DNA of 64,000 nucleotides from a virus. Lineage: Duplodnaviria; Caudoviricetes. A program made the translations under genes and the position numbers. The notes below the pieces were generated by a model. It was not told the DNA's origin and did no database searches. It saw only the letters and a list, made by a program, of their open reading frames with translations. Shown here piece by piece: positions 1 to 64,000 of this stretch. The stretch lies in IMG/VR virus record IMGVR_UViG_3300014204_000110. The stretch is one strand, 5' to 3'. Positions within the stretch are counted from its first letter, which is position 1, and the number at the start of each line of letters is the position of its first letter.

Positions 1-1
1 C

Positions 2-703
2 ACTTGTCACGGAACCGGGTCGAATGGATCTGATATCGGGGCAAATATTTTATACCGATACGGTCTGGACGGTACATTTTTTGGGGAACCTGGGTATGAC
101 AGCCTAACCACGATATCGTTGTGGCCGTACCCAAATGAGGCCAGAATACGAAGGGATTTTCTACGGTACAATAACGAATCTGACGAATCGCGAGGATTCT
201 GTGATGATGCTGTTGCGGCGTCATTGACGGAGTACGTTTGGGAATACCAATATAGGAATGAGGCTCCTTCTTTTGGTGGATCTCCTGTTAAAATAACCTG
301 GGTAGGTGGATCTTCGACCAATGCTGCTTTAGCTGCTAATTACTCTCCAGCTCAAGCGCCTACTTCAATTGATACAATATTACTTAATACTGGATCTGTT
401 GATTTTGTAGTAGGGTCTGTTCTTAATGTAGCGTATGTAAGTCAAGTCACTGGATATACTGGAATCGTTACCATTAATGATACATTGAAAACTAATTATT
501 TAGGACTTGGAACATGTGTAGCGAGTTTTAATGCTCCTTGTGTCATTCGAGATTCTGTTGTTTATGCTTCAGAATCTACACCCACTGGAAATGCAGGAAG
601 TAAGATAATTTCTGTTTCAGGAAGTACGCTAAGAGTAAGGTTGAATGGTAATGTAGGGACACCAAGAGTAGTGATGACTTCAGGTAGTAAAATTAAATGG
701 TAA
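2..703 (+). CDS. 5'-truncated putative virion/tail-associated protein (C-terminal part)
   Basis: Frame 2 is open from the window edge (TCHGTGSNGSDIGANILYRYG...LWPYPNE...), so the TTG at 119 is probably not the true start; lies upstream of the structural block. Confidence 0.55.
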   Translation, partial: TCHGTGSNGSDIGANILYRYGLDGTFFGEPGYDSLTTISLWPYPNEARIRRDFLRYNNESDESRGFCDDAVAASLTEYVWEYQYRNEAPSFGGSPVKITWVGGSSTNAALAANYSPAQAPTSIDTILLNTGSVDFVVGSVLNVAYVSQVTGYTGIVTINDTLKTNYLGLGTCVASFNAPCVIRDSVVYASESTPTGNAGSKIISVSGSTLRVRLNGNVGTPRVVMTSGSKIKW

Positions 704-718
704 CTAAGGAATAATATA

Positions 719-3700
719 ATGCCAACATATGATATAGGTACTGGACAGACCTACACTACGATATCTGCGTGGGAAACCGCCAGAGATATATCCCGGACAG
801 AAGATGAGGTCGGCGAATGCCTTGCCGAACTCTTTAATGAAAACGTCAACTTTACCGGAGGGACGCCAAACGGATACTGGATGAAGCTGCGTGGCAAGGC
901 TGGAGCGAGGCACGATGGCCGTGCTTACGAGGTCAGTAGTGTAGCCTGCGCCCGCATTTACCGCTCTGCAAATGCCACAACAGTAAACGTTGACGTCGGT
1001 GGCATAGAAATAGCATGGCTTGACATTAAAGGTCCGGGAAACTACACCCAGGACACCATCAGCCGTGCGGGTGACTTAACTGCCGATGGCGATTTCAGGC
1101 TACATCATTGTATCATACATAACAACTTTGCAAATAATAACGGCTCTCAGGTAGCCATCACGATGTCGGATGATTCGGAAACGACGAATTACCGAATATA
1201 TCGAAACCTCGTCTATGGCTTCGGTGGTGCTGGCATATTACCGTATCAGATTGGTGGTACTACAAAATACGTCTATGCGTACCATAATACTTGTGCTTTA
1301 TGTGGGCAAGTATTAGGTGAAACTGATGCTGGTGGTATTCAGAACAGTATGACAGAAAGTACCGCCTATTTTGAAAATAATGTCTCAGTTGGTCAACTAA
1401 ATGTAGATTATTATGGAACAAATTACGGTAGCTGGGACAACAATGCTTCTGAGGATACTACAGGAGATTCTACTGGTGGTCCTGCTCATAATGTAGACCT
1501 TAGAAGTCTTAATCCAAGTGGTTTATTTCAGAACTATACAAGCACTTATGCGTCTATTGATCTACGCACAAAAGTAGATTCTGATTTAATTGGAATGGGT
1601 GATACAACTTATTCTACTACCGATTTTCCTGAAATAGACATACCAATTACTGGTGGTGATGCTATTACAGGAACATGGGATATAGGAGCAGATCAATATG
1701 CAGAGGCTGTAAATACCGCAAGTAATTCTCCTTCTACTTCACCATCAAGTAGCGCAAGTAATAGCCCTTCTACTTCACCAAGCCCAAGTAATTCACCAAG
1801 TAATTCTTTATCTACAAGTGCTTCAAATAGTCCTTCTAGTTCAGTTTCAAATTCACTAAGTAACTCACCAAGTACATCTATATCAATTAGTCCTTCTACA
1901 AGTGAGTCAAGTTCACCATCTCCATCAAATAGTCCATCTACTTCTCCCAGTCCTGGAATTAGTGCTTCTAATTCACCAAGCACATCTTTAAGTAATTCTT
2001 TATCAGATAGCCCTTCTTCTTCGTTATCAAGTTCTATTAGTAGTAGTCCGTCTCCTTCTAATAGTGCAAGTGAATCACCTAGTACATCTTTAAGTGAAAG
2101 CCCATCAACAAGTTTATCAAGTAGTATTAGTAATTCTTTGTCTAGTAGTCCATCTACTTCTCCAAGTAGTAGTCCACCTGAATTTAGCCTAATATCTTAT
2201 TCTGATGATTATGATAATAATGCTATTCTTTATACACAAGAATTGTTCACTGTTCAAGAAAATGATTTATTAGTTGGTGTATGTATGTGGGAAGAGAGTA
2301 GTAGGACACCAATCTTACAAGAAAATACTTTAGCTTATAATTTTACAATGTTAGATGTTATTACAAATGCTAACAGTACAAATGTAAGATTTGGTTATCA
2401 TGTTGTAACTTCTGCGGAGGCTGGAACTGGGATTAGATATAGAGCAGATTATGGTTCTATTACATCATTAGCCACAATTTCTGTTTATTTATTTAGACCA
2501 ACTTCAGGTATCCCAGAAATAGAAGTGTTTGGTTCTGGAATTGGAACTGGAACATCTCCACAAACCAATAGTATATCTACAGCAGGGCCTTCTGTAATTG
2601 TAGCTGCATTAGATTGTTATGGCGGAGGAGTTAGTAATCAACAAATTAATTTAACTACTCCTGATACAATTTATACTTTAAGTTCAGATGAATCTACTTT
2701 TTATACAACTGAAACTTCTCTTTTATCCAATATTTATGCATCTGCTACATGCTCTAATGATGCGTGGGCAATGGGAATTATTGCTTTTAAAGTTTCTTCG
2801 GGAGGAAGTAGCGCCTCAAGTTCACCATCTACTAGTGAATCAAGTTCACCGAGTCCTAGTACATCCGTATCAAACAGTGTATCAAGTAGTTTATCAAATA
2901 GTGCCAGTGAATCTCCATCAAGTTCATTAAGTAATTCATTATCAGATAGCCCGAGTAGTAGCGAATCCTCTTCTATTTCAAATAGTCCATCACCAAGTTT
3001 ATCACCTTCTAATAGTGCATCTGATTCTCCAAGTAATAGCGAATCAAGTTCTCCTTCTTCGAGTATAAGTTCAAGTATATCAAGCAGTGTTAGTAATTCA
3101 CCATCAACATCTCCTAGTCCTTCAAATTCACCAAGTTCATCTATAAGTAGTTCTATTTCTAACAGTGCTAGTACAAGTCCTAGTTATAGTTTATCTAATA
3201 GTCCAAGTACCTCTATTTCTAATTCAAGTAGTAATAGTCCATCACCTAGTAATTCATTATCAAGTTCAGTATCATCAAGTCTTTCAACAAGTCCTTCTAC
3301 TTCATTAAGCAATAGTATTTCTAATTCACTTTCTTCGAGTATATCTTCGTCTCCAAGTAATAGTCCTAGTCCAAGCAATAGTCCATCTATTTCAGAATCG
3401 AATAGTCCTTCTACGTCTATTAGTAATAGTGCTTCAAGTTCCCCTTCGAGTTCACCTAGTCCAAGCAATTCTTTAAGCAATAGTCCATCTTTAAGTCCAA
3501 GTATTTCGTTGAGTAATTCACCATCTACTTCGCCTTCTCCATCAAGTTCTGTTTCTAATTCACCAAGTCCAGGAAATAGTGCTAGTAACAGTCCATCTAG
3601 TTCAGAATCTAATTCACCAAGTAATTCTTTAAGTACATCTATATCAAATAGTGCTTCAAATTCACCATCGCCAAGTAACAGTCCTTCTACCTCGTTGAGT

Positions 3701-5701
3701 AGTTCTATTTCTAATAGTATGTCTAGTTCACCTTCAAATTCATTAAGTAATAGTCTAAGTAATAGTGCGAGTAGTAGTGCAAGTAATAGTCCTTCACCAA
3801 GTAACTCTGTTAGTAATTCATTAAGTAGTTCACCTTCTACTTCAATAAGTAATAGTACTTCAAATAGTCCTTCAAGTAGTGCAAGCTCGTCACCAAGTCC
3901 TTCATACAGTTTAAGTAATAGTCCAAGTATAAGTACGTCTAATTCACCTAGTACTTCACCTTCTCCTTCGCATTCACCAAGTACAAGTCCAAGTAGTTCT
4001 ATTTCTAATTCTATAAGTACTAGTATCTCAACTAGTGTTTCTAATAGTGTAAGTAGTAGTATTAGTACGTCGCCTTCTACATCACCAAGTGGTGGTACTG
4101 AACATATTACTCAAATGACATATTATCCTGGTCCTGGTGATGCGGAGTTTGATGTAGATACTACTTATATAATTGATACATATGTTTCAGGTGAATGGAA
4201 TGGTACGTCTGGAAATTTAGTTAATTTTTATAGTAGTGCAAGTGGAGTTCAATCGACATTAGATTTACAAACTATTGGTAACGTTAATGTATCTTATATG
4301 ACTTTTAGAGATATAGAAATTATTAATGGTACTATAACTGCAGATTATACGTGTGATGGTAGTTCTTGGAATAATTCAGGAATAATTTTTTCAAATAATT
4401 CTCCTTCAACATCTATAAGTAGTTCAATTTCTAATAGTTATTCTTCAAGTCCAAGTAATTCACTTTCTAATAGTATTTCTAATTCATTATCAACTAGTAG
4501 TTCTAATAGTCCAAGTACAAGTATATCTAGTTCTCCAAGTCCTAGTAATTCACCATCACCATCATTGTCTCCTAGTAATAGTGTTAGTTCTAGTTTAAGT
4601 AATTCATTGAGTAGTTCAGAATCAAATAGTCCTTCAACATCACCAAGTCCAAGCAATAGCCCTTCTAGTTCTATTAGTTCAAGTTTAAGTAATAGTTTGA
4701 GTAGTAGTCTGTCAAATAGTCCAAGTACTTCTGTTTCTAATTCACTTAGTGAATCTGTATCAAATAGTTTATCAAATTCACCTAGTTCTTCACCAAGTCC
4801 AAGTAGTAGTGTAAGTAATAGTCCAAGTGAAGGAAATAGTGCATCTCAATCACCTTCGACTAGTCCTAGTCCTTCAAGTAGTATTAGTAATAGTATTTCT
4901 TCAAGTATTAGTAATAGTGCTAGTAATAGTCCTAGTCCTTCTATTTCACCTAGTAATAGTGAAAGTTCTAGTGTAAGTAATAGTCCATCAATAAGTGTTT
5001 CTAGTTCTATTAGTAGTAGTCCTTCTCCAAGTAATTCAATTAGTAATAGTCTAAGTAGTAGTGCTAGTACAAGTCTATCATCTAGTGTAAGTTCAAGTTT
5101 AAGTAATAGTATATCTACTAGTTTATCATCAAGTGTTTCTAGTTCACCAAGTCCTAGTAATAGTCCATCTAGTTCAATTTCTAGTAGTCTAAGTAATAGT
5201 GCTAGTTCTAGTATTTCTAGTTCTCCATCATCTAGTCCAAGTATTAGTTCTAGTCCAAGTTCTAGTAGAAGTAGTTCAGTTTCAAATAGTCTTAGTCAAA
5301 GTCCTTCAAGTAGTATTTCACATAGTCTTAGTAGTTCAGTTAGTCATAGTCCTTCATCAAGTCCAAGCTTAGGAGATCTAGATTATATATTAATTTTTCC
5401 AGAAACTGCATTAATTCCAGTTAGAGCACAACTTTTATTTATTGCAAAAGGCTATACTGAATATGATGTAGAAATACATGGACTTACTTTTGTTTGGTCA
5501 ACAACACTTGGACAAGTTATTAATAGTTCAACTGGATTATTTACTGCTGGAAGTTTTGCTGGTGGACCTTATGAAGTAACTGCTACAATTGGATCAATAA
5601 GTACTACTGCATATGTTACAGTATTTGAATTAAATAACACTCATAGGCGAAGAAGATTACTTCCAATTTTTCTTCAGTTTTGTGAACGTAAACGTAGATA
5701 A
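719..5701 (+). CDS. 1660-aa serine-rich-repeat (mucin/SRRP-like) virion or receptor-binding protein: N-terminal beta-helix-like domain, internal globular domains, C-terminal Ig-like domain
   Basis: AAGGA RBS; beta-helix-like N-terminus (IIHNN, IYRNLVYG, YHNTC, ENNVSV, WDIGADQY); three long S-x-S-[PLIV] tracts; Ig-like C-terminus (FVWSTT...GLFTAG...VTATIG...AYVTV). Confidence 0.7.
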   Translation: MPTYDIGTGQTYTTISAWETARDISRTEDEVGECLAELFNENVNFTGGTPNGYWMKLRGKAGARHDGRAYEVSSVACARIYRSANATTVNVDVGGIEIAWLDIKGPGNYTQDTISRAGDLTADGDFRLHHCIIHNNFANNNGSQVAITMSDDSETTNYRIYRNLVYGFGGAGILPYQIGGTTKYVYAYHNTCALCGQVLGETDAGGIQNSMTESTAYFENNVSVGQLNVDYYGTNYGSWDNNASEDTTGDSTGGPAHNVDLRSLNPSGLFQNYTSTYASIDLRTKVDSDLIGMGDTTYSTTDFPEIDIPITGGDAITGTWDIGADQYAEAVNTASNSPSTSPSSSASNSPSTSPSPSNSPSNSLSTSASNSPSSSVSNSLSNSPSTSISISPSTSESSSPSPSNSPSTSPSPGISASNSPSTSLSNSLSDSPSSSLSSSISSSPSPSNSASESPSTSLSESPSTSLSSSISNSLSSSPSTSPSSSPPEFSLISYSDDYDNNAILYTQELFTVQENDLLVGVCMWEESSRTPILQENTLAYNFTMLDVITNANSTNVRFGYHVVTSAEAGTGIRYRADYGSITSLATISVYLFRPTSGIPEIEVFGSGIGTGTSPQTNSISTAGPSVIVAALDCYGGGVSNQQINLTTPDTIYTLSSDESTFYTTETSLLSNIYASATCSNDAWAMGIIAFKVSSGGSSASSSPSTSESSSPSPSTSVSNSVSSSLSNSASESPSSSLSNSLSDSPSSSESSSISNSPSPSLSPSNSASDSPSNSESSSPSSSISSSISSSVSNSPSTSPSPSNSPSSSISSSISNSASTSPSYSLSNSPSTSISNSSSNSPSPSNSLSSSVSSSLSTSPSTSLSNSISNSLSSSISSSPSNSPSPSNSPSISESNSPSTSISNSASSSPSSSPSPSNSLSNSPSLSPSISLSNSPSTSPSPSSSVSNSPSPGNSASNSPSSSESNSPSNSLSTSISNSASNSPSPSNSPSTSLSSSISNSMSSSPSNSLSNSLSNSASSSASNSPSPSNSVSNSLSSSPSTSISNSTSNSPSSSASSSPSPSYSLSNSPSISTSNSPSTSPSPSHSPSTSPSSSISNSISTSISTSVSNSVSSSISTSPSTSPSGGTEHITQMTYYPGPGDAEFDVDTTYIIDTYVSGEWNGTSGNLVNFYSSASGVQSTLDLQTIGNVNVSYMTFRDIEIINGTITADYTCDGSSWNNSGIIFSNNSPSTSISSSISNSYSSSPSNSLSNSISNSLSTSSSNSPSTSISSSPSPSNSPSPSLSPSNSVSSSLSNSLSSSESNSPSTSPSPSNSPSSSISSSLSNSLSSSLSNSPSTSVSNSLSESVSNSLSNSPSSSPSPSSSVSNSPSEGNSASQSPSTSPSPSSSISNSISSSISNSASNSPSPSISPSNSESSSVSNSPSISVSSSISSSPSPSNSISNSLSSSASTSLSSSVSSSLSNSISTSLSSSVSSSPSPSNSPSSSISSSLSNSASSSISSSPSSSPSISSSPSSSRSSSVSNSLSQSPSSSISHSLSSSVSHSPSSSPSLGDLDYILIFPETALIPVRAQLLFIAKGYTEYDVEIHGLTFVWSTTLGQVINSSTGLFTAGSFAGGPYEVTATIGSISTTAYVTVFELNNTHRRRRLLPIFLQFCERKRR
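1718..2178 (+). repeat. Ser-X coding repeat block 1
   Basis: SNSP/STSP/SSSI/SNSL tetrapeptides with mixed TCN/AGY codons; boundaries approximate. Confidence 0.9.
2805..4090 (+). repeat. Ser-X coding repeat block 2 (~430 aa)
   Basis: Continuous S-x-S-x tract; boundaries approximate. Confidence 0.9.
4391..5369 (+). repeat. Ser-X coding repeat block 3 (~325 aa)
   Basis: Continuous S-x-S-x tract; boundaries approximate. Confidence 0.9.
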
Positions 5702-5718
5702 TTTTTTAGGAGATAATA

Positions 5719-7152
5719 ATGGCTGTTTTACAAATAACTAATGGCGCTTGTACTGGTAGAGGTTTTGCTGATACGTCAGTTAGTGGATATATGTCAAAAT
5801 TTTATGATTGGATTACTAAAATACCAGCAAGTGGCGGTCCTGGATGGAATATACTTTTAGATAAGTCTATATATCCTACAACTAAAACTATGACTTCTAT
5901 GATAAGTGGAGTTATAATATCAAGTGGACATGGATTTTATTCAAATGAAATAATTCGATATTATACTTCTGGTACAATTATAAATGGTCTTACTAATAAT
6001 ACTGATTATTATGTTACGAAAGTAAATGATAATAGTTTTAAATTAAGTACAAATCATTTTAATGTTGGTATTGGAACATATATTAATATAACAAATTCTG
6101 GTGTTGGATCTCAAACTTTCACTTTAAGTGGTCCATATATTATAATTTCTGATGAACCATCTCCTCAAATTAATCAAGTTTGTAAATTTATGAAAGTTGG
6201 ATATGGAATTCCACAAGGAAGTTATATTCAAGTTCAATATTTTATAGGATGGAATAATACAAGTAAAATACTTGGAAGTATTTATGGTGGTTATATTATA
6301 GAAACTGTAGATGATGGTAATTTTGCATATGATTTTCGTGGTGGTGATGAATGTATGATTTTACAATCACGTATTGGTACTACTTGGGATTCTACTGGAA
6401 TGGATACTTGGACTGGAGATAGTACTTTTCTAGAAGGTCTTGATCATTCAGGAACTTTAAGGAGTGTTGGTGTGCCTGGTACTAATTCAGTAGCATACTT
6501 AAGATCTGGAGAATCTAGTAATATAACTAGTGGTGAATATTATTATTTATATGATTATTCTCAACTTCCTTATGTTCGTTTAGAATATTCTAAATGTACT
6601 TATGTTGATGCTGGAGCTGATAGTGTTACTTTTTCTGGATTAGTTCATACATTTCCATCAGGATCTGTTATTGGATCATATCCTCATAGATATATGTGTT
6701 TTGGTAATAATATTTATGATAATAATTCATTTTGTTATTCGACATATATACCATATACAATACCTTATACATCTCATCCTAATTGGTATTATTGTAGTAA
6801 TTTAGGATATGGATCTATTAGTTCAAGTTGTAGATCATCTTATGAAGATGGTATTTTAAATTCTTCATCTCCTGATGAAAAAGGTAGACATCTTATGGAA
6901 AAATGGAATATATTAGAATGGGCATCAAATCAAAGTAATTATACCACTCATAATTATAATGGTATGAATAGATTTTATGGATCTGCTAATAATTTATATT
7001 TAACTAAAATTAATTCAATGGCACGTAGTCAAGATGGATTAATTTATGGTGGAAAACAGTATCTATATTTTATGTTATCTAGTGAAATTGGTGGATATGG
7101 TGGAAGTGCTAGTTATGCTATTTTATATCCAGATAGTGTATCAAGTGAATAA
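5719..7152 (+). CDS. putative virion structural protein
   Basis: AGGAG RBS; beta-rich; segment HGF...IRY...GLTNNTDYYV...FKLS resembles phage tail/baseplate modules. Confidence 0.5.
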   Translation: MAVLQITNGACTGRGFADTSVSGYMSKFYDWITKIPASGGPGWNILLDKSIYPTTKTMTSMISGVIISSGHGFYSNEIIRYYTSGTIINGLTNNTDYYVTKVNDNSFKLSTNHFNVGIGTYINITNSGVGSQTFTLSGPYIIISDEPSPQINQVCKFMKVGYGIPQGSYIQVQYFIGWNNTSKILGSIYGGYIIETVDDGNFAYDFRGGDECMILQSRIGTTWDSTGMDTWTGDSTFLEGLDHSGTLRSVGVPGTNSVAYLRSGESSNITSGEYYYLYDYSQLPYVRLEYSKCTYVDAGADSVTFSGLVHTFPSGSVIGSYPHRYMCFGNNIYDNNSFCYSTYIPYTIPYTSHPNWYYCSNLGYGSISSSCRSSYEDGILNSSSPDEKGRHLMEKWNILEWASNQSNYTTHNYNGMNRFYGSANNLYLTKINSMARSQDGLIYGGKQYLYFMLSSEIGGYGGSASYAILYPDSVSSE

Positions 7153-8061
7153 ATGTCTATTTATAGTGGAATATTAGCATCTGGAAATATTGTATTTGGT
7201 GATTCTTATACAGTAGTTAATTTAAATATTCCAAAATCGTTCATTGAAAGTCAGATTGTTTCTGGTTCAATATGTACTGGTGAATCATATACAGTAATTA
7301 ATTTAAATATTCCAAAATCTTTTGTTGATGCACAAGTTATTAATCGCCATATATATTCTGGAGAATTTTATACAAAAGTTAATAATAATCGAGTATATAA
7401 TAATGGATCTTTAATTGTAACAGTTCCTAGATCTGGATTAGCCAATGATACTGGAATGTTACTTATTCTTGGATATTATACTGATTTTTATGCTAATCCT
7501 AGACTATCTTATCCATATAATAATATATACTTTTATGATAATACATATGGACCAGATATTTCATCTTATTATTGGAATTTTGGAGATGGTAATTATAGTA
7601 CTGAACGCGATCCAATTCATTTTTATACACATACTGGATTATATGATGTTTCATTAGAAACAACTTCTATAAATGGAGAAACTGCTTATTTAAATAAAAC
7701 TAATTATATTAACATTCAAAGCAATAATGTTTCAGTTAATCATTCAGATTATAAAATAGTAATTTTAAATAAACGAATAAGTCCATATAAATCCAATGAT
7801 CTTTTACAAATTTCAGTTCAATTGTATGAAAATAATAAAAAGAAACTATTCTATATTAAAGATGTTGTTCTTACATTAAATTTAAACTATCCTAATGGAT
7901 GGCAGGCATACTCATCTGGAATAACTAATAAAACTGGGTCTTGTGTCTTATATCAATCTTCTAGTGGTATATTATCCAGTAATTGTTTAGGATATGTTTC
8001 TGCAACAATAAATAACCAAAGTTATATTTCAAATATAATTAGATTTAACTTCATTAATTAA
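7153..8061 (+). CDS. PKD-domain virion protein with N-terminal ~27-aa tandem repeat
   Basis: PKD signature YYWNFGDG..STERDPIHFY...GLYDVSL; repeats G[DE]SYTV[VI]NLNIPKSF. Confidence 0.75.
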   Translation: MSIYSGILASGNIVFGDSYTVVNLNIPKSFIESQIVSGSICTGESYTVINLNIPKSFVDAQVINRHIYSGEFYTKVNNNRVYNNGSLIVTVPRSGLANDTGMLLILGYYTDFYANPRLSYPYNNIYFYDNTYGPDISSYYWNFGDGNYSTERDPIHFYTHTGLYDVSLETTSINGETAYLNKTNYINIQSNNVSVNHSDYKIVILNKRISPYKSNDLLQISVQLYENNKKKLFYIKDVVLTLNLNYPNGWQAYSSGITNKTGSCVLYQSSSGILSSNCLGYVSATINNQSYISNIIRFNFIN

Positions 8062-8068
8062 GGTAATT

Positions 8069-8482
8069 ATGAATCCTATTTTATCTACAAGTGGACAATG
8101 TTGGATACTTGATGCTATTAAAACAAAAATTGATACTATAAGTGGAGTATATGTTGGTTTAATGACAAATTATCTTCCTTCTGAAAGATCATATCAAACT
8201 CCATTTTATATTAATGAACTTAGTTATATTACTAATAGTGGATATTCTAGACAAGTTAGTAATACTTGGAGTGTAATAAGTGGATCAAATCCATATTTAC
8301 TTGGAAGTACAGTTACTTTTACTATATCGTCTGGAAGTTGGTCTAATGTTTATGGATATTTTGTATCTAGTACTAATTTAAATTATAGTGTATTATGGTC
8401 TGAATTATTTCCATATGATAAAGGTTCTGTAGTTGCTAGTGGAAATAATATATTAATTACTCCAAAATTTTATCAATATTAA
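8069..8482 (+). CDS. putative structural (tail-associated) protein
   Basis: YVGL...EL...GYSRQ...VTFT...W..VYGYF pattern resembling small phage tail proteins; structural operon context. Confidence 0.45.
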   Translation: MNPILSTSGQCWILDAIKTKIDTISGVYVGLMTNYLPSERSYQTPFYINELSYITNSGYSRQVSNTWSVISGSNPYLLGSTVTFTISSGSWSNVYGYFVSSTNLNYSVLWSELFPYDKGSVVASGNNILITPKFYQY

Positions 8483-8490
8483 GGTAAACG

Positions 8491-10383
8491 ATGTCTATAG
8501 AAATTATAGGTGAAATGTCTGGACTTGGTGTTCCAGATTATTATTTAAACTTATCTCGTAGACAAGCATTTAATCCACAACTTATATGTGATGATCAACC
8601 ATATCTTCCTGGTGATTGTCCAATTGTTACAATTGAATATGATGGTTTTAGTCCAAATAAAATTATTAATATAAAATCTTTAGAAAATTCTGTTTATCAA
8701 AATACTTTAGATTATCATAAAATTGAGACTATAACATATGATGGATATACTTATCCATTAAAATATTATGAATACGTTAATTATAATGATAAATTATCTT
8801 ATCTTATAACTGATTATAATTCTGATCCATCCAATAGTAATCCATTATTTTATCAATATGAACTGTTATTTGATGCTTATGTTGATATATCTGGAGTTTC
8901 AATTAAAAATATATATAAAAATAATGAAATTAAATTAGATCAAAAAGAATATAAAATTCAATATAGTGTTAATACGTTAGCTTTAGGAAATTTAAGATAT
9001 AGTAATACATCTTGGCTTACTAATACAATAAATCAAAATAATTATCGTATACGTATTCTATTACCATTTTATATTTCATCTAAAGATAATTTTTATATAG
9101 TTGAATATGAAAAATATATTAATAATATTAAATCATATCAAAAAGAACTTATAGAAATTGAACCTATATATACAACAAATGACTATGAAATTACAAATAG
9201 TGGCGTTATTTTAAGTGTTTCTAGTAAAATTCAACAATCTAATCAATTATCTATAGTTAAAAATCCTTTTAAAAGAATAACACCATTAGATATTGTAACT
9301 CTTAAAGATAAGAATTCATATCTTACTGATAAAGATACTCAATGGAAATTACGTATAAATACTGGAGCTTTTGCTATTCCATCAGGTTTGTATACATCTT
9401 CTAGTGGTTATTTATATAATCTTGAAAATTTTTATACAAGTGGAAATATTCCAGTTACAAATATTAAACCTATAAAAATTAATAAAAATATTGTTCAAAT
9501 AAAAGAAACTCCAATATATTTGAATTCTGACGATTATATTTATCCATATTACGATGTTAAACGTTATGATAATAATTTATATGATTTATATGATGTATCT
9601 GGAAAGTTTGATATATCTATAAATGGTAAATCTAGAAGTGATATTAAAATAAAATCTATAGATAGATATAAAGGTTTTATTGAATTTAATAAAGAAATTA
9701 ATAATTTAGATGAAGTTGAGTTATCTTTTTATCTTACTAATAGTGATACATTAATACTTGAAAATTTAGAGCTTAATCCTAAAGTTTCACAATCTGGAGT
9801 TCTTTATCATATTAATAATTATCCAAATGGTTTTGGAATAGCTCTTAAAGCATGGAGTGGTATAATACAATATCCATATATATACGATCTAAATACTATT
9901 GAATCTGATAGAATAGTTAGTGGAATTATAGACGTTGGTTCTAGTACTTATATAAGTGGGATGTGGGATGATACTTATTTAAGTTTATGTAAAATAGATT
10001 TAAATAATTTATCTTCAGATATTGTTAAAAGAACTGATACCAGGCGAGTTGGTGGAGGTTTAATAGATAATAAAACTCTTGATGTTTGGTTTAATAATAA
10101 CTTTAGTGGTGTATATATAAATGAAAAAAGCTGGTATTCAAATGTTGCTAAATATAATGGTGAACCAATTTCTAATAGTAGTATTATTATTATTAATATA
10201 CCTCAAGAACATCTTGATACTTTAAAACTTAAATGGTTTAATTATTATAAAGAATTTATGACTTATGATGAAGCAGAAATAACATCTGAACGAGAATTTA
10301 ATTACTATCTAGATAGTGTAATAAGAAAAAATATATCTGCTGGATCTGATTATATAATTATACCTAATATTTTGGATGAATAA
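8491..10383 (+). CDS. hypothetical structural protein (baseplate/tail region)
   Basis: 630-aa ORF in a coupled + strand operon; C-terminal DTRRVGGGL motif. Confidence 0.45.
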   Translation: MSIEIIGEMSGLGVPDYYLNLSRRQAFNPQLICDDQPYLPGDCPIVTIEYDGFSPNKIINIKSLENSVYQNTLDYHKIETITYDGYTYPLKYYEYVNYNDKLSYLITDYNSDPSNSNPLFYQYELLFDAYVDISGVSIKNIYKNNEIKLDQKEYKIQYSVNTLALGNLRYSNTSWLTNTINQNNYRIRILLPFYISSKDNFYIVEYEKYINNIKSYQKELIEIEPIYTTNDYEITNSGVILSVSSKIQQSNQLSIVKNPFKRITPLDIVTLKDKNSYLTDKDTQWKLRINTGAFAIPSGLYTSSSGYLYNLENFYTSGNIPVTNIKPIKINKNIVQIKETPIYLNSDDYIYPYYDVKRYDNNLYDLYDVSGKFDISINGKSRSDIKIKSIDRYKGFIEFNKEINNLDEVELSFYLTNSDTLILENLELNPKVSQSGVLYHINNYPNGFGIALKAWSGIIQYPYIYDLNTIESDRIVSGIIDVGSSTYISGMWDDTYLSLCKIDLNNLSSDIVKRTDTRRVGGGLIDNKTLDVWFNNNFSGVYINEKSWYSNVAKYNGEPISNSSIIIINIPQEHLDTLKLKWFNYYKEFMTYDEAEITSEREFNYYLDSVIRKNISAGSDYIIIPNILDE

Positions 10384-12641
10384 TGATTAATTCAACATTT
10401 TCTTATAATAGTCAAATAAAAGATATTCAGAATTCACTTATTAGTGAAAATATTCGTTCTGTGTCTAATTTTGAATTATTAAATTCAGAAGAAGCTATTA
10501 AAAATGTTATTAGTTCTTATATAGATAAATTTAATTCTCTTGGTGGAATGCTTACAGATATAAGTAAATTTATTGTTAAATCTAAAGATATTATAAATTC
10601 TAAACAATTTGATGATTTATTTCAAAGTGTATATATTGATATATATGCTTTGTATAATGATTTAAATATTGTTTCAAATGTTCTTAATCTTAATCTTAAT
10701 AGAAATAAAAATTATTTTTTAATAATTAAAAAAAGAATAAGAGATTTATGGAATAAATTAAATCTTACACGATCTTTTATTTATGATTCTAATCCATCTG
10801 ATGAATCATATTACGAATCATTTTATAATGATATTAATTCTTTAATTTTAAAAGATGTACTTATAGATAAAAAATCTGGTTATCTATATATTAATCCAAT
10901 ATATACAGAAACTCATAACAAATCTTTTCAAATTAAATCTATAAATTCAGTAACATATCCAGAACCTAATGATAATGGTGGTGTATATAAAAATACAAAT
11001 ATTTTAAATACATTTGAAGATAATTATAAAAATGGTCCAAGAGATATGTTACAAAATGGTTTATGGAAAGAAGAAATTTATACCAATGTTATTCCAGAGT
11101 TATCTTTAAATATAGGTTCGGATTCTAGAATTATTCAGCGAAATTATAAAGGAATAGTGTCTATTATAGATATAGAATATAGTTATTCTATAGAATTTAA
11201 TAGAATAGATTTTGATATTTTTGGTGATAAATCTTTAACAATAGATGCTATTTTATATAAACAAAATATTGATGATGAATGGAATATTTTAAATTATGAA
11301 AATATTGATAATTTAGATTCTAATAATTTAACAAATTTATGTCAATATTCAGTTAGAGGATCAGATTTTGATGTTTTATCTTTTTATAATATTGAGAAAA
11401 TTAATGTTAAATTTTTAAGAATTGTTGTTAATCAAGAGCATTATATTCAGTTAAATTCAGATTATATTAAAAATATATCAATTGAAGATAAAATGTTTAA
11501 TGATCTTTCTGAACGAAGATATGATATTGTTAAATTTAATAAAAATATAAATTCTTTTCTTTCATCTCCAATAATTGATGAAAATAAATCATTATATAAT
11601 AAAATAATAAATATAATTGAATCAACGTCTAGTATTGAAAAAATATTATATAATATTGAAAATTTACTACTTCCAAAAACAGATATTGTTGAAATTAATT
11701 TTTCTAATGTGTTAAAATATGAAATTGGTTTATGGTCAATTGAACCTAAACTTGAGTTATATTCTTATTTAAATGGTGTTTTTTCTTCTAATAAATATAA
11801 ATTAAATGATAAAGTTTTAAATTCTATTTCTTTAAATACTAAACAATCTTTACCTGGATCAACTACGTGTAATTGGTATATAGAAGCTAATAATAAAGAA
11901 ATACCTATTGTTGAAAATACAAGTAAATATAGAAAAGAACCTATTAAAGAATTTGATGTATCTAGTTATTCTAATTTTAGTGGATGGGTTGATCGTGGAG
12001 GAATATTTACACTTCTAGATTTTCCGATTGATTCGGTAAAATATCAAGAAATTGTAATATATAATAATGGTGTTTTACAAGAAAATATAATTAATAATAT
12101 TGCTTTTTTGAATTCAAGAATGATATATATTAATGGTATTAAGGATGTTAAAAATAATAATTATGTTATAAGATATCCTTTATCATTTTATAAAACAATT
12201 AATGTATATGTTCTTTCATCTAAGACTAATAATTCTTATAAATATATATCTTTAGGAATTATTTCAACTAAAAAAGAAATATTAGAAGCTTTTATTAATG
12301 ATATAAGATATAGTGTTTTAAATTCAGATGGTTCTAGACAATATTTAAAAGACGATTTTATAGTAACTAATGCTGTTACAACTTCTGATGAAAGTAAATA
12401 TTGGTTTGGTCCTTCATATGAAAATTGTTTATTTATAGATCGTTCTATTTATAATCTTATTGATACTTCTTTAAATTATGATAAATATTCAAATGCTATA
12501 TTAATTGATGATTCAAAATTATCAAGTAATTTATCTAATTTAAATGATTATTTTAATTTAAGTTCTTATGGTTTTTCAGATTTTAGTATTATTGGAAGTG
12601 TTTCCAATATTGCTCCTATTTCTAATATTAAGGTTTTATAA
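10383..12641 (+). CDS. hypothetical structural protein
   Basis: 752 aa; TAATG coupling; helical N-terminus followed by beta-rich region. Confidence 0.45.
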   Translation: MINSTFSYNSQIKDIQNSLISENIRSVSNFELLNSEEAIKNVISSYIDKFNSLGGMLTDISKFIVKSKDIINSKQFDDLFQSVYIDIYALYNDLNIVSNVLNLNLNRNKNYFLIIKKRIRDLWNKLNLTRSFIYDSNPSDESYYESFYNDINSLILKDVLIDKKSGYLYINPIYTETHNKSFQIKSINSVTYPEPNDNGGVYKNTNILNTFEDNYKNGPRDMLQNGLWKEEIYTNVIPELSLNIGSDSRIIQRNYKGIVSIIDIEYSYSIEFNRIDFDIFGDKSLTIDAILYKQNIDDEWNILNYENIDNLDSNNLTNLCQYSVRGSDFDVLSFYNIEKINVKFLRIVVNQEHYIQLNSDYIKNISIEDKMFNDLSERRYDIVKFNKNINSFLSSPIIDENKSLYNKIINIIESTSSIEKILYNIENLLLPKTDIVEINFSNVLKYEIGLWSIEPKLELYSYLNGVFSSNKYKLNDKVLNSISLNTKQSLPGSTTCNWYIEANNKEIPIVENTSKYRKEPIKEFDVSSYSNFSGWVDRGGIFTLLDFPIDSVKYQEIVIYNNGVLQENIINNIAFLNSRMIYINGIKDVKNNNYVIRYPLSFYKTINVYVLSSKTNNSYKYISLGIISTKKEILEAFINDIRYSVLNSDGSRQYLKDDFIVTNAVTTSDESKYWFGPSYENCLFIDRSIYNLIDTSLNYDKYSNAILIDDSKLSSNLSNLNDYFNLSSYGFSDFSIIGSVSNIAPISNIKVL

Positions 12642-13400
12642 ATGGATTATTATATTCCAGATTCTGTATTATTAAATACGTTATATTTACCTTTTTATAT
12701 TTCTCCAGTTAAAAATATTTTTGATTGTAAAAATAATTTTATTCTTGAAAGTGATATAACTGGAGTTAAATCAATAATAAATTTAAATAATATAATTCCA
12801 TATATATCTATTGATATTTTAGATTCTGAATCTAAAGATTGGTTGTGGTACGATAAAGATGGTTTTCCTTTTAGAATAGAAAAAAACATAATATTAAATT
12901 GTTGGCAATTAAAATCATTATATAATATTGGAGATTATAAAGATAAAATTTTGAAAATAGATCCAACTAAACTTTTATATAATAAAAATGGTAAAAATCA
13001 TGGATTTTATTCACTTGTAGAAAATTATATTGAAAATGATGTTTTAATAGCATCTCCAACTGATATAAAAATGTATATTTGTCAGCAAATTTTTCTCACA
13101 ATTGATGGAAATCTTATAACAGATAAAACGGATTATATAAATACTTATACAAATATTAATTTAACTATTTTAAATACTGAAAGTAATAAAGAGTTTTATT
13201 ATAATCATATGATGAATAAAATTTATACAAATCAAAATTTAGAATTATATGATCAATCTAGTATTAAAATTTATATGTATACTATTCTTGATAATATTTC
13301 AGTAAAATGCAACATGATGTGTAATTATGGAGTTGATAATTTTTTAACTCCAGTTGTTGATTATTATATTGTTAAACTACATGGTAAAAATATTAGATAA
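12642..13400 (+). CDS. hypothetical protein
   Basis: 252-aa ORF abutting the previous stop codon. Confidence 0.5.
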   Translation: MDYYIPDSVLLNTLYLPFYISPVKNIFDCKNNFILESDITGVKSIINLNNIIPYISIDILDSESKDWLWYDKDGFPFRIEKNIILNCWQLKSLYNIGDYKDKILKIDPTKLLYNKNGKNHGFYSLVENYIENDVLIASPTDIKMYICQQIFLTIDGNLITDKTDYINTYTNINLTILNTESNKEFYYNHMMNKIYTNQNLELYDQSSIKIYMYTILDNISVKCNMMCNYGVDNFLTPVVDYYIVKLHGKNIR

Positions 13401-13402
13401 CT

Positions 13403-14875
13403 ATGCGTAATTATTTTTATAAATTAAATAAAACTTATATTGAAAATTTTTCTAAAAAAGTAATAACTTCTTTTAGAAATAATGATATTCATAGTTATGT
13501 ATCTTTTTTAAAAACATTATTTATAGAAATTAATTATCTTTTTAAGTTTATTGGTGGAATGTTATCATCTAAAGATAAACTTCAAAAACGTTTAGGATAT
13601 CCAGAAACTAATACTTATAATGAAGTTCTTAATAATCTTGATGTTGATATAAAAAAATTATATTCCGCTCAAACTATAATTAATTCTGATGTTAATAATT
13701 TATTAAGTTTTAATTCAACTCAACGTATCAAAACTTATGAAAATTTAACTTCTACACAACAACAAGTCTATTCTTTATATATAAAAAATAGAAAAGTTAC
13801 TGGAAATGAGATTATAATTCCAGTTGAAAATCCTTTTACAAGTTCTGATAATATGAGTTCTGATTCAAAAGATGTTTGTATTAATCAAGATAGAGGTTCA
13901 TTAACTTTAAAATATGAAAGTTCTATTGAAAAATCGATAGATCTAGATAATGTTTTTATTTATTTTAGTGACTCGGTTCCTAAAGATAATATATATCCAA
14001 ATAACAAAAGTTTACATCTTGGATCTCATTGGAAAACATCTTCTAATGATCAACATTATATCAGTGATAATTTAACTGATATTAAAAATTATAAAACAAG
14101 ATTAATTGATGATGTTAATAGTAATTATGGTGTTGGGTGGTGTGAATTTGAAGCAGTTAGAACAGAAATTAATTCATTAAGTTTAGCTATACAAAACTTA
14201 TCTTTTAAAAAATCATCATATATTAATAATATTTTTACATCTATTTCTAAAAATTATAAAAATCCAGATGAAATAACTATTAAAAATTACATCGGTAAAA
14301 AATACAATAGAGATGCAGAATCTATATATTTTGATATTAATAATTCATTACAAGGGACATTTATATCATATAATTTTTCTGTAGATAATTATATTAATCC
14401 AAAATATAAATTAGTTATTCCATTTTTAAATAATGTTTCAACTACAAATGAAATTAGATTAGATTTTGAACCAGACAAATTAGGATTTTTTCCTAAAATT
14501 GTGTGGGATGAATCTAAAGTGTATTCTAATGATAATGGTATTGAAATTGCATATTCTTTGATAAGTCCTTCAGATTATAATAATGTTACTTATAATGGTG
14601 AATATAGACTTATAATTAAAGATGGATATATTAAACCATCTAGAGTTGAAGTTATTCTAGAATATGGATCTGATAGTCTTCATTGGGTTCCAATTAATTT
14701 TTATATGAGTCATTATTCTTATAATTCTTCAAAAAATTATAATTTAACACAACCATCTGGTGATGAAATTAATTTAATATTAAATAAAACTTATGATATT
14801 TTTGTTGATTCTGAAAATGATGATATTAAAGAAAAAAATCGAGCATTAAATGTTTTATTAGGTAGAAAAAAATAA
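13403..14875 (+). CDS. hypothetical structural protein
   Basis: 490-aa ORF within the operon. Confidence 0.45.
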   Translation: MRNYFYKLNKTYIENFSKKVITSFRNNDIHSYVSFLKTLFIEINYLFKFIGGMLSSKDKLQKRLGYPETNTYNEVLNNLDVDIKKLYSAQTIINSDVNNLLSFNSTQRIKTYENLTSTQQQVYSLYIKNRKVTGNEIIIPVENPFTSSDNMSSDSKDVCINQDRGSLTLKYESSIEKSIDLDNVFIYFSDSVPKDNIYPNNKSLHLGSHWKTSSNDQHYISDNLTDIKNYKTRLIDDVNSNYGVGWCEFEAVRTEINSLSLAIQNLSFKKSSYINNIFTSISKNYKNPDEITIKNYIGKKYNRDAESIYFDINNSLQGTFISYNFSVDNYINPKYKLVIPFLNNVSTTNEIRLDFEPDKLGFFPKIVWDESKVYSNDNGIEIAYSLISPSDYNNVTYNGEYRLIIKDGYIKPSRVEVILEYGSDSLHWVPINFYMSHYSYNSSKNYNLTQPSGDEINLILNKTYDIFVDSENDDIKEKNRALNVLLGRKK

Positions 14876-16473
14876 TGTATAAATATCCTGATCAACTTGG
14901 TTATATATGTAATAAAAAAGGTGCAGTTTCAAGTACAGTATCTGGTGAAACTGTAATGTATGTTTTATCTACTAAAACATGTGATAATGGTAAACAACTA
15001 ATTATTAAAACATCCAAAGGAACTGATAAATTAAAAGAATCAAATACTATTATTCCAATATTACCATATAGATTAATTATAAATGATTATTCTTTTTTAA
15101 AAAAAATAGAACAAAATTTAATTCAATATGCAGATTCTATTAATTTTTATAATCCTGGTATAACTGTTACTGATAAAATTAATTTACCATCTATTTTAAG
15201 TAATAATACATCAAAATTTATAGAACTTAATATACCAAGAGATGGATTAAAGTATTTTTCTAATAATTATGTTTATCAAACTTTTTCTTCTACAAATAAT
15301 ATTGCTGTTACAATTAGGAATATAGATGTTTATGATACTCAAGCTTCTATGGTATTAGAAAATATATCTCCAACAGAAGATATATTATATATTTCTATAG
15401 TCACTAGAGTTGATATAAGTGGTACAACATCTGATACATATTATGCTAATAAAGTTTTATCATATAGTTATTGTATTCCAATTGTTATTTCTTTAAAAAT
15501 TAATAGAACTAATCTAATTACTGATAAAATTATTAATACTGATATTTTACCTTATTCTTGGAGTTATATAATTGATTATAATCAATTTAATGATAATACC
15601 CCAGTTACAATTGGAAAAATAAATTCTTCAGAAATTGGTTCAATTGATACTAAAATGTGGAATTATAATATTATTCCAGGAAAATATCTATATTCTTCAA
15701 CTTATAGAAATCGATATGATCCAATAGCATTTGGTTGTAATGTTGATATTTGTTTAGATTTATCTAATATTATTACTGCAATATCTTCATATGGAAATTT
15801 TTATTTAGATGTTAATAAATATAATCAAGCACATATTTTTACAAGATGTTCTTTAGGGTTATCTAGTGGATTTGTTTTATGTAGTTATTATTATTCTAAA
15901 AACAGAATGAATACATTATCATCTAAAATTAATATATATAAATATAACACTTATTATATTTCAATATTTAATACTTATATTAATTCTAATAAAGAATTAC
16001 ATTTTTATATTTTAGACGATTCTTTTAATATATTATCTAGATGTGTTATAACTAATGGTTATGATGGGGATTTATTAATTTCACAAGGATATGTATATTT
16101 AACTTATTCATCTAATAATAAAAGATATATATTTAAATTATCAACTGATATATCTACTTTAGTTAGTATTATATCATATAAAGTTACTACTGGAGAATCA
16201 TTTAAAAATTTGTTTTTATCATCTAATGCAACATTAATAGCTGAACAAACTATAAATATAAAAGAATCAAATTTATTTGATTATAATGTAACTATTGAAA
16301 ATATTTATAAAATTGATAAAACTTCTCAAGATAAGTCAATAGGTAATTTAAATAATACTTTTATTGGTGATTATTATTATTTAAATTCAAATGGATCTAA
16401 TTATTTAATATTAGATAAAGTTTCACTATCATCTTATGGTGTAACTAATGTTCCTCAATTTATTAATATATGA
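14875..16473 (+). CDS. hypothetical structural protein
   Basis: 532-aa ORF; TAATG coupling. Confidence 0.45.
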   Translation: MYKYPDQLGYICNKKGAVSSTVSGETVMYVLSTKTCDNGKQLIIKTSKGTDKLKESNTIIPILPYRLIINDYSFLKKIEQNLIQYADSINFYNPGITVTDKINLPSILSNNTSKFIELNIPRDGLKYFSNNYVYQTFSSTNNIAVTIRNIDVYDTQASMVLENISPTEDILYISIVTRVDISGTTSDTYYANKVLSYSYCIPIVISLKINRTNLITDKIINTDILPYSWSYIIDYNQFNDNTPVTIGKINSSEIGSIDTKMWNYNIIPGKYLYSSTYRNRYDPIAFGCNVDICLDLSNIITAISSYGNFYLDVNKYNQAHIFTRCSLGLSSGFVLCSYYYSKNRMNTLSSKINIYKYNTYYISIFNTYINSNKELHFYILDDSFNILSRCVITNGYDGDLLISQGYVYLTYSSNNKRYIFKLSTDISTLVSIISYKVTTGESFKNLFLSSNATLIAEQTINIKESNLFDYNVTIENIYKIDKTSQDKSIGNLNNTFIGDYYYLNSNGSNYLILDKVSLSSYGVTNVPQFINI

Positions 16474-18056
16474 CAAATTTAATATTTTCTCAAAATGATA
16501 GTGGATTATTTTCAGATTCTTATACATATCTTAAGTATTCAATTGATATAATTCCTGCTGATCTTAATTTTAATATTGTAAAACCAGAGGTTTTATCTTT
16601 AAGTGGATCGACCTTAAATATTAATTATTTTAATGATCCAACATTTGGATATAATGAAGATTTTTCTAAACTTCATGTTAATGGTACATCATTGATGTTT
16701 ATAATAAGTAATTGTTCTGGAATATATTCATCTAATTCAATATCTTTATCTTCATGGAATCCAATCATTAATGGAATTTCTATAGATACTATTAAAAGAT
16801 CAGATATGAGTTTTACTTATAATGGTGATTATAAAGTTTTTTCTGAGAATGTTGTTACAAAATCAGGATATTGGGCTTATGGTAATAATATTGAAGTTTC
16901 TTTAAATTATAATGGAATTAATTTATTATATGGATCTTCAAGTCAAATAATTAAACCAATTATATATGATTATGATACTACTGGTGTATTTAAAATGAAT
17001 TTAATTTTAAATCTTGATTTTAATTCAGTATCAAGTCCGTATACTTATACAGATCCTAATTTTAGTTTATCTGGATGTATATTAGATATTAAAATGTATG
17101 ATAAAAATAATATTATAAAAGCAAATAAAAGTTATTCTAATGTTAATATAAATTTTCCAGATATAGATGGTTCTATAATAGTTGATAATAATATTACTAA
17201 AACTATTGATGATGTTGTGTTTTATGTATCTAGAAACGCTAATATTAGAGATACTAATTATACAGAACTCCATAATATTAAAAAACAAACATATAATATC
17301 ATTAAAAATTCATTTTATGAAGAAAATTACCAAAGTTATTTAAATAATAATGTTTATGCTGATAATATTATAATACCTAATTCTTCTTTAAATCGTGGAG
17401 ATTATTGTTTTATATCTTATGAACCAAAATTATTTGGTATTAGATCTGGAATTAAAAATAATACAGCTATAACTGATTATGTAACAAATTGTAAAGGTCA
17501 TAAATATTTTATATCTGGTGTTGCATTAAATATGAGTATTAGTGGTGTTTATGGAGATGATATATTAGATTTAATATCTGAACAAAATCCTTATATTTTT
17601 ATAGATTCAGCAAATAATAGTGGTCATCTTCAAGTTAATTTTAGTGCAACTCATGAAAATTGGACAACAAATACAAATAGAGATAATCTTCAAGAATCTG
17701 GTATTTATCCATTTATTTCACAATTATATTTGATTGCTACTCAAAATAATTATATAGAAACTACATTACGAGTTCGACAAAGTACTTTTAATTCGTATGA
17801 TGATGAACTGACCTATCCTAATGTTGATATTACGTATACTACATTACTTTCTATTCTTGGAATGGAAAATCTTTATTACTCTCAATCTAGTTTATCTGGT
17901 ACTGATATTTCTTTAACTTCTCAATCAATAAATGTTAATATATTAAAATCTGGAAGTTATAAAGTATATTTAGCTGTAGTTGATGAATTTGATCAAGTAT
18001 CATTATGGTGTATTACTAATAAATCTAAAAATTTTAATTTTTCTGCAGGTTATTAA
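16470..18056 (+). CDS. hypothetical structural protein (SG-rich)
   Basis: 528-aa ORF; ATGA overlap. Confidence 0.45.
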   Translation: MTNLIFSQNDSGLFSDSYTYLKYSIDIIPADLNFNIVKPEVLSLSGSTLNINYFNDPTFGYNEDFSKLHVNGTSLMFIISNCSGIYSSNSISLSSWNPIINGISIDTIKRSDMSFTYNGDYKVFSENVVTKSGYWAYGNNIEVSLNYNGINLLYGSSSQIIKPIIYDYDTTGVFKMNLILNLDFNSVSSPYTYTDPNFSLSGCILDIKMYDKNNIIKANKSYSNVNINFPDIDGSIIVDNNITKTIDDVVFYVSRNANIRDTNYTELHNIKKQTYNIIKNSFYEENYQSYLNNNVYADNIIIPNSSLNRGDYCFISYEPKLFGIRSGIKNNTAITDYVTNCKGHKYFISGVALNMSISGVYGDDILDLISEQNPYIFIDSANNSGHLQVNFSATHENWTTNTNRDNLQESGIYPFISQLYLIATQNNYIETTLRVRQSTFNSYDDELTYPNVDITYTTLLSILGMENLYYSQSSLSGTDISLTSQSINVNILKSGSYKVYLAVVDEFDQVSLWCITNKSKNFNFSAGY

Positions 18057-19411
18057 TGTCTAATAATTTTTATATTTCTTTAGGATCTTTAAGTGGAATT
18101 AATTTATATTTTGATTCTTTAAATAAAGGAGATTCTAATCTTTATTTTAAAGTTTATTCAAATGAAATTCAGATTCCTCCTCAAACGAAAATAAAGGCTA
18201 TTATAGTACCAAGTGGAATTAGTAATCTACCTGATCCAGACACAGCTTTCTCTGTCTCTGAGTTACTTGTACGGCTTCGTAGTGATAAGATATATAGTGA
18301 TGATGATTATGGATTATATTCAGTGTATGGTGGATCAAATAATACATCTTCAAACATTAATCCTTCATTTAATGATGTTAAAATAGGAACAATGTGGGAG
18401 AATTCAGTATTTGATATTCATTGGATAATTCAAAGAAATAATGTTGAAACTTATGGTAGTTATTCTGGAGTATGGAGTTTACCACATAATATTCAAAATC
18501 AAGAAGTTATAATAAGTGGTCAATTAATTTCTGATGATACTATGCATTATACATTAAATTGGAGTGGAATTAGTAATGAAGGATCACTTTTATATAATTA
18601 TCCCACATATGGTCCATATAGAATGTATGTATCTCATGCTTATGATGTAAATGATACTGTATCAGGATTTACAAATTACGTATATTATCCATCTGGAACT
18701 TTTATATCTGGAGTATCTTTTAATTTACCATATAATGATCCTAGAACAAATACTCCTGCTATATATTTATTTAATCTTTTAAATGTTAGTGCATATAGTG
18801 GTATTAGGTTTAATTCTTCACCAAAAATTATTACAGTTGATCATGCTCAATTAAATTCTACAAGTTATTTTAAAAATCTTGATAATGAAGTATTTTCTAG
18901 TCCAGATGTTAATAAATTAAAAAAAGTGGATGAAGTTTTAATAGAGTCTAATGTTATTAATAGGAAAAGATTAAGTATTGGAATTAATGATATTTGTATT
19001 AAAAATAATATATATATGAAACAAGGAGTATATGTATCTAATTATTATCCAGTAGATTTTAATATATATACTTTTTCATTAAAAGTTGATGAATTTATTC
19101 CAGATTATGAAAATATTAATAAATATAATATTGTTAAATATTTTATCGAATTTAATTCAAAATACGAACAAATATCTCCAATATCTAGAAGTGATGAATT
19201 TTTAGATAATAAACTTATTCCAAAATTACTAATATTTGATAAAGGACAAGATATTAATCATATTAAATATCTTAATTATGAGAATGTAAGAAGTTTTAGA
19301 ATTAAAATTCTATTTGATTTATCTTTTTTAACTGATAATAAATTTATTTCACCTGAAATATTTGATTATAAATGTATTTTATACAGTAAAGAACAATTTT
19401 TATCTCTATGA
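18056..19411 (+). CDS. hypothetical structural protein (SG-rich)
   Basis: 451-aa ORF; TAATG coupling. Confidence 0.45.
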   Translation: MSNNFYISLGSLSGINLYFDSLNKGDSNLYFKVYSNEIQIPPQTKIKAIIVPSGISNLPDPDTAFSVSELLVRLRSDKIYSDDDYGLYSVYGGSNNTSSNINPSFNDVKIGTMWENSVFDIHWIIQRNNVETYGSYSGVWSLPHNIQNQEVIISGQLISDDTMHYTLNWSGISNEGSLLYNYPTYGPYRMYVSHAYDVNDTVSGFTNYVYYPSGTFISGVSFNLPYNDPRTNTPAIYLFNLLNVSAYSGIRFNSSPKIITVDHAQLNSTSYFKNLDNEVFSSPDVNKLKKVDEVLIESNVINRKRLSIGINDICIKNNIYMKQGVYVSNYYPVDFNIYTFSLKVDEFIPDYENINKYNIVKYFIEFNSKYEQISPISRSDEFLDNKLIPKLLIFDKGQDINHIKYLNYENVRSFRIKILFDLSFLTDNKFISPEIFDYKCILYSKEQFLSL

Positions 19412-22400
19412 ACTATAAAATAGATAACTTATATAATAAAGTTTATTCTTCGTTTATTCGTGGTGAGTATCCTGAAGGACCAAAAATACCTACTAAAAAT
19501 GAGGTATTATCTAAAATTGAAGAAATTACAACTTCAGAATATATTCCTATTACCAAAAATGATAGATTAAATGAAATTGATATTGATAAAATTAATGAAA
19601 AATTTTCAAATATTATTGATGATATAGATATTTTATATTCTTCAATTGAATCTCAATCTAAAGAAGTATTATCTCAACTTACAAATTCTTTAAAAGAACA
19701 TAATGGTGTTAAAAGTGAATTAAAACTTATAAATAATTCAGTTCAAGATATTTCTAATGGAAAACTTGGAGAAGAGTTTTTAACATATAATTTTACAGAA
19801 ACGTTTAATGATTCTACAAATATTAATTTAAATAAAAGTGATCCTATTAATTATGATGCTGGATTATTTACTATAAATAAAGATTTTAGTAATTATGTTA
19901 ATCTTAAACATTATTATGGAACAAAGTTAGATTTTATAATTTCTGAAAGTTATTCATTAATAATAGATAATGGTTATATTGGAGATACTGATGCTTCATT
20001 AATATTTGATCAAGTTAATCCAAGACAATTAATATATTATGTTAAAACTAGTAGTCCTACATCTTTAAAATTATCAACAAGTATACAACTTAATGAACAA
20101 GTTAGTGTTATAGATATTAATTCTGTTATTATAGATATAGATTCTGATGTTTCAAAAGGATTAATTAGGTTATATTATAAAGATAATTATGAATGGAAAG
20201 ATGTTAAAACTAATAGTATTCAAGAGATTATTAATGATAAAATTATTTTTAATTTTCCATCAGTTAAAACCTCACATATTAAAATAGAATTTATTAAAAA
20301 TAGTCCAGATTCGTTTTTAGATAATTCATATTATTTTGCAATAAATAATATTTCGATATCTAAAAGTGTTTCTAAACGTACTGCTACTATGCAATCTAAT
20401 GCTATAATTTTAAATAGTTATAATAACGATGTTCCTTTTATATCAAATATTAGTGTATCTGGAGATTATGACGTTCCTAATAATTGTGATATGAAAATAT
20501 ATGTTTCTCCAGATATTAAAATAAGTGGAGCTTTTGTAGATAGTTTTAATAGTGTACTTGATTATAGATCTCCAAATATTTATAAGTTTGATCCAACTTA
20601 TTCTGGATCTGTTTATTTATCTGAGATAATGTATGTTAATAATCTTGTATCTGGTATATTTCCATATAAAAGTATTAATTTTAATTGGCAAGAACTTAAA
20701 TTAAATGATAAAAAAGGTGAGTCCATACCAGAACTTATAGATTTTTCTAATACTATTAAAAATATTAAATTAGATAATTCTTTATTTAAACCAAATGATC
20801 AAATATTATTTGGAGATTCTAATTATATAGAAACTTATAACGTAAGTGGATGGGTAAATGTAGATAATGAAAATTGGTCTATATTAGAATCAATGGTTAT
20901 TTCTGGAATGTTAGTATCTGGAGTTGATATAGCAACTTTAGAAGGTGTTTCTTGGAATGATATTGAAGATATTAATGGTATAATTCATCCAGATATATTA
21001 GCGAATCCTTTATATTCTGGACAGTGGATAGGATATAATAGTGGAGTTGGATATCCTTTTGGATATACATATTCAGATTATGTTTTAAAATTTGGAGATT
21101 ATTCACAAAGTTATAATGGGTGGTGGAGACCATATGTAGAATCTGTCACATTATCTGGAATAGATCCAGATTATACTGGAATTAATGGGTTTTTAAGTAA
21201 TAATTATGTTAATTATCTTCCTGATTTTTATTTTAATAATAATCATTTTTATAAAATATATAAATTTGGATATGGAAATAATGTTATTGATCAATCTATA
21301 CGATTATATACATATCAAGAAAGACCTATTAATAACATTTTTGATAGATATCCTTGTACTTTTGTATGGAAATATAAAACTGAATGGATAGATAAAATAG
21401 ATTATAAAATTAATGATTTTGATCCAACTTATCCATCATCTTGGGATAATTATATTATTCCTATTTCTTCTGGATTATTAAATATTAATGAAGAGTATAT
21501 TATTGATTCAATAACTGATCTTAAAATACATAATTCTAATTCTATTTTAGATAGATCAGAATATCAAATATTATATAATGATAATACTATAAATGGTTTG
21601 TTATTAAAAGGATTATCTAATCGTACTGGTCTTATTCCAAGTGGAATTACTTTTGATTATAAATATCAATATAGAGTTAAAAATGAATATCTTTCTACAT
21701 GGACTGCATTTGTTATAGTTTCTCCAGGAAGTAGTGATAATTTTATTACTATATCAAATGTTTTTATAAATGAAAAAAATATTAAATTAATACAAAAAAT
21801 AGTTGTAGAAAATATTGATAATGGACAAGTTACTGAGTTTCTAGATGATACTGGAGGATCTTTTTATATAGATTTTATGTCTCAAAATACTCAATCTGAA
21901 ACACATTATAAAATTACTATATTTTGTGCTAGTGATGAAAATACAGGATTTTGTGCTTATAATTGGATTCCTTATCAAAATAATATAAATGGAACAATTA
22001 ATGTTTCTCCTTATATTAAAATTGTATCTAAATTAGAATCACTTAAAATTGTAAGTTTTGATAATTTATTATATAATACTTCTTTTTCTAATGATAATAA
22101 AGCTGCTATTTATGAAGAAAATAATGAAAAATATATAGTTGTTAAAAAACCTTTTAAAGATTATGTTCCTGGATATTATTTTAATTATATTAATAAAAAG
22201 TATTATTATGATCCTGATAAACAAATAGAAAATAAAAGTCATTGGATTAGATCTGGAGATAATATTAATATATATTATACTACAGGATCATCTGGTAATT
22301 TTGTATATAAAAAAGGTTTTAGTAATGTTGATATAAATTGGAATGGTGGAGTAACTCTTGTCGATTTTCCAAATTATACTGGATATGAAAGTTATCAACA

Positions 22401-22803
22401 TCATAGTACGTATGGATATCCTATAAATATAGATAATATTAATGAACAAAGTATTATTTTATATCCAAATGATATTGATCCTAGAGCACCAATATCTAGT
22501 GGAATTGTTGGAAGTTCTTTATGGTTAAATTGGTTAAATAATACTAATAGAAGTAGTGAAGCTAATATATATCAGAGTTCAAATAAATTAACAGTTTCGG
22601 ATTATAATAGAGGATTTTTATTTTATGATACTGCTGAAAATTTACCATCATATTATTCAATATCATATAGATTAATTAAAAGTACTTCTGATATTAATAA
22701 TAGATTTTTGTATAAAATAGAACTTATAAGTGATGATGATGGTAGTCTTGTACCAAAAGTTCGATCAATAAATTTTATTATAAATAAGGACATTTATGCG
22801 TAA
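19408..22803 (+). CDS. large hypothetical structural protein
   Basis: 1131-aa ORF; coiled-coil N-terminus, beta-rich remainder; ATGA overlap. Confidence 0.5.
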   Translation: MNYKIDNLYNKVYSSFIRGEYPEGPKIPTKNEVLSKIEEITTSEYIPITKNDRLNEIDIDKINEKFSNIIDDIDILYSSIESQSKEVLSQLTNSLKEHNGVKSELKLINNSVQDISNGKLGEEFLTYNFTETFNDSTNINLNKSDPINYDAGLFTINKDFSNYVNLKHYYGTKLDFIISESYSLIIDNGYIGDTDASLIFDQVNPRQLIYYVKTSSPTSLKLSTSIQLNEQVSVIDINSVIIDIDSDVSKGLIRLYYKDNYEWKDVKTNSIQEIINDKIIFNFPSVKTSHIKIEFIKNSPDSFLDNSYYFAINNISISKSVSKRTATMQSNAIILNSYNNDVPFISNISVSGDYDVPNNCDMKIYVSPDIKISGAFVDSFNSVLDYRSPNIYKFDPTYSGSVYLSEIMYVNNLVSGIFPYKSINFNWQELKLNDKKGESIPELIDFSNTIKNIKLDNSLFKPNDQILFGDSNYIETYNVSGWVNVDNENWSILESMVISGMLVSGVDIATLEGVSWNDIEDINGIIHPDILANPLYSGQWIGYNSGVGYPFGYTYSDYVLKFGDYSQSYNGWWRPYVESVTLSGIDPDYTGINGFLSNNYVNYLPDFYFNNNHFYKIYKFGYGNNVIDQSIRLYTYQERPINNIFDRYPCTFVWKYKTEWIDKIDYKINDFDPTYPSSWDNYIIPISSGLLNINEEYIIDSITDLKIHNSNSILDRSEYQILYNDNTINGLLLKGLSNRTGLIPSGITFDYKYQYRVKNEYLSTWTAFVIVSPGSSDNFITISNVFINEKNIKLIQKIVVENIDNGQVTEFLDDTGGSFYIDFMSQNTQSETHYKITIFCASDENTGFCAYNWIPYQNNINGTINVSPYIKIVSKLESLKIVSFDNLLYNTSFSNDNKAAIYEENNEKYIVVKKPFKDYVPGYYFNYINKKYYYDPDKQIENKSHWIRSGDNINIYYTTGSSGNFVYKKGFSNVDINWNGGVTLVDFPNYTGYESYQHHSTYGYPINIDNINEQSIILYPNDIDPRAPISSGIVGSSLWLNWLNNTNRSSEANIYQSSNKLTVSDYNRGFLFYDTAENLPSYYSISYRLIKSTSDINNRFLYKIELISDDDGSLVPKVRSINFIINKDIYA

Positions 22804-23047
22804 TAATTATCCAGTATTGTCTCAAGAATTAAATGATAAATTTATGTCTAATTATGAACATCTTGTTTACTTACTTGGACAAAAAATTGATGGATATAAT
22901 AAATATTCTGGAGTATATGATGTTTTAGAACTTGCTTGTTCTGGATATGTTATTAGTTTTAGTGGAATTCCTTCTGTATATAATGATAAATTTACTGATA
23001 TTTTAAAATTTGATTATATTTATAGAAAACATTTTAAAGAAATATAG
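22796..23047 (+). CDS. hypothetical protein
   Basis: 83 aa; AAGGA RBS. Confidence 0.5.
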   Translation: MRNNYPVLSQELNDKFMSNYEHLVYLLGQKIDGYNKYSGVYDVLELACSGYVISFSGIPSVYNDKFTDILKFDYIYRKHFKEI

Positions 23048-23055
23048 GAGTATTT

Positions 23056-23808
23056 ATGATACCTACTGACCAACTTGTGGCTTATCCAATAACTAAAGAA
23101 CTTGGATATAGAGAAAATATTAATTCTAATGAACTTAATGAAACTATTAGATCTCTAGAAGAATCGGTTTTAAGAGCAATAATTAGAAGTACTCAACTCA
23201 CTGAAAAAATAAATATGTTAAATTTAGCAGTAACTTCAGCATATACTGCTCTTGGTAAATCTAGTCAAATGTATACTTCTTATCCGACTACTAGTGATAT
23301 TATAAGTTCAACATCATTTGTTGGAACAGCTTATGCTACTTCATTTGGAGATGTATCAGGAGTAAGACAAGATATTGTTAATGGAATTACTACTTTAGAT
23401 TGGAATAATAATAAAAAATTATCTAAAATTCCTGTATATAATGGAATTGTTTCTTCTAATACTAAAATATACGTTGATGGAACTTTACGATCTAATGATG
23501 ATGTTGTATATAATCTTGTAGATCTAGATGATTCTACATTTTGGATTGAATCAGCAACTGCTGGAGAACATAATGTTCAAATAGTAATTCCTCCTTCAAC
23601 ATCAAAAACATTTAATTATCTAAAAATTATTCCATTTCCAATATTTGGTATAGAAATAACAAGAATTGAATATAGTGATTTACAAAATAAAGCACAAGTT
23701 ATATATCCAACAAAAGAAAATTCTTTTTATTCTAAAGCTGGTCCATTAGTATTTCATTTATCACCAAGAGAATATAATAATAGTATTAATATCGTTTTAA
23801 TGTTCTAG
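23056..23808 (+). CDS. hypothetical structural protein (possibly continuous with 23823..24227 through a -1 shift)
   Basis: AGGAG RBS; 250 aa. Confidence 0.5.
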   Translation: MIPTDQLVAYPITKELGYRENINSNELNETIRSLEESVLRAIIRSTQLTEKINMLNLAVTSAYTALGKSSQMYTSYPTTSDIISSTSFVGTAYATSFGDVSGVRQDIVNGITTLDWNNNKKLSKIPVYNGIVSSNTKIYVDGTLRSNDDVVYNLVDLDDSTFWIESATAGEHNVQIVIPPSTSKTFNYLKIIPFPIFGIEITRIEYSDLQNKAQVIYPTKENSFYSKAGPLVFHLSPREYNNSINIVLMF

Positions 23809-23822
23809 AAGGTATTAATGTA

Positions 23823-24227
23823 ATGGGGTTTTCAATTATAGATATATGTTCTATTGATTACTTAAATAATATAAATACTGTATATCTTAAATTTGAAAAT
23901 ATTCCAGATGTTGATGTATATGGAAATACTGTTAGTGAAATTAATCCAGTATCAATAGATATTGATTTTTACGTCGATGGAGTTTTAAATGAATCTTATG
24001 ATAATTGTATTGCTGAATTTTCTTTAGTTCCATCAGTTAATTCTGGAACAAGTGTTGGACTATCTAGAATACGTGGATTTCAAAATATACCATCAACGAG
24101 TATAACTTTAGGTACATTTAATGGTAAAAACACATTATATCTTAAATGTGTAATGAATGGTATTAATAATACAACTCCTGTTATAAGAGGAGCTAAATTA
24201 AATTATACATATGGAACAATAGTGTAA
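23823..24227 (+). CDS. hypothetical protein or C-terminal half of the previous gene
   Basis: 134 aa; frame is open from 23790. Confidence 0.45.
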   Translation: MGFSIIDICSIDYLNNINTVYLKFENIPDVDVYGNTVSEINPVSIDIDFYVDGVLNESYDNCIAEFSLVPSVNSGTSVGLSRIRGFQNIPSTSITLGTFNGKNTLYLKCVMNGINNTTPVIRGAKLNYTYGTIV

Positions 24228-24236
24228 GAGGTAAAA

Positions 24237-24593
24237 ATGTTAACAACTGAACAAATTGAAGTAAAATTAAATAATCTTGATCAGAAAATAAAAGGAGTTG
24301 TTGTTTTAATAGAACGATTAAGTTCTGATATTTCTGCTAAGACTAATATTACAGATTTAAATAGGAATGTTAGTGAATTAAGAGATTTAATTAAAGATAA
24401 TGCAACATTTATAGGGTCGCTTGAGGAAAAGTTGGCTAAAATAATATTACCAGAAGAAACAAGATATTATCTTAACGAGGGTGAGGTAAGTTCTTTTCAA
24501 TCTAATTTTAATACATTAAAAGCAATGATGAATAAAATGGATACTTTATATAAAAATATTGTAAATTATCAAAGTAATTTAATGAACGCTTAA
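24237..24593 (+). CDS. coiled-coil hypothetical protein, last gene of the + block
   Basis: GAGGT RBS; heptad pattern. Confidence 0.55.
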   Translation: MLTTEQIEVKLNNLDQKIKGVVVLIERLSSDISAKTNITDLNRNVSELRDLIKDNATFIGSLEEKLAKIILPEETRYYLNEGEVSSFQSNFNTLKAMMNKMDTLYKNIVNYQSNLMNA

Positions 24594-24805
24594 TTTAATA
24601 TTTATATTTTGTATAAGTTCTATGAATTTATCTTCTTTAAGAAGTAATGTATTATGAAGTGTATTGAATGGTATATTTTTAATAGCTGAATCAATAATCA
24701 TTAATTCAACTCTAGAATAACTTTTAGTTTTTAAATCTATAAAAAAATCTATAGGAGTCTTATATTTATTTATAGACTCCTTGATTTTATTTTGAAATTT
24801 AGTTA

Positions 24806-25012
24806 TTATTTTATTTTTAGTGGTTTGTAGTGTGGACATTGTTCTACTGAAATTAATATGTTTAATTTTGATATATTTATAAATGTTGATATTAATGCAC
24901 AAATTTGAGAAGTTCTACATATTGAACATCTTTTAGGTATAACTAATTCGTTTGGTAATATATCAAGATCTGATTCATCTTTTATAAATAAATCATCAAG
25001 TATGCTGTTCAA
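24806..25012 (-). CDS. small Cys-rich hypothetical protein
   Basis: CSIC..C...CPHY. Confidence 0.4.
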   Translation of the reverse strand: MNSILDDLFIKDESDLDILPNELVIPKRCSICRTSQICALISTFINISKLNILISVEQCPHYKPLKIK

Positions 25013-25592
25013 TTTTAGAGTCCTTGATTAAATTGTAATCTAGAATTTCTTTATGATTTAACCACTTTCTCTTTTTTAATAATCGTTTTGCTCTTAAAAT
25101 AGATAAGTCTAATTGTTCAGCAGTATATTTTATGTAATTATCATATATTTCTTTTTCTTCAGTTTTATCTGCTTTAAGACGTTCTTCATATGTGCATTCA
25201 TCACCTATTGTTATATGTGAGTGTACAAATACTCTACAACTTGGAAATATTGTTCTTATATCACCAACTATAAATATAAAAAATCCAGCAGAAGCGATCT
25301 CACCAAGCGCATATGTTTCTAGAGTAAGTTTATACTTATGTTTTATATATAAAAGAAAATCAATAATAGCAAAACAATGTGCAAGATATCCACCTTGAGA
25401 TGTTATATAAATTTTAACATCTTTAATTTCATCAAGATCCTCTTGTAATAATGTAGATATAGTATCATTTGATACTTCTTCATTAATTTCTCCAACAATG
25501 TATATACTTATTGAATCGTCGTCTTTTACTACTGTTGTTAATCCAGGAGAATCTACAATAGTTTCCATGATATCATTTAGTTGCTTTGTCAT
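24996..25592 (-). CDS. clpP: ClpP-like protease subunit
   Basis: IYIVGEI, YITSQGG, GEIASAG (catalytic Ser), VFVH (catalytic His). Confidence 0.8.
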   Translation of the reverse strand: MTKQLNDIMETIVDSPGLTTVVKDDDSISIYIVGEINEEVSNDTISTLLQEDLDEIKDVKIYITSQGGYLAHCFAIIDFLLYIKHKYKLTLETYALGEIASAGFFIFIVGDIRTIFPSCRVFVHSHITIGDECTYEERLKADKTEEKEIYDNYIKYTAEQLDLSILRAKRLLKKRKWLNHKEILDYNLIKDSKIEQHT

Positions 25593-25603
25593 AGATGTCT
25601 TTC

Positions 25604-25882
25604 TTATTTAGGATTTTGATATCTTGATATAGATTTATTTATAAAACATCCCACTCTAGAACAAACTGTTTGATCTATACCTCTTGGCCAATCCTCTTTA
25701 TCCATAAATTTAACACATACTGTTGATGAAACACTTGTATTAAGCAAAGGACACTTAATCTTACCTTTAAGTTCTATCTTGGCTCTAGAACCCTTAATTT
25801 CTGGACCTACAAACATCTCGTTATAGTGAATTTCACTTCTTTTTGAATATATACTATCAATTAGTTCTTTGTTGTATTTCAT
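25604..25882 (-). CDS. hypothetical Cys-containing protein
   Basis: 92-aa ORF within the operon. Confidence 0.45.
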   Translation of the reverse strand: MKYNKELIDSIYSKRSEIHYNEMFVGPEIKGSRAKIELKGKIKCPLLNTSVSSTVCVKFMDKEDWPRGIDQTVCSRVGCFINKSISRYQNPK

Positions 25883-25883
25883 A

Positions 25884-27032
25884 TTACCTTCTGTATTTAT
25901 CTATTACAGTTATAAGTTTTTGAGTAGATTTATTCCAACTATAGTTATTAGCCATAAAATCTGCTAAAGCCTCGCTCTTATTAGTATATTTTGTTTGATC
26001 ATTAAAAGTTTCTTCAAGTTTAGATACATAATTATCTATATTAATATCTAACCAGTCTCCTTGATCACTTTTAAACCAAAAACCATCTTCAGCAGTAACA
26101 TATCCATTAGATTGAACTATAAGGTCTGTCTGTATATCTGGAGATCCTGGCACATATTCATTATGTCCAGTACAAAGAGTTGTAATTGTAGGAAGTCCAC
26201 AACCCATGTTTTGACTAAGACATAAATTCCATCCTTCAGAACGACTTATACTTATACCAACATTAGCTGAATGTATTAAAGATGGAACATTACATACTGG
26301 TATTGTAGGAGTAGTAAAATAAATATCACAAGATTTATATGTGAAAAGATGAGCTTTACCATTAAATCCTTTATATTCAAATCCATGCATTGTAGGATTA
26401 ACACCAGTCCAACAATTTAAATTCTTAAAAGGATGATCTTGAACATTATTTATAAAAGGATTAAAAGTATGACATATAAGTGCTACTTCTCGTTCTTTCA
26501 TGAGATTAATAAATGTTCTGATAGTAACGTCAGTATTCTTACGTTCTTCTCTTTTACCAGATGTTATATATGTGAACTTCTTTGTATCGATGTATTTATC
26601 TACTGGTATTGTATTAAATAGTGTATCATCAATACCTTCATTTATGACTTCGATAGGTTTAGAAAAATTATATTGTTCAAGAAGTTTTTTATGCTCTTCT
26701 GTTGTTGTAAGAATAATATCTGTTGGACCATTCTCAAGCATATGTCTAGAAACTTCTTTAAGTTTAGTTGTTTCAAAGATTGAGAAGGTAAGAAGAGGTG
26801 AACCACAAGCTTGGTTCGATAGGTTATCATGGAAGCAAAATATACTTGGAGATTTATAATCAAATTTTGTTGAAGTTGCATGTTTGAAATACATCTCATA
26901 GAAAGGATCAAGTTCAACTTGTCCAATTGGAGTAAGATTAACTTCTTGTCCATTTTCTATAAGAGCTTTTAAAATGTTTAGATTATGTAAAGAATATCCA
27001 AGATTTCCGACACTGCCATAAAGGTTGATCAT
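25884..27032 (-). CDS. GT-B (GT4-like) glycosyltransferase
   Basis: GKREERKN; SRSEGWNLCLSQNMGCGLPTITT. Confidence 0.85.
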   Translation of the reverse strand: MINLYGSVGNLGYSLHNLNILKALIENGQEVNLTPIGQVELDPFYEMYFKHATSTKFDYKSPSIFCFHDNLSNQACGSPLLTFSIFETTKLKEVSRHMLENGPTDIILTTTEEHKKLLEQYNFSKPIEVINEGIDDTLFNTIPVDKYIDTKKFTYITSGKREERKNTDVTIRTFINLMKEREVALICHTFNPFINNVQDHPFKNLNCWTGVNPTMHGFEYKGFNGKAHLFTYKSCDIYFTTPTIPVCNVPSLIHSANVGISISRSEGWNLCLSQNMGCGLPTITTLCTGHNEYVPGSPDIQTDLIVQSNGYVTAEDGFWFKSDQGDWLDINIDNYVSKLEETFNDQTKYTNKSEALADFMANNYSWNKSTQKLITVIDKYRR

Positions 27033-27224
27033 ATAATTACTTACGTTAAGGTGAGATTATTTCTTAAATATTGTATAAAACATTCTAGATCGCAAAACAT
27101 ATTATTATATTCTATATAATGCATATTATTAGGAGTATATATAAATGTTCCTTTAAGATCATCATTTTGAATTGATAATCCTTTATTTTCTTCTATTATT
27201 TTATTACAGTGAGTACAATTCATA

Positions 27225-27485
27225 TTAGTTTTTATATATTCCAATAATGTGGCATTCTCTAATAGTGTAGTATAATATATTATCTACTTCAAGAGGTGTC
27301 GCGTCACACTTATAAAACAAAACTACTTTTCCTACTTCAGTGATTTTAACATTAGGACCGATTGCTTCTATACGTCCATATTGCCAAGGATTACTGTCAT
27401 GACCTGTTAGTATAATTCCACCACTAGCTTTTTTTTCAATAAGTGTAACTATAATTCTATCATTTGCTGCTATTAAGTTTATCAT
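27225..27485 (-). CDS. groES: co-chaperonin GroES
   Basis: NDRIIV...ASGGIILTG...GRIEAIGP...VGKVVLF. Confidence 0.85.
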   Translation of the reverse strand: MINLIAANDRIIVTLIEKKASGGIILTGHDSNPWQYGRIEAIGPNVKITEVGKVVLFYKCDATPLEVDNILYYTIRECHIIGIYKN

Positions 27486-28482
27486 CTTTTAATTCCTTTT
27501 TAAGTATTTCAACAATTTTAATTGAACTGTCTCCAGATCCAAATGGACATATATAATCATCTAATTTTTTATTTAACATTCTTCTAAATGATACTGGTAA
27601 AAATTCTGGTGTCTTACACAGGCTCGCATTCAGCCACAAGGCTTCTTGTCTCTCTGTGCAACGTCTTGCAACTATTATTTTTCTTTTCAAAAAACAAGCT
27701 TCTTCTTGAATACCACCACTATCACTTATTATTAATATACTTTTTTTAATTTCAATAATCAAGTCTTCTCTACTTAAAGGCTTAATTATTTTAACCTTCG
27801 GTATAAGATGCTTAAACTTTTGTATCTCTGGATTAGGATGCATTGGAAATATAAACTCATATTGTGGATACCATCGTGTAAGCTTGTCTATTTGAATGAA
27901 CCATTGATCTAAGATTGGCAAGTTCTCTCTACGATGCATTGTAATTAATACTTTATTTTCTTGTGGTATTGGAGTAGGATCAATAGTATCTAAAACGGTG
28001 TTACCGACCATATAAATTGGTTTCCTTATACCCTCAGAACGTATGTTAAAACAATTCTGCTTGGTAGCACAGAAATGATATGAAGCAATAGAACTTATCA
28101 TTCTACGTAATGCTTCTTCTGGATATGGATTTTCAATGTCCCATGATCTCATTCCCGATTCCAGATATAGAATCGGAATATTTCTTGTAAAAGCAGCTAA
28201 TGCTGTAGCGTATGCAGTTACTGTATCACCTTGGACTAAAACATGTGTACAACCTTCTAAGATATCATTTTCTTGATCTAAAATGTTGAGTACTACGTTA
28301 TTAAGTCTATTAGTAGATATGTCTCCTAAAGTGATTGTAACGTGTTCTGGCAGGTCTGGAATAAGATCTGTGTGTTGAGTTATATAGATAAGTTTAAATG
28401 GTATATTAGCTGCTTTAAGATGAGGTATAAGTGGAAGTATTTTTATAATCTCGGGGCGTGTACCGAATATTAAATGAATCAT
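27460..28482 (-). CDS. wecB: UDP-N-acetylglucosamine 2-epimerase (non-hydrolysing)
   Basis: FGTRPEIIK, VQGDT, ESGMRS, PEE, HRREN, DSGGIQEEA. Confidence 0.95.
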   Translation of the reverse strand: MIHLIFGTRPEIIKILPLIPHLKAANIPFKLIYITQHTDLIPDLPEHVTITLGDISTNRLNNVVLNILDQENDILEGCTHVLVQGDTVTAYATALAAFTRNIPILYLESGMRSWDIENPYPEEALRRMISSIASYHFCATKQNCFNIRSEGIRKPIYMVGNTVLDTIDPTPIPQENKVLITMHRRENLPILDQWFIQIDKLTRWYPQYEFIFPMHPNPEIQKFKHLIPKVKIIKPLSREDLIIEIKKSILIISDSGGIQEEACFLKRKIIVARRCTERQEALWLNASLCKTPEFLPVSFRRMLNKKLDDYICPFGSGDSSIKIVEILKKELKDDKLNSSK

Positions 28483-28816
28483 TATAATTTATTTTCTTGA
28501 AGGAAGTGAAATAATAAATCCAAGTATTGTACCAAATATAGTAGCAGGAAGACCAAGCATACAAAATGCTAATGCTCCAAGTAACATAGAAGTTATAGTT
28601 TTATCAATTTGTTTGAATGTAATCATAAACTCTTTTTCCATTTTCAACGTATTGATTATTTCTAGGATCATTTTCTTTAAAATACTTAAAATCTTCTAGA
28701 ATTCCTGTAATAGGATTACCATCTAGATCAGTATAAATATTTAAATCATAATCAAAATGATTAATAAATGTCCATTCATTATATTTATATATTTTCATAT
28801 TGTTCTTTACAAATAA

Positions 28817-28904
28817 TAGCGGTGGATGGATTTGAACCATCGAACTCCTTGTGGGAGTTTGGATTTATGAGACCCATGACCTTGGCCAGCTAGTCGACAC
28901 CGCA
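28817..28904 (-). tRNA. tRNA with CAU anticodon (Met/fMet/Ile2-like) and atypical long variable arm
   Basis: TGCGGTG/CACCGCT acceptor, GACT/GGTC D-stem, TGGGT-CTCATAA-ATCCA, AACTCC-CACAA-GGAGTT arm, GATGG-TTCAAAT-CCATC; CCA not encoded. Confidence 0.85.
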
Positions 28905-28911
28905 GTAATAT

Positions 28912-29148
28912 TTAGTTATCTTCTTTAAGTTTATCTAATTGTTCAGATAGTATATTATTTACCATTTGATTTAATGTAATATCTTCTTCATGAGCTTTTG
29001 TAGCTAGAAATATAAAATCTTCATCAGATAGTTCTATTTCAATAGACTTTTTATTTTCATCTTCACATAGTTCTATGATAAGATCACATAGATCATCATT
29101 TACTTCAAATTCAATACCATCATTAATTTTTATTTTGTTACTAGACAT
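28912..29148 (-). CDS. small ribbon-helix-helix-like DNA-binding protein
   Basis: IELSDEDF..LA.KAHE.DITLNQMV..IL; start moved to MSSNK because the longer ORF runs into a tRNA. Confidence 0.55.
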   Translation of the reverse strand: MSSNKIKINDGIEFEVNDDLCDLIIELCEDENKKSIEIELSDEDFIFLATKAHEEDITLNQMVNNILSEQLDKLKEDN

Positions 29149-29167
29149 ATTGCTTCTTTCTTTTAAA

Positions 29168-29244
29168 TGGTTCCTGCGGAGGAATTCGAATCCTCGTTTC
29201 AAGAGTCACGATCTTGTGTCCTAACCAACTAGACGACAACAGGC
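29168..29244 (-). tRNA. atypical tRNA, GUG anticodon (His by anticodon) on a Glu-like body
   Basis: GTCT-AGTTGGTT-AGGAC D-arm, CAAGA-TCGTGAC-TCTTG, GAGGA-TTCGAAT-TCCTC, encoded CCA; imperfect acceptor stem. Confidence 0.7.
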
Positions 29245-29252
29245 TTAATTAT

Positions 29253-29612
29253 TTATTCAGATCTATGATTACCTTTAACTTCAAGATAACCTTCATTTGT
29301 TTCTTGTTGAATTCTATTTTTAATAGATATTCTTATCTTATTTTTATCTCTTATAGCTAAAGCACGTTTCCCTACTTCTTCAAGACCAAGTTTATCCTCT
29401 AAAAAATTTCTAATATCTGCCTCTAAATCCCATATCTGACCATTAATATCTTTAAGTTCTCTAAACCATTTGTCTTCATAAGGACATTTAAATTCTTTAA
29501 GAGCGTTTACAAGGTCATTATATTCTTTTATGATTCTATTATCTTTTAAACGTTCAATTTTAAGTATTACAATACTAAGTCTATCAAGTATTTCTGGAAG
29601 TGGATATTGCAT
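29253..29612 (-). CDS. DUF6165-like helical protein
   Basis: EILDRLSI..LKIER...L..IN.QIWDLE.DIR...A..I...N..R..IK..I. Confidence 0.65.
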   Translation of the reverse strand: MQYPLPEILDRLSIVILKIERLKDNRIIKEYNDLVNALKEFKCPYEDKWFRELKDINGQIWDLEADIRNFLEDKLGLEEVGKRALAIRDKNKIRISIKNRIQQETNEGYLEVKGNHRSE

Positions 29613-29621
29613 AAAATCTTT

Positions 29622-30674
29622 CTAGAAGAAGTTATAAAACATTCGGTCTTTAATAATTACATTCTCATATATTTCGTTTACTGATGAAAATGTGCATCTT
29701 GGGCACTGTTTTACATCTATTGAATTATGTATATTTTTATGTTTTTCTGATCCCCATATATTACTTTCAGATATATTTCCAAGTTCAATTGAATTATCAC
29801 CACGACGATCACAGCATAATCCAATTGTTCCATCAAAACTTATATAACATGTTGTTAAACATGTATAACATTTATTAAAGGTTAGTTTAGGAGACCAATT
29901 TTCAGAAAATTTATTAACTACTGAAAATATTTTAAAATTATCATCTTCAAAATCTGATCTTGCTCTATTAATTTGTTCTTCTACAATTTTAATGATATTT
30001 TCATTAAATCGTATCATATTTCTATCAAACCAAGGATCACTTCCTGGACGCATATGAAAAAGATCACAACCAATATTTTTAGCTAATTTGATAGCATCAT
30101 ATATTTCATTATAATTTGTTGGTAAAAGTAGATATTTATAACATATTTCAAGACCTTTAGAGGTTATATTAGATATATTTCTTATAACAGTATTAAATAT
30201 GTCTTCATTAACTCCTTTTACTACTGAAAATGTTTTAGATGTTGCACAATCTACTGATATTCCTAAATAATCGCATTTTAATATAGTTTCAATATTTTTA
30301 TTTAATTTTACACCATTTGTTACAAAAGCTATTTGAATATTATTTTCTTTTAATTGATCAATAAGATAATAAGTATTATCATTAGTTAAAGGCTCCCCAC
30401 CACCCCCAATACAAATCGATGCTGTAAACCATTGATTTTTAAAGACTTGTATTAATTGATCTACTGTTTCTTTGGACATCATACCTTGTTTAGTTTGTAG
30501 TGCTTCTGCGGCATTGCAGTGTTTACAATTGAGTTGACAAATAGCACTAGGATCTACTGAAACAAATAATGGTGGAGCAATTGTATTGGTATCATATGCT
30601 TTTTTCCAATATGGAACATGTACAAGTGCTTTCATACTATTAAACGAATTATATTTATTATGCCACTCTTTCAT
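29622..30674 (-). CDS. radical SAM protein with SPASM/Twitch domain (in glycan island)
   Basis: CQLNCKHC, GGGEP, VTNG; C-terminal C...ISFDGTIGLCC...CPRC. Confidence 0.9.
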   Translation of the reverse strand: MKEWHNKYNSFNSMKALVHVPYWKKAYDTNTIAPPLFVSVDPSAICQLNCKHCNAAEALQTKQGMMSKETVDQLIQVFKNQWFTASICIGGGGEPLTNDNTYYLIDQLKENNIQIAFVTNGVKLNKNIETILKCDYLGISVDCATSKTFSVVKGVNEDIFNTVIRNISNITSKGLEICYKYLLLPTNYNEIYDAIKLAKNIGCDLFHMRPGSDPWFDRNMIRFNENIIKIVEEQINRARSDFEDDNFKIFSVVNKFSENWSPKLTFNKCYTCLTTCYISFDGTIGLCCDRRGDNSIELGNISESNIWGSEKHKNIHNSIDVKQCPRCTFSSVNEIYENVIIKDRMFYNFF

Positions 30675-31575
30675 CTCTATCCTTTATTTTATTAAAAATT
30701 ACTTCACTATCGTAATTTAAAACTTTATTATATGCTTTATCTATTATACTTGTATAATTATTATAGTTTAAAGTTATATCAATTATTAACTTTTTTAATT
30801 CTTCTATCGATTTCCAATATATAAATTCATCTTTATTAAACCAATATTCCATTACATTCCAAGTATCGTATTTAATTAAATTTAATGTTTTACATGCTGC
30901 TGCTTCTATGACTCTACTTTTAAATTGTGGAATATAATAATCTTGAAGATTAGAAAAAGCTATATTATCATTCCAATTTTTATAAGTTTTTATGTTATTA
31001 ACGTGATAATCGTTTATTGGACAAGCGTTTATAGTAATATTAATTTTTGATTGTTTAAGTAATTTCCATTTGCTGATTGTTGGAATATTAAAATGTGTTT
31101 GAAGTCTATGAGTTTGTAATGTTGTAAAAATGTATTTAAATTCTGGTAATAAATTAATTATATTTTCTTGTTCTTGATTAGTTATATTACCTTGGTATAT
31201 AACATCAAACATTTTATTTTCATCTTTAATTACACTATTAAGATACTTAATATTCATTGGAAAAGCAATAGGAAAATACTTTTTCTTATCTTTATTTAAC
31301 CAATCAGCAGTATAAGGACATATTGTATAAATTTTATCAAAGTATTCTTGAGAAGAAATAGCATTGGATGTTGATGTAAAAGCACAAGGAGCTTCTAGAT
31401 TGAGATATATTTTTCGTTTATAGTCTTTATATTTTAATTTAAGATTTTCGTTTATAGATGTATTATAACCCTGAAATAATATTTCTTCTTGTGAGTTATC
31501 ATTATATAAGTTATAAAAATAATAATTATTTAATGCATCTGGATATTCACCAGTTTTATCATGAATAACTTTCAT
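30658..31575 (-). CDS. GT-B glycosyltransferase-like protein (CgeB-type C-terminus)
   Basis: FDVIYQG, SKINIT, KSRVIEAAACK. Confidence 0.65.
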   Translation of the reverse strand: MKVIHDKTGEYPDALNNYYFYNLYNDNSQEEILFQGYNTSINENLKLKYKDYKRKIYLNLEAPCAFTSTSNAISSQEYFDKIYTICPYTADWLNKDKKKYFPIAFPMNIKYLNSVIKDENKMFDVIYQGNITNQEQENIINLLPEFKYIFTTLQTHRLQTHFNIPTISKWKLLKQSKINITINACPINDYHVNNIKTYKNWNDNIAFSNLQDYYIPQFKSRVIEAAACKTLNLIKYDTWNVMEYWFNKDEFIYWKSIEELKKLIIDITLNYNNYTSIIDKAYNKVLNYDSEVIFNKIKDRDERVA

Positions 31576-32264
31576 TTTACAAAGATCATTCCATAATTTA
31601 TACGTCGATATATATCTGAAGTTTTAAGTAATTCAAATGTTATTTCTTCGTAGTTATAATAACTTGTTGGTTCTTCTAGATATGCATCTCCTCGATCATT
31701 AAAAGTTATTTTACTTATATCTTTTATGTTATCTATATAACCTATAATTCCAAATTTAGTATATTTTAAATCAAATAGATATCTTATACATTTCAAAGCT
31801 TCATCTAATAATTCTTCATGCCATTCAAAGCATATCTTATTTTGTTTAGATGTAAGACCTTGTAAGACTGAATATTCATAGCCTTCAACGTCTATTTTAA
31901 TAATATCAGGAGATCCATATTGTTTAATAAGTGTATCTAGAGTAATTGTATCTATATTTTGAACAGTTGGCCAAGTTACTACATTTTGAGTAGCTTGTAA
32001 GTTCTTACTTCCAAGTACAAATCTAGATTGATTTATAAATTTATCTGAAGCTGTAGAAATACCATCATTACCTTGGCTACCAATGTAAAATGTTTTAGTT
32101 TCATTATCTTTGTTTGAGACTAATTTATTTATATATGTAATATTTTTATGTCTTGAATTTAATGTATTGTTTGCTTCTATTGCAATAATTTCACAATCTG
32201 GATATAATTCTAGACATCGATCTGTAAAATTACCTTTATTATAACCTATATCAAATATTTTCAT
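31572..32264 (-). CDS. FkbM-family methyltransferase
   Basis: FDIGYNKG, IEAN, TITLDTL, IKIDVEGYE. Confidence 0.9.
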   Translation of the reverse strand: MKIFDIGYNKGNFTDRCLELYPDCEIIAIEANNTLNSRHKNITYINKLVSNKDNETKTFYIGSQGNDGISTASDKFINQSRFVLGSKNLQATQNVVTWPTVQNIDTITLDTLIKQYGSPDIIKIDVEGYEYSVLQGLTSKQNKICFEWHEELLDEALKCIRYLFDLKYTKFGIIGYIDNIKDISKITFNDRGDAYLEEPTSYYNYEEITFELLKTSDIYRRINYGMIFVK

Positions 32265-32992
32265 ACTGTTCTTGAATCTAATATTTCTTTTAAATGTTTA
32301 TATTTTTTATTTATATATTGTTTATCTACAATTTCATTAGATTGAATACCATTCCAACCATGAGTATATGTCTTGTTTTCTTTTATGCATTCAAAATTAT
32401 TTGAAACTAATAAATCATTTATTTTGTAATTATCATCATCTTTTTCATAATGATTAAATACCGTTGTTTCTACATTAATAAATACTATCTTATGTAGATA
32501 TTCTGATATACTCTGTAATATATTATAATCTTTTCCTTGAGTATCAATTTTAATATGTTCTATATACTTAAATCGTTTCCAAGGTATTAAACTTAAAAAA
32601 TATTCTAAAGATATTACAGGAACTTTAATAACTTCTTTTACTGTATAAGGTAAATATTTAGTTGGTTTATATAAACTAGAGCATCCTGGATCAGTATTAG
32701 TAACATAAAAATCTGTATAAGTTGGCTCAATTATATTATCTAGAGCAGTATATAATAATTTAAAATTAGGATCATTAGTTAAACCTAAATGATTAATACT
32801 ATTAATATTACTTGGAAGAGGTTCAAATGCAAAGATTATTCTATCTTTAAGAGTTCTTAACCAAAGTTGTGAATTTGGAGCACAATATGAAAGACCAATA
32901 TCTAATTTAATATTAGATATGTTTTTTGGAATTATTAAAATATTGTCTTCAATTAGTTTAGTAAGACCAATTTTTTCGTATATATTTACCAT
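32261..32992 (-). CDS. FkbM-family methyltransferase
   Basis: LDIG, AFEP, SSLYKP, IKIDTQGKD. Confidence 0.85.
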   Translation of the reverse strand: MVNIYEKIGLTKLIEDNILIIPKNISNIKLDIGLSYCAPNSQLWLRTLKDRIIFAFEPLPSNINSINHLGLTNDPNFKLLYTALDNIIEPTYTDFYVTNTDPGCSSLYKPTKYLPYTVKEVIKVPVISLEYFLSLIPWKRFKYIEHIKIDTQGKDYNILQSISEYLHKIVFINVETTVFNHYEKDDDNYKINDLLVSNNFECIKENKTYTHGWNGIQSNEIVDKQYINKKYKHLKEILDSRTV

Positions 32993-33717
32993 TCTTGTCT
33001 TTCTGCTGGATTGTAAAGTCCACGTTTGTTCATATCTATATTATATTCTTGAGTAAGTATATTTAATTCTTCTGGATATTCTAAGTAATTCCATTTTCTT
33101 CTTATAATTGCTGTTGCTATTATTGGAAATATTAAACTATCATAATGATGTTGACCACGCTTTGGTTGTCCATGATATACAAAACTTCCTGTTAATCCTA
33201 ATTTTCTAGACGCATATGTGTATTGTTGTCGTTCAACAAAATCAAGAACTTTAGCAGTTTTATACATATTTATAAAATCTAAACGATTCCATATAGAAGC
33301 TTGCATACAATAAAATAAAGGATGTCCACATGGAACATCAAATAAATCTTCTTTTATTCGGTTAAATCCAGTAAGATCGTTTGCTATAAACTTAACAAAA
33401 CTTTTTTTAGATTCATCTAAAAAATTTAAATAGAAGTTTAATTTATTAAAATTAGGTCTATCTGTAAGTATAAAATCTTCTTGCATATAGATAAAATATT
33501 TACAATCTAATGTCTCTAAAAAATTTACCCATTGTTTCCAATATGGTTGTTTTTCATCATATAAATTAAATTTATGATTTTGATATTTATCAGAAAGTTT
33601 ATTAGATATAACATAACTATCTACATTAGGAATATATTTATCTAACTGACCAAAATACATTGGCCAAATATCTTCACAACTTGAATGTGTATAAGTAACT
33701 ATTGGTATATTTAACAT
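32986..33717 (-). CDS. GT-A-like glycosyltransferase
   Basis: YMQEDF (DxD-like), QASIW, AII..KW. Confidence 0.55.
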   Translation of the reverse strand: MLNIPIVTYTHSSCEDIWPMYFGQLDKYIPNVDSYVISNKLSDKYQNHKFNLYDEKQPYWKQWVNFLETLDCKYFIYMQEDFILTDRPNFNKLNFYLNFLDESKKSFVKFIANDLTGFNRIKEDLFDVPCGHPLFYCMQASIWNRLDFINMYKTAKVLDFVERQQYTYASRKLGLTGSFVYHGQPKRGQHHYDSLIFPIIATAIIRRKWNYLEYPEELNILTQEYNIDMNKRGLYNPAERQEW

Positions 33718-34349
33718 AAGTTTTTAAATACTGTAAAAGTAGTAAGATCTCTATATGGTGGATCTTCAATAAGTGGCTCTGTATGTCTAGGATAATTTGC
33801 TAATAGATTTAAACCATGAGCAGCTTGCTCGGGCGACATATAACAGTTGTACCCAAGTTCAGTAATATCATCATCACGATAATTACATTCGCCACGTCCA
33901 TCATAACGCATACGTTTAAGTTTTTCATATGCTATTTTGTTATCAGTAAGAATTGCACCACCTCTAGATATTGCTAATTGTTTCTTGCTATGGAAGCTAA
34001 GGCATGTTAAACTTGATTGAATATACATATCTGAAGTAAGCCATTTAGCACTATCTATAATAGGAGTAGGATCTAATTGGTAATAACCATTCCAAGTAAT
34101 ATCTTTAAATTTAATTTTATATCCAGCATGTAAAAATGATTGAGGAACTGAAAGATATGTTCTTTTAGGAACTGTTACCTCTGGAAGTTCTTTATATACA
34201 TATCGTTTAAGATATTCAGCACATAGAAATAAAGCAATTGTACAACTATCTACCGTAACACAAAATGGTGCTCCTGTATATTCACATAGTTCTGCTTCAA
34301 ACATTTGATTTATCTTAAATGGATTATGAACTATACTTTTTTGAGACAT
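33711..34349 (-). CDS. short DegT/DnrJ/EryC1/StrS-family PLP aminotransferase
   Basis: FEAELCEYTG, DSCTIAL, IIDSA, SFHSKKQL, RGGAILT, GYNCYM. Confidence 0.85.
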   Translation of the reverse strand: MSQKSIVHNPFKINQMFEAELCEYTGAPFCVTVDSCTIALFLCAEYLKRYVYKELPEVTVPKRTYLSVPQSFLHAGYKIKFKDITWNGYYQLDPTPIIDSAKWLTSDMYIQSSLTCLSFHSKKQLAISRGGAILTDNKIAYEKLKRMRYDGRGECNYRDDDITELGYNCYMSPEQAAHGLNLLANYPRHTEPLIEDPPYRDLTTFTVFKNLC

Positions 34350-34350
34350 T

Positions 34351-34731
34351 TTAATCTACCAATGTATAAGTTAATTTATGTTTATCAAAAAACTGTTGTC
34401 CAGATATATTAGTTTTTCGCACTTTAATATCTAGAAATGGATATTCTCTAATAATAGAATATAATAATTCTGTACCAATACCTTTATTATAATAATCTGG
34501 ATGTACTGCTATTCTAAGATCATTATTAACTACTCCAATAAATCCTACTGGAATGTTATTTAATAAATAAATATAATAACTAGATCCATATTTAGACATG
34601 TATTTTTCTTGAGATTCTTGAGATATATAAGTATGATCTACAAATGAATCTGATAATCTAGTGTCATTTCTAAGAGATCGTATGAATTCCCAATATATTT
34701 TGTTATTATTAACTTGTATTATCATATGCAA
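34351..34731 (-). CDS. GNAT N-acetyltransferase (PseH-like)
   Basis: IRSLRND, AVHPDYYNKGIG, N..GQQFF. Confidence 0.8.
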   Translation of the reverse strand: MHMIIQVNNNKIYWEFIRSLRNDTRLSDSFVDHTYISQESQEKYMSKYGSSYYIYLLNNIPVGFIGVVNNDLRIAVHPDYYNKGIGTELLYSIIREYPFLDIKVRKTNISGQQFFDKHKLTYTLVD

Positions 34732-35516
34732 ACCCTATGACTTAATCCATATGGTTGCTTATATTTCCATTTAGCTAAGAGATAATCTCTGTCTATAGGT
34801 AGATTTAAATAATAATTCAATGTAGTTCCTATATTTAAATATGTATTTTTGTTATTAAATTGATGAAGTTGATGTATTAAAATATTACTTAATGAAGATG
34901 CTGAAAATAAATATACTCTATTTTGACTATCTTGTCCAGTAAAATCTTTAAGATCTTCTATTAAATCTATATCATTAACTATACAATTTTCTCCAACATG
35001 AAAAATTGCTGATGTTTTAAATGGTAATTTATGTATACTTTTTGATTCTACTGGTAATATTAATGAATTTTCATTACATATTAAAATTACTTCTTTAGAT
35101 TTAAATAAAGGAACTATAACATCTATAAAAAAGTCATAGTTATTATTAACCAAGAGATTTGCCCAGGTAAGATTACTATGATCTTTTAATTCATTTAACA
35201 TCCAATTATATCGTTCATTTCCGACGCAACACTTACATATTTTACCTTTATAATAGTTATCTGCTTGGTAATAAAATGAATCTAGAAGCAAATGTCTTAT
35301 ATGTTGATGTTTGTTTGGATCAAAACATTTATGATCTATACTTGGAAAACCTTTATTAAATATTGTATCTCCAAATATAACTTGATTATTATTAATTTCA
35401 AGTTTATAATTTTTAAGTATAGCTTCGCACCCATCGCTGAAGCGAGTGAAACTAAAAGGAATATTGTTTTTAAGTCTATGATAAAATTCTATTATATCAC
35501 CTCTAAACGTCTTCAT
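34722..35516 (-). CDS. GT-D-fold (DUF1792-like) glycosyltransferase
   Basis: FSFTRFSDG (cf. RFGDGE), LFSASSLSNIL, YLNIGT. Confidence 0.6.
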   Translation of the reverse strand: MKTFRGDIIEFYHRLKNNIPFSFTRFSDGCEAILKNYKLEINNNQVIFGDTIFNKGFPSIDHKCFDPNKHQHIRHLLLDSFYYQADNYYKGKICKCCVGNERYNWMLNELKDHSNLTWANLLVNNNYDFFIDVIVPLFKSKEVILICNENSLILPVESKSIHKLPFKTSAIFHVGENCIVNDIDLIEDLKDFTGQDSQNRVYLFSASSLSNILIHQLHQFNNKNTYLNIGTTLNYYLNLPIDRDYLLAKWKYKQPYGLSHRVCI

Positions 35517-35874
35517 TGTGATCCTTTAAAATTATAATTTTGTCTACGTTCCAATCTCCAGTAAGCTCTGGAAAGAATTCAAAAAACATACCACTATGTA
35601 TAAGATTATCATAAAATTCTTTAGTATTAATCGTTTTATATTTGTTCATTAATCCTCGACGTGTCTAGATATAAATTTATAAATTAAATAAAGTATACAA
35701 ATATATAGAATAAAATATAACATTTATTTCTTCTTAAATATAATAATATAAGTAAGTATAATAATTGCTAATATAATACCTAAAATTAAACCTAAACCTA
35801 AAAAGAATTTAAACAATGGTAAAAAGAATATAAAAGTTGAATATCCTAAACCAATAAGTAAAAGACTGAGTAAA

Positions 35875-36063
35875 CTAATCATTAATATTTTCATTTTTAA
35901 TCCTTATATTTGATTTTTTATGTTCGCATTCAATATTATTTGAAATACAATATGTATAATATGATTCGTTTTTGAGATATTTAAAATCACATTTTATTTT
36001 CCAATTTGCTAAACATATATAATCTTTTTCATATTGTGCTCTATCTCGTAAATTTATAGACAT
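35875..36063 (-). CDS. small Cys-containing protein with MSINLR N-terminus
   Basis: 62 aa. Confidence 0.45.
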   Translation of the reverse strand: MSINLRDRAQYEKDYICLANWKIKCDFKYLKNESYYTYCISNNIECEHKKSNIRIKNENIND

Positions 36064-36998
36064 AAAATTTCTCTTTTAAAGGTGTTTTTTAGATCGTAAC
36101 AAATTGAACTTGCCTTACATTTATTTCTATTAAAATCTATTTCTAAATCATTCCAAGATGGATTATCTAAATTACATACAACTATATCTTCTTTAGCACT
36201 AGATGCATATTTTCTAAGTTCTTCTGATCCTAAAGATATCTTATCGTAATACCATTTTACTTTGTCTTCTAGACTCCCTATAAGCTCGTTAGAGCCAGAA
36301 TGAAGACCACCCACACCAACGTGCATAGATCGAGTTTGATCTGGTTTTAAAGCATATAAACCATGTTTTAACATACATCGTTCAGTGAAACCATCTCCGT
36401 GAATATGTTCGTTATAAGGTATTCGTATATTATTAAAATGTTTATTATAAAAAGCCACTGGATTATTATATAATTCATCTGTAAGATATGGTAATATATA
36501 ATTTTTAACTACTTTTACACTTATACATGAAGGACTACAACATTGACTATCTCCTATAAGTTGAGATATATCTCCAGATGTTTCTATCTCAGGTCTTCGT
36601 TTATGACTAACGCAAAATAATTTATTATATCTAGATAAAAACTTTTCATAACAAATTCGATTAAATCTAAGATAATCTTGGGTTGGGGTCATATCTTCCT
36701 CGGCAGGAAGTATATATTCTTCTGATTCTTCTGCTGCTATACGATAGCTATCTAGAATATTATAAAATCCTGGTAAAGGACATTTATTTTTATCTTCTAA
36801 AGTACGTGTAGTAATTTTAATATGTTTATGGTATTTTCTAAACCAATGAATTACTTTATATATATCTGTGTTAAAGCAGTAATCTAGAAAGAAATGAACT
36901 CTAATATTTTCTAGTTCTTTTGGTTCTTTAAGTAACTGTTCCAGATATAGATATACTAGTTCTGGCCTTTGGTATATTGCTATCGCAAGTGTGTTCAT
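36054..36998 (-). CDS. GT-A-like glycosyltransferase
   Basis: AIYQRPE, AEEDM, RSMHVGVGG. Confidence 0.7.
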   Translation of the reverse strand: MNTLAIAIYQRPELVYLYLEQLLKEPKELENIRVHFFLDYCFNTDIYKVIHWFRKYHKHIKITTRTLEDKNKCPLPGFYNILDSYRIAAEESEEYILPAEEDMTPTQDYLRFNRICYEKFLSRYNKLFCVSHKRRPEIETSGDISQLIGDSQCCSPSCISVKVVKNYILPYLTDELYNNPVAFYNKHFNNIRIPYNEHIHGDGFTERCMLKHGLYALKPDQTRSMHVGVGGLHSGSNELIGSLEDKVKWYYDKISLGSEELRKYASSAKEDIVVCNLDNPSWNDLEIDFNRNKCKASSICYDLKNTFKREILCL

Positions 36999-37286
36999 AA
37001 GATCCTTTAAATAAAAGACGTTTTTAAATGACCGTAGAAGAACGCCAAAACTTCCCTATAGTTACTCATGCATATTTTACTATATACACCATTTGAGCAT
37101 TGTTAAGAGGCTTGTGTGGTCAATTTCATTCCCATGTTTCTTTATATGTAAATTGTACAGTTTTAATACTTTTTATTATTTTATCTAATTTTTCTAAGGT
37201 ATAATTCCATTCAAGAGTATCTTTATTATAACTAAGTATATCATTATATAGATTTTCTAGATCAGTTTTAATATTCAATTATACCT

Positions 37287-37583
37287 TCAATCTTCTAGTA
37301 TAAAACCACAATCCATACATATTATACTTGATGGTTTATATACGTCATTATGATAATCATAATCTTCAAGTTTTTCTGTATTTTTATGTTCACATGTTAA
37401 TTGTTTTATTAAACGTTTTATATTATCTTGTTCGTCTTTAATATTATCATTTAATTCTTCATATATTCCATATTTAAATTTTTTAAGATCTTTAATATAT
37501 TGTTTTGTAAGTTCAATAAATTTTAATTTTTTATTTATTTCTTTTTGAGTTTGTTTAATATTTACTTTATTCATATAATCCAT
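37287..37583 (-). CDS. hypothetical protein with C-terminal Zn-ribbon
   Basis: CEH...CMDCG. Confidence 0.45.
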   Translation of the reverse strand: MDYMNKVNIKQTQKEINKKLKFIELTKQYIKDLKKFKYGIYEELNDNIKDEQDNIKRLIKQLTCEHKNTEKLEDYDYHNDVYKPSSIICMDCGFILED

Positions 37584-38275
37584 CCTTTATTAACCCAAAA
37601 TTGATTAATAAGTTTTCTATCTGATAGATGTTTCTCTGGACCAAGTGATGTAGATAAACGCCCAGGCATTGCTCCCAAGTGCTGCATTTGCGAGCCCCAA
37701 GTATCTGGTTCTGATATTAATTGTTTAGGTACATAACATTTAGTACCAAAAGCCAATTGTGTTGATGCGGCTAAAGTGCTATCTTCACCATTGAATTGAT
37801 TTAATTCTGGAGTTTTGAATAGTTCGATTATATGTTTTCTTTTTACAAACCATGCATGGCCAACTAGACTCACACATCTTATCTGATCATTACCTTTTTC
37901 ATAAGCTTCAATGTCATATAAAGTATCTGGATGTAATTTAATACCTCGGTAACCAATTATACTTTCATCTCCAACTTGGTCTATAGTATTATAACAATTT
38001 TCTATCCAACGACATCCAGGTATTGTATCATCATCTAGAACTAGAACTCTATCGTAATTATATAAAAGTCCAGCACTGAATCTAGCATATACTCCTAAAT
38101 TTGGACATTCAATTATATTATATTTATGATAGTTTAATCTATTAAAATTAGAAGATTGATTCCATATTACTATTTGAGATGGAGGTATAGTTTGGTTTTC
38201 TAGAGATTTAACTAGTTTCTCTAACCACGCCGTACCTTTATATAAACCAATTATTGCTAAATATTCTTTATTCAT
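37571..38275 (-). CDS. GT2-like glycosyltransferase
   Basis: SLENQT, NLGVYARF, LDDDTIPG, GED. Confidence 0.8.
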   Translation of the reverse strand: MNKEYLAIIGLYKGTAWLEKLVKSLENQTIPPSQIVIWNQSSNFNRLNYHKYNIIECPNLGVYARFSAGLLYNYDRVLVLDDDTIPGCRWIENCYNTIDQVGDESIIGYRGIKLHPDTLYDIEAYEKGNDQIRCVSLVGHAWFVKRKHIIELFKTPELNQFNGEDSTLAASTQLAFGTKCYVPKQLISEPDTWGSQMQHLGAMPGRLSTSLGPEKHLSDRKLINQFWVNKGWII

Positions 38276-38582
38276 CTTTATGTTTTTCTCTAATTATTGT
38301 ATCTCTACATGTACGACAATATGGTTTTGCTTCATAAAAATAAGCATCTCTATATTTAATAGATATCTTATTTTCACAAGTTGTACAATATGTAAAATAA
38401 TCTTTGAATTTAATAACTGTAGTTTTCACTATGTATTTTATACCATTTCATTGAAAGATCATGTATGTTATTTAATAAGTTATTTATAATTTCTTCATCT
38501 TTAGTTGGATAATTTATATAATCAAAATCTTTAATAGCTTGTAATGTTTCTAGAATATCATTTAATTTATTTTTATTATATT

Positions 38583-38915
38583 TCATAAGTTATATATTGA
38601 TATATTTAGTTTTTCATGCATTAATTTTTTATATTCTTCATAATATTTATCTGATTCAATATTAAGATACTCTATTGTAGTATCTTTAGCAAGATGTAAT
38701 TCTTTTAATGGTTTAACCGTTCCATGTGGAGGTCCTAGATCCCAATGATCCTCATAATCTATAAAATTCGTAGTAAATTTATGTCTACTTATAATAAACC
38801 AGAATTTTTTAGCATCAAAAATTCCTATATGAGCATTTCTAGCTGAGATTATATATAAATATCCATCTTTGCAATCTTCTAGTTTAATATAATTTTTAAT
38901 ATTTTTAGTTGCCAT
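38583..38915 (-). CDS. hypothetical phage protein
   Basis: 110-aa ORF with plausible composition. Confidence 0.5.
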   Translation of the reverse strand: MATKNIKNYIKLEDCKDGYLYIISARNAHIGIFDAKKFWFIISRHKFTTNFIDYEDHWDLGPPHGTVKPLKELHLAKDTTIEYLNIESDKYYEEYKKLMHEKLNISIYNL

Positions 38916-38917
38916 AA

Positions 38918-39085
38918 TTATTCTTCTTTCAAATCTAATTTTTCACCACACCAAGGACAATATTTCCACATAGATGAATTATATTTTGGTGCTGCTATAT
39001 GACATGAACAATAAATTATAATATCAGTTATTTGTTTATCACCAATTTTAAATTCTTCACAATCACATTTGTATTTATATGCCAT
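38918..39085 (-). CDS. Zn-ribbon microprotein (absent from ORF track)
   Basis: MAYKYKCDC...WKYCPWCGEKL. Confidence 0.55.
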   Translation of the reverse strand: MAYKYKCDCEEFKIGDKQITDIIIYCSCHIAAPKYNSSMWKYCPWCGEKLDLKEE

Positions 39086-39105
39086 AATATTTCTTTCTAA
39101 GTATA

Positions 39106-39190
39106 AGCTGGTAGAGAGATTTGAACTCCCGATTGTATTTCTACGATGGATTACAGATCCATTGCACTAGACCAACTATGCGATACCAGC
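39106..39190 (-). tRNA. tRNA-Thr(UGU)-like with C33 and long variable arm
   Basis: GCTGGTA/TACCAGC acceptor, ATGGA-TCTGTAA-TCCAT, GTA-GAAA-TAC arm, GGGAG-TTCAAAT-CTCTC. Confidence 0.8.
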
Positions 39191-39620
39191 ATTATTTACG
39201 TGTATCAATAAATTTAAATTCAAAATCTTTATTTCTATCATTAAGAAGTTCTTGTATTAAATTTTCTTCTCTTAAGAAACTATTTAATATTTTATAACAA
39301 GAATTATATTCATGGTTAATATTATAATATCTTATATAAATTCTATTAAATTCTGGTAATTTGTATTTTTTTAAAAACGATTGAAACATTTTATCATCAA
39401 AAATATTAATACTTTGTTTTCTACATATAATAGTTGTACAGTTATTTAATTTAGGTTCACAATAATATATTAAATAATCATTCATATTTATAATTCATCA
39501 ATTCATTAATTGTATTAATTGAATTTATCATTCCATTTTCAGGATCAAAATCTAGTATTATTTTATCTAATAATATTTTTGCTTTTTTAAGTTTTTCGAA
39601 TTCTTCTATTGAAATATCAA

Positions 39621-40502
39621 TCATATATATCCTTTGAATAAATTAATAGCATTTGGTATTATTTCATCTTTAAATTTATCTATAAGTTCAATTCCAGATA
39701 GTTGAAACCAAGGTTCATGATAAGCGCCACTATTTTGATTAGTAGTAACATTTATATCTAACATTTTGGCTTCTATAAGTAATCTACTACATGTCTCAGG
39801 TATATCTGGGAAAAATATAAAATGTTTAAATTTAGCTAATGTTTTCCAAAAGTTTTCTTTAACGTTTATTCTAGGTATTGGAAAATAAGGTAATTTATTA
39901 TCTAGACAATATCTAAGTGAACCTTGCTTATTTTTTATATTTTGACCCTGTCTTAAAGTCATTCCATTAGATAATGTTATAAACTCAGCATCGTTGAAAA
40001 ATGCATATTTATCTATTTTAAGCGTATTTAATCTTATAGAATTTATAAGTTCAAGATCTTCATGTAAATATAAACTTCCATGTATATTAGTAGTATTAGT
40101 TATGTTATTTTTATTAAGTTGATCTTCATGCCATTGTGTCTGACATATTACTACTTTAGCATTATTATAAAATGCTCGATTAGTAAAATATATTTCTGGA
40201 ACTATTCCAGATATGTTAACTTCTCCTGTAGGAAGTAAGAATGGATTACGAGTACTTATATATTTATGATCGTGTTCATATATTAAATAGTTTTTATATT
40301 TAATAAGTTGTTGTTTTGTATTTTCATTAAGATTAACAAAATTTGTAATTATATAAAAAGAATTGATGTCTATAATATTTAATTTATGTGATTCAATAGT
40401 ATTTGCGATGCCTAGATAATATAATAATACATCATTTGTTACCTCTGCACCACGACGAACCTCATTAGAGAAATAGTCAGATACAAATATAATTTTAGAC
40501 AT
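39621..40502 (-). CDS. GT-B-like glycosyltransferase
   Basis: IIFVSDY...GAEV, EHDHK, PETCSRLLIEAKML. Confidence 0.7.
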   Translation of the reverse strand: MSKIIFVSDYFSNEVRRGAEVTNDVLLYYLGIANTIESHKLNIIDINSFYIITNFVNLNENTKQQLIKYKNYLIYEHDHKYISTRNPFLLPTGEVNISGIVPEIYFTNRAFYNNAKVVICQTQWHEDQLNKNNITNTTNIHGSLYLHEDLELINSIRLNTLKIDKYAFFNDAEFITLSNGMTLRQGQNIKNKQGSLRYCLDNKLPYFPIPRINVKENFWKTLAKFKHFIFFPDIPETCSRLLIEAKMLDINVTTNQNSGAYHEPWFQLSGIELIDKFKDEIIPNAINLFKGYI

Positions 40503-40929
40503 ATTGTTCTAGTTGTTTGTTAAGATTTTCTAAGTCTTTTATATCATTTTTATTTGAAATTATAAAATCTTCAATAGTACAAATATTACAAATATCATAA
40601 TCTCCACTTTTATCTAATTCTATATAATGCCAATTATTTGGTTTTATATTATAAGTAGATATTTCATAACTTATATTTTTTTGTAATAATCTTCTCACTT
40701 TATGATTTAATTCTTTGATATATAAAATAATTCTATTTTTATCATTATCAATAGTTGTATATTTAAATTCTTCTTTAAATTGTTCAAATGAAATTAAATT
40801 AGCTTCATGTTCTTCAGCATTGGGTAAATCTTTATATTCTTTACCGTCTAATGTTATATATACAGTAACTTTTTCTTTTCCAGTTACTACAAGTTCTTTT
40901 TTATCTATTTCAATTTCTTTTGTTATCAT
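40495..40929 (-). CDS. hypothetical protein
   Basis: 144 aa; YITLDGKEY. Confidence 0.5.
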   Translation of the reverse strand: MITKEIEIDKKELVVTGKEKVTVYITLDGKEYKDLPNAEEHEANLISFEQFKEEFKYTTIDNDKNRIILYIKELNHKVRRLLQKNISYEISTYNIKPNNWHYIELDKSGDYDICNICTIEDFIISNKNDIKDLENLNKQLEQYV

Positions 40930-40936
40930 AATTTAT

Positions 40937-41149
40937 TTACCATGTTTCACTAGTTGTTATATCTTCTATTGTTCCACATTCTATACATCGTATTTCTATT
41001 GTTGCACCAATACCACCACCTGGTGTAATTATAAATTGTAATAAACCATTTCCTTTAGCACATTTTAAATGATTGTTATGAAATTTTTCTACAGAAGCTA
41101 TTTCTTTGTCTCCCATATTTATACCACAATAAGATTTAATTTTAGACAT
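40937..41149 (-). CDS. small Zn-binding hypothetical protein
   Basis: H..C...TPGGGIG...CIECG...DIT..ETW. Confidence 0.55.
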   Translation of the reverse strand: MSKIKSYCGINMGDKEIASVEKFHNNHLKCAKGNGLLQFIITPGGGIGATIEIRCIECGTIEDITTSETW

Positions 41150-41312
41150 TTGGTTTTTCTATCTGTGAACATTCAATTACTTCATAATTATAAGAATTAC
41201 ATTTAGGACACGACCAACTATACATTGGGTGATCTAATAATTCAGTTCTTTCATAACCGCAATGTGGACAAAAATATAAGAATTTAGATCCTTCTTTAAC
41301 TGGAATATACAT
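41142..41312 (-). CDS. Zn-ribbon microprotein (absent from ORF track)
   Basis: FCPHCG...WSCPKCNS. Confidence 0.55.
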   Translation of the reverse strand: MYIPVKEGSKFLYFCPHCGYERTELLDHPMYSWSCPKCNSYNYEVIECSQIEKPNV

Positions 41313-41313
41313 A

Positions 41314-43037
41314 TTAACCTCTATCAGGTAAATATTTAATATTATATTGTGAAAAATCCTGTGTAGGAGGCTGTACTTCTGGAATAACAGCAGGATCTAG
41401 ATATCTATCTTCTTTAAAATTACTTATATCAGTATTATCTAATATCTCTTCCCATTGCTTACAGACGTTAACCCAATCAAGCTTTTTAGCAAGTGATATT
41501 CCTTTTTGACTATATTCCTTACATAGTTCTTTACTATCATAAAGACGTTTTATTTGTAATGCTGCTTTAGAAGTATCTGCTATTGCTTTAATAAAATTTG
41601 TTCTTGGTTCATGTTCAATATCTGCAGGATCTACAAACATAAGAGTTCCTTTACCCCAATCAGCCATAGCTGAGTATTTGGTTGTAATTGTTGGTATCCC
41701 AGCACTAATTGATTCTATCAATGTGAGCGCGAAACCTTCAGAATTTGATAAAAGTATATGAGAATCAAAACAATTAATTATTTCATTGAGTTGTTCTTCT
41801 GTTGGACCAAGTCCTGGTTTAAGATTCTTATCAAATATAACTCTGTCTTGTAGATTATAATAAGCAACTAACCATTGTAGATCCCATCCGATTGTATCTT
41901 CTAGGCTACAATGAAAATAACATTTAATTTTACGTCCATTCTTTTCATAACCTTTATCTATAAACTTACGCATAGACATAAGTATTGCATCTTGTCTTTT
42001 ACGTGGTTGACATCTGCTAACACAACCTAATAGAAATGTATTATCAGTTATATCAAAATACTTTTCTCTAAGTTCTTTTTTACGATCTAAACTTAAAGGT
42101 TTCCATACTGAAGTATCTACACCATGAGGTATAACCGAAATATTAGTAAGTTCACGTCCACCTGTTACAATACGACATGTTTTATTTATAACGTTTTTAG
42201 CCCATTCTGTGAACACAATAGGCTTATCTGACATACCAATAGTTTTGATTGTATCAATAGGAGGAAGGCCAGGTCTGTTCTCTGGAGGAATTAAGGTAGG
42301 AAATAGACATTCACTATCTATTGCTAGATATGGCATGAATTTATAGCAAGGTCTATTTTTAAGATGGTTTAAATTATATAAACCCCAGATGTCGTTAATA
42401 GGTATTACAATATCTGGTTTAAAATGTTGTATTACGAAATAACTACTATCATAACCGTAATGATCTTGCATAAAGTTTGGTGCTTTGATGCAAGAACTAT
42501 GATCTGGATGTTCTATAAGATCTGGACCATTAAGTTGTGGTAGAAAATATCTTACTTGTGGATTGTCTTTAGAAACATATTCAATTATATAACCTTTTTT
42601 ACAACATCCAGTATGATCTTTAAGTTGAGAATAATAATCTATAGGATGTCCAACTGGTATTGGTATATCAGAGAATCCTAATTGTGCAATATCATATTTA
42701 CCTGTTTTACATAAATTTTTAATTATGTTATTTGCTACTGCTGCGTAGCCAGTCTTACGTTTTCTTTTTTGTTCAACTAAGTTCGTTAATCTTAGTCCGT
42801 TTGTTAGACAGCTATATGTTACCATATAGATCAGACTATATCATCATCATAGGATGCCCACTGTTTCGAATCACTTGATTCTACGCTGTTACACTCATCG
42901 CAGCTAGTCGTTGCTCTCTGCCTTTCGGCCCAGATCAGAATTGTCCTAATTAGGAGTTTCTCTGAGTTAAGTGGGTTTTAATAGCGCAAAACTTAATTAA
43001 CGCTATCACTTATAAAAAGTATCCGTTTCTTTTTCGT
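41314..43037 (-). CDS. GT4 glycosyltransferase, intron-split: exon 1 43037-43000, exon 2 42763-41314 (495 aa)
   Basis: Spliced N-terminus xKKKRILFISDSV-KRKTGYAAVA restores the GT4 start motif; PHGVD, RCQPRKRQD, SEGFALTLIES; apparent start codon ACG after AAGGGAG. Confidence 0.85.
42764..42999 (-). ncRNA. group I self-splicing intron (236 nt, no ORF, probably subgroup IA)
   Basis: P1: exon ATAGCGT pairs with GCGCTAT (U.G at splice site); P3 CCCACT/AGTGGG; P7 GACTA/TAGTC within GCAACGACTA and GATATAGTCT; P9 CTATATG-GTAA-CATATAG; terminal G; P10 GTTTT/AAAAC; removal restores the frame. Confidence 0.92.
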
Positions 43038-43803
43038 AGAAATCTCCCTTATTAATATTTCCTAAATAAGTTATATTATTTATAACTTTTGTAGTTGCCC
43101 AAAGTGGCTGTAAATTAGACCAATGGAAGCATAATTTTTGGTGATAACTACATTTAAGATTAAATACTGCACATGGAACAATATGATCGATATGTATTTC
43201 ACCATTCATTAATTTTTCCCAAGTCATTCCTTCTGTAAATTTTGATATTATATATTTTTTAAAATTTTCTATAGATATTCCTAATAATTTTAACGCTGAT
43301 GATTTTTTATATTCTTTTTTAACAAGTAACCATAATCTATGTCTTAATAAAGATTTAATTCTATAATTATCATTATTTTTCCAATTAGTTTTATTTCGTT
43401 CTTTTATTTTTTCTTTATTAATTACTCTATAGGTTATCCATTTATCTTTATTGTTTTTACGATATGTAATTATTTTTTCTTGATTATTATCTCTATATTT
43501 TTTATTATGTTCTTTTTTAGTTGTTTGTTTATAATTATCATATTTTTCAGATTTTTTATATATAGTTTGTCTTTTATTAGCAGATTTCTTTCCTACTTCA
43601 GATTTTCGATATTTTTCTTCAGAAATTTTACCTTTTTCTGAATATTTATAAATAATTAAACTTAATCTTTGTAATAAATAAGATAAATCTTTATCAGATT
43701 TTTCTTTAAGATTACTACATTTAGTATGAAAAGATAAATTATTTGGAATTTGTTTTAATTTATCTTCTATTCTAGTTATTTTATTTTTTCTAGATAGACT
43801 CAT
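43006..43803 (-). mobile_element. free-standing HNH homing endonuclease
   Basis: IHIDHIVP...CFHWSNLQPLWA...NINKG; Lys-rich N-terminus; overlaps GT exon 1. Confidence 0.8.
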
Positions 43804-44021
43804 TTAATCGATTTTTTATTTTGTTTTTCTTTTCAGATTTCTTAATATCATTATCAATAAATGAATCAAATGTTTCTTTATCTAGAAAAACTTGAGTTGG
43901 TTTAAGTTCTTCTGATAATATCAAATTTTTAAAATTATCTATTGATTCTTTTTGAGATACTGTAGGTGGAGGACATGGTCGATTAGTAGCGTTTACGTTA
44001 CGTTCTTTTATTTTTCTAAGT

Positions 44022-44237
44022 TCACTCATTTTCAGATTCCTTTATACTTTCTATAAAACTTCGGTATATCTTGCTAATACTACGTTGATTAAGTCCAAAG
44101 AAATCATTACTTTGAGATTTAAAATTTGTACCGTGTATTAGTCTAGAATATACTACTAATTTGCTTTTTAAAGGCAAATGTTTAAATTTATGATATACTA
44201 AATCTTGCAAATCTTTAGGAATCTGTACCTTGTCCAC
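44022..44237 (-). CDS. small helix-turn-helix-like protein
   Basis: LP.KSK.VV...FGLNQRSISKIY resembles sigma region 4; weak. Confidence 0.35.
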   Translation of the reverse strand: MDKVQIPKDLQDLVYHKFKHLPLKSKLVVYSRLIHGTNFKSQSNDFFGLNQRSISKIYRSFIESIKESENE

Positions 44238-44423
44238 TTACAACATCCTTTAAACTAGACACTGCTTTGTTAAAGCTATCTTTAACAGAAACGTTAGAAT
44301 AAACATCAGATAGTTTAACTTCTACTCCATCTATTACCAGAGTATCGTCTTTGTCTAAACTATCAGATATTCGTCCTATTCTTTTGCCTGAACGAGATAC
44401 AATATCAATCATTTTAATTCTCC

Positions 44424-45083
44424 TTATAAAATACTATTTAGTCGATCTAGACCATTTATAAACATTGGTTTACATGTATTTTTACATGAATGACAATGTT
44501 CTCCAGGTGTTCTGTTACGACTTTTTGTTACCACTTTAAGATAACCTCTATTCGTTATAGTATAAGCTATATCGTTGTTTTTTATAAGGTAGAAAGAATT
44601 TGATTGTACATTGAAAATCAGACAATCGTTGGTTTTATTTTTAAGGATATTATAAATATAGTTACATTGTGAGTAAAAGGCAAGTTCTTTCTGCATTTCT
44701 TGCAAAGATCTGAAACAAAAGTGAACATTTATATTTTTATTCTCTAAAATACCTCCAATATTACATTGAATACGACTTTTATAAACGACGGTGTCGTAAA
44801 TATTAGTTAATTTATTAGTTTCTAGAAACTTGTTTATATTAATAGCACAGGTAAGACAAGTATTTTTATAACTTTCACGATCTGCTTTATACACGTATCT
44901 TATACCTGTATAAGCAGTTGATGAAAAGTATTCAGTAAAAGACTTTAAAAAGTTATTAGAATGATTTTTAAGTAACTTGGTAAATAATATATCTATATAT
45001 TTAATATAATTATCGTTTTCTAGATAATAATAACATTTATATAATCTATTATATAACGTCTTACTAAGTACTTTGTCTGGCAA
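44424..45083 (-). CDS. hypothetical protein, possibly a degenerate nuclease with C-terminal Cys cluster
   Basis: PGEHCHSCKNTC. Confidence 0.35.
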   Translation of the reverse strand: MPDKVLSKTLYNRLYKCYYYLENDNYIKYIDILFTKLLKNHSNNFLKSFTEYFSSTAYTGIRYVYKADRESYKNTCLTCAININKFLETNKLTNIYDTVVYKSRIQCNIGGILENKNINVHFCFRSLQEMQKELAFYSQCNYIYNILKNKTNDCLIFNVQSNSFYLIKNNDIAYTITNRGYLKVVTKSRNRTPGEHCHSCKNTCKPMFINGLDRLNSIL

Positions 45084-45342
45084 CTTTCATTCTCTTTCTT
45101 CTTTTAATTTCTAATTGAATAACTTTAAGTGATAGTTTTTTATCTTGAACTAAATTTAAAAGTTTAATTCTTGTATTTATTCCATCATATCTACGTTCAT
45201 CAAATATTAGTCCTAGAGTTAACGGAACTATACTTTCTAGGTATAATTTCATTTGTTTGTCTAATTTAGATATATTTTCATCAAGAAGTTTAGATTCTAA
45301 AGTATCGTTAATATGTACATAATCGCATCTAAGATTTAACAT
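45064..45342 (-). CDS. hypothetical protein (MLNLR N-terminus)
   Basis: 92 aa. Confidence 0.45.
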   Translation of the reverse strand: MLNLRCDYVHINDTLESKLLDENISKLDKQMKLYLESIVPLTLGLIFDERRYDGINTRIKLLNLVQDKKLSLKVIQLEIKRRKRMKVARQST

Positions 45343-45467
45343 TTTACAAACTCTTTATGTCCACAATCTGGACATTTTGATTTTTTATTTTTGAAAGGAT
45401 TACTTCTTCCAGTAACTTTTAATGTAAAATTACACTTATTACATTTATATTCAATTTGTTTTTCCAT
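45336..45467 (-). CDS. Zn-ribbon microprotein (absent from ORF track)
   Basis: YKCNKCN...IKCPDCG. Confidence 0.55.
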   Translation of the reverse strand: MEKQIEYKCNKCNFTLKVTGRSNPFKNKKSKCPDCGHKEFVKC

Positions 45468-46015
45468 TTAATTCTCGTAATGTCTATCTTTTATATAGTT
45501 AATGTTATTTGGAAGAGTTTTAAGTTTTTCTATTACATCATCTAGACTATATGGTTTGAACTGGTTAGTATCAACACCCACATCGAATGATTGTCCTTGT
45601 GATGGTAATGTATTATGGCTATGTCCGTATAACATAGGTGCATTAAAATGGCTACGATTCCATGTGCGCATAGCATAATGGCATAAAGTGATATGCATAT
45701 TATTTATTTTAATTTCAGACATTGTACTTACTGATGTAAATATATGATATTTTCTTGGTTTAATTCTTGAAATATCGTGGTTCCCCAACAGAACGTGTAT
45801 GTACTTATGGTTTAACTGATATAAGAATGGTTCTGGATCAGTCCAACTAAAATCACCAAGATGATATACTGTATCTTGTTTAGATATACAACTGTTCCAA
45901 TTTTTAATTAAAGTATCATTCATTTGTTCAACTGTATCAAATGGACGATTACAGTATTTAATTATATTTGTATGGTTAAAATAACCTAATGAGTATCAGC
46001 AGAGAACCAAATCAT
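45468..46015 (-). pseudogene. calcineurin-like metallophosphoesterase interrupted by an 8-nt insertion containing TAG (pseudogene or recoded)
   Basis: AAGGAG RBS; MIWFSADTH*, then in another frame FNHTNIIKYCNRPF...HLGDF...GNHD...HY...GHSH; removing 45981-45988 gives an intact 179-aa ORF. Confidence 0.8.
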
Positions 46016-46054
46016 TTTGATTCTCCTTTGATACTCTTTATTTTCTTTTCCATG

Positions 46055-48481
46055 TTAATTAATCCTATTTCCAGATGTTAGTTTCTTATGACCAGCGTTT
46101 TGATCTTTAAGAGCTTTTATTGTAGCGTAACTATCTTCAGTTATTTGTAAGTTATAAGTATTTAATCTATATGCAAGTCCACCAGTTTTACCAGTATGTT
46201 TATTTTTAAATACATAAGCCTCTAGATATGGCATTGCTTTTGATCCTTCAGTTCCATATTGACCAGTCCATATAATATTAGTATTTTCATTTACGTTTAA
46301 ATCATTATGTATCATTATAATACTATCGGCGTCATATTCTAGTTGTACAGTGTCTTTAAGATCTGATGGATTAGGTCGACTATTATGATCCATTTTTCTA
46401 AGTTCAACAGTCATCATGATGTGTATATCATATATTCTTGAAAAATCTTTTACTTTTTCTGATAGATGAGATACAGCATCAGTCTTTTGTTTATTTGGAG
46501 GCATTGTTAGTTTATGAAAGTTATCAAGTAAGAATATTTTTTTCTTGTTAGGAAATTCTTTAATGAACCATTCGATGTGAGCTTCCATAGCATCTGGAGT
46601 AGTACCTTCAGTTGCATCAGCCATAATGAGTCTAGATGATAAACGATCATTCCAATGTTTAGCACTAAGTATGATTTCTTGATCTTCTGACATAAGTTTA
46701 GAATATTGCTTAATCTTAGATGTAGAAAATCCAGTCTTTTTAGCTAATGCTTTTAATGTCATAAGATCAGTTGTATCATCAATTGTCATGAAAAATATGG
46801 CTGCTTCTTCATTCTGTTCTACTATATCTACTGCTAATGATTGAAGCCATGAAGTTTTACCTACTGCAGGTTTACCTCCGATAAGTGTAAGATTAGTTGT
46901 ATATGGAACTCCATCATATAACTCTTCAAATTTCTTAAAATGTGGTGCATAAAGGCCATATTGATACTCACCATTTTCAATCTTTTCCCAAAGAGTATTA
47001 CGTTTATCTTCAAAAGTTGATCTGTTATCTAAAACATTATTATATTTAAGCTCAAGATTCTTAATTTTAACAATGGCTTCTTCAAGAATACCTTTAGTGT
47101 CTTTTACTTTTCTTTTACCTAAAGCAGTCTGAACATATTTATTAACATCAGTAAGTTCTTCTATAAGTTTATCTGACTCTAGATTAACTTTAAGATCTAC
47201 TTCTTTCTTTATGTCATCTTTAGATATTCCTGTGAACTTAGCAAGTTCTTTGATCATTTTAAGACGTTTAATACTACTTTCTTCTGCAACAATATTTGGA
47301 ATAATTTCTTCTACTGTTACAAGAGGATCATCTTGAAATGTTTTTTCTTTAAGTGACCATGAAAATGGAGATAAAGCTATGTCTGGATGAGCAAGCTTTT
47401 TAAGAGCATCTAAGCCATATTCGCGGACGTAACTATCTGGATCATATCCTTCTGGTAGTTCTATAATCTTAATTGATTTAAAGATCTGATAAGCAGTAAT
47501 ACGTTCTAATGCAAGCTTAGTACCTTTTTTTCCACCCTCATCACCATCCAATGTAAGACAAATATGCTTTACATTATATCGAGCAAGTAAGTCTACATGT
47601 TGTTCAGTAAAAGCAGTGCTACCAAGAGCTACAACATTTTTAAGACCGCATTGATCTAGATATATTGCATCTAGATATCCTTCTACTATCCATAATGGAC
47701 CACCCGCTGGATCATAGTTATTAAAATTATATAATATCTCACTTTTATTATATATGTCAGAATTAACAGAGTTACAGTATTTACGATCACCTTTTCCATT
47801 AGGAGCAAGATTAGTTGTACGTGTAACAAATCCTACTGCTCGATTTTTATCATCATATATTGGAAGAATGAAACCTTCAGATGTGAATATATCCTTACGA
47901 GCAAGGTCTGCTGATAGAAGCCAATCGTTATCTGTATAACCAATTTTATTCATGGTCTCTAGATATTTATTATATTCACTTACTACACCTATTTTATGCT
48001 TTCTGATGCTTTGTTCTGTAATTCCACGATCTAGAAGATGTTTTATACCAATGTGATCTTTATTAAGATCATTTCCAATATATGACATACCATGTGTAAC
48101 ATTTAAAGCATCTTTTACACCACGACGTTTTTGATAAATGTCTCTAGTTTTGTTGTCTATTTGTATTGGTTCATAATCTACATTGTATTTTTTACATAGA
48201 TAAGGTAATGTGTCCTCATAGAAGGCAATGCTGGAAATTGGATATCCCTCAAGGTAGTGAACAGCATTTAGTATTGTACTATGTGTTCTACATGAAAAAC
48301 AAAAACAAGCTGTATAAGCATGTTCACCACCATCAATAATATGCGTACTAGGATTTGCGTCTGCGTGACCTGGAACTATACATCTGATAAATCCAGCATC
48401 ATTAGGAACACGTCCATGTTCAGCAAGATACTCTAGAAAATGTTTATCTAATTCTTTAAATACATGAGAAAGATCGTTCAT
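46055..48481 (-). CDS. DnaG-type primase / DnaB-type helicase fusion
   Basis: Zn finger C..GH.D.NPS...CFSC; KYCNS; TOPRIM VEGYLD, LDGDEGG, DPD; Walker A GGKPAVGKT; LKDTVQLEYDAD; KNKHTG. Confidence 0.93.
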   Translation of the reverse strand: MNDLSHVFKELDKHFLEYLAEHGRVPNDAGFIRCIVPGHADANPSTHIIDGGEHAYTACFCFSCRTHSTILNAVHYLEGYPISSIAFYEDTLPYLCKKYNVDYEPIQIDNKTRDIYQKRRGVKDALNVTHGMSYIGNDLNKDHIGIKHLLDRGITEQSIRKHKIGVVSEYNKYLETMNKIGYTDNDWLLSADLARKDIFTSEGFILPIYDDKNRAVGFVTRTTNLAPNGKGDRKYCNSVNSDIYNKSEILYNFNNYDPAGGPLWIVEGYLDAIYLDQCGLKNVVALGSTAFTEQHVDLLARYNVKHICLTLDGDEGGKKGTKLALERITAYQIFKSIKIIELPEGYDPDSYVREYGLDALKKLAHPDIALSPFSWSLKEKTFQDDPLVTVEEIIPNIVAEESSIKRLKMIKELAKFTGISKDDIKKEVDLKVNLESDKLIEELTDVNKYVQTALGKRKVKDTKGILEEAIVKIKNLELKYNNVLDNRSTFEDKRNTLWEKIENGEYQYGLYAPHFKKFEELYDGVPYTTNLTLIGGKPAVGKTSWLQSLAVDIVEQNEEAAIFFMTIDDTTDLMTLKALAKKTGFSTSKIKQYSKLMSEDQEIILSAKHWNDRLSSRLIMADATEGTTPDAMEAHIEWFIKEFPNKKKIFLLDNFHKLTMPPNKQKTDAVSHLSEKVKDFSRIYDIHIMMTVELRKMDHNSRPNPSDLKDTVQLEYDADSIIMIHNDLNVNENTNIIWTGQYGTEGSKAMPYLEAYVFKNKHTGKTGGLAYRLNTYNLQITEDSYATIKALKDQNAGHKKLTSGNRIN

Positions 48482-48822
48482 ATCTGATTATTTTCTACTT
48501 TATTTAACATTATGTTTAGTTCATCTAAAATATCATAAGATGATGTTGGACTAAGAATATCGGTAGATTCAATATATTTTAATTGTTGTTTATAAAATTC
48601 TATTCTATCTTTAATATAATCTATAACTTTTTGTTTGGTAACTCTTTGTATATTTGGTGGTGGTGTAGGTGTTGCTGGTCTATCATATTTAATACAATAC
48701 TGACATTCTTTATTTTCTGATTTTAAACAGATTCTACAACCAAATAGAAAAGTTCTTTTAATATTTTTATTATTACAAAATATACCATCATAGGCGAATG
48801 TACAATTTATATTTTTAGGCAT
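48478..48822 (-). CDS. hypothetical Cys-rich protein
   Basis: 114 aa. Confidence 0.45.
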   Translation of the reverse strand: MPKNINCTFAYDGIFCNNKNIKRTFLFGCRICLKSENKECQYCIKYDRPATPTPPPNIQRVTKQKVIDYIKDRIEFYKQQLKYIESTDILSPTSSYDILDELNIMLNKVENNQI

Positions 48823-48823
48823 T

Positions 48824-49042
48824 TTATATTTCTTCTACTACATGTATTTGAGTCACTCTTACTTTACCAGAACCTTTACAATATTTACACTTACTTGGTT
48901 TATTATCTTTTAATTGTATAATACTTCCTTCACCATAACACACTGAACATATTTCAATTTTAGAATATGATTCATTTTCTATAACTTTTTCAGATTGTAT
49001 TGTATAATTTAATTGATATTCTCTTGATATAGTTGTTTTCAT
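48824..49042 (-). CDS. DnaJ-type zinc-finger microprotein
   Basis: CSVCYGEG...CKYCKGSG. Confidence 0.7.
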   Translation of the reverse strand: MKTTISREYQLNYTIQSEKVIENESYSKIEICSVCYGEGSIIQLKDNKPSKCKYCKGSGKVRVTQIHVVEEI

Positions 49043-49569
49043 AATCTTTTTTCTAATAGTTCTGGATGATCTAATTGAGATACTGTTTGTTTTATAAATT
49101 CAGGCCAATGTGGAAGTTTATGATGCTTACGTTGAATTATAATATTTGATAATGTTTTATAATTAAGACACCATTCTCGTTTTTGCATCCAACCTTCTGG
49201 TATTATCTTTTTAACTTCTAAATAATTTTTAGAGTTTATACAAAAATTTATTATTTTTAATGTTTCTGGAAGTACATATTTATCTTCAAAATTATTTACT
49301 GTTAATTCTTTTGATAGTACAGTTGTACTACTTTCACTTTGTTTACTTGACAACCGATAAGTGTCTGCGTCGACCCAAAAATATCTTGGAGCGTCTATAA
49401 GTAACCATACATAGATATGTTCTAGAAACTTATTATGTCCATAATCTTTATCACTAAGATTATTTGCTACTGTAGACATTTTATCTATAGGTTGATTTTT
49501 ATTAAGTGAAAGTCCAAGCATCGCTGCTTCATATCCAGCTTCTTCAAGTTTAGTTACTGTAATTTGCAT
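49039..49569 (-). CDS. ThyX-like protein (divergent, short)
   Basis: GHNKFLE.I.V...I.APRYFW...DTYR, SESS, NYKTL.NI..QRK.HKLPHW. Confidence 0.55.
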   Translation of the reverse strand: MQITVTKLEEAGYEAAMLGLSLNKNQPIDKMSTVANNLSDKDYGHNKFLEHIYVWLLIDAPRYFWVDADTYRLSSKQSESSTTVLSKELTVNNFEDKYVLPETLKIINFCINSKNYLEVKKIIPEGWMQKREWCLNYKTLSNIIIQRKHHKLPHWPEFIKQTVSQLDHPELLEKRL

Positions 49570-49572
49570 AAT

Positions 49573-49986
49573 TTACCAAGATCTATGTTGTTCATGTATA
49601 CTTTCTACACCATCATATTCATCTATTTCCCAAAGTACATCATCTGGAATTTCTCTTATTTCTAATTCTGCACATTCTCCATTAGCTTTTTCTCCTAGAT
49701 GTTCTATAGTTTTAATAAGATCTGGATCATTTCGTTCTATATCTCTACAATAAAAATGATAATTTTTCCAATCATCTGAAGATAAAGTACATTCTTCTCC
49801 AAAATCTTTAGTAAAACAATTATTCCAACTACAAGTTAATGATGATTTAGTTTTATAAAAAGTTTTATCATTGTATGCTTTTTGATAGTAAAAATGACAT
49901 TCTTTACCTTTTAAATTTAAATAATATTTAACTGCTTCATCTGAAAGAGAAAATCCTCCATAACATCGGTTTATTGCTATTTTCAT
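49573..49986 (-). CDS. conserved phage hypothetical protein
   Basis: INRCYGGFSLS...RNDPDL...EIPDDV.W.I.EYDG.E.I.E.HRSW. Confidence 0.65.
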   Translation of the reverse strand: MKIAINRCYGGFSLSDEAVKYYLNLKGKECHFYYQKAYNDKTFYKTKSSLTCSWNNCFTKDFGEECTLSSDDWKNYHFYCRDIERNDPDLIKTIEHLGEKANGECAELEIREIPDDVLWEIDEYDGVESIHEQHRSW

Positions 49987-50330
49987 TAAAAATCTACTCC
50001 ATGTTCAAAATGATCTTTTGTTTTAAATTTTGGTAATATAGTTTCACTAAAAATACATGATGCTCCATCATCTAATGCATTTTCTTCTTCTTCTGATAAG
50101 TTTTCTATATTTGATGAAAAATTATCAAATGAATCAGCGTTTCCATCTGATCCAGAAATTATTTTTAGATTAAGACCAAAAGCTTTTTCATCTATTGGAT
50201 TTAAATGATCTATTATTTCTTTCTCTAATGGAGATAATTTTTTATAAACTTCTACATAGTCTTCTGCTTTAAGACATATCATAAAGCTACTACTTGAACT
50301 GTTACTTACAAAACCATTTCTTATTTTTAT
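49986..50330 (-). CDS. GFVSNSSSSS-motif protein, orphan copy with ATA start
   Basis: AAGGA-N6-ATA AAA ATA AGA AAT GGT TTT GTA AGT AAC AGT TCA AGT AGT AGC TTT ATG, in frame with the 98-aa ORF. Confidence 0.85.
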   Translation of the reverse strand: MKIRNGFVSNSSSSSFMICLKAEDYVEVYKKLSPLEKEIIDHLNPIDEKAFGLNLKIISGSDGNADSFDNFSSNIENLSEEEENALDDGASCIFSETILPKFKTKDHFEHGVDF

Positions 50331-50566
50331 AAAATTTCCTTAACTACACATATCTCTTGTATGTTTCCAACTGTTATTATATTCTTTATCTTTTTTAGCT
50401 TGTTGTTTAGCTTTATCTAAATCGTTTAAGTATTTACATGCTAATCGGGCATCAGATCTAGACAATTTGGCTGTATCATAATTATCAACAGTATAAGTTA
50501 ATATTGTTCCATATTTATCATATACTGGTAAAACTATATATTTATTTTTCATATATTTTTCCTTAT

Positions 50567-50594
50567 AAAAAAAAGGCCAGTATTGCTACTGGCC
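50567..50594 (-). terminator. Rho-independent terminator after tRNA-Asn
   Basis: GGCCAGTA-GCAA-TACTGGCC followed by T8. Confidence 0.9.
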
Positions 50595-50597
50595 AAA

Positions 50598-50676
50598 TGG
50601 CTGACTCCCTGGGACTTGAACCCAGAACCTTTTGATTAACAATCAAATGCTTACTGCCAAATTGAGCTAGGAGTCA
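50598..50676 (-). tRNA. tRNA-Asn(GUU)
   Basis: TGACTCC/GGAGTCA acceptor, TTTGA-TTGTTAA-TCAAA, CTGGG-TTCAAGT-CCCAG, G discriminator, CCA. Confidence 0.93.
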
Positions 50677-50682
50677 ATAAAA

Positions 50683-51411
50683 TTAAATTTTAGGGGGGAT
50701 GCTATCTATAAAATCCATTAATGAAATAAGTTTCATATCTGTATTAAGATCAGCTAATTTATATTCAATCTTCTTAGCTTTATTATAGTCTGGTAGAAAC
50801 TTAGTAAGACAATCTTTTCCAACAATGTCTTCTTTTTTCATTCCAGATATACGAGTTTTTACCGCTGCTGATATTTCAGACTTTGATTCTTGTTTAACTT
50901 CTTGCTTTATATCTATATTTTTTGCTTTATTTGATAATTTATCGTTGATGTATTTAGTAATTTGAACTCCATCCCATAGAATGTTACCACTATCATCAAC
51001 TGGATAATATTTGTTATTAGTGTGCTTTTTTGTTTTTAATTTTTGTATTTCTTTACTATAAAGAAAACGGCCAGCTCCCCACTGAATTCCAACTCTCTTA
51101 CTAGCGTCAGATACTAAACTCTTCTCGGCCTCAGTTTGAGCCTCTGTACCAGTATCCATTTTATAGACCCACTCTGATTTTCCATCTTCTCTTTCGATAT
51201 TAATACCCATTCTACAAAACATTTGATCTTTAACTACTATATATTCTGTAGACCAATTAGCTGGTCCAACAACATCATCTAGAAGGTCAAATAAATCTCT
51301 AGCATCAATATATGCAACACATAATGCATTGTGTTCATTAGATGTTTGAACCTTCCACATAAAATTTATTTCACGAGTTAGTTCTTTTAATTTAGATTCT
51401 TTTACTGACAT
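50683..51411 (-). CDS. Rad52/Rad22-like (Sak-type) single-strand annealing protein
   Basis: AYIDAR...LDDVVGPANW...EAEKS.VSDA.KR....WG.GRFLY. Confidence 0.85.
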   Translation of the reverse strand: MSVKESKLKELTREINFMWKVQTSNEHNALCVAYIDARDLFDLLDDVVGPANWSTEYIVVKDQMFCRMGINIEREDGKSEWVYKMDTGTEAQTEAEKSLVSDASKRVGIQWGAGRFLYSKEIQKLKTKKHTNNKYYPVDDSGNILWDGVQITKYINDKLSNKAKNIDIKQEVKQESKSEISAAVKTRISGMKKEDIVGKDCLTKFLPDYNKAKKIEYKLADLNTDMKLISLMDFIDSIPPKI

Positions 51412-52223
51412 AAATTAATTCCTTCATTTTTTGAAAATTCTTTTAATTTTTCAATTGTTTTAAAAGGTTTTATATCTTTATAAAAACTTTTTGTATTAAA
51501 TGCAGTTTGTACTGATTTAGTATTATAATTATTATCTCTACAGAAATTGGTTAATCCAAAAACTTCTTTAACTTTTCCACTATTATATAAAATATAATAT
51601 ATCTTTTTTAATTCATTAGCTCTTCTATTAAATTGATTATAATTTTTATAATTTTCTATTATTTTTAATTTTTCTTCTTTTGTTTTTAATTTCCATTTAT
51701 CTCTATAAAAAACTATATAATTTTGCGATGAATTAAATTTTTCTCTCGCTACTGAATTAAGATCTTTATAATTTAAATTTCTTTTTTCCGCCCAAGATTT
51801 TAAACCATTCACTCTAAATATTTTACCTTCTTTATTTATAAGTATATATTTTTTACCAAAAATTTTTCTAAGTTTTTCTAGTTGTTCTATACTTAAAATT
51901 CTACATTTACATAAACCACCAGCTTCTTTTAATCTTTGAGTATTAACTAATTTTTTATTATCTTTAATATATAATTTTATAAATTCTAATTCTTTTTGAT
52001 ATGCATCTTGTTCTAATTTTGTAGAATATAGAATCTTAATATTTGGTTTTTCATTTATATGTTTTCTAAACCAATTTGCTCTATGATTCTTTTCTTGTTT
52101 TTTAGTAGCAGAGTATATATGATCAAACATTCTATGAGTCATATTATATGTTTTTCCAATATAATAAGAATCTGATGTATCAAATGATAGTTCATATATA
52201 ATAAATGTTTTATCTTTTTTCAT
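51402..52223 (-). mobile_element. GIY-YIG-type homing endonuclease
   Basis: IIYEL...YYIGKT...R...H...E..FI...LVN; C-terminal repeated DNA-binding modules. Confidence 0.75.
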
Positions 52224-52229
52224 CCTATA

Positions 52230-52258
52230 AATATAGTTTAATTTTAAGATAAAGTCAA
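52230..52258 (-). promoter_or_regulatory. sigma70-type promoter TTGACT-N17-TATATT (leftward)
   Basis: Exact 17-nt spacer; the ATG lies 7 nt after the -10 box. Confidence 0.8.
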
Positions 52259-52266
52259 GTTATATA

Positions 52267-52295
52267 TTGACTTTAATTTGTTTTAAGAGTATATT
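52267..52295 (+). promoter_or_regulatory. sigma70-type promoter TTGACT-N17-TATATT (rightward)
   Basis: Exact 17-nt spacer; upstream of the AAAGGA RBS of 52320. Confidence 0.8.
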
Positions 52296-52319
52296 TATGT
52301 ATACTCGAAAGGAACTTTT

Positions 52320-53336
52320 ATGTCTATAAATTTACGTAGTGATGTTAATTTTATTACTGATGCTTTTAAGCAAGAAATGAATGAGATGCGTAGCTCTGAA
52401 CGTGGAGCTTATGCTAGAACTCAAAATATCGCATGGCCGTCCGAAGCGGGATGTTCGCTTGGTAAGATCAGTGTAGGTGAATGTACCAGAAAAATGTATT
52501 ATCGTATCTCTGGTGTAGCTCCTACAGAACCAATGAGTATTACTGGTAAAAATGTTTGTGATGCTGGTAATCTTTATGAAGACTATTTGATTAATAAGTT
52601 TAAAAAATATGGAATGTATAAAGATAGTCAGATTAAACTTGATTTTTTGATTCCAGATAGTAAACATAAAGTCCAGGTAAACGGTCGTATGGATTTATTA
52701 ATAGAACATAATAAACAACGATCTGTTATTGAAATAAAATCTGTAAGTGAATTTAAAGCTGCTAAAATTATGAACAGTGAGATACCACTTCCTTCATCAT
52801 CTAATCTTATGCAAGCAATGCTTTATAAATACTATACAACCTCTACAGAGGCTGGTAAAGCTCTTAATGTAGATAATGTATATCTTATGTATGTTAATCG
52901 TTCTATGGGATCTACGTTTTATTATAAAGTATGTATAGATGATAGCGGCTATGCAATACTTACATCTTATGATTTAGCTGGTCGTGAACTTGGAACTGTT
53001 AATCTTAAAGATGTTAAATCATTTGAAGATCTAGAACGTACTCCAGGTGTAAGTGAAAGTGATGAAGCTAGACTAGCTGAACTTAAAATTAATATCAAAG
53101 ATATTTTTGATAAGTTTGATAAAATATATGATTATGCTAGAAGTAATACTTTACCTAAATGTGATTACAATATGATTTATACTCAAGCGCAAGCTGAATA
53201 TGAACATAATATTGGACGACTATCTAAAATGAAACTTAATAAAGTTAAAAAAGGTGAAGTAGTAGGCGATACTAAATGTCAGTATTGTGATTTTAGAACT
53301 AAATGTATGCAAGATAATGGAATAAGTTTTAAATAA
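52320..53336 (+). CDS. Cas4-like / RecB-family PD-(D/E)XK exonuclease with Fe-S cysteines
   Basis: PSEA...CTRKMYY, GNLYED, GRMDLL, EIKS, QAMLY, CQYCDFRTKC. Confidence 0.85.
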   Translation: MSINLRSDVNFITDAFKQEMNEMRSSERGAYARTQNIAWPSEAGCSLGKISVGECTRKMYYRISGVAPTEPMSITGKNVCDAGNLYEDYLINKFKKYGMYKDSQIKLDFLIPDSKHKVQVNGRMDLLIEHNKQRSVIEIKSVSEFKAAKIMNSEIPLPSSSNLMQAMLYKYYTTSTEAGKALNVDNVYLMYVNRSMGSTFYYKVCIDDSGYAILTSYDLAGRELGTVNLKDVKSFEDLERTPGVSESDEARLAELKINIKDIFDKFDKIYDYARSNTLPKCDYNMIYTQAQAEYEHNIGRLSKMKLNKVKKGEVVGDTKCQYCDFRTKCMQDNGISFK

Positions 53337-53571
53337 CGTTATTATCTTCTAACCAAGAAGTTATATATGTATTAAGTGTTTCATCTGGAATAGATGTATT
53401 TCTAAATATATTTCTTATTTCTTCTAATTTTGGAAACTCTATTGGTTTAGGGTTTCTAAATTCTCTATGATATAGTTCGTTATTATGATTAGATACAACT
53501 ATGACGTGTTCGTTATCTGAATGATTTAATCCAACTGTTACACTATCGTTTTCATTTAGTTTTATAAGCAT
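53329..53571 (-). CDS. hypothetical protein
   Basis: 80 aa. Confidence 0.45.
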   Translation of the reverse strand: MLIKLNENDSVTVGLNHSDNEHVIVVSNHNNELYHREFRNPKPIEFPKLEEIRNIFRNTSIPDETLNTYITSWLEDNNVI

Positions 53572-53572
53572 A

Positions 53573-53800
53573 TTATTTTACCTTATTATATTCTTCTCGT
53601 ATATGAGTTATAAGTTCTTTTATTTCTTTTACCCAAATTAAAGCATCGTCATAAGCTTTTCCTTTATGAGTATTATAACCATCATCATTTATGAAATCTT
53701 TTTCTAAATCATCTTGAGTTATATATAATCTATCACATAAATCTTTAGTTAATCTCATAGCTAACATTGATGGTAATTTTGCAAGATCTATTGTTATCAT
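53573..53800 (-). CDS. hypothetical protein
   Basis: 75 aa. Confidence 0.45.
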   Translation of the reverse strand: MITIDLAKLPSMLAMRLTKDLCDRLYITQDDLEKDFINDDGYNTHKGKAYDDALIWVKEIKELITHIREEYNKVK

Positions 53801-53802
53801 AT

Positions 53803-54291
53803 TTATATTTCTAGAATAATTGGTTTTACTTCAGTTTCAAGATCGGATATTTTAATAAGAGATATTTGATCTTTTTTACGAGTATATATACAATATAAAG
53901 CTTCGTTAATATCAGTTACAATTTTACTGAAATCAGTCTTTCTAAGACAAAATCCTAAAAGTTCATGTCGGTTATATAATTTAAATTGATTAAAATATTT
54001 AAATGCAATATAATCAGACTTACCTTTTATCCATCCAGGTCCACCAAAAATATTTTTCCATTCAATCCAATACATATCTCTAAGTCGTTCTGAACGTCTA
54101 GATAATCTTTTATGATCTTTAACGTCGACTTTATAAGTTTTATTATTAAATTTTACTGTAAAATCAAAATGGGAACAAGTATTTTCATTCTCTGTAGAAT
54201 TACTTACCAGTTCCCAATTATGTTTTTTAAGTGTTTCTATAAATAAATTTTCAGCAGTTTGACCTTCTTGTACTGAACTAAGATAAATCAT
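53803..54291 (-). CDS. PD-(D/E)XK restriction-endonuclease-like protein
   Basis: G..AE..F, HFDF, VDVKD, WIEW....G.PGW..G. Confidence 0.7.
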   Translation of the reverse strand: MIYLSSVQEGQTAENLFIETLKKHNWELVSNSTENENTCSHFDFTVKFNNKTYKVDVKDHKRLSRRSERLRDMYWIEWKNIFGGPGWIKGKSDYIAFKYFNQFKLYNRHELLGFCLRKTDFSKIVTDINEALYCIYTRKKDQISLIKISDLETEVKPIILEI

Positions 54292-55105
54292 TAAGTTTTT
54301 CTATTTCTACGTCTGAAACGTTTAACATTATTTTAATTTCTTCTGGATTATGAGGAACTTCTGTTCCAATACCGTATCGAAGTTTAATAGCGTTTTTTAA
54401 TATATCTGAATAATTTTCAATACATGACATGAGATGTATTTCCATATTTTTAAATAATTCAGTTTCTTCATCTGTTGTTATTTGATCTATATATTCACAC
54501 ACAAATGCATCTTCTGTTGTAGCTGAACTAAGCTCTAGAAGCAGTAAAACGCTTTCAATGAGTTTTTCACTTAGTTTAAAATCTTTAGATATTTTTAATT
54601 CTTTTTGTATTTCATTAAGTGTTGGTTCTCTTCCAAGACTTACAAGTAAATAATTATGAATTTCACTTACTGATTTCATATTTCTAGCTATATCTCTTGG
54701 TGCTCTTATAAGTTTATTGTATTTAATAAAATCTATAAGTCTTTTTCGTACATGAAAATATGCATATGTTGTAAATGAAGTATTTTTACTGAGATCAAAT
54801 GTATCTATACTTTCAAGTAATCCAATAGTAGCTTCTTGAAAAAGTTCATTAACTGAAGTTGTATCATTGAGAAGACTTATGTATCTAGATACATATTTCA
54901 TTGCAAATCCACCATTAGATAACGCAATATTATTTCTTATATTATAATATTCTTCTGATTTATCTTTATCAGTAAGTATATATGGTTTAAGATCGTTTAA
55001 TTGATTTAACCAGATGTTATTTTGATTTTTATTAGATGATGGATATTTTTTTACGTATGTATTAACACTTTTTTTAAGACTACCATATTCTTGTGAATTT
55101 TTCAT
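54278..55105 (-). CDS. phage sigma-70-family RNA polymerase sigma factor
   Basis: ELFQEATIGLLESIDTFD...SFTTYAYFHVR; IRAP; LGREPT..EI; region 4 LRYGI. Confidence 0.9.
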   Translation of the reverse strand: MKNSQEYGSLKKSVNTYVKKYPSSNKNQNNIWLNQLNDLKPYILTDKDKSEEYYNIRNNIALSNGGFAMKYVSRYISLLNDTTSVNELFQEATIGLLESIDTFDLSKNTSFTTYAYFHVRKRLIDFIKYNKLIRAPRDIARNMKSVSEIHNYLLVSLGREPTLNEIQKELKISKDFKLSEKLIESVLLLLELSSATTEDAFVCEYIDQITTDEETELFKNMEIHLMSCIENYSDILKNAIKLRYGIGTEVPHNPEEIKIMLNVSDVEIEKLNDLS

Positions 55106-55557
55106 AGTTGATTTATACAGTTAGCTTCTATACCTTTGGATTTGAATCTGTCTACAAAACGTTGATCTGGATCAATTATAAAATCAGCTTTGGAATATAT
55201 AGATGAATCTTTCATCATATAATCTTTTATCCAATCATCTAATGTCCAAATTTTTCCTGGTTTAGTAGAAAGATAAAAACTAAGTTTCTCAATAGGAACT
55301 TTAGTTATTTCTGATATTTCTTTGTATGGTTTTTTTTGGAGGCGTAATGTATGTATATCTTGGTGAGTTTTAACTTCATCTGGATTATTATATTTAATGT
55401 TTAAACAATATAATCTCATTTTATATATATCTACGGTCTTAGACCATACATATATATAATTTTTTAAAGAAACTAAAGTTTCTAGTTCATCCTTTAATTT
55501 CTTTTTTTCGCTTTTTTCGATTATTGAAAAATCTACGAATACATTCATATTTACCAT
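55102..55557 (-). CDS. hypothetical protein (weakly HAD-like, with HTH insert)
   Basis: VFVDF, YVWS, DFIID. Confidence 0.4.
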   Translation of the reverse strand: MVNMNVFVDFSIIEKSEKKKLKDELETLVSLKNYIYVWSKTVDIYKMRLYCLNIKYNNPDEVKTHQDIHTLRLQKKPYKEISEITKVPIEKLSFYLSTKPGKIWTLDDWIKDYMMKDSSIYSKADFIIDPDQRFVDRFKSKGIEANCINQL

Positions 55558-55630
55558 TTCTTAACGTTCTCCCAACGAATAAACCATTTGTGAAACCTAA
55601 TAGTAATGCTTTTTGATATATTTGTAACAT

Positions 55631-55678
55631 AAAGCTCCTTTTAGTATATAATATACTATCAGGAGCTTATAAAGTCAA
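55631..55678 (-). promoter_or_regulatory. promoter TTGACT-N17-TATATT embedded in a long inverted repeat covering the -10 box and RBS
   Basis: -35 at 55673-78, -10 at 55650-55; AAGCTCCT..TAGTATAT-T-ATATACTA..AGGAGCTT. Confidence 0.8.
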
Positions 55679-55690
55679 TATAATAATGTA

Positions 55691-56020
55691 TTAACAATAA
55701 TAATCGTGATCTATCCATTCACAGGTTACTTGTTTATCTAGAAACTTAGAAATACTTTCTTCTACGTCTTTTTTAAATTGTCCCATAGTTTCATCATCTT
55801 TCATATATTGTGGATTTCTACCAAGAAATGTTTGCGCTGTATTTAATTCAAAATCTGTATGATAATGAGGACAATCTTCAATTTCATCAAGATCGTAAGT
55901 ACTATCTAAATTATATTTATCTTTACATATTTTTTTAAATTCATCATAATCTATTCGATATCCATATATCATGTAACTAGATGAACTACTATTTGATACA
56001 AAACCGTTTCTAATTTTCAT
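55691..56020 (-). CDS. GFVSNSSSSS-motif protein
   Basis: MKIRNGFVSNSSSSSYMI. Confidence 0.9.
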   Translation of the reverse strand: MKIRNGFVSNSSSSSYMIYGYRIDYDEFKKICKDKYNLDSTYDLDEIEDCPHYHTDFELNTAQTFLGRNPQYMKDDETMGQFKKDVEESISKFLDKQVTCEWIDHDYYC

Positions 56021-56371
56021 TTAACATTCTCCATCATCTATAATAAAACTATCTTTAGAAACCATTTCTTTAGTAAGTCTACAGCCATAAAGTCCAGCAT
56101 ATGGTTTATCATAGTCTTCACTTCCAGCACTAAACTTTTTTATTACATATCCTTGTTTTAGTAATTTAATAGCTTTTTTATAATCTTTACGATTGTTAAA
56201 TTCTTCATCATTTAACCAATCATAATATTCTCTAAATTCAGCTTCGGTTCTTATAAATGTTATATCTTTTTTTGGAATAGTCATTATAATATTTAGATCT
56301 TCATCTTCTTTTTGTACTATCATAAAGCTGCTAGATGAACTATTACTTACGAATCCTGCTCTTATTTTCAT
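56021..56371 (-). CDS. GFVSNSSSSS-motif protein
   Basis: MKIRAGFVSNSSSSSFMI. Confidence 0.9.
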   Translation of the reverse strand: MKIRAGFVSNSSSSSFMIVQKEDEDLNIIMTIPKKDITFIRTEAEFREYYDWLNDEEFNNRKDYKKAIKLLKQGYVIKKFSAGSEDYDKPYAGLYGCRLTKEMVSKDSFIIDDGEC

Positions 56372-56380
56372 ACTTACTCC

Positions 56381-56797
56381 TTAATAATTATCATTACTTA
56401 TATATTGTATATATGTTCTTAATTGTTTTGGATGTATATTATATTTAGCTAACTTTTCTTTAATTTGGTTATCATCTAGTTCATCAAGTTCTACCACTAC
56501 ACCATCTAGTCCATCATTTTCATTTGAAATATCTATTCCAATGATAATTTCTCCAGCTTCTTCACCATCAAAATAACTTCTAATTGTTTCAATTTCTAAA
56601 CCATCTTTAGATAATTTACTATATAATCGATCTTGAACAAAAGCATCTTTATCTGTAGGTTTGTTTAAATTATAACAATCTTCATCAGAAGTATCTATAT
56701 TAAATAATTTAATACATTCATCTGTATTAACTTTTGTTCCTCGTATAACAAAACTGGAACTACTAGAATTACTAACAAATCCATTTCTAATTTTCAT
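56381..56797 (-). CDS. GFVSNSSSSS-motif protein
   Basis: MKIRNGFVSNSSSSSFVI. Confidence 0.9.
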   Translation of the reverse strand: MKIRNGFVSNSSSSSFVIRGTKVNTDECIKLFNIDTSDEDCYNLNKPTDKDAFVQDRLYSKLSKDGLEIETIRSYFDGEEAGEIIIGIDISNENDGLDGVVVELDELDDNQIKEKLAKYNIHPKQLRTYIQYISNDNY

Positions 56798-57163
56798 TTA
56801 ATAACCTCCTTCACCTTCAATTACGGTAATATTACTATTTGATAAATCTTTAATACCTCGATCAAGTAAAAATTGTTCAATTGGATCTTCATAGTTATCA
56901 CTACTCATATTTAAAATTATAATATTACCATGAGTTTTTAAGTAATTATTAAGTTTAATAAATTCTTCTTTTTGGTTGTCATCATCATAATATCTATCTT
57001 TTATGAAATCCCAAAGTTCATCTTCAGATGTGATTGTTTGTTCTAGATATTTAGATAAATCTGCTTCTATTTCTACTTTAACTTTTAATTTATTTTGATC
57101 GATAGCTGCTATAATAAAACTAGATGATGAACTATTTGATACAAATCCTGTTCTTAATTTCAT
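56798..57163 (-). CDS. GFVSNSSSSS-motif protein
   Basis: MKLRTGFVSNSSSSSFII. Confidence 0.9.
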   Translation of the reverse strand: MKLRTGFVSNSSSSSFIIAAIDQNKLKVKVEIEADLSKYLEQTITSEDELWDFIKDRYYDDDNQKEEFIKLNNYLKTHGNIIILNMSSDNYEDPIEQFLLDRGIKDLSNSNITVIEGEGGY

Positions 57164-57465
57164 GAATAATGTTCTCCTGCATATACTTTTGCTTTATCTG
57201 TTAGATTAAATTCTTTTTGAAGTTCTTTTTCGTTTTCTAATATTGTTGATATATCTATACATCCATAATCATATTCTGATACATAAGTGTATTTACCTAT
57301 TCCAAATTTTTCATTGTTTGTATAATTACTTAAAACAACATAATCTGAATTTAAACAGTCGTTATTAATTTTTTCAACTAATTCTTCTGTTTCATCGCAT
57401 TCTATTCCAACAATAATAAAACTAGATGAGCTAGAGTTACTTACAAATCCGCTACGTATCTTCAT
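57160..57465 (-). CDS. GFVSNSSSSS-motif protein
   Basis: MKIRSGFVSNSSSSSFII. Confidence 0.9.
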   Translation of the reverse strand: MKIRSGFVSNSSSSSFIIVGIECDETEELVEKINNDCLNSDYVVLSNYTNNEKFGIGKYTYVSEYDYGCIDISTILENEKELQKEFNLTDKAKVYAGEHYS

Positions 57466-57897
57466 TTAACCGTTCCTTCCAGCTCCATAGGAGTATTGAA
57501 AACTTTGAACTCCAGTATTATGTCCTATTCCAAATATAGTTTGTCCTATAGGCTCAAAATCATCACAATCTATATCGTAATTGGTATCACCATCTGGATC
57601 TTCTTGAATATCTTCTCCATAATTAACTTTAATATATTTATCTTCAAATTTAGTTGGATCTATTTTTATTGAAACTTTATTACCATCAAAAGCTTCATTA
57701 TAAAAACTTTTATCTTTTTCTCGATAACATCTATCCCAACCTGATTTTTCTATAATTTCTTTTACTGTAAGAATTTCATAATCTATATGATTACTTTTAC
57801 AATATTCGGTAAATTTAGTTTCATCTATAAGTTTTCCAATTCCTATAATATAACTAGAACTACTGCTATTACTTACAAAGCCTTGTCTGATTTTCAT
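57466..57897 (-). CDS. GFVSNSSSSS-motif protein
   Basis: MKIRQGFVSNSSSSSYII. Confidence 0.9.
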   Translation of the reverse strand: MKIRQGFVSNSSSSSYIIGIGKLIDETKFTEYCKSNHIDYEILTVKEIIEKSGWDRCYREKDKSFYNEAFDGNKVSIKIDPTKFEDKYIKVNYGEDIQEDPDGDTNYDIDCDDFEPIGQTIFGIGHNTGVQSFQYSYGAGRNG

Positions 57898-58361
57898 ATA
57901 TAATATCCTTTACTAATTATTTCATTTTTAGGTATTTCTTCGTAACACTTTTTATTTTTAAAACTTTCATGTATCCATTTACCTTGCATAAGATATAAAT
58001 GACCTAAATTAACACAAACTGTTACATAATCTTGATCTTTATTATATATAAGAGTATATTGTCCATAATGACAATCTGCTTGGAATGAGATATTATTATT
58101 TAATAAAAATTCTAATGGTTCGTCTTCATTACAAGTTACATAATATCCATAATTATAATTTTTATCTTTATTAGCTATTATAGCATCTGAATTATTTTCT
58201 ACTTGATCTGGATAATATGCATAAGTTTCATAGAATCCATAATCTTTTATCTTTTTAACGTCTTCATCTGATAAGATAGTATCATCAAACGTCATTTTAT
58301 GTTTAACTATAAAACTACTTGAAGATGAGTTACTTACAAAACCGTATCGTATTTTACTCAT
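57894..58361 (-). CDS. GFVSNSSSSS-motif protein
   Basis: MSKIRYGFVSNSSSSSFIV; start corrected to 58361. Confidence 0.9.
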   Translation of the reverse strand: MSKIRYGFVSNSSSSSFIVKHKMTFDDTILSDEDVKKIKDYGFYETYAYYPDQVENNSDAIIANKDKNYNYGYYVTCNEDEPLEFLLNNNISFQADCHYGQYTLIYNKDQDYVTVCVNLGHLYLMQGKWIHESFKNKKCYEEIPKNEIISKGYYI

Positions 58362-58821
58362 TATCATTACCACCTTGTATATATGATTTTTCATTAAATA
58401 TAAAATTATTTAAAGTTTCTTTATCTTTGAATATAGATAAATCTCCAATACTTTGATGATCAATATAACCATCGATTATTTTTGTTCCATCATCATCTGA
58501 ATGTAATATTATACATTTACACTTAGTTTTTTCTTTTATAAGATCTGATAACATTTTTACAAGATCGTGTCTTTTAGCATATAAAGCTTGCATGTATGAC
58601 CACATTATTTTATCTGTCCAAGCATGATATGTAGTGTTTTCCCATCCAAATTCATTATGTCCAAAATTAGAGTCAATAGTTATAGTTCTTCCAGAACAAT
58701 CTGGATAATAAAAATTGGTTTGTATATCATTTCGCAAATTAATAGTTTTATTATATTCTTTAGCTATAACTACAAAGTTGCTAGATGAGCTGTTACTCAC
58801 AAATCCATTACGTACTTTCAT
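58354..58821 (-). CDS. GFVSNSSSSS-motif protein
   Basis: MKVRNGFVSNSSSSNFVV. Confidence 0.9.
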   Translation of the reverse strand: MKVRNGFVSNSSSSNFVVIAKEYNKTINLRNDIQTNFYYPDCSGRTITIDSNFGHNEFGWENTTYHAWTDKIMWSYMQALYAKRHDLVKMLSDLIKEKTKCKCIILHSDDDGTKIIDGYIDHQSIGDLSIFKDKETLNNFIFNEKSYIQGGNDNE

Positions 58822-58824
58822 GTT

Positions 58825-59238
58825 TTACTCCACTATAAATAATTCGAAAGAACTAAGTGCTTCTCCAACTTTAAATCTTTTACCAATACACCAAATATGT
58901 AAAAGTTTACTTTTTTTAAGACAATCTATGTTCCAACTATATACTGGTCTACTTGTTGGTATACTTCCAGACCATTGGCCATATCCACCAATTCCATTAA
59001 GATGTAATACATCACTACATCCACTAAGACGTTTAATTGGTAAATTATCTTTTACTGCAATAAAATCCATTGTTGTATAACCACTATCATGAACGCGATT
59101 AGTTGGAATTATAATTAAACTATCAAAAATTCCTATATCTTCATTCCATTCACGTCTAGATATTTCTAGAAGTTCTTTTTTACTCATCAAGTTTATACTT
59201 TTTACTTCTACTTTTGGTTCGCTTCGTAAATTGATCAT
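58825..59238 (-). CDS. hypothetical protein (MINLR N-terminus) inside the array
   Basis: AAGGA RBS; HDSGY..MD...GCSDVLHL.GIGG.G. Confidence 0.65.
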   Translation of the reverse strand: MINLRSEPKVEVKSINLMSKKELLEISRREWNEDIGIFDSLIIIPTNRVHDSGYTTMDFIAVKDNLPIKRLSGCSDVLHLNGIGGYGQWSGSIPTSRPVYSWNIDCLKKSKLLHIWCIGKRFKVGEALSSFELFIVE

Positions 59239-59839
59239 ATTTATCCTTAGAATCTTGATAACGTCGTATATTTAAGCCAGTATATGCTTCAGGAGGTTTA
59301 TTATTTATTTCAGTAAAAGTTTTACCAGTATAACATTGTGGACAACATATTGTATTTTTGTTAAATATATATTTTGGATATTCAAAATGTTTATTACATA
59401 ATTCCTGATTAGAATTATATGGTATGTTATAAACAATTATATCATTATTAAAATTCCAGAAACCAATATTTTCATTAAGATCTAAGTCATCAGTATATAT
59501 AAAATTATATTTATTAAGTTCGGATTTAGTGGTCCAATCTTCATTATTGCAAGTATCTATAAATATATTATTATTTTCTACCCAAATATAAGTATCATAA
59601 TTACAACTTGGAAATGTTATAGGAATTGAATTGGTTATAAAATCTTTATTTGATTTAACTAAGTTATTAAATTTCTTAAGTTGATCTTTTTTATATTGTA
59701 TATATTGGCGATCGTCTGATAATCTAGAAGTAATCATTCCAGTAAGCATATCTCTTGTCAGTTGTATTGTATCAGTGTAATCTTTTATTATAAAACTAGA
59801 AGAACTACTATTTGATACAAAACCAGATCTAATTTTCAT
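59180..59839 (-). CDS. GFVSNSSSSS-motif protein with C-terminal Cys cluster
   Basis: MKIRSGFVSNSSSSSFII; C.KH...CCPQC. Confidence 0.9.
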   Translation of the reverse strand: MKIRSGFVSNSSSSSFIIKDYTDTIQLTRDMLTGMITSRLSDDRQYIQYKKDQLKKFNNLVKSNKDFITNSIPITFPSCNYDTYIWVENNNIFIDTCNNEDWTTKSELNKYNFIYTDDLDLNENIGFWNFNNDIIVYNIPYNSNQELCNKHFEYPKYIFNKNTICCPQCYTGKTFTEINNKPPEAYTGLNIRRYQDSKDKYDQFTKRTKSRSKKYKLDE

Positions 59840-59842
59840 TAA

Positions 59843-60124
59843 TTATCTCCATTCAACTTTATCTTGATCAATTCCAATTAAAGATAAATATTTATACATA
59901 TCAAAATTATCCATAAACACATAACCTTCAACAAAATCATCTGTTACTGTAATATCCCATTGAAAATTAAGATCATCATCGTAACAACCACATTTATATC
60001 CAGCTTGTTTATCTATCTCAATATGATTCTGTATCTTTATAATTTGAGAGTTTGTTATATTAGAACGACCTATAATAAAGCTACTACTGCTACTATTACT
60101 AACGAAACCTATACGAGTCTTCAT
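59843..60124 (-). CDS. GFVSNSSSSS-motif protein
   Basis: MKTRIGFVSNSSSSSFII. Confidence 0.9.
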   Translation of the reverse strand: MKTRIGFVSNSSSSSFIIGRSNITNSQIIKIQNHIEIDKQAGYKCGCYDDDLNFQWDITVTDDFVEGYVFMDNFDMYKYLSLIGIDQDKVEWR

Positions 60125-60693
60125 GTATCATTCCTTGAAATTATAGATATAACATTATTTTCTGCTAAATATATTATACATTCTTCTATTGGTGTTTTCC
60201 AATGTTGATCTACTGTTATATATACAAGTTTATCTTCTTTTATATTTTTTAAAGTATCTAATTCTTTTTGTAATTCATTAATTATATTATTATTATAATC
60301 AATATTATTTTTTATAGAAGTAAATAAATATTTAATTTCATCATGTTCAACGTCATGTATAATATAATCATAATCTAATTTTGAATTTTTGGTATTTTCT
60401 ACCATTAATAATATTTCATTTATATTTGGAATTTTTAATAGTTCATTATATTTGTTTAATAAATTTTCATCTTTTTTAATTACTTTTTTATATTCTTTTA
60501 TTTTATTTTTTATTTCTTTAATTTTATCATTTTGATTTATAAAGATACTTTCTTTTTTATCTTTATTGTATATTTGACATAAATCAGTATATATTTTTAT
60601 TAAATTTTCTTGTTCTTTAGGAATATTTGATGGAATTCCTAATATAAAAGATGAACTACTACTGTTACTTACAAAACCATGTCTAGTTTTCAT
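60121..60693 (-). CDS. GFVSNSSSSS-motif protein with coiled-coil insert
   Basis: MKTRHGFVSNSSSSSFIL. Confidence 0.9.
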   Translation of the reverse strand: MKTRHGFVSNSSSSSFILGIPSNIPKEQENLIKIYTDLCQIYNKDKKESIFINQNDKIKEIKNKIKEYKKVIKKDENLLNKYNELLKIPNINEILLMVENTKNSKLDYDYIIHDVEHDEIKYLFTSIKNNIDYNNNIINELQKELDTLKNIKEDKLVYITVDQHWKTPIEECIIYLAENNVISIISRNDT

Positions 60694-60898
60694 TTTTTCT
60701 TTTATTTTCTATTTCTTCAAATGATTTAGGTAATTTTTGTCCAAGATATATAGGAGTTAGTCTTAAAGTTCTTTTATAACTATTGATGTGTTTTTGAGCA
60801 TCTATAGTGTTTGGACAACTTTTACATGGAGTAAGAAATCCTACATTTGGAGCAAAACAATTATGAGAATTTTCTGAATCTGGATGTGTACATTTCAT
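60683..60898 (-). CDS. small Cys-rich protein
   Basis: GAGGT RBS; C..C..PCKSC. Confidence 0.55.
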   Translation of the reverse strand: MKCTHPDSENSHNCFAPNVGFLTPCKSCPNTIDAQKHINSYKRTLRLTPIYLGQKLPKSFEEIENKRKNEN

Positions 60899-61072
60899 TT
60901 ATACCTCAACATATAATACTTTATTTTTTATTTTATAAGAACGTTTTGATTCAACCCAATCTTTAGATTTAAGTTCAGCTGCTTCTTCATAAGATTCAGC
61001 TAATCTATAATTCCAAAATCTTTGTGGTATTTGTGCATTTCCAGATACAAATAACTGTTTAAAATCACTCAT
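60899..61072 (-). CDS. 57-aa hypothetical protein (absent from ORF track)
   Basis: GAGGT RBS; MSDFKQLF...VLYVEV; fills the gap exactly. Confidence 0.55.
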   Translation of the reverse strand: MSDFKQLFVSGNAQIPQRFWNYRLAESYEEAAELKSKDWVESKRSYKIKNKVLYVEV

Positions 61073-62050
61073 TTAAACCTCATATAGTGGACAATTACGG
61101 TTATTAGCTAAAAGTTTTTTTATTTTATCTTTATTAAAAATGGTTATTATCTTGCATATTTTTTTTAAGTATTTTTCAGAAAATCCTTGTTTTAATGCAA
61201 TATTAATTTTTTTATGAATCCATTGTATATTACTTAATGTATATCCAATAGAATTATCAATTCTATCTAATGATGCTGTTGATAGTTTTTTATATCCAAG
61301 TGTTATTGGTAATCCAGTTAAAGCGCAATATCCTTGTTGTTTCTCGAATTTTTTATATGCATCTTCTATTGTTATTGAAAATTCTAAATTTCTTATTTTT
61401 GCTTTTTTTTCAATATCAGACCATTGTGTTTTATATAAATTTTTATATCCAGAAAACGATCGATTTTGTTTTATTACTGGTATATTTGTTATTTTATTTT
61501 TAATTGGATTAATAATTAAATAGCAAAAATATAAAAATATATCATTAGATAGATTTAATTTCATTTTATTAATATCTTTATGTATCCATCTAATATTATC
61601 TAGATTATATGATTTTGATGAATCTATTCTATCTAGTGATGCCGTTTTATTTTTATTTCTATAATCTCCAAGGTTTATTGGTAATCCTGATAGAATACAT
61701 TTATGATTTTGTTTATATAATAAATCTACTGCTTGTTCTATAGATATGTTAAATTTTATTTTTCTTGTTTTTGCGTTATTTTTAATACCAATCCATGTTC
61801 TTGCTGATAATTCTTTATATCCTTTAAAACGATAATTATCTTTTCCTTTTTTATATTGATAGAATAAACATCCACAAGAATAGGTGTGAAATAAATAAGA
61901 ATATGGTTTTTTTAATAATTTTCCACATACGCAATTATATTCAACATACTCATTGAATTTATAATCTATTAGTTTAAATCCTGCTTCTTTAAATTTTAAT
62001 TTGTATTTATTTAATGTTTTTAAATGTTGTTTTTTATTAGATTTATTCAT
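61073..62050 (-). mobile_element. tandem two-domain HNH-like (His-Me finger) homing endonuclease
   Basis: Two copies of C.L[ST]GLPI...ASLDRID....Y...NI.WIHK.IN; AAGGAG RBS before MNKSNKK at 62050. Confidence 0.75.
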
Positions 62051-62110
62051 ATTATATACTCCTTTATTATAGTATAGGAATATATAACACAAATAGCTTT
62101 TAAAAAAACA

Positions 62111-63193
62111 TTAATCAGGATCTATATCAAAAGTTATACATTTTCTACAGCCTGTGGAATAACATGAGTCTAGAGATAGTTTTCTATATTTATTTAGTTT
62201 TTCATTTAACCATACATCTTTTACAAAATTATTACAGTTTAATACATCTAATCCTGTTTCCCATTCACCTTCTCCTTCAGTGAATGAACATGGAAAATAA
62301 AAACCATCAACGTTAATATATGATGAAAATAATCCAAAACTTTCACAACTTTCAATAGATTCAGAAATTGTTTTAACTTTTTCTCTAGACATTTCTGATT
62401 GTTGTAGATAAAGTTCTAGATTTCTAGCATGACAGGAATCCATGCCTAGTGGAATATTATTACTTAAACAATATTCAAATAGTTTATTATAATCGTTTTG
62501 AGATAAATTTGTAAAGTGATCTTTAGCTTTACCGCGTGGTTTAAGTTTAAGTAGCACTACAGCATTAAGTTTTTCTAATCTTTTATCATTTTGAATATCT
62601 TTTAAAACTTCATATACAAAATTAATATTTTCATTCATTACTGTTAAATGTATATTTGTCTGTTTAATATCATTATTTATAAATTTTTGAACTGTGTTAT
62701 AACACATATTTTTATCATATTCATAAGCTGATACAGCAACAGCACCTATATATTTACATGATTCTTTAATAATTTCATCATCTGCATCAAATCCAGATAA
62801 TGTAAAATTTGGTATAATCCCATGTTCTCTAGTATATTTTAAAATTTTTATAAAATCTGGATGACTTTTAATTCCTGTTATACCATAAGCTATTTGACAT
62901 AAAATACTATTATCAAATTTATGAAATATTTTTTTAAACATTTCAAAATCTACTAATTTAATATCATCAACTTTTGAATCTTTATAACAAAATTTACATT
63001 TATTAGCATTAATACATCCATTTACGACCAGCTCCCAGTCCAAAATTTCTGGTCCGTAAAGAGAATATAAAGGATCATCTTCTTCAGTTTTACCCCAACG
63101 TTCAAAGTATCCAGTATGTTTATTAAAGTTAAAATTATAATCATCACTTCTAAATAATTTAAAATCTTTTGTATCTTTAATCATTGGTCTCAT
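62111..63193 (-). CDS. radical SAM protein with CX5CX2C motif and SPASM/Twitch-like C-terminus
   Basis: GPEILDWEL..GCINANKCKFCY; PNFTLSG; GAVAVS; LKPRGK; CES....YINVDG..FPCSF; CYSTGCRKC. Confidence 0.9.
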   Translation of the reverse strand: MRPMIKDTKDFKLFRSDDYNFNFNKHTGYFERWGKTEEDDPLYSLYGPEILDWELVVNGCINANKCKFCYKDSKVDDIKLVDFEMFKKIFHKFDNSILCQIAYGITGIKSHPDFIKILKYTREHGIIPNFTLSGFDADDEIIKESCKYIGAVAVSAYEYDKNMCYNTVQKFINNDIKQTNIHLTVMNENINFVYEVLKDIQNDKRLEKLNAVVLLKLKPRGKAKDHFTNLSQNDYNKLFEYCLSNNIPLGMDSCHARNLELYLQQSEMSREKVKTISESIESCESFGLFSSYINVDGFYFPCSFTEGEGEWETGLDVLNCNNFVKDVWLNEKLNKYRKLSLDSCYSTGCRKCITFDIDPD

Positions 63194-63213
63194 AAGTTGA
63201 TCCTTAAGTTAGG

Positions 63214-63516
63214 TTAAATACATCCACCACAACATCCATATCGTATATTATCGTTTACCAGTTCTAATGCTCTTTGTTTGAGATTTTCAGGAAAGTTACT
63301 TGGATAATTACTTATATTCCAAGATCCTTCATGAGAATTATAATCAGAATCTATATATCCGCCAGAAGATAAACTATATGCTTCAAAAGTATAAATAATA
63401 TTATTTATTCTTAATACTAATGTTCCAGAACATAAGTTTGGATAACTCCCATCATAACTAATTACATCATCTGGTAATTGTTCTATTGGTTCTGCACGTT
63501 CTCTTAAATTAATCAT
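63214..63516 (-). CDS. hypothetical protein (MINLR N-terminus; GCCGGCI C-terminus)
   Basis: YDGSYPNLCSG.L...SGG...W...N.NI..GCCGGCI. Confidence 0.65.
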   Translation of the reverse strand: MINLRERAEPIEQLPDDVISYDGSYPNLCSGTLVLRINNIIYTFEAYSLSSGGYIDSDYNSHEGSWNISNYPSNFPENLKQRALELVNDNIRYGCCGGCI

Positions 63517-63524
63517 AAACTTCC

Positions 63525-63998
63525 TTAATGATTAGAAATTCGTATATGTTCTATATTTTTAAATACATTACCATGTTCCATTGTACAACCAGTATGATTA
63601 TCATCAGCATATTCAACTATATAAATGAAATTCTTTTTATTATCTTTAATAAAAGCTTTAGCATCTAACGCACCAAGTTCTTTTTCTAAAATATTTTGTT
63701 GGTCCCAATATTTAAATGATTCTTTACGTTTATTTTCTAATTGTTTATATTCTTTATGATTTTCAAGATATTGTTTTTTATTTTTTGACCAAGTATCATA
63801 AGTATCTATTTCTTTTTTTGTATATTTCTTTTTAGTAATGCTATTAATTCCATTAGAATAAGCATATTTTGGTTCTGGATTTTTTGTTTTCCATTCTCTT
63901 TCAATTTTCCATTGAGCTTCTTGAATTTTGTTAGATTCTATTTCATGTTCAATTACAAGATCTCGATATTTAAAAAGTAATTCCTGATCAAGTCCCCA
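63525..63998 (-). CDS. 5'-truncated protein, possibly another motif-family member
   Basis: Open to the window edge; coiled-coil followed by IYIVEYADD...MEHGNVF..IEHIRISNH. Confidence 0.6.
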   Translation of the reverse strand, partial: WGLDQELLFKYRDLVIEHEIESNKIQEAQWKIEREWKTKNPEPKYAYSNGINSITKKKYTKKEIDTYDTWSKNKKQYLENHKEYKQLENKRKESFKYWDQQNILEKELGALDAKAFIKDNKKNFIYIVEYADDNHTGCTMEHGNVFKNIEHIRISNH

Positions 63999-64000
63999 AT

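Follow-up and report, generated by a model that had tools for sequence, protein, structure and literature searches.

Serine-rich repeat proteins (SRRPs), among them GspB, Fap1, SraP and the SRRPs of L. reuteri with their pectate-lyase-like binding region, receive their glycans in the cytoplasm, prior to export, and some of them combine a beta-solenoid (Pfam PF20585) with Ser-x (SX) repeats. Enzymes of family GT27, the polypeptide GalNAc-transferases that start mucin-type O-glycosylation in animals, prefer Pro-rich acceptors. In phages, the glycosylation of structural proteins by phage-encoded glycosyltransferases is described for mycobacteriophages, in which the C-termini of capsid and tail-tube proteins are modified (Freeman et al. 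2023, as summarised in PMC12619734 and cited in PMC12582341). There the modified segments are short C-terminal ends, whereas the predicted substrates considered here are repeat tracts of hundreds of residues in fibre proteins, and the enzyme belongs to a different family. In this work, we analysed a 64-kb stretch of DNA from an uncultured large tailed phage (IMG/VR record IMGVR_UViG_3300014204_000110; hereafter the window), and in particular P0001, an SX-repeat protein encoded close to its left end. Our results indicate that P0001 probably serves as a fibre of the virion with a coat of sugars, a type of protein without published description; our literature search found no account of phage SX fibres or of GT27-like phage enzymes.

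P0001 was translated from an open frame of 1,660 aa on the plus strand (positions 719-5701), and a ribosome-binding site, TAAGGA (705-710), was read directly upstream, with AAGGA lying 8-9 nt 5' of the ATG. Segmentation of the protein yielded three SxSx tracts, R1 (aa 336-491, 156 aa; 1724-2191), R2 (aa 693-1123, 431 aa; 2795-4087) and R3 (aa 1223-1550, 328 aa; 4385-5368), all on the plus strand, which together account for 915 residues and carry Ser at 95-99% of alternate positions (95, 99 and 98%, respectively); 584 Ser are present in the whole protein. The parts outside the repeats correspond to aa 1-335, 492-692, 1124-1222 and 1551-1660. At the DNA level the tracts do not form a recent tandem array; analysis with TRF returned nothing beyond short weak repeats, and the Ser codons are a mixture of AGT, TCA and TCT. 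No LPxTG motif was found in P0001 by regular-expression search, the KxYKxGKxW signal is absent, and the N-terminus (MPTYDIGTGQ...) is not hydrophobic. The top hydropathy window, at 1.64 slightly over the usual 1.6 mark, corresponds to strands of the Ig-like domain described below and not to a membrane helix.

The resemblance to SRRPs lies in the long Ser-x dipeptide tracts that flank globular binding regions, and a whole-protein search with P0001 does return SRRPs, with matches driven by the repeats. Unlike P0001, however, SRRPs possess the KxYKxGKxW signal and the LPXTG anchor, and the window differs from SRRP loci in that neither the aSec genes (SecA2, SecY2, Asp1-3) nor a GtfA/B equivalog nor a GT-D gene was found in it; for the Sec families this applies to a Pfam scan of all window ORFs of at least 400 aa. 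The assignment of P0001 to the SRRPs was rejected, and the similarity is compositional only.

The non-repeat parts comprise four globular modules and a short tail, none of the four modules having a match in Pfam or PHROGs. D1 (aa 1-335; 719-1723, plus strand), which ends in WDIGADQY, was modelled with AF2 as a right-handed parallel beta-helix (pLDDT 81.5, pTM 0.87), and Foldseek assigned the model to the pectin-lyase fold, with pectin methylesterases, pectate lyases and GH136 enzymes as matches. Among the fetched loci, its profile matches 34 ORFs with 25-41% identity, a count that drops once duplicate records are removed, and nothing was found for it among GenBank phages. D2 (aa 492-692; 2192-2794, plus strand) is a double jelly-roll beta-sandwich (AF2 pLDDT 94.2) that matches actinophage proteins annotated as 'minor tail protein' in BFVD (TM 0.64-0.79), and each of its halves matches TNF-like lectin and phage receptor-binding protein (RBP) head folds with middling scores (Z 6-7.7). 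The 49 relatives of D2 elsewhere are mostly stand-alone proteins of about 230 aa; the family is absent from PHROGs, no relatives were retrieved from viral_contigs, and a sequence search of the PDB gave nothing. D3 (aa 1124-1222; 4088-4384, plus strand) is a small globular domain for which the Atlas gave weak leads only, namely viral hypothetical proteins with scores of 0.86 or less. D4 (aa 1551-1641; 5369-5641, plus strand) is a bacterial Ig-like domain, identified by BLASTP (E 1e-11 to 1e-5) against the repeated domains of P0171 (Pfam Big_1, Invasin_D3) and P0172; by sequence, only chance-level rows were obtained for it in the PDB. The protein ends in the tail HRRRRLLPIFLQFCERKRR (5642-5698, plus strand), composed of RRRR, a short hydrophobic stretch, a Cys and a basic end. 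The same RRRR-hydrophobic-Cys ending follows directly after D1 in stand-alone relatives (L015 and L011/L012/L031), and RRRR occurs within the last 25 aa of 18 among 3,162 background ORFs. The tail of the D2 family, [IV]P[IV]xMxxYRRLR, was also considered and gave no exact match, so that resemblance is claimed to the RRRR tail of the D1 family only. This anatomy agrees with the original prediction, which had described about 900 of 1,660 residues in S-x-S-x tracts, a beta-helix-like head, two internal domains (here D2 and D3, lying between tracts), an Ig-like domain, a basic tail exactly as written above, and no evident signal peptide or LPXTG.

The association of SX proteins with glycosyltransferases across phages, to which the original prediction had pointed, was explored in both directions and was found. 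In the forward direction, 237 viral loci were fetched with two Ser-codon DNA patterns, and those with an ORF bearing an SX tract of at least 100 aa were scored as SX loci (n = 8) against 207 non-SX controls. One GT-A family was present at six of the eight SX loci and at none of the 207 controls (Fisher p 2e-10), and a Methyltransf_24 family at four of the eight and again at none of the controls. A recurrent GT4 family was not seen next to the SX proteins; the AGY pattern yielded no locus with a tract of at least 100 aa (0/119). In the reverse direction, the profile of the enzyme fetched 80 viral loci, and clustering of their enzymes at 80% identity left 72 groups. At 57 of these loci an SX ORF reached 100 aa or more, and at 67 it reached 30 aa or more; among the 32 loci whose sequence continued for 5 kb or more both before and after the enzyme gene, 31 had an SX ORF. 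All SX ORFs lie on the same strand as the enzyme (80/80), and the gap between the two has a median of 697 nt; of 133 loci that lack this enzyme family (119 from the scored set plus 14 viral D1 loci, by SX counts), none had an SX ORF (p 2e-33). The association between enzyme and SX protein across phages is therefore near-obligate and same-strand. Modules of P0001 recur at such loci: the phage record L162 (93.8 kb, rated 100% complete) encodes a D1 homologue (E 1e-50) with about 730 aa of SX tracts and, 1.7 kb downstream of this protein, a GT27-like gene, and homologues of D2 and D1 were found in L292 and L278, respectively.

The partner family falls in Pfam Glycos_transf_2, and its profile A4, compared with the PDB, matched GALNT9, 1, 4, 10, 2, 12 and 7 (E 8e-14 to 2e-8) in an alignment that covers the GT27 catalytic domain in full and takes in both the DxH motif and the WGxExxEL...W..GG (Gal/GalNAc-T) motif. 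Residues D82, H84, E229 and H251 are invariant among the phage enzymes. The family thus comprises soluble GT-A enzymes related to the GT27 polypeptide GalNAc-transferases, and at least 515 viral genes are GT27-like in this sense. Like the animal mucin-type system, in which GALNT1, 2, 4, 7, 9, 10 and 12 share this catalytic domain and its motifs, the phage system combines such an enzyme with Pro-containing repeats of hydroxy-amino acids. In contrast to the animal enzymes, those of phages are small (278-334 aa), with the catalytic domain starting at residue 3 and with neither a membrane anchor nor a ricin-type lectin domain detected, and the residues of their putative acceptors are nearly all Ser instead of Thr. 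They also set the phage SX proteins apart from SRRPs, since the former are tracked by a GT-A and the latter by GT4 enzymes.

With the integration of these findings, we are inclined to regard P0001 as a modular, virion-located phage fibre whose SX spacers are O-glycosylated on Ser by a phage GT27-like GT-A, a reading that we hold to be somewhat better than evenly supported. The anatomy, the folds and the association across phages are shown by the data. Given the near-obligate gene association, SX tracts are the expected substrates of the enzyme in phages; by analogy with these relatives P0001 would be a substrate as well, and the modification would be a sugar on Ser. Alternatively, the tracts may be unmodified disordered spacers, entropic linkers that provide reach and flexibility only. 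The composition by itself already predicts disorder, and, as the main limit of the glycosylated reading, the GT27-like enzyme, characterised here at the loci of relatives, is absent from the 64-kb window (best HMM E-value 0.03); the contig of the window does not occur in the viral, metagenome and GenBank phage sets that were searched. Moreover, three repeat-bearing records lack the enzyme: one of 184.8 kb rated 51% complete, a provirus of 42.6 kb (rated 94% complete) with a tract made up largely of poly-Ser, and a 10-kb fragment. Nevertheless, tracts that never serve as substrates would hardly account for the same-strand linkage, seen at 31 of the 32 loci with full flanks, and naked Ser tracts of 400 residues would lie open to proteases, so that we consider bare spacers unlikely.

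Under the glycosylated-fibre reading, P0001 would alternate four globular modules with three Ser-x-Ser-x spacers (156, 431 and 328 residues). D1 would act as a polysaccharide-binding or -cleaving beta-helix and D2 as a receptor-binding-type double jelly-roll, whereas the Arg-rich tail would be inherited from stand-alone D1 relatives and probably docks the protein. A soluble GT-A encoded by the phage would most likely attach O-glycans to Ser of the spacers while the protein is still in the cytoplasm of the host, with paralogues of this enzyme extending the glycan and SAM methyltransferases methylating it. Spacers modified in this manner might behave as stiff, protease-resistant bottle-brush rods that hold the binding modules far from the virion. 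As in other phage RBPs and minor tail proteins, D1 has a tailspike-type beta-helix fold and D2 resembles minor tail proteins of actinophages; P0001 differs from them in carrying several unrelated heads on one chain, joined by SX spacers, with no trimeric shaft. More broadly, we see an even chance that tailed phages and the ultra-small CPR bacteria share a cytoplasmic mucin-type O-glycosylation, based on a soluble GT27 homologue, GT-A paralogues and methyltransferases, which makes Ser-x fibre rods, and that P0001 is a multi-headed product of it, with about 1,300 residues, spacers and modules together, inserted between the beta-helix head and the original docking tail.

Gene context and folds are the basis for tentatively placing P0001 on the virion. 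P0001 is the first gene of a co-directional run of structural-type genes, which continues downstream (5719-8061, plus strand) with a 477-aa protein, having a baseplate-wedge/tail-fibre PHROG match that covers only 70 residues, and a 302-aa PKD-domain protein; further along, a 'virion structural protein' PHROG match was found at 18056-19411. For the proteins encoded at 5719-7152 and 2-703, the viral_contigs collection yielded no relatives. At the loci of relatives, the cassettes adjoin head genes, with major head protein and prohead protease genes flanking them in 6-7 cases. It is distinctly unlikely that P0001 is instead a non-virion protein, that is, a depolymerase or adhesin released or displayed in infection that remodels the host surface or matrix. 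Such a role would suit D1, whose fold is that of polysaccharide lyases and esterases, and neither a virion-attachment domain nor an N-terminal anchor domain was recognised in P0001; yet the protein also has no signal peptide or membrane segment, and the minor-tail-like fold of D2 likewise argues for a structural protein.

The window also encodes an 18-kb glycan-biosynthesis island on the minus strand (25884-43803), comprising two GT4 genes, Glyco_trans_1_2, a weak GT2, a WecB 2-epimerase, DegT, GNAT, two FkbM methyltransferases and a radical SAM/SPASM protein, which could be a sugar supply or elongation set. A route similar to that of SRRPs, with the GT4 enzymes of the window priming Ser in the manner of GtfA/B or SdgA/B and the island extending the glycan, would draw on the presence of WecB, DegT, GNAT and methyltransferases there and on the 503-aa GT4, whose top NCBIfam rows are SdgB, SdgA and GtfA, proteins of similar length. 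With cut-offs of 575-800 bits, however, these matches score 24-26, a level that MshA or BshA reach as well, and they cover the C-terminal Rossmann half only. In the Atlas, the enzyme falls into generic clusters of viral GT4; with 24 bits against a GtfA equivalog cut-off of 574.6, a GtfA/B-type GT4 was rejected as the primer. The Pfam scan revealed no GT-D/DUF1792 domain (PF08759) in the island or in the other scanned ORFs, even at E<=5, the island lies 20-38 kb away on the opposite strand, and the forward test gave no recurrent GT4 partner, all of which makes this route very unlikely. Thus, from the original prediction of GT4-like and GT-D-like genes in the window, the former were recovered by Pfam and the latter were not; in its inference of a glycosylated, extended fibre analogous to the SRRP system, glycosylation of a Ser-repeat fibre gains strong comparative support from the gene association in other phages, whereas the SRRP mechanism is not supported, with GtfA/B, GT-D and the export and anchoring features all missing.

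An artefactual frame, either a chimera that assembly created by joining pieces across low-complexity DNA or a frame that is open by chance, is hardly credible. Although GC declines along the sequence (44% in D1, 32% in D2-D4, 20-25% farther downstream; genome about 25%), the frame stays open for 4,983 nt in AT-rich DNA and holds four domains that each fold independently or have homologues, it is preceded by a ribosome-binding site, its tail matches that of the D1 relatives, and L162 displays the same D1-plus-SX architecture.

If the glycosylated-fibre reading is correct, mucin-like glycoproteins would not be limited to eukaryotes and a few Gram-positive adhesins, and phage fibres would commonly follow a mucin-like design, made by relatives of the initiating enzymes of animal mucin glycosylation. 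Models of the phage surface in host recognition, in resistance to proteases and immunity, and in adhesion to glycan-rich matrices would change accordingly; the partner enzymes would offer a source of small soluble Ser-directed O-glycosyltransferases for glyco-engineering, and the origin of GT27 enzymes would come into question.

The residues that alternate with Ser in P0001 show a composition of their own, with more Asn, Ser and Thr and less Ala and Val than in the usual partners of the enzyme, a difference that counts against the glycosylated-fibre reading. Pro occupies 25% of these x positions, compared with 37% in the 80 reference SX proteins, a content in keeping with the Pro-rich acceptors that GT27 enzymes favour.

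P0001, the serine-rich protein under study, is encoded by 1,660 open codons at 719..5701 of the (+) strand, with TAAGGA located 8-9 nt 5' of its ATG, and it is the sole protein with Ser-x-Ser-x (SX) tracts in the window. By a sliding serine count it was split into seven parts: the globular domains D1 (aa 1-335), D2 (aa 492-692), D3 (aa 1124-1222) and D4 plus the tail (aa 1551-1660), and the intervening tracts R1 (aa 336-491), R2 (aa 693-1123) and R3 (aa 1223-1550), where Ser occupies 95%, 99% and 98% of alternate positions, respectively. These tracts comprise 915 residues, confirming the original observation of about 900 of 1660, and their x positions include Pro (25%), Asn (18%), Ser (16%), Leu (10%), Ile (9%) and Thr (8.5%). 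TRF detected short, weak repeats only and the serine codons AGT, TCA and TCT are mixed, therefore the repeat DNA is not a fresh tandem array. The lack of an LPxTG motif and of an evident signal peptide noted originally also held, as P0001 has no LPxTG and no hydrophobic character at its N-terminus; the top hydropathy window (1.64, just over the usual 1.6 mark) corresponds to strands of the Ig-like domain, not to a membrane helix.

D1 was modelled by AF2 as a right-handed parallel beta-helix (pLDDT 81.5, pTM 0.87) whose fold matches pectin methylesterases, pectate lyases and GH136 enzymes, in agreement with the beta-helix-like head previously proposed. Members of the D1 family are encoded in many phage contigs (25-41% identity), mostly as stand-alone proteins of ~340 aa ending at a WDIGADQY motif plus a short tail, which in the close relatives at loci L015 and L011/L012/L031 reads GNRRRR-hydrophobic-Cys. 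The C-terminal end of P0001 is THRRRRLLPIFLQFCERKRR; among 3,162 background ORFs, just 18 have RRRR in their final 25 residues. This is most simply read as an insertion of ~1,300 residues, spacers and modules together, that separated an ancestral head from its tail. In two further family members, WDIGADQY is followed by pure poly-Ser (L020:1075-2233) or by SSSS-acidic repeats (L023:4811-7921) instead of SxSx; thus, Ser-rich spacers were fused to the D1 head on more than one occasion.

The D2 model consists of two jelly-roll halves (pLDDT 94) and matches actinophage 'minor tail proteins' in BFVD (TM 0.64-0.79), each half resembling TNF-like lectin and phage receptor-binding head folds with middling scores (Z 6-7.7). 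The 49 detectable relatives of D2 are mostly stand-alone proteins of ~230 aa, many of which (P0125, P0128, P0131, P0144, P0147, P0158, P0162 and P0163) share the conserved C-terminal tail [IV]P[IV]xMxxYRRLR, absent from all 3,162 background ORFs; three cellular members, all long, have signal peptides and basic, Trp-rich terminal tails. D3 gave no Pfam or PHROG match, and its Atlas neighbours were weak leads to viral hypothetical proteins (score 0.86 or less). D4 matches repeated Ig-like domains in Big_1- and Invasin_D3-bearing proteins, as anticipated for the Ig-like domain.

Large genes in the same orientation continue downstream of P0001 and show baseplate, tail-fibre, PKD and virion-structural matches. 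Other phage-type genes in the window encode a primase-helicase, a ClpP-like protease (24996-25592), a Rad52/22-like annealing protein adjoining GIY-YIG and PD-(D/E)XK nucleases (50683-53336), and a sigma-factor-like protein with sigma-70 region 2 (54278-55105). The GC content of D1 is 44%, and the first 2 kb, comprising most of D1 and the upstream ORF 2-703, have a mean of 42%, against 20-25% for the structural genes further downstream (5719-24000); the contigs of the closest D1 relatives have 59-63% GC. On this evidence, 1-1723 looks like a recently acquired block.

Gene neighbourhoods were compared in 237 viral loci fetched with two Ser-codon DNA patterns, of which 8 were SX loci (i.e., with an ORF holding at least 100 aa of SX tract). 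All-against-all BLAST after repeat masking revealed two neighbour families common to otherwise unrelated SX contigs, a GT-A family (6/8 SX loci versus 0/207 non-SX loci, p 2e-10) and a Methyltransf_24 family (4/8 versus 0/207). Because the SX loci supplied the sequences for the HMMs, weight should go to the recurrence over six contigs and to the lack of hits in the controls. The best solved relatives of the GT-A profile are polypeptide GalNAc-transferases (E 8e-14), with an alignment that covers the catalytic domain and conserves DxH, WGxExxEL...W..GG and a downstream His, and we refer to these enzymes as GT27-like. The co-occurrence of SX genes and glycosyltransferases, originally suggested as a check, was observed for this family; the shared neighbour families included no GT4. 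The GT27-like enzyme was detected in 5/5 expected records used as positive control; three repeat-bearing records were without it, namely a 184.8-kb record rated 51% complete, a provirus (94% complete) whose tract is mostly poly-Ser, and a 10-kb fragment.

In the reverse direction, a search of viral contigs with the enzyme profile identified at least 515 GT27-like relatives; 80 loci were retained. SX ORFs of at least 100 aa were present at 57/80 loci (at least 30 aa, 67/80), and at 31/32 of those flanked on each side by 5 kb or more; the baseline for SX ORFs was 0/133 loci lacking the enzyme family (119 scored loci and 14 D1 viral loci judged by SX counts; p 2e-33). Among the 13 loci without any SX tract, 12 were truncated, on one or both sides, within ~4 kb of the gene. 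All SX ORFs (80/80) were on the same strand as the enzyme, with a median gap of 697 nt. The enzymes formed 72 clusters at 80% identity, and their loci ranged from 28 to 58% GC. Other cassette genes encode GT-A paralogues (~3.7 per locus), Methyltransf_23/24, RmlD-like epimerase, UDP-glucose-dehydrogenase-like and radical-SAM-like proteins, and genes for major head protein and prohead protease lie near the cassette in 6-7 loci. CPR MAGs (Woesebacteria, Saccharibacteria and Collierbacteria) and a Nanoarchaeota MAG likewise encode the enzyme, and 7/10 close relatives have an SX ORF downstream. Three close relatives (53-60% identity), L351 and L353 from one 'Gammaproteobacteria' MAG, both with no SX ORF within 8 kb of the enzyme, and L358 from the Nanoarchaeota MAG, could be prophages, binning errors or cases of different enzyme use.

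Homologues of D1 and D2 appear in such cassettes. In L162, part of a phage record of 93.8 kb (rated 100% complete), the SX protein combines a D1 homologue (E 1e-50) with ~730 aa of SX tracts, and the enzyme gene is 1.7 kb away; elsewhere, SX proteins are headed by D2 (L292) or D1 (L278). No member of the GT27-like family was found in the 64-kb window (best E-value 0.03). We lean slightly towards a mechanism in which the SX serines would be O-glycosylated in the cytoplasm by a soluble GT27-like enzyme, and the glycans extended and methylated by cassette partners, giving stiff spacers that would present the binding modules of P0001. Docking of the protein is the probable role of the Arg-rich tail. 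With a rise of 0.25-0.35 nm per residue, the predicted lengths of the three spacers are roughly 40-55, 110-150 and 80-115 nm. Glycosylation, sugar identity and virion location are all inferred.

The window does contain the GT4-like genes noted originally. A sugar island on the (-) strand (25,884-43,803) encodes two GT4, Glyco_trans_1_2, a weak GT2, WecB, DegT, GNAT, two FkbM methyltransferases and a radical SAM/SPASM enzyme; it may supply donors or have a different target, for example DNA or the host surface. The best NCBIfam matches of the 503-aa GT4 include SdgB, SdgA and GtfA, but its scores of 24-26 bits lie below the cut-offs (575-800) and do not exceed those for MshA or BshA. In the Atlas it falls into generic viral GT4 clusters. 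A GtfA/B-type GT4 as the primer was rejected. The GT-D-like gene noted originally was not recovered: neither the sugar island nor the other scanned ORFs gave a PF08759 hit, even at E<=5.

SRRPs, the serine-rich repeat adhesins of Gram-positive bacteria, and mucins are already known. Of the suggested viral SRRP analogue only the Ser-x repeats stand, all other SRRP-defining features failing: P0001 has neither a KxYKxGKxW-type signal nor an LPXTG anchor, no GtfA/GtfB pair or GT-D was found, and Pfam scans of every window ORF of at least 400 aa gave no Sec-family hit. A whole-protein search returned Gram-positive SRRPs via the repeats only, along with many metagenomic SX proteins without signal peptides and with Laminin_G_3, Beta_helix or phage Collar domains. 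Mycobacteriophage virions are known to be glycosylated (Freeman 2023, via PMC12582341 and PMC12619734). Full-text searches turned up no account of SX fibres or GT27-like enzymes in phages.

The viral locus L178 (6677-13964) carries genes for four SX proteins (163, 541, 814 and 163 aa) next to three GT-A genes from the GT27-like family, and therefore one cassette may serve several substrates. A second paralogue group accompanies the enzyme (rows 7-10 of alignment A3; e.g., L162:8258-9058, L178:4028-4807 and L255:194-1024). It has no Pfam match, lacks DxH, and could represent either an elongating enzyme or a partner without catalytic activity. Finally, 25 GT27-like loci share an SX-protein family (L286, L287, L300, L301, L311, L322, L327, L337 and L350, among others) whose conserved C-terminal domain contains the motif DFxLTxxxxDLTNYKDxxxxISCRVYQ and is possibly a docking or receptor module that these proteins have in common.

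Follow-up and report, generated by a model that had tools for sequence, protein, structure and literature searches.

The window, the whole stretch of 64,000 nucleotides of DNA from a large uncultured phage that was analyzed, includes an array of eleven open reading frames (ORFs) between positions 55691 and 60693, all on the minus strand, that code for proteins of 93 to 219 amino acids opening with MKxRxGFVSNSSSSS[FY], referred to here as the tag. Numbered by ascending coordinate, they are m1 (55691-56020, 109 amino acids), which belongs to the largest body subfamily and has a DDETG.QFK motif; m2 (56021-56371, 116 amino acids); m3 (56381-56797, 138 amino acids); m4 (56798-57163, 121 amino acids); m5 (57160-57465, 101 amino acids); m6 (57466-57897, 143 amino acids); m7 (57894-58361, 155 amino acids), which starts MSKIRYGF and has an AAGGTGG ribosome-binding site upstream; m8 (58354-58821, 155 amino acids), with the tag variant S15N; m9 (59180-59839, 219 amino acids), with a Cys cluster and a body type found in 14 locus groups; m10 (59843-60124, 93 amino acids), with a body type seen in 46 of 113 locus groups; and m11 (60121-60693, 190 amino acids), with a Lys/Glu-rich helical insert. 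The preliminary description had listed these eleven genes and all of them are present, but the window holds at least 13 tag genes and the array is interrupted by a 137-amino acid ORF (58825-59238, minus strand) that starts MINLRS, lacks the tag and has no homologue in related loci. The 12th tag protein (49986-50330, minus strand, 114 amino acids) is encoded away from the array; it has an intact body, of a type found in 13 locus groups, and its gene has ATA at the start position, where the others have ATG, with AAGGAAA ahead of it. The C-terminal part of the 13th is encoded at 63525-63998 (minus strand) by a 5′-open ORF whose N-terminus lies past the end of the window. Its product, of the 'core' subfamily and canonical phrog_7397 type, aligns to phrog_7397 positions 131-170, and all 34 homologues collected from the locus pool with jackhmmer are tagged and have in common the C-terminal signature SDNDG...EHG.[IL]F...S.H-COOH.

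A divergent radical-SAM enzyme, the proposed maturase, is encoded at 62111-63193 (minus strand; phrog_7293, E 5.7e-67), downstream of the 13th member. It had been placed about 1.4 kb upstream of the array, and it does share the orientation of the tag genes; most of the gap is occupied by an HNH/endonuclease VII-like homing endonuclease gene (61073-62092, minus strand; phrog_3322, phrog_3118 and phrog_1035, E 1e-26 to 1e-38). Two small untagged minus-strand ORFs between positions 60683 and 61072, of 71 (Cys-rich) and 57 amino acids, showed no family matches and no homologues in related loci. Between the enzyme gene and the 13th member lies a 100-amino acid ORF (63214-63516, minus strand) that has no tag and ends in CCGGCI; it matched no Pfam or PHROG family, had no homologue in 157 related loci and is probably outside the system. 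A new promoter had also been proposed after the last array member. The sequence TTGACT-17-TATATT is found there (55678-55650, minus strand), yet the region contains no more sigma-70-like matches than shuffled sequences do (74 observed, 85 expected), and the promoter could not be confirmed.

Mean pairwise identity within the array is 86% across the 16-residue tag versus 26% across the bodies. Residues M1, K2, R4, G6, F7, V8, S9, N10 and S11-S14 are invariant in the 11-member alignment. The serine codons of the tag are freely mixed TCN and AGY, and codon use also differs for Arg, Gly, Phe and Val, so the tag is conserved as a peptide and is not a DNA repeat, as the preliminary description had held. 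Over a wider set, comprising about 150 loci and 559 non-identical proteins, K2, R4, S9, N10, S11 and S12 are present in 100%, G6 and F7 in 98% and V8 in 96% of the sequences, under a filter that tolerated other residues at G6, F7, V8, S9 and S11. The tag always begins at Met1. At E≤1e-3 the tag family includes 19,547 cluster representatives (50% identity), without a Pfam or NCBIfam match; its sole annotation is phrog_7397, 'unknown function'.

After removal of the tag, homology was undetectable for the majority of body pairs, and the m11 body had no homologue within the locus pool. The earlier view that the bodies diverge almost completely needs some correction, however, as several are detectably related: m3 to m1 (hhalign 99.5%) and m5 (hhalign 81%), m4 to m2 (hhalign 99.7%), m7 to m10 and, weakly, m13 to m4. 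The window contains at least eight body families, most of them found again in dozens of other phages. The new matches of a body-only profile were all tagged (10/10), and this search found no untagged body homologues. Strong acidity is typical of the bodies (median net charge -11), m9 being the only array body without a net acidic charge. In an AF2 model of m1 (overall pLDDT 85.5), the body is confidently predicted as beta-alpha-beta-beta-alpha-beta, and residues 1-13 are modeled as coil with a pLDDT of about 55, a free tail. Strand 1 starts at residue 14 and takes in S14-I18. The motif is thus predicted to be largely exposed rather than a buried core strand, but its final third lies within strand 1 and part of its conservation may be structural.

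The residues C60-x5-C66-x2-C69, with an aromatic residue between C66 and C69, and C254, C283, C302 and C352 of the enzyme are invariant across 43 homologues. Since only four C-terminal cysteines are conserved throughout the family, there is room for one auxiliary cluster. The enzyme had been called SPASM-type; its best matches are indeed SPASM/twitch enzymes, but judging by its single auxiliary cysteine set it is twitch-like, not full SPASM. The best Foldseek matches of its AF2 model (pLDDT 94) were SuiB, CteB, SkfB, anSMEcpe, TigE, EpeE and PqqE, with E 3e-9 and TM 0.66-0.68 for SuiB and E about 1e-6 for anSME (4k39/4k36). The best 50 structural matches consist of SPASM/twitch enzymes and viperin-like, nucleotide-modifying enzymes, and none is of the PFL-activase type. 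No RRE/PqqD-like leader-binding domain, Pfam or NCBIfam membership, or match to NCBIfam FxsB was detected in the enzyme.

Co-occurrence and synteny of the tag with this radical-SAM subfamily, the check suggested in the preliminary description, hold in both directions. With the tag as the starting point, 46 of 67 distinct locus groups had a same-strand gene of the enzyme family no more than 10 kb away, and the runner-up among real non-tag gene families reached only 10 groups. All four tag records without a nearby enzyme that are at least 90% complete encode it elsewhere, and ten incomplete tag-bearing records, one of them of 261 kb and an estimated 79% complete, had no enzyme even by profile search. 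Starting from the enzyme, with an independent pattern, 1-13 same-strand tag genes were found in 68 of 79 loci; the other 11 had no tag gene inside 10 kb. In the pooled data the nearest tag gene lies at a median gap of 410 nt from the enzyme (usually <500 nt), and 365 tag motifs are on the same strand versus 5 on the opposite one. The linked enzymes share just 31-60% identity. In all, about a hundred further phage genomes have the enzyme together with the tag peptide, and the system occurs almost exclusively in phages. Among cultured phages, 172 records contain the enzyme and 175 the canonical tag protein, and the genus counts agree, but these records are essentially one clade and their co-occurrence is not independent. 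RB16 encodes the enzyme and tag genes; phages of this type have two tag genes about 20 kb away from the enzyme, and Vibrio phage D479 has one 1.7 kb upstream of it. No third gene is conserved beside tag and enzyme across loci. A cluster seen near tag genes in 13 groups is a probable antisense artefact within the enzyme gene.

These observations make it reasonably likely that the locus encodes a two-component phage protein-maturation system, in which the radical-SAM enzyme recognizes and covalently changes the tag of many proteins. The idea of one maturase with a library of tagged clients had already been put forward; the two-way linkage, the predicted free tail and the predicted enzyme fold agree with it, and we infer the covalent modification from them. 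The tag would probably be both the handle of the enzyme and the site of modification. The enzyme would carry a site-differentiated [4Fe-4S] cluster (bound here by Cx5Cx2C) as well as a single auxiliary cluster in its C-terminal part, and would recognize the invariant peptide MK[IV]RxGFVSNSSSSSF as a flexible tail on small, mostly acidic alpha/beta proteins. Most likely, it would abstract a hydrogen atom inside the strictly invariant G6-S12 core and install a covalent change there, candidate chemistries being cross-linking (for example to a Phe7-x-Ser9 cyclophane), serine oxidation or epimerization. With many substrates depending on a single enzyme, the tag would be held constant as the bodies diversify. 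The clients may be host-takeover or counter-defense proteins. No publication on a tag/radical-SAM system was found in the literature, and the data point to a common but so far undescribed system, with a single enzyme maturing a wide variety of phage proteins.

Other explanations were considered. The tagged proteins could form one very divergent superfamily whose Ser-rich N-terminus is a functional site of its own (for instance a metal site or a loop that binds anions or nucleotides), so that they would not be substrates but would bind, carry or sense a small molecule made by the enzyme, or act as its accessory subunits or regulators. The chains of related bodies (m1-m3-m5, m2-m4, m7-m10, m13-m4), the failure to find untagged homologues, the location of S14-I18 in strand 1, the enzyme-like invariant Asp, Glu-His and C-terminal His of the 'core' subfamily and the viperin-type enzymes among the structural matches are in its favor. 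However, a pocket built from tag and body is unlikely when most body pairs lack detectable homology, residues 1-13 are modeled as a detached tail, and 5-14 different paralogues per genome are hard to square with binding of a single ligand. In its closest structural matches and in having an auxiliary cluster, which viperin lacks, the enzyme also resembles peptide and protein modifiers, and we regard this explanation as unlikely. It is quite unlikely that the tag directs sorting or controls stability without radical chemistry (as a signal for capsid targeting, injection or degradation) and that the enzyme is a mere neighbor in the same hyperplastic early-gene region. T4 internal proteins are diverse small proteins with a short N-terminal capsid-targeting sequence, encoded in arrays in plastic early regions, and both this layout and a tag that always starts at Met1 fit such a signal. 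Yet the tag differs in sequence from that of T4 and by inspection has no prohead-protease-type L/I-x-E site, the bodies are acidic, unlike the basic DNA-associated internal proteins, and no dedicated radical-SAM partner is known for the T4 proteins; the exclusive same-strand linkage to the enzyme would be left unexplained.

That the enzyme is an activase placing a stable glycyl radical on Gly6, with the small proteins as radical carriers like GrcA/YfiD, appears very improbable. The partner of the tagged proteins is a radical-SAM enzyme, and the invariant Arg4, Gly6 and Phe7 loosely recall the glycyl-radical fingerprint R-V-x-G-[FYW], but the Arg-Gly spacing is one residue short, PF01228 is not matched, the motif is N-terminal and exposed instead of a buried C-terminal glycine loop, no PFL-activase-type enzyme is among the best 50 structural matches and the six invariant serines are unaccounted for. 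Processing of the tag by another agent, which the preliminary description had listed as alternatives, is barely credible, and none of its three forms explains the enzyme linkage. Prepilin-peptidase-like cleavage (G|F) draws on the likeness of the basic-x-G-F start to a class III signal, but there is neither a hydrophobic helix after G-F nor a Glu at +5. The serine run could suggest autocatalytic serinolysis to a pyruvoyl group, a reaction that found no support and would not require a radical-SAM enzyme. O-glycosylation would fit the glycosyltransferase genes of the window (25884-27032 and 41314-42825), but near tag genes of other phages no glycosyltransferase, peptidase, protease or exporter gene is conserved.

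The proposed maturation system shares with SuiB/StrB (streptide), CteB and SkfB a radical-SAM core with a C-terminal auxiliary Fe-S domain, adjacent and co-oriented enzyme and substrate genes, and one enzyme serving several precursors that have a conserved peptide and are otherwise variable. In contrast, the phage enzyme is only 12-16% identical to them, has no detectable RRE and conserves only four auxiliary cysteines; its proposed substrates are folded proteins of 90-280 amino acids with recurring body families, whereas RiPP precursors are short peptides; conservation is limited to 16 residues, right at the N-terminus; and the system, found almost only in phages, has no associated protease or exporter gene. 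The anaerobic sulfatase-maturating enzymes anSME/AtsB, which also combine a radical-SAM domain with auxiliary clusters and match the phage enzyme structurally, modify Ser or Cys within a short near-N-terminal motif of whole proteins. Their motif, (C/S)-x-P-x-R, is missing from the tag, the phage clients are not sulfatases, and the phage enzyme has one auxiliary cysteine set versus two, with no membership at the sequence level. Three-residue cyclophane (triceptide) synthases (PMC11499958), a class of radical-SAM/SPASM enzymes to which the FxsB/FxSxx-COOH system belongs, join an aromatic residue to the beta-carbon of the residue two places further on. Phe7-Val8-Ser9 fits their aromatic-x-x pattern, including Phe-x-Ser, as a pattern resemblance only; the FxsB/FxSxx-COOH motif is C-terminal on peptides while the tag is N-terminal on proteins, and nothing there corresponds to the invariant serine run or to Lys2/Arg4. 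Two further systems have recently been reported: the bacterial HXS antiphage system, whose HxS-repeat effector is matured by a radical-SAM enzyme (PMC13128918), and thioether cross-linking of a protein by a methanogen SPASM enzyme (PMC13692751). Both are reported to be cell-encoded, to involve HxS repeats or Cys thioethers and to have one or a few substrates per enzyme, and they resemble the phage system in that a radical-SAM/SPASM enzyme matures proteins instead of small RiPPs, in the case of HXS within the phage-host conflict.

Eleven closely packed ORFs of 93–219 aa were found on the minus strand between positions 55691 and 60693 (m1, 55691–56020, to m11, 60121–60693), and all of them start with M(S)K[ILVT]RxGFVSNSSSS[SN][FY]. 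In the alignment of these members M1, K2, R4, G6, F7, V8, S9, N10 and S11–S14 are invariant, and the mean pairwise identity is 86% over the 16 residues of this N-terminal peptide (the tag) against 26% over the remainder of the proteins (the bodies). The serines of the tag are specified by freely mixed TCA, TCT, TCC, AGT and AGC codons and the arginines by AGA, CGT or CGA; the Gly, Phe and Val codons vary too, and the sequences upstream of the members differ. Therefore, selection acts on the peptide, in agreement with the preliminary description. All of the 11 tag genes counted in that description are present, but the total was too low. A 12th copy, 49986–50330 (−), lies 5 kb from the array and has an intact 114-codon frame with ATA where all others have ATG. 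This ATA sits six bases past an AAGGAAA ribosome-binding site. The gene either initiates at a non-canonical codon or lost its start codon very recently. The C-terminal part of a 13th tag protein, m13 (63525–63998, −), runs off the window upstream of the radical-SAM gene; it matches the C-terminus (positions 131–170) of the family profile phrog_7397, and its homologues in related loci are tagged in 34 of 34 cases. Another ORF within the array, 58825–59238 (−), is untagged and is not a member. In a scan for promoters and terminators, the promoter matches did not exceed the number expected from shuffled sequence, and no terminator was found.

The members match neither Pfam nor NCBIfam, and searches of the tag proteins against PDB sequences and the Atlas did not find a named family. 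All 11 array members matched phrog_7397 (a 170-position profile of "unknown function"; E 8e-6 to 2e-3), although only through their N-terminus, over the first 19–52 positions; only the m13-type, or core, subfamily matches the C-terminal part of this profile. When a profile of the 11 members was compared with 1.84 billion cluster representatives, 19,547 proteins were found at E ≤ 1e-3, and 143 of the best 150 matches are proteins of 90–170 aa with the tag at residue 1. Conservation was assessed in a set of 559 non-identical tag proteins from ~150 viral loci. In this set K2, R4, S9, N10, S11 and S12 never vary (100%), G6 and F7 are conserved in 98% of the proteins and V8 in 96%, and Thr or Ala is tolerated at S13 and S14. 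For the bodies, the median length is 126 aa and the median net charge −11, and 97.6% of them are net acidic. A single-sequence body search of a 5.8-billion-protein set returned the query itself as the sole match. A tblastn search of a phage collection with m1 and m3 produced zero matches, which we attribute to masking of the serine run and to bodies that are too divergent. Full-text literature searches for the motif, for phage radical-SAM/SPASM enzymes and for radical SAM in the coliphages RB16 and RB43 did not find the system described.

Only seven tag loci were found among 185,579 species genomes, all in metagenome bins, indicating that the tag family is essentially viral. The bins are labelled Nanoarchaeota, Peribacteria, Gammaproteobacteria, Balneolaceae and Pirellulales, and most of these loci look like binned phage contigs. 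The Pirellulales locus is on a 2.6-Mb contig and has a weak radical-SAM match (E 1.9e-9) ~5 kb off. Several database proteins (P0005, P0007–P0011, P0013 and P0019) carry two complete tags, each including Met-Lys, and bear on whether the tag has to be N-terminal. The frame of P0005 (locus L174, 6001–6570) is uninterrupted in the DNA under table 11; these proteins are either real tandem fusions with an internal tag or two genes minus the intervening stop. The m1-type protein P0161, found by a body-only search, has the degenerate tag MRLKQDFVTNSSTTSF, with G6 changed to D and S9 to T, and may represent a natural test of tag tolerance.

The decisive result is the linkage of the tag to the radical-SAM gene at 62111–63193 (−), hereafter the enzyme. 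The co-occurrence and synteny proposed in the preliminary description were borne out by searches started from either partner. A search of IMG/VR with the pattern GFVSNSSS gave 466 stretches, which were reduced to 78 loci. Of the 67 distinct locus groups, 46 have a homologue of the enzyme at a distance of 10 kb or less, while the best real non-tag family was present in only 10; another cluster, seen in 13 groups, probably arose as an antisense artefact from within the enzyme gene. Among 27 records without a nearby enzyme, seven have a copy elsewhere, including four of the four that are at least 90% complete. In the search started from the enzyme, which used a pattern unrelated to that of the tag, 1–13 tag genes were found on the same strand in 68 of 79 loci. 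Pooling gave 94 distinct enzyme loci, 83 of which have same-strand tag genes; the nearest one is downstream of the enzyme in 67 and upstream in 16, at a median gap of 410 nt, and 365 tag motifs are on the enzyme strand versus 5 on the opposite one. The pooled enzymes share only 31–60% identity with that of the window. In cultured phages the enzyme was found in 172 records and a canonical tag protein in 175, with corresponding genus counts, all of which amount to about one T4-like clade and thus to a single observation. Vibrio phage D479, from outside this clade, encodes a tag protein 1.7 kb upstream of its enzyme. Negative cases were also found: tag genes lack an enzyme even by profile in ten incomplete records, one of them 261 kb long and estimated to be 79% complete; the two tag genes of RB16, a cultured T4-like phage, are ~20 kb from its enzyme; and in eleven enzyme loci the surrounding 10 kb are free of tag genes. 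No third conserved gene (protease, RRE protein, exporter or glycosyltransferase) accompanies the tag genes in other phages.

The 1.4-kb gap between enzyme and array in the window is due to an inserted HNH/endonuclease VII-type homing endonuclease (61073–62092, −), which directly adjoins the radical-SAM gene. An annotated homing endonuclease also abuts the homologous enzyme gene of Vibrio phage D479 (related locus L083, 9094–9822); homing may recurrently target the enzyme gene.

To compare the bodies, the tag was stripped, one profile was built for each of the 13 members and all pairs were compared. The near-complete divergence described previously holds for most pairs, which score below 5%, but not for m2/m4 (99.7%), m1/m3 (99.5%) and m3/m5 (81%), and weak links join m7 to m10, m1 to m6 and m13 to m4. 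On this basis the window contains about eight body families, possibly relics of a single, very old superfamily. Most of the types are shared with many independent phage loci, the m11 body being the sole orphan; across 113 locus groups the m10 type is present in 46, m1 in 41, m3 in 32, m13 in 31 and m2 in 23. All 10 of the new matches to a body-only profile of the m1 type are tagged. The canonical phrog_7397 proteins are of the m13 type, which is also the type found in RB16 (RB16p111). Its enzyme-like signature consists of an Asp in SDNDG and a Glu-His pair in LEHG, both invariant, with His as the final residue in every case, and these residues look like a metal or catalytic site; a known fold or family was not found for this core subfamily.

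The structure of m1 was modelled from 47 homologues with a mean pLDDT of 85.5. Residues 1–13 are coil (pLDDT ~55), strand 1 starts at S14 and the body is a compact beta-alpha-(alpha)-beta-beta-alpha-beta domain (pLDDT 85–97). Thus, the invariant K2–S13 part of the motif is modelled as an exposed coil tail and not as the buried core strand that had been considered; the SSF[IV][IV] end of the tag anchors this tail to the fold. Comparison of the model with PDB structures by Foldseek and with BFVD gave zero matches at E ≤ 1e-3; the top match was a SAM-AMP lyase (E 0.04) in the former and the top rows listed were uncharacterised viral proteins in the latter. A wide VIA-align search gave Z ≤ 4. All of these comparisons yielded only generic matches to small alpha/beta proteins, and no fold was assigned.

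Radical-SAM proteins share a partial TIM-barrel fold and a three-Cys motif, canonically CxxxCxxC, in which the last Cys is preceded by an aromatic residue and which holds the [4Fe-4S] cluster that cleaves SAM. The enzyme has C60-x5-C66-x2-C69 with Phe68; the three Cys occur without exception in 43 homologues from viral contigs, in which the spacing between the first and second Cys ranges from x3 to x6 and an aromatic residue precedes the last one. There was no Pfam match at E ≤ 0.01, including PF04055, and the only NCBIfam match was to a mycofactocin maturase, below threshold (15.3 bits vs a cutoff of 265), while the enzyme is a strong member of phrog_7293. At E ≤ 1e-3 its AF2 model (pLDDT 94) has 100 matches among solved chains, and each of the 50 that were listed is a radical-SAM enzyme. 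The best are SuiB (E 3e-9, TM 0.66–0.68), CteB, SkfB, anSMEcpe, TigE, EpeE and PqqE, and viperins are also among the matches. The modelled fold therefore places the enzyme in the radical-SAM superfamily, outside the reach of the superfamily's sequence model. SPASM domains have a C-terminal motif of seven to eight Cys that binds two auxiliary clusters. Only C254, C283, C302 and C352 are invariant in the C-terminal region of the enzyme family, enough for one auxiliary cluster in a twitch-like arrangement; the additional Cys of the window enzyme (Cx4Cx2C near residues 346–355) are not conserved. The model has a conserved four-stranded beta region at the N-terminus (residues 4–33) instead of a winged helix. 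As modelled, the enzyme is a divergent radical-SAM protein of the SPASM/twitch type, a kind whose members modify peptides or proteins. A predicted complex with m1, SAM and two 4Fe-4S clusters scored 0.57 vs 0.53 for a control in which the enzyme was replaced, and it counts neither for nor against binding.

Several known classes were considered. RiPP maturases have an RRE or PqqD-like leader binder, whereas no such domain was found in the enzyme with Pfam or NCBIfam; RiPP precursors are short peptides that lose their leader and free a small product, whereas the tag proteins are larger (90–280 aa), with confidently folded bodies. The sulfatase motif of anSME, (C/S)-x-(P/A)-x-R, is not in the tag. 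As for FxsB and the triceptide synthases, the enzyme has no NCBIfam FxsB match and its F-x-S is N-terminal rather than a C-terminal FxSxx. Phe7-Val8-Ser9 fits the aromatic-x-x of three-residue cyclophane synthases, a likeness of pattern only. The system is probably a radical-SAM maturase with tagged substrates, and could count as a new category if its chemistry or role proves unprecedented.

The linkage, the exposure of the tail and the class of the enzyme are shown by the data, and binding, modification, its site and chemistry, and the biological role are inferred from them. The most parsimonious reading is that the exposed tail enters the radical-SAM active site, where the 5′-deoxyadenosyl radical would abstract a hydrogen within the strictly invariant G6–S12. 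A two-electron oxidation, giving a cross-link or converting Ser to an aldehyde, or alternatively epimerisation would follow, with the auxiliary cluster as the electron conduit, its function in the structural neighbours of the enzyme. Because many substrates would depend on one enzyme, the tag would be frozen while the enzyme drifts to 31% identity. We give an even chance to the full proposal, namely that a phage radical-SAM enzyme adds a new post-translational modification to a tag present across more than 19,000 clusters, a general "protein activation" by which T4-like and jumbo phages would arm a diversifying set of host-takeover or counter-defence proteins that are small and acidic.

The substrate model explains the exclusive, bidirectional and same-strand linkage better than each of its rivals. 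It is unlikely that the tag proteins are one divergent superfamily whose N-terminal loop binds a ligand or is catalytic, the enzyme providing a small molecule. That the tag is a sorting or stability signal and the enzyme a mere neighbour is quite unlikely, as this leaves the linkage unexplained. A role as glycyl-radical carrier recalls the Arg and Gly of the fingerprint [STIV]-x-R-[IVT]-[CSA]-G-Y-x-[GACV], found in a C-terminal glycine loop (PF01228), but the Arg-Gly spacing in K-[IV]-R-x-G-F-V-S is one residue short, the tag is N-terminal and there are zero Pfam matches, making it very improbable. Prepilin-like cleavage, pyruvoyl formation and glycosylation of the tag are hardly credible. Type IV prepilins have a basic leader that ends in Gly and precedes a Phe, with Glu at +5 and then ~20 residues of hydrophobic helix; the tag has the Gly-Phe, but its +5 residue is Ser and the serine run leads into a beta strand belonging to a domain that is soluble and acidic, so that the earlier suggestion of a class III cleavage site finds no support. 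The window encodes glycosyltransferases at 25884–27032 (−) and 41314–42825 (−); in other phages such genes, like QueE-like radical-SAM ORFs, are unlinked to tag genes.

If the substrate model is correct, one of the largest unannotated phage families (tens of thousands of clusters), ranging from coliphage RB16 to 500-kb jumbo phages, gains a unifying biochemical handle, and radical-SAM enzymes gain a new, virus-encoded branch with folded-protein substrates and many clients per enzyme. The clients are small, acidic, early-type and fast-diversifying, which is the profile of anti-defence or host-takeover factors, and so the tag could be used to search for such factors. Direct tests are possible in cultured phages of laboratory hosts, such as RB16, RB43 and the T4-like phages of Klebsiella and Enterobacter. 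What the window contributed is the largest array verified to date, an analysis of body families, the signature of the core subfamily, the untagged-homologue test and the negative cases.

The phage itself is uncultured, large and AT-rich (~25% GC). Besides the glycosyltransferases, the window encodes baseplate and tail proteins, a primase-helicase and a sigma factor. A sequencing-run search located its DNA in one run from a landfill and one groundwater metagenome run, possible sources of the sequence, with no RNA runs listed. A second radical-SAM-like ORF (29622–30674, −), unrelated to the enzyme, has a weak QueE-like PHROG match (E 8.5e-6). Four otherwise unrelated ORFs share the start M(S)INLR[SED], for which they use different Ile and Arg codons: a PD-(D/E)XK nuclease starting at 52320 (+), a 100-aa ORF adjoining the radical-SAM gene at 63516 (−), the untagged ORF of the array at 59238 (−) and an ORF of ~62 aa at about 36065 (−). 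This start was found in none of 157 related loci, and the six frames of the window contain only eight INLR strings; the four ORFs may carry a further, phage-specific N-terminal signature or may agree by chance.
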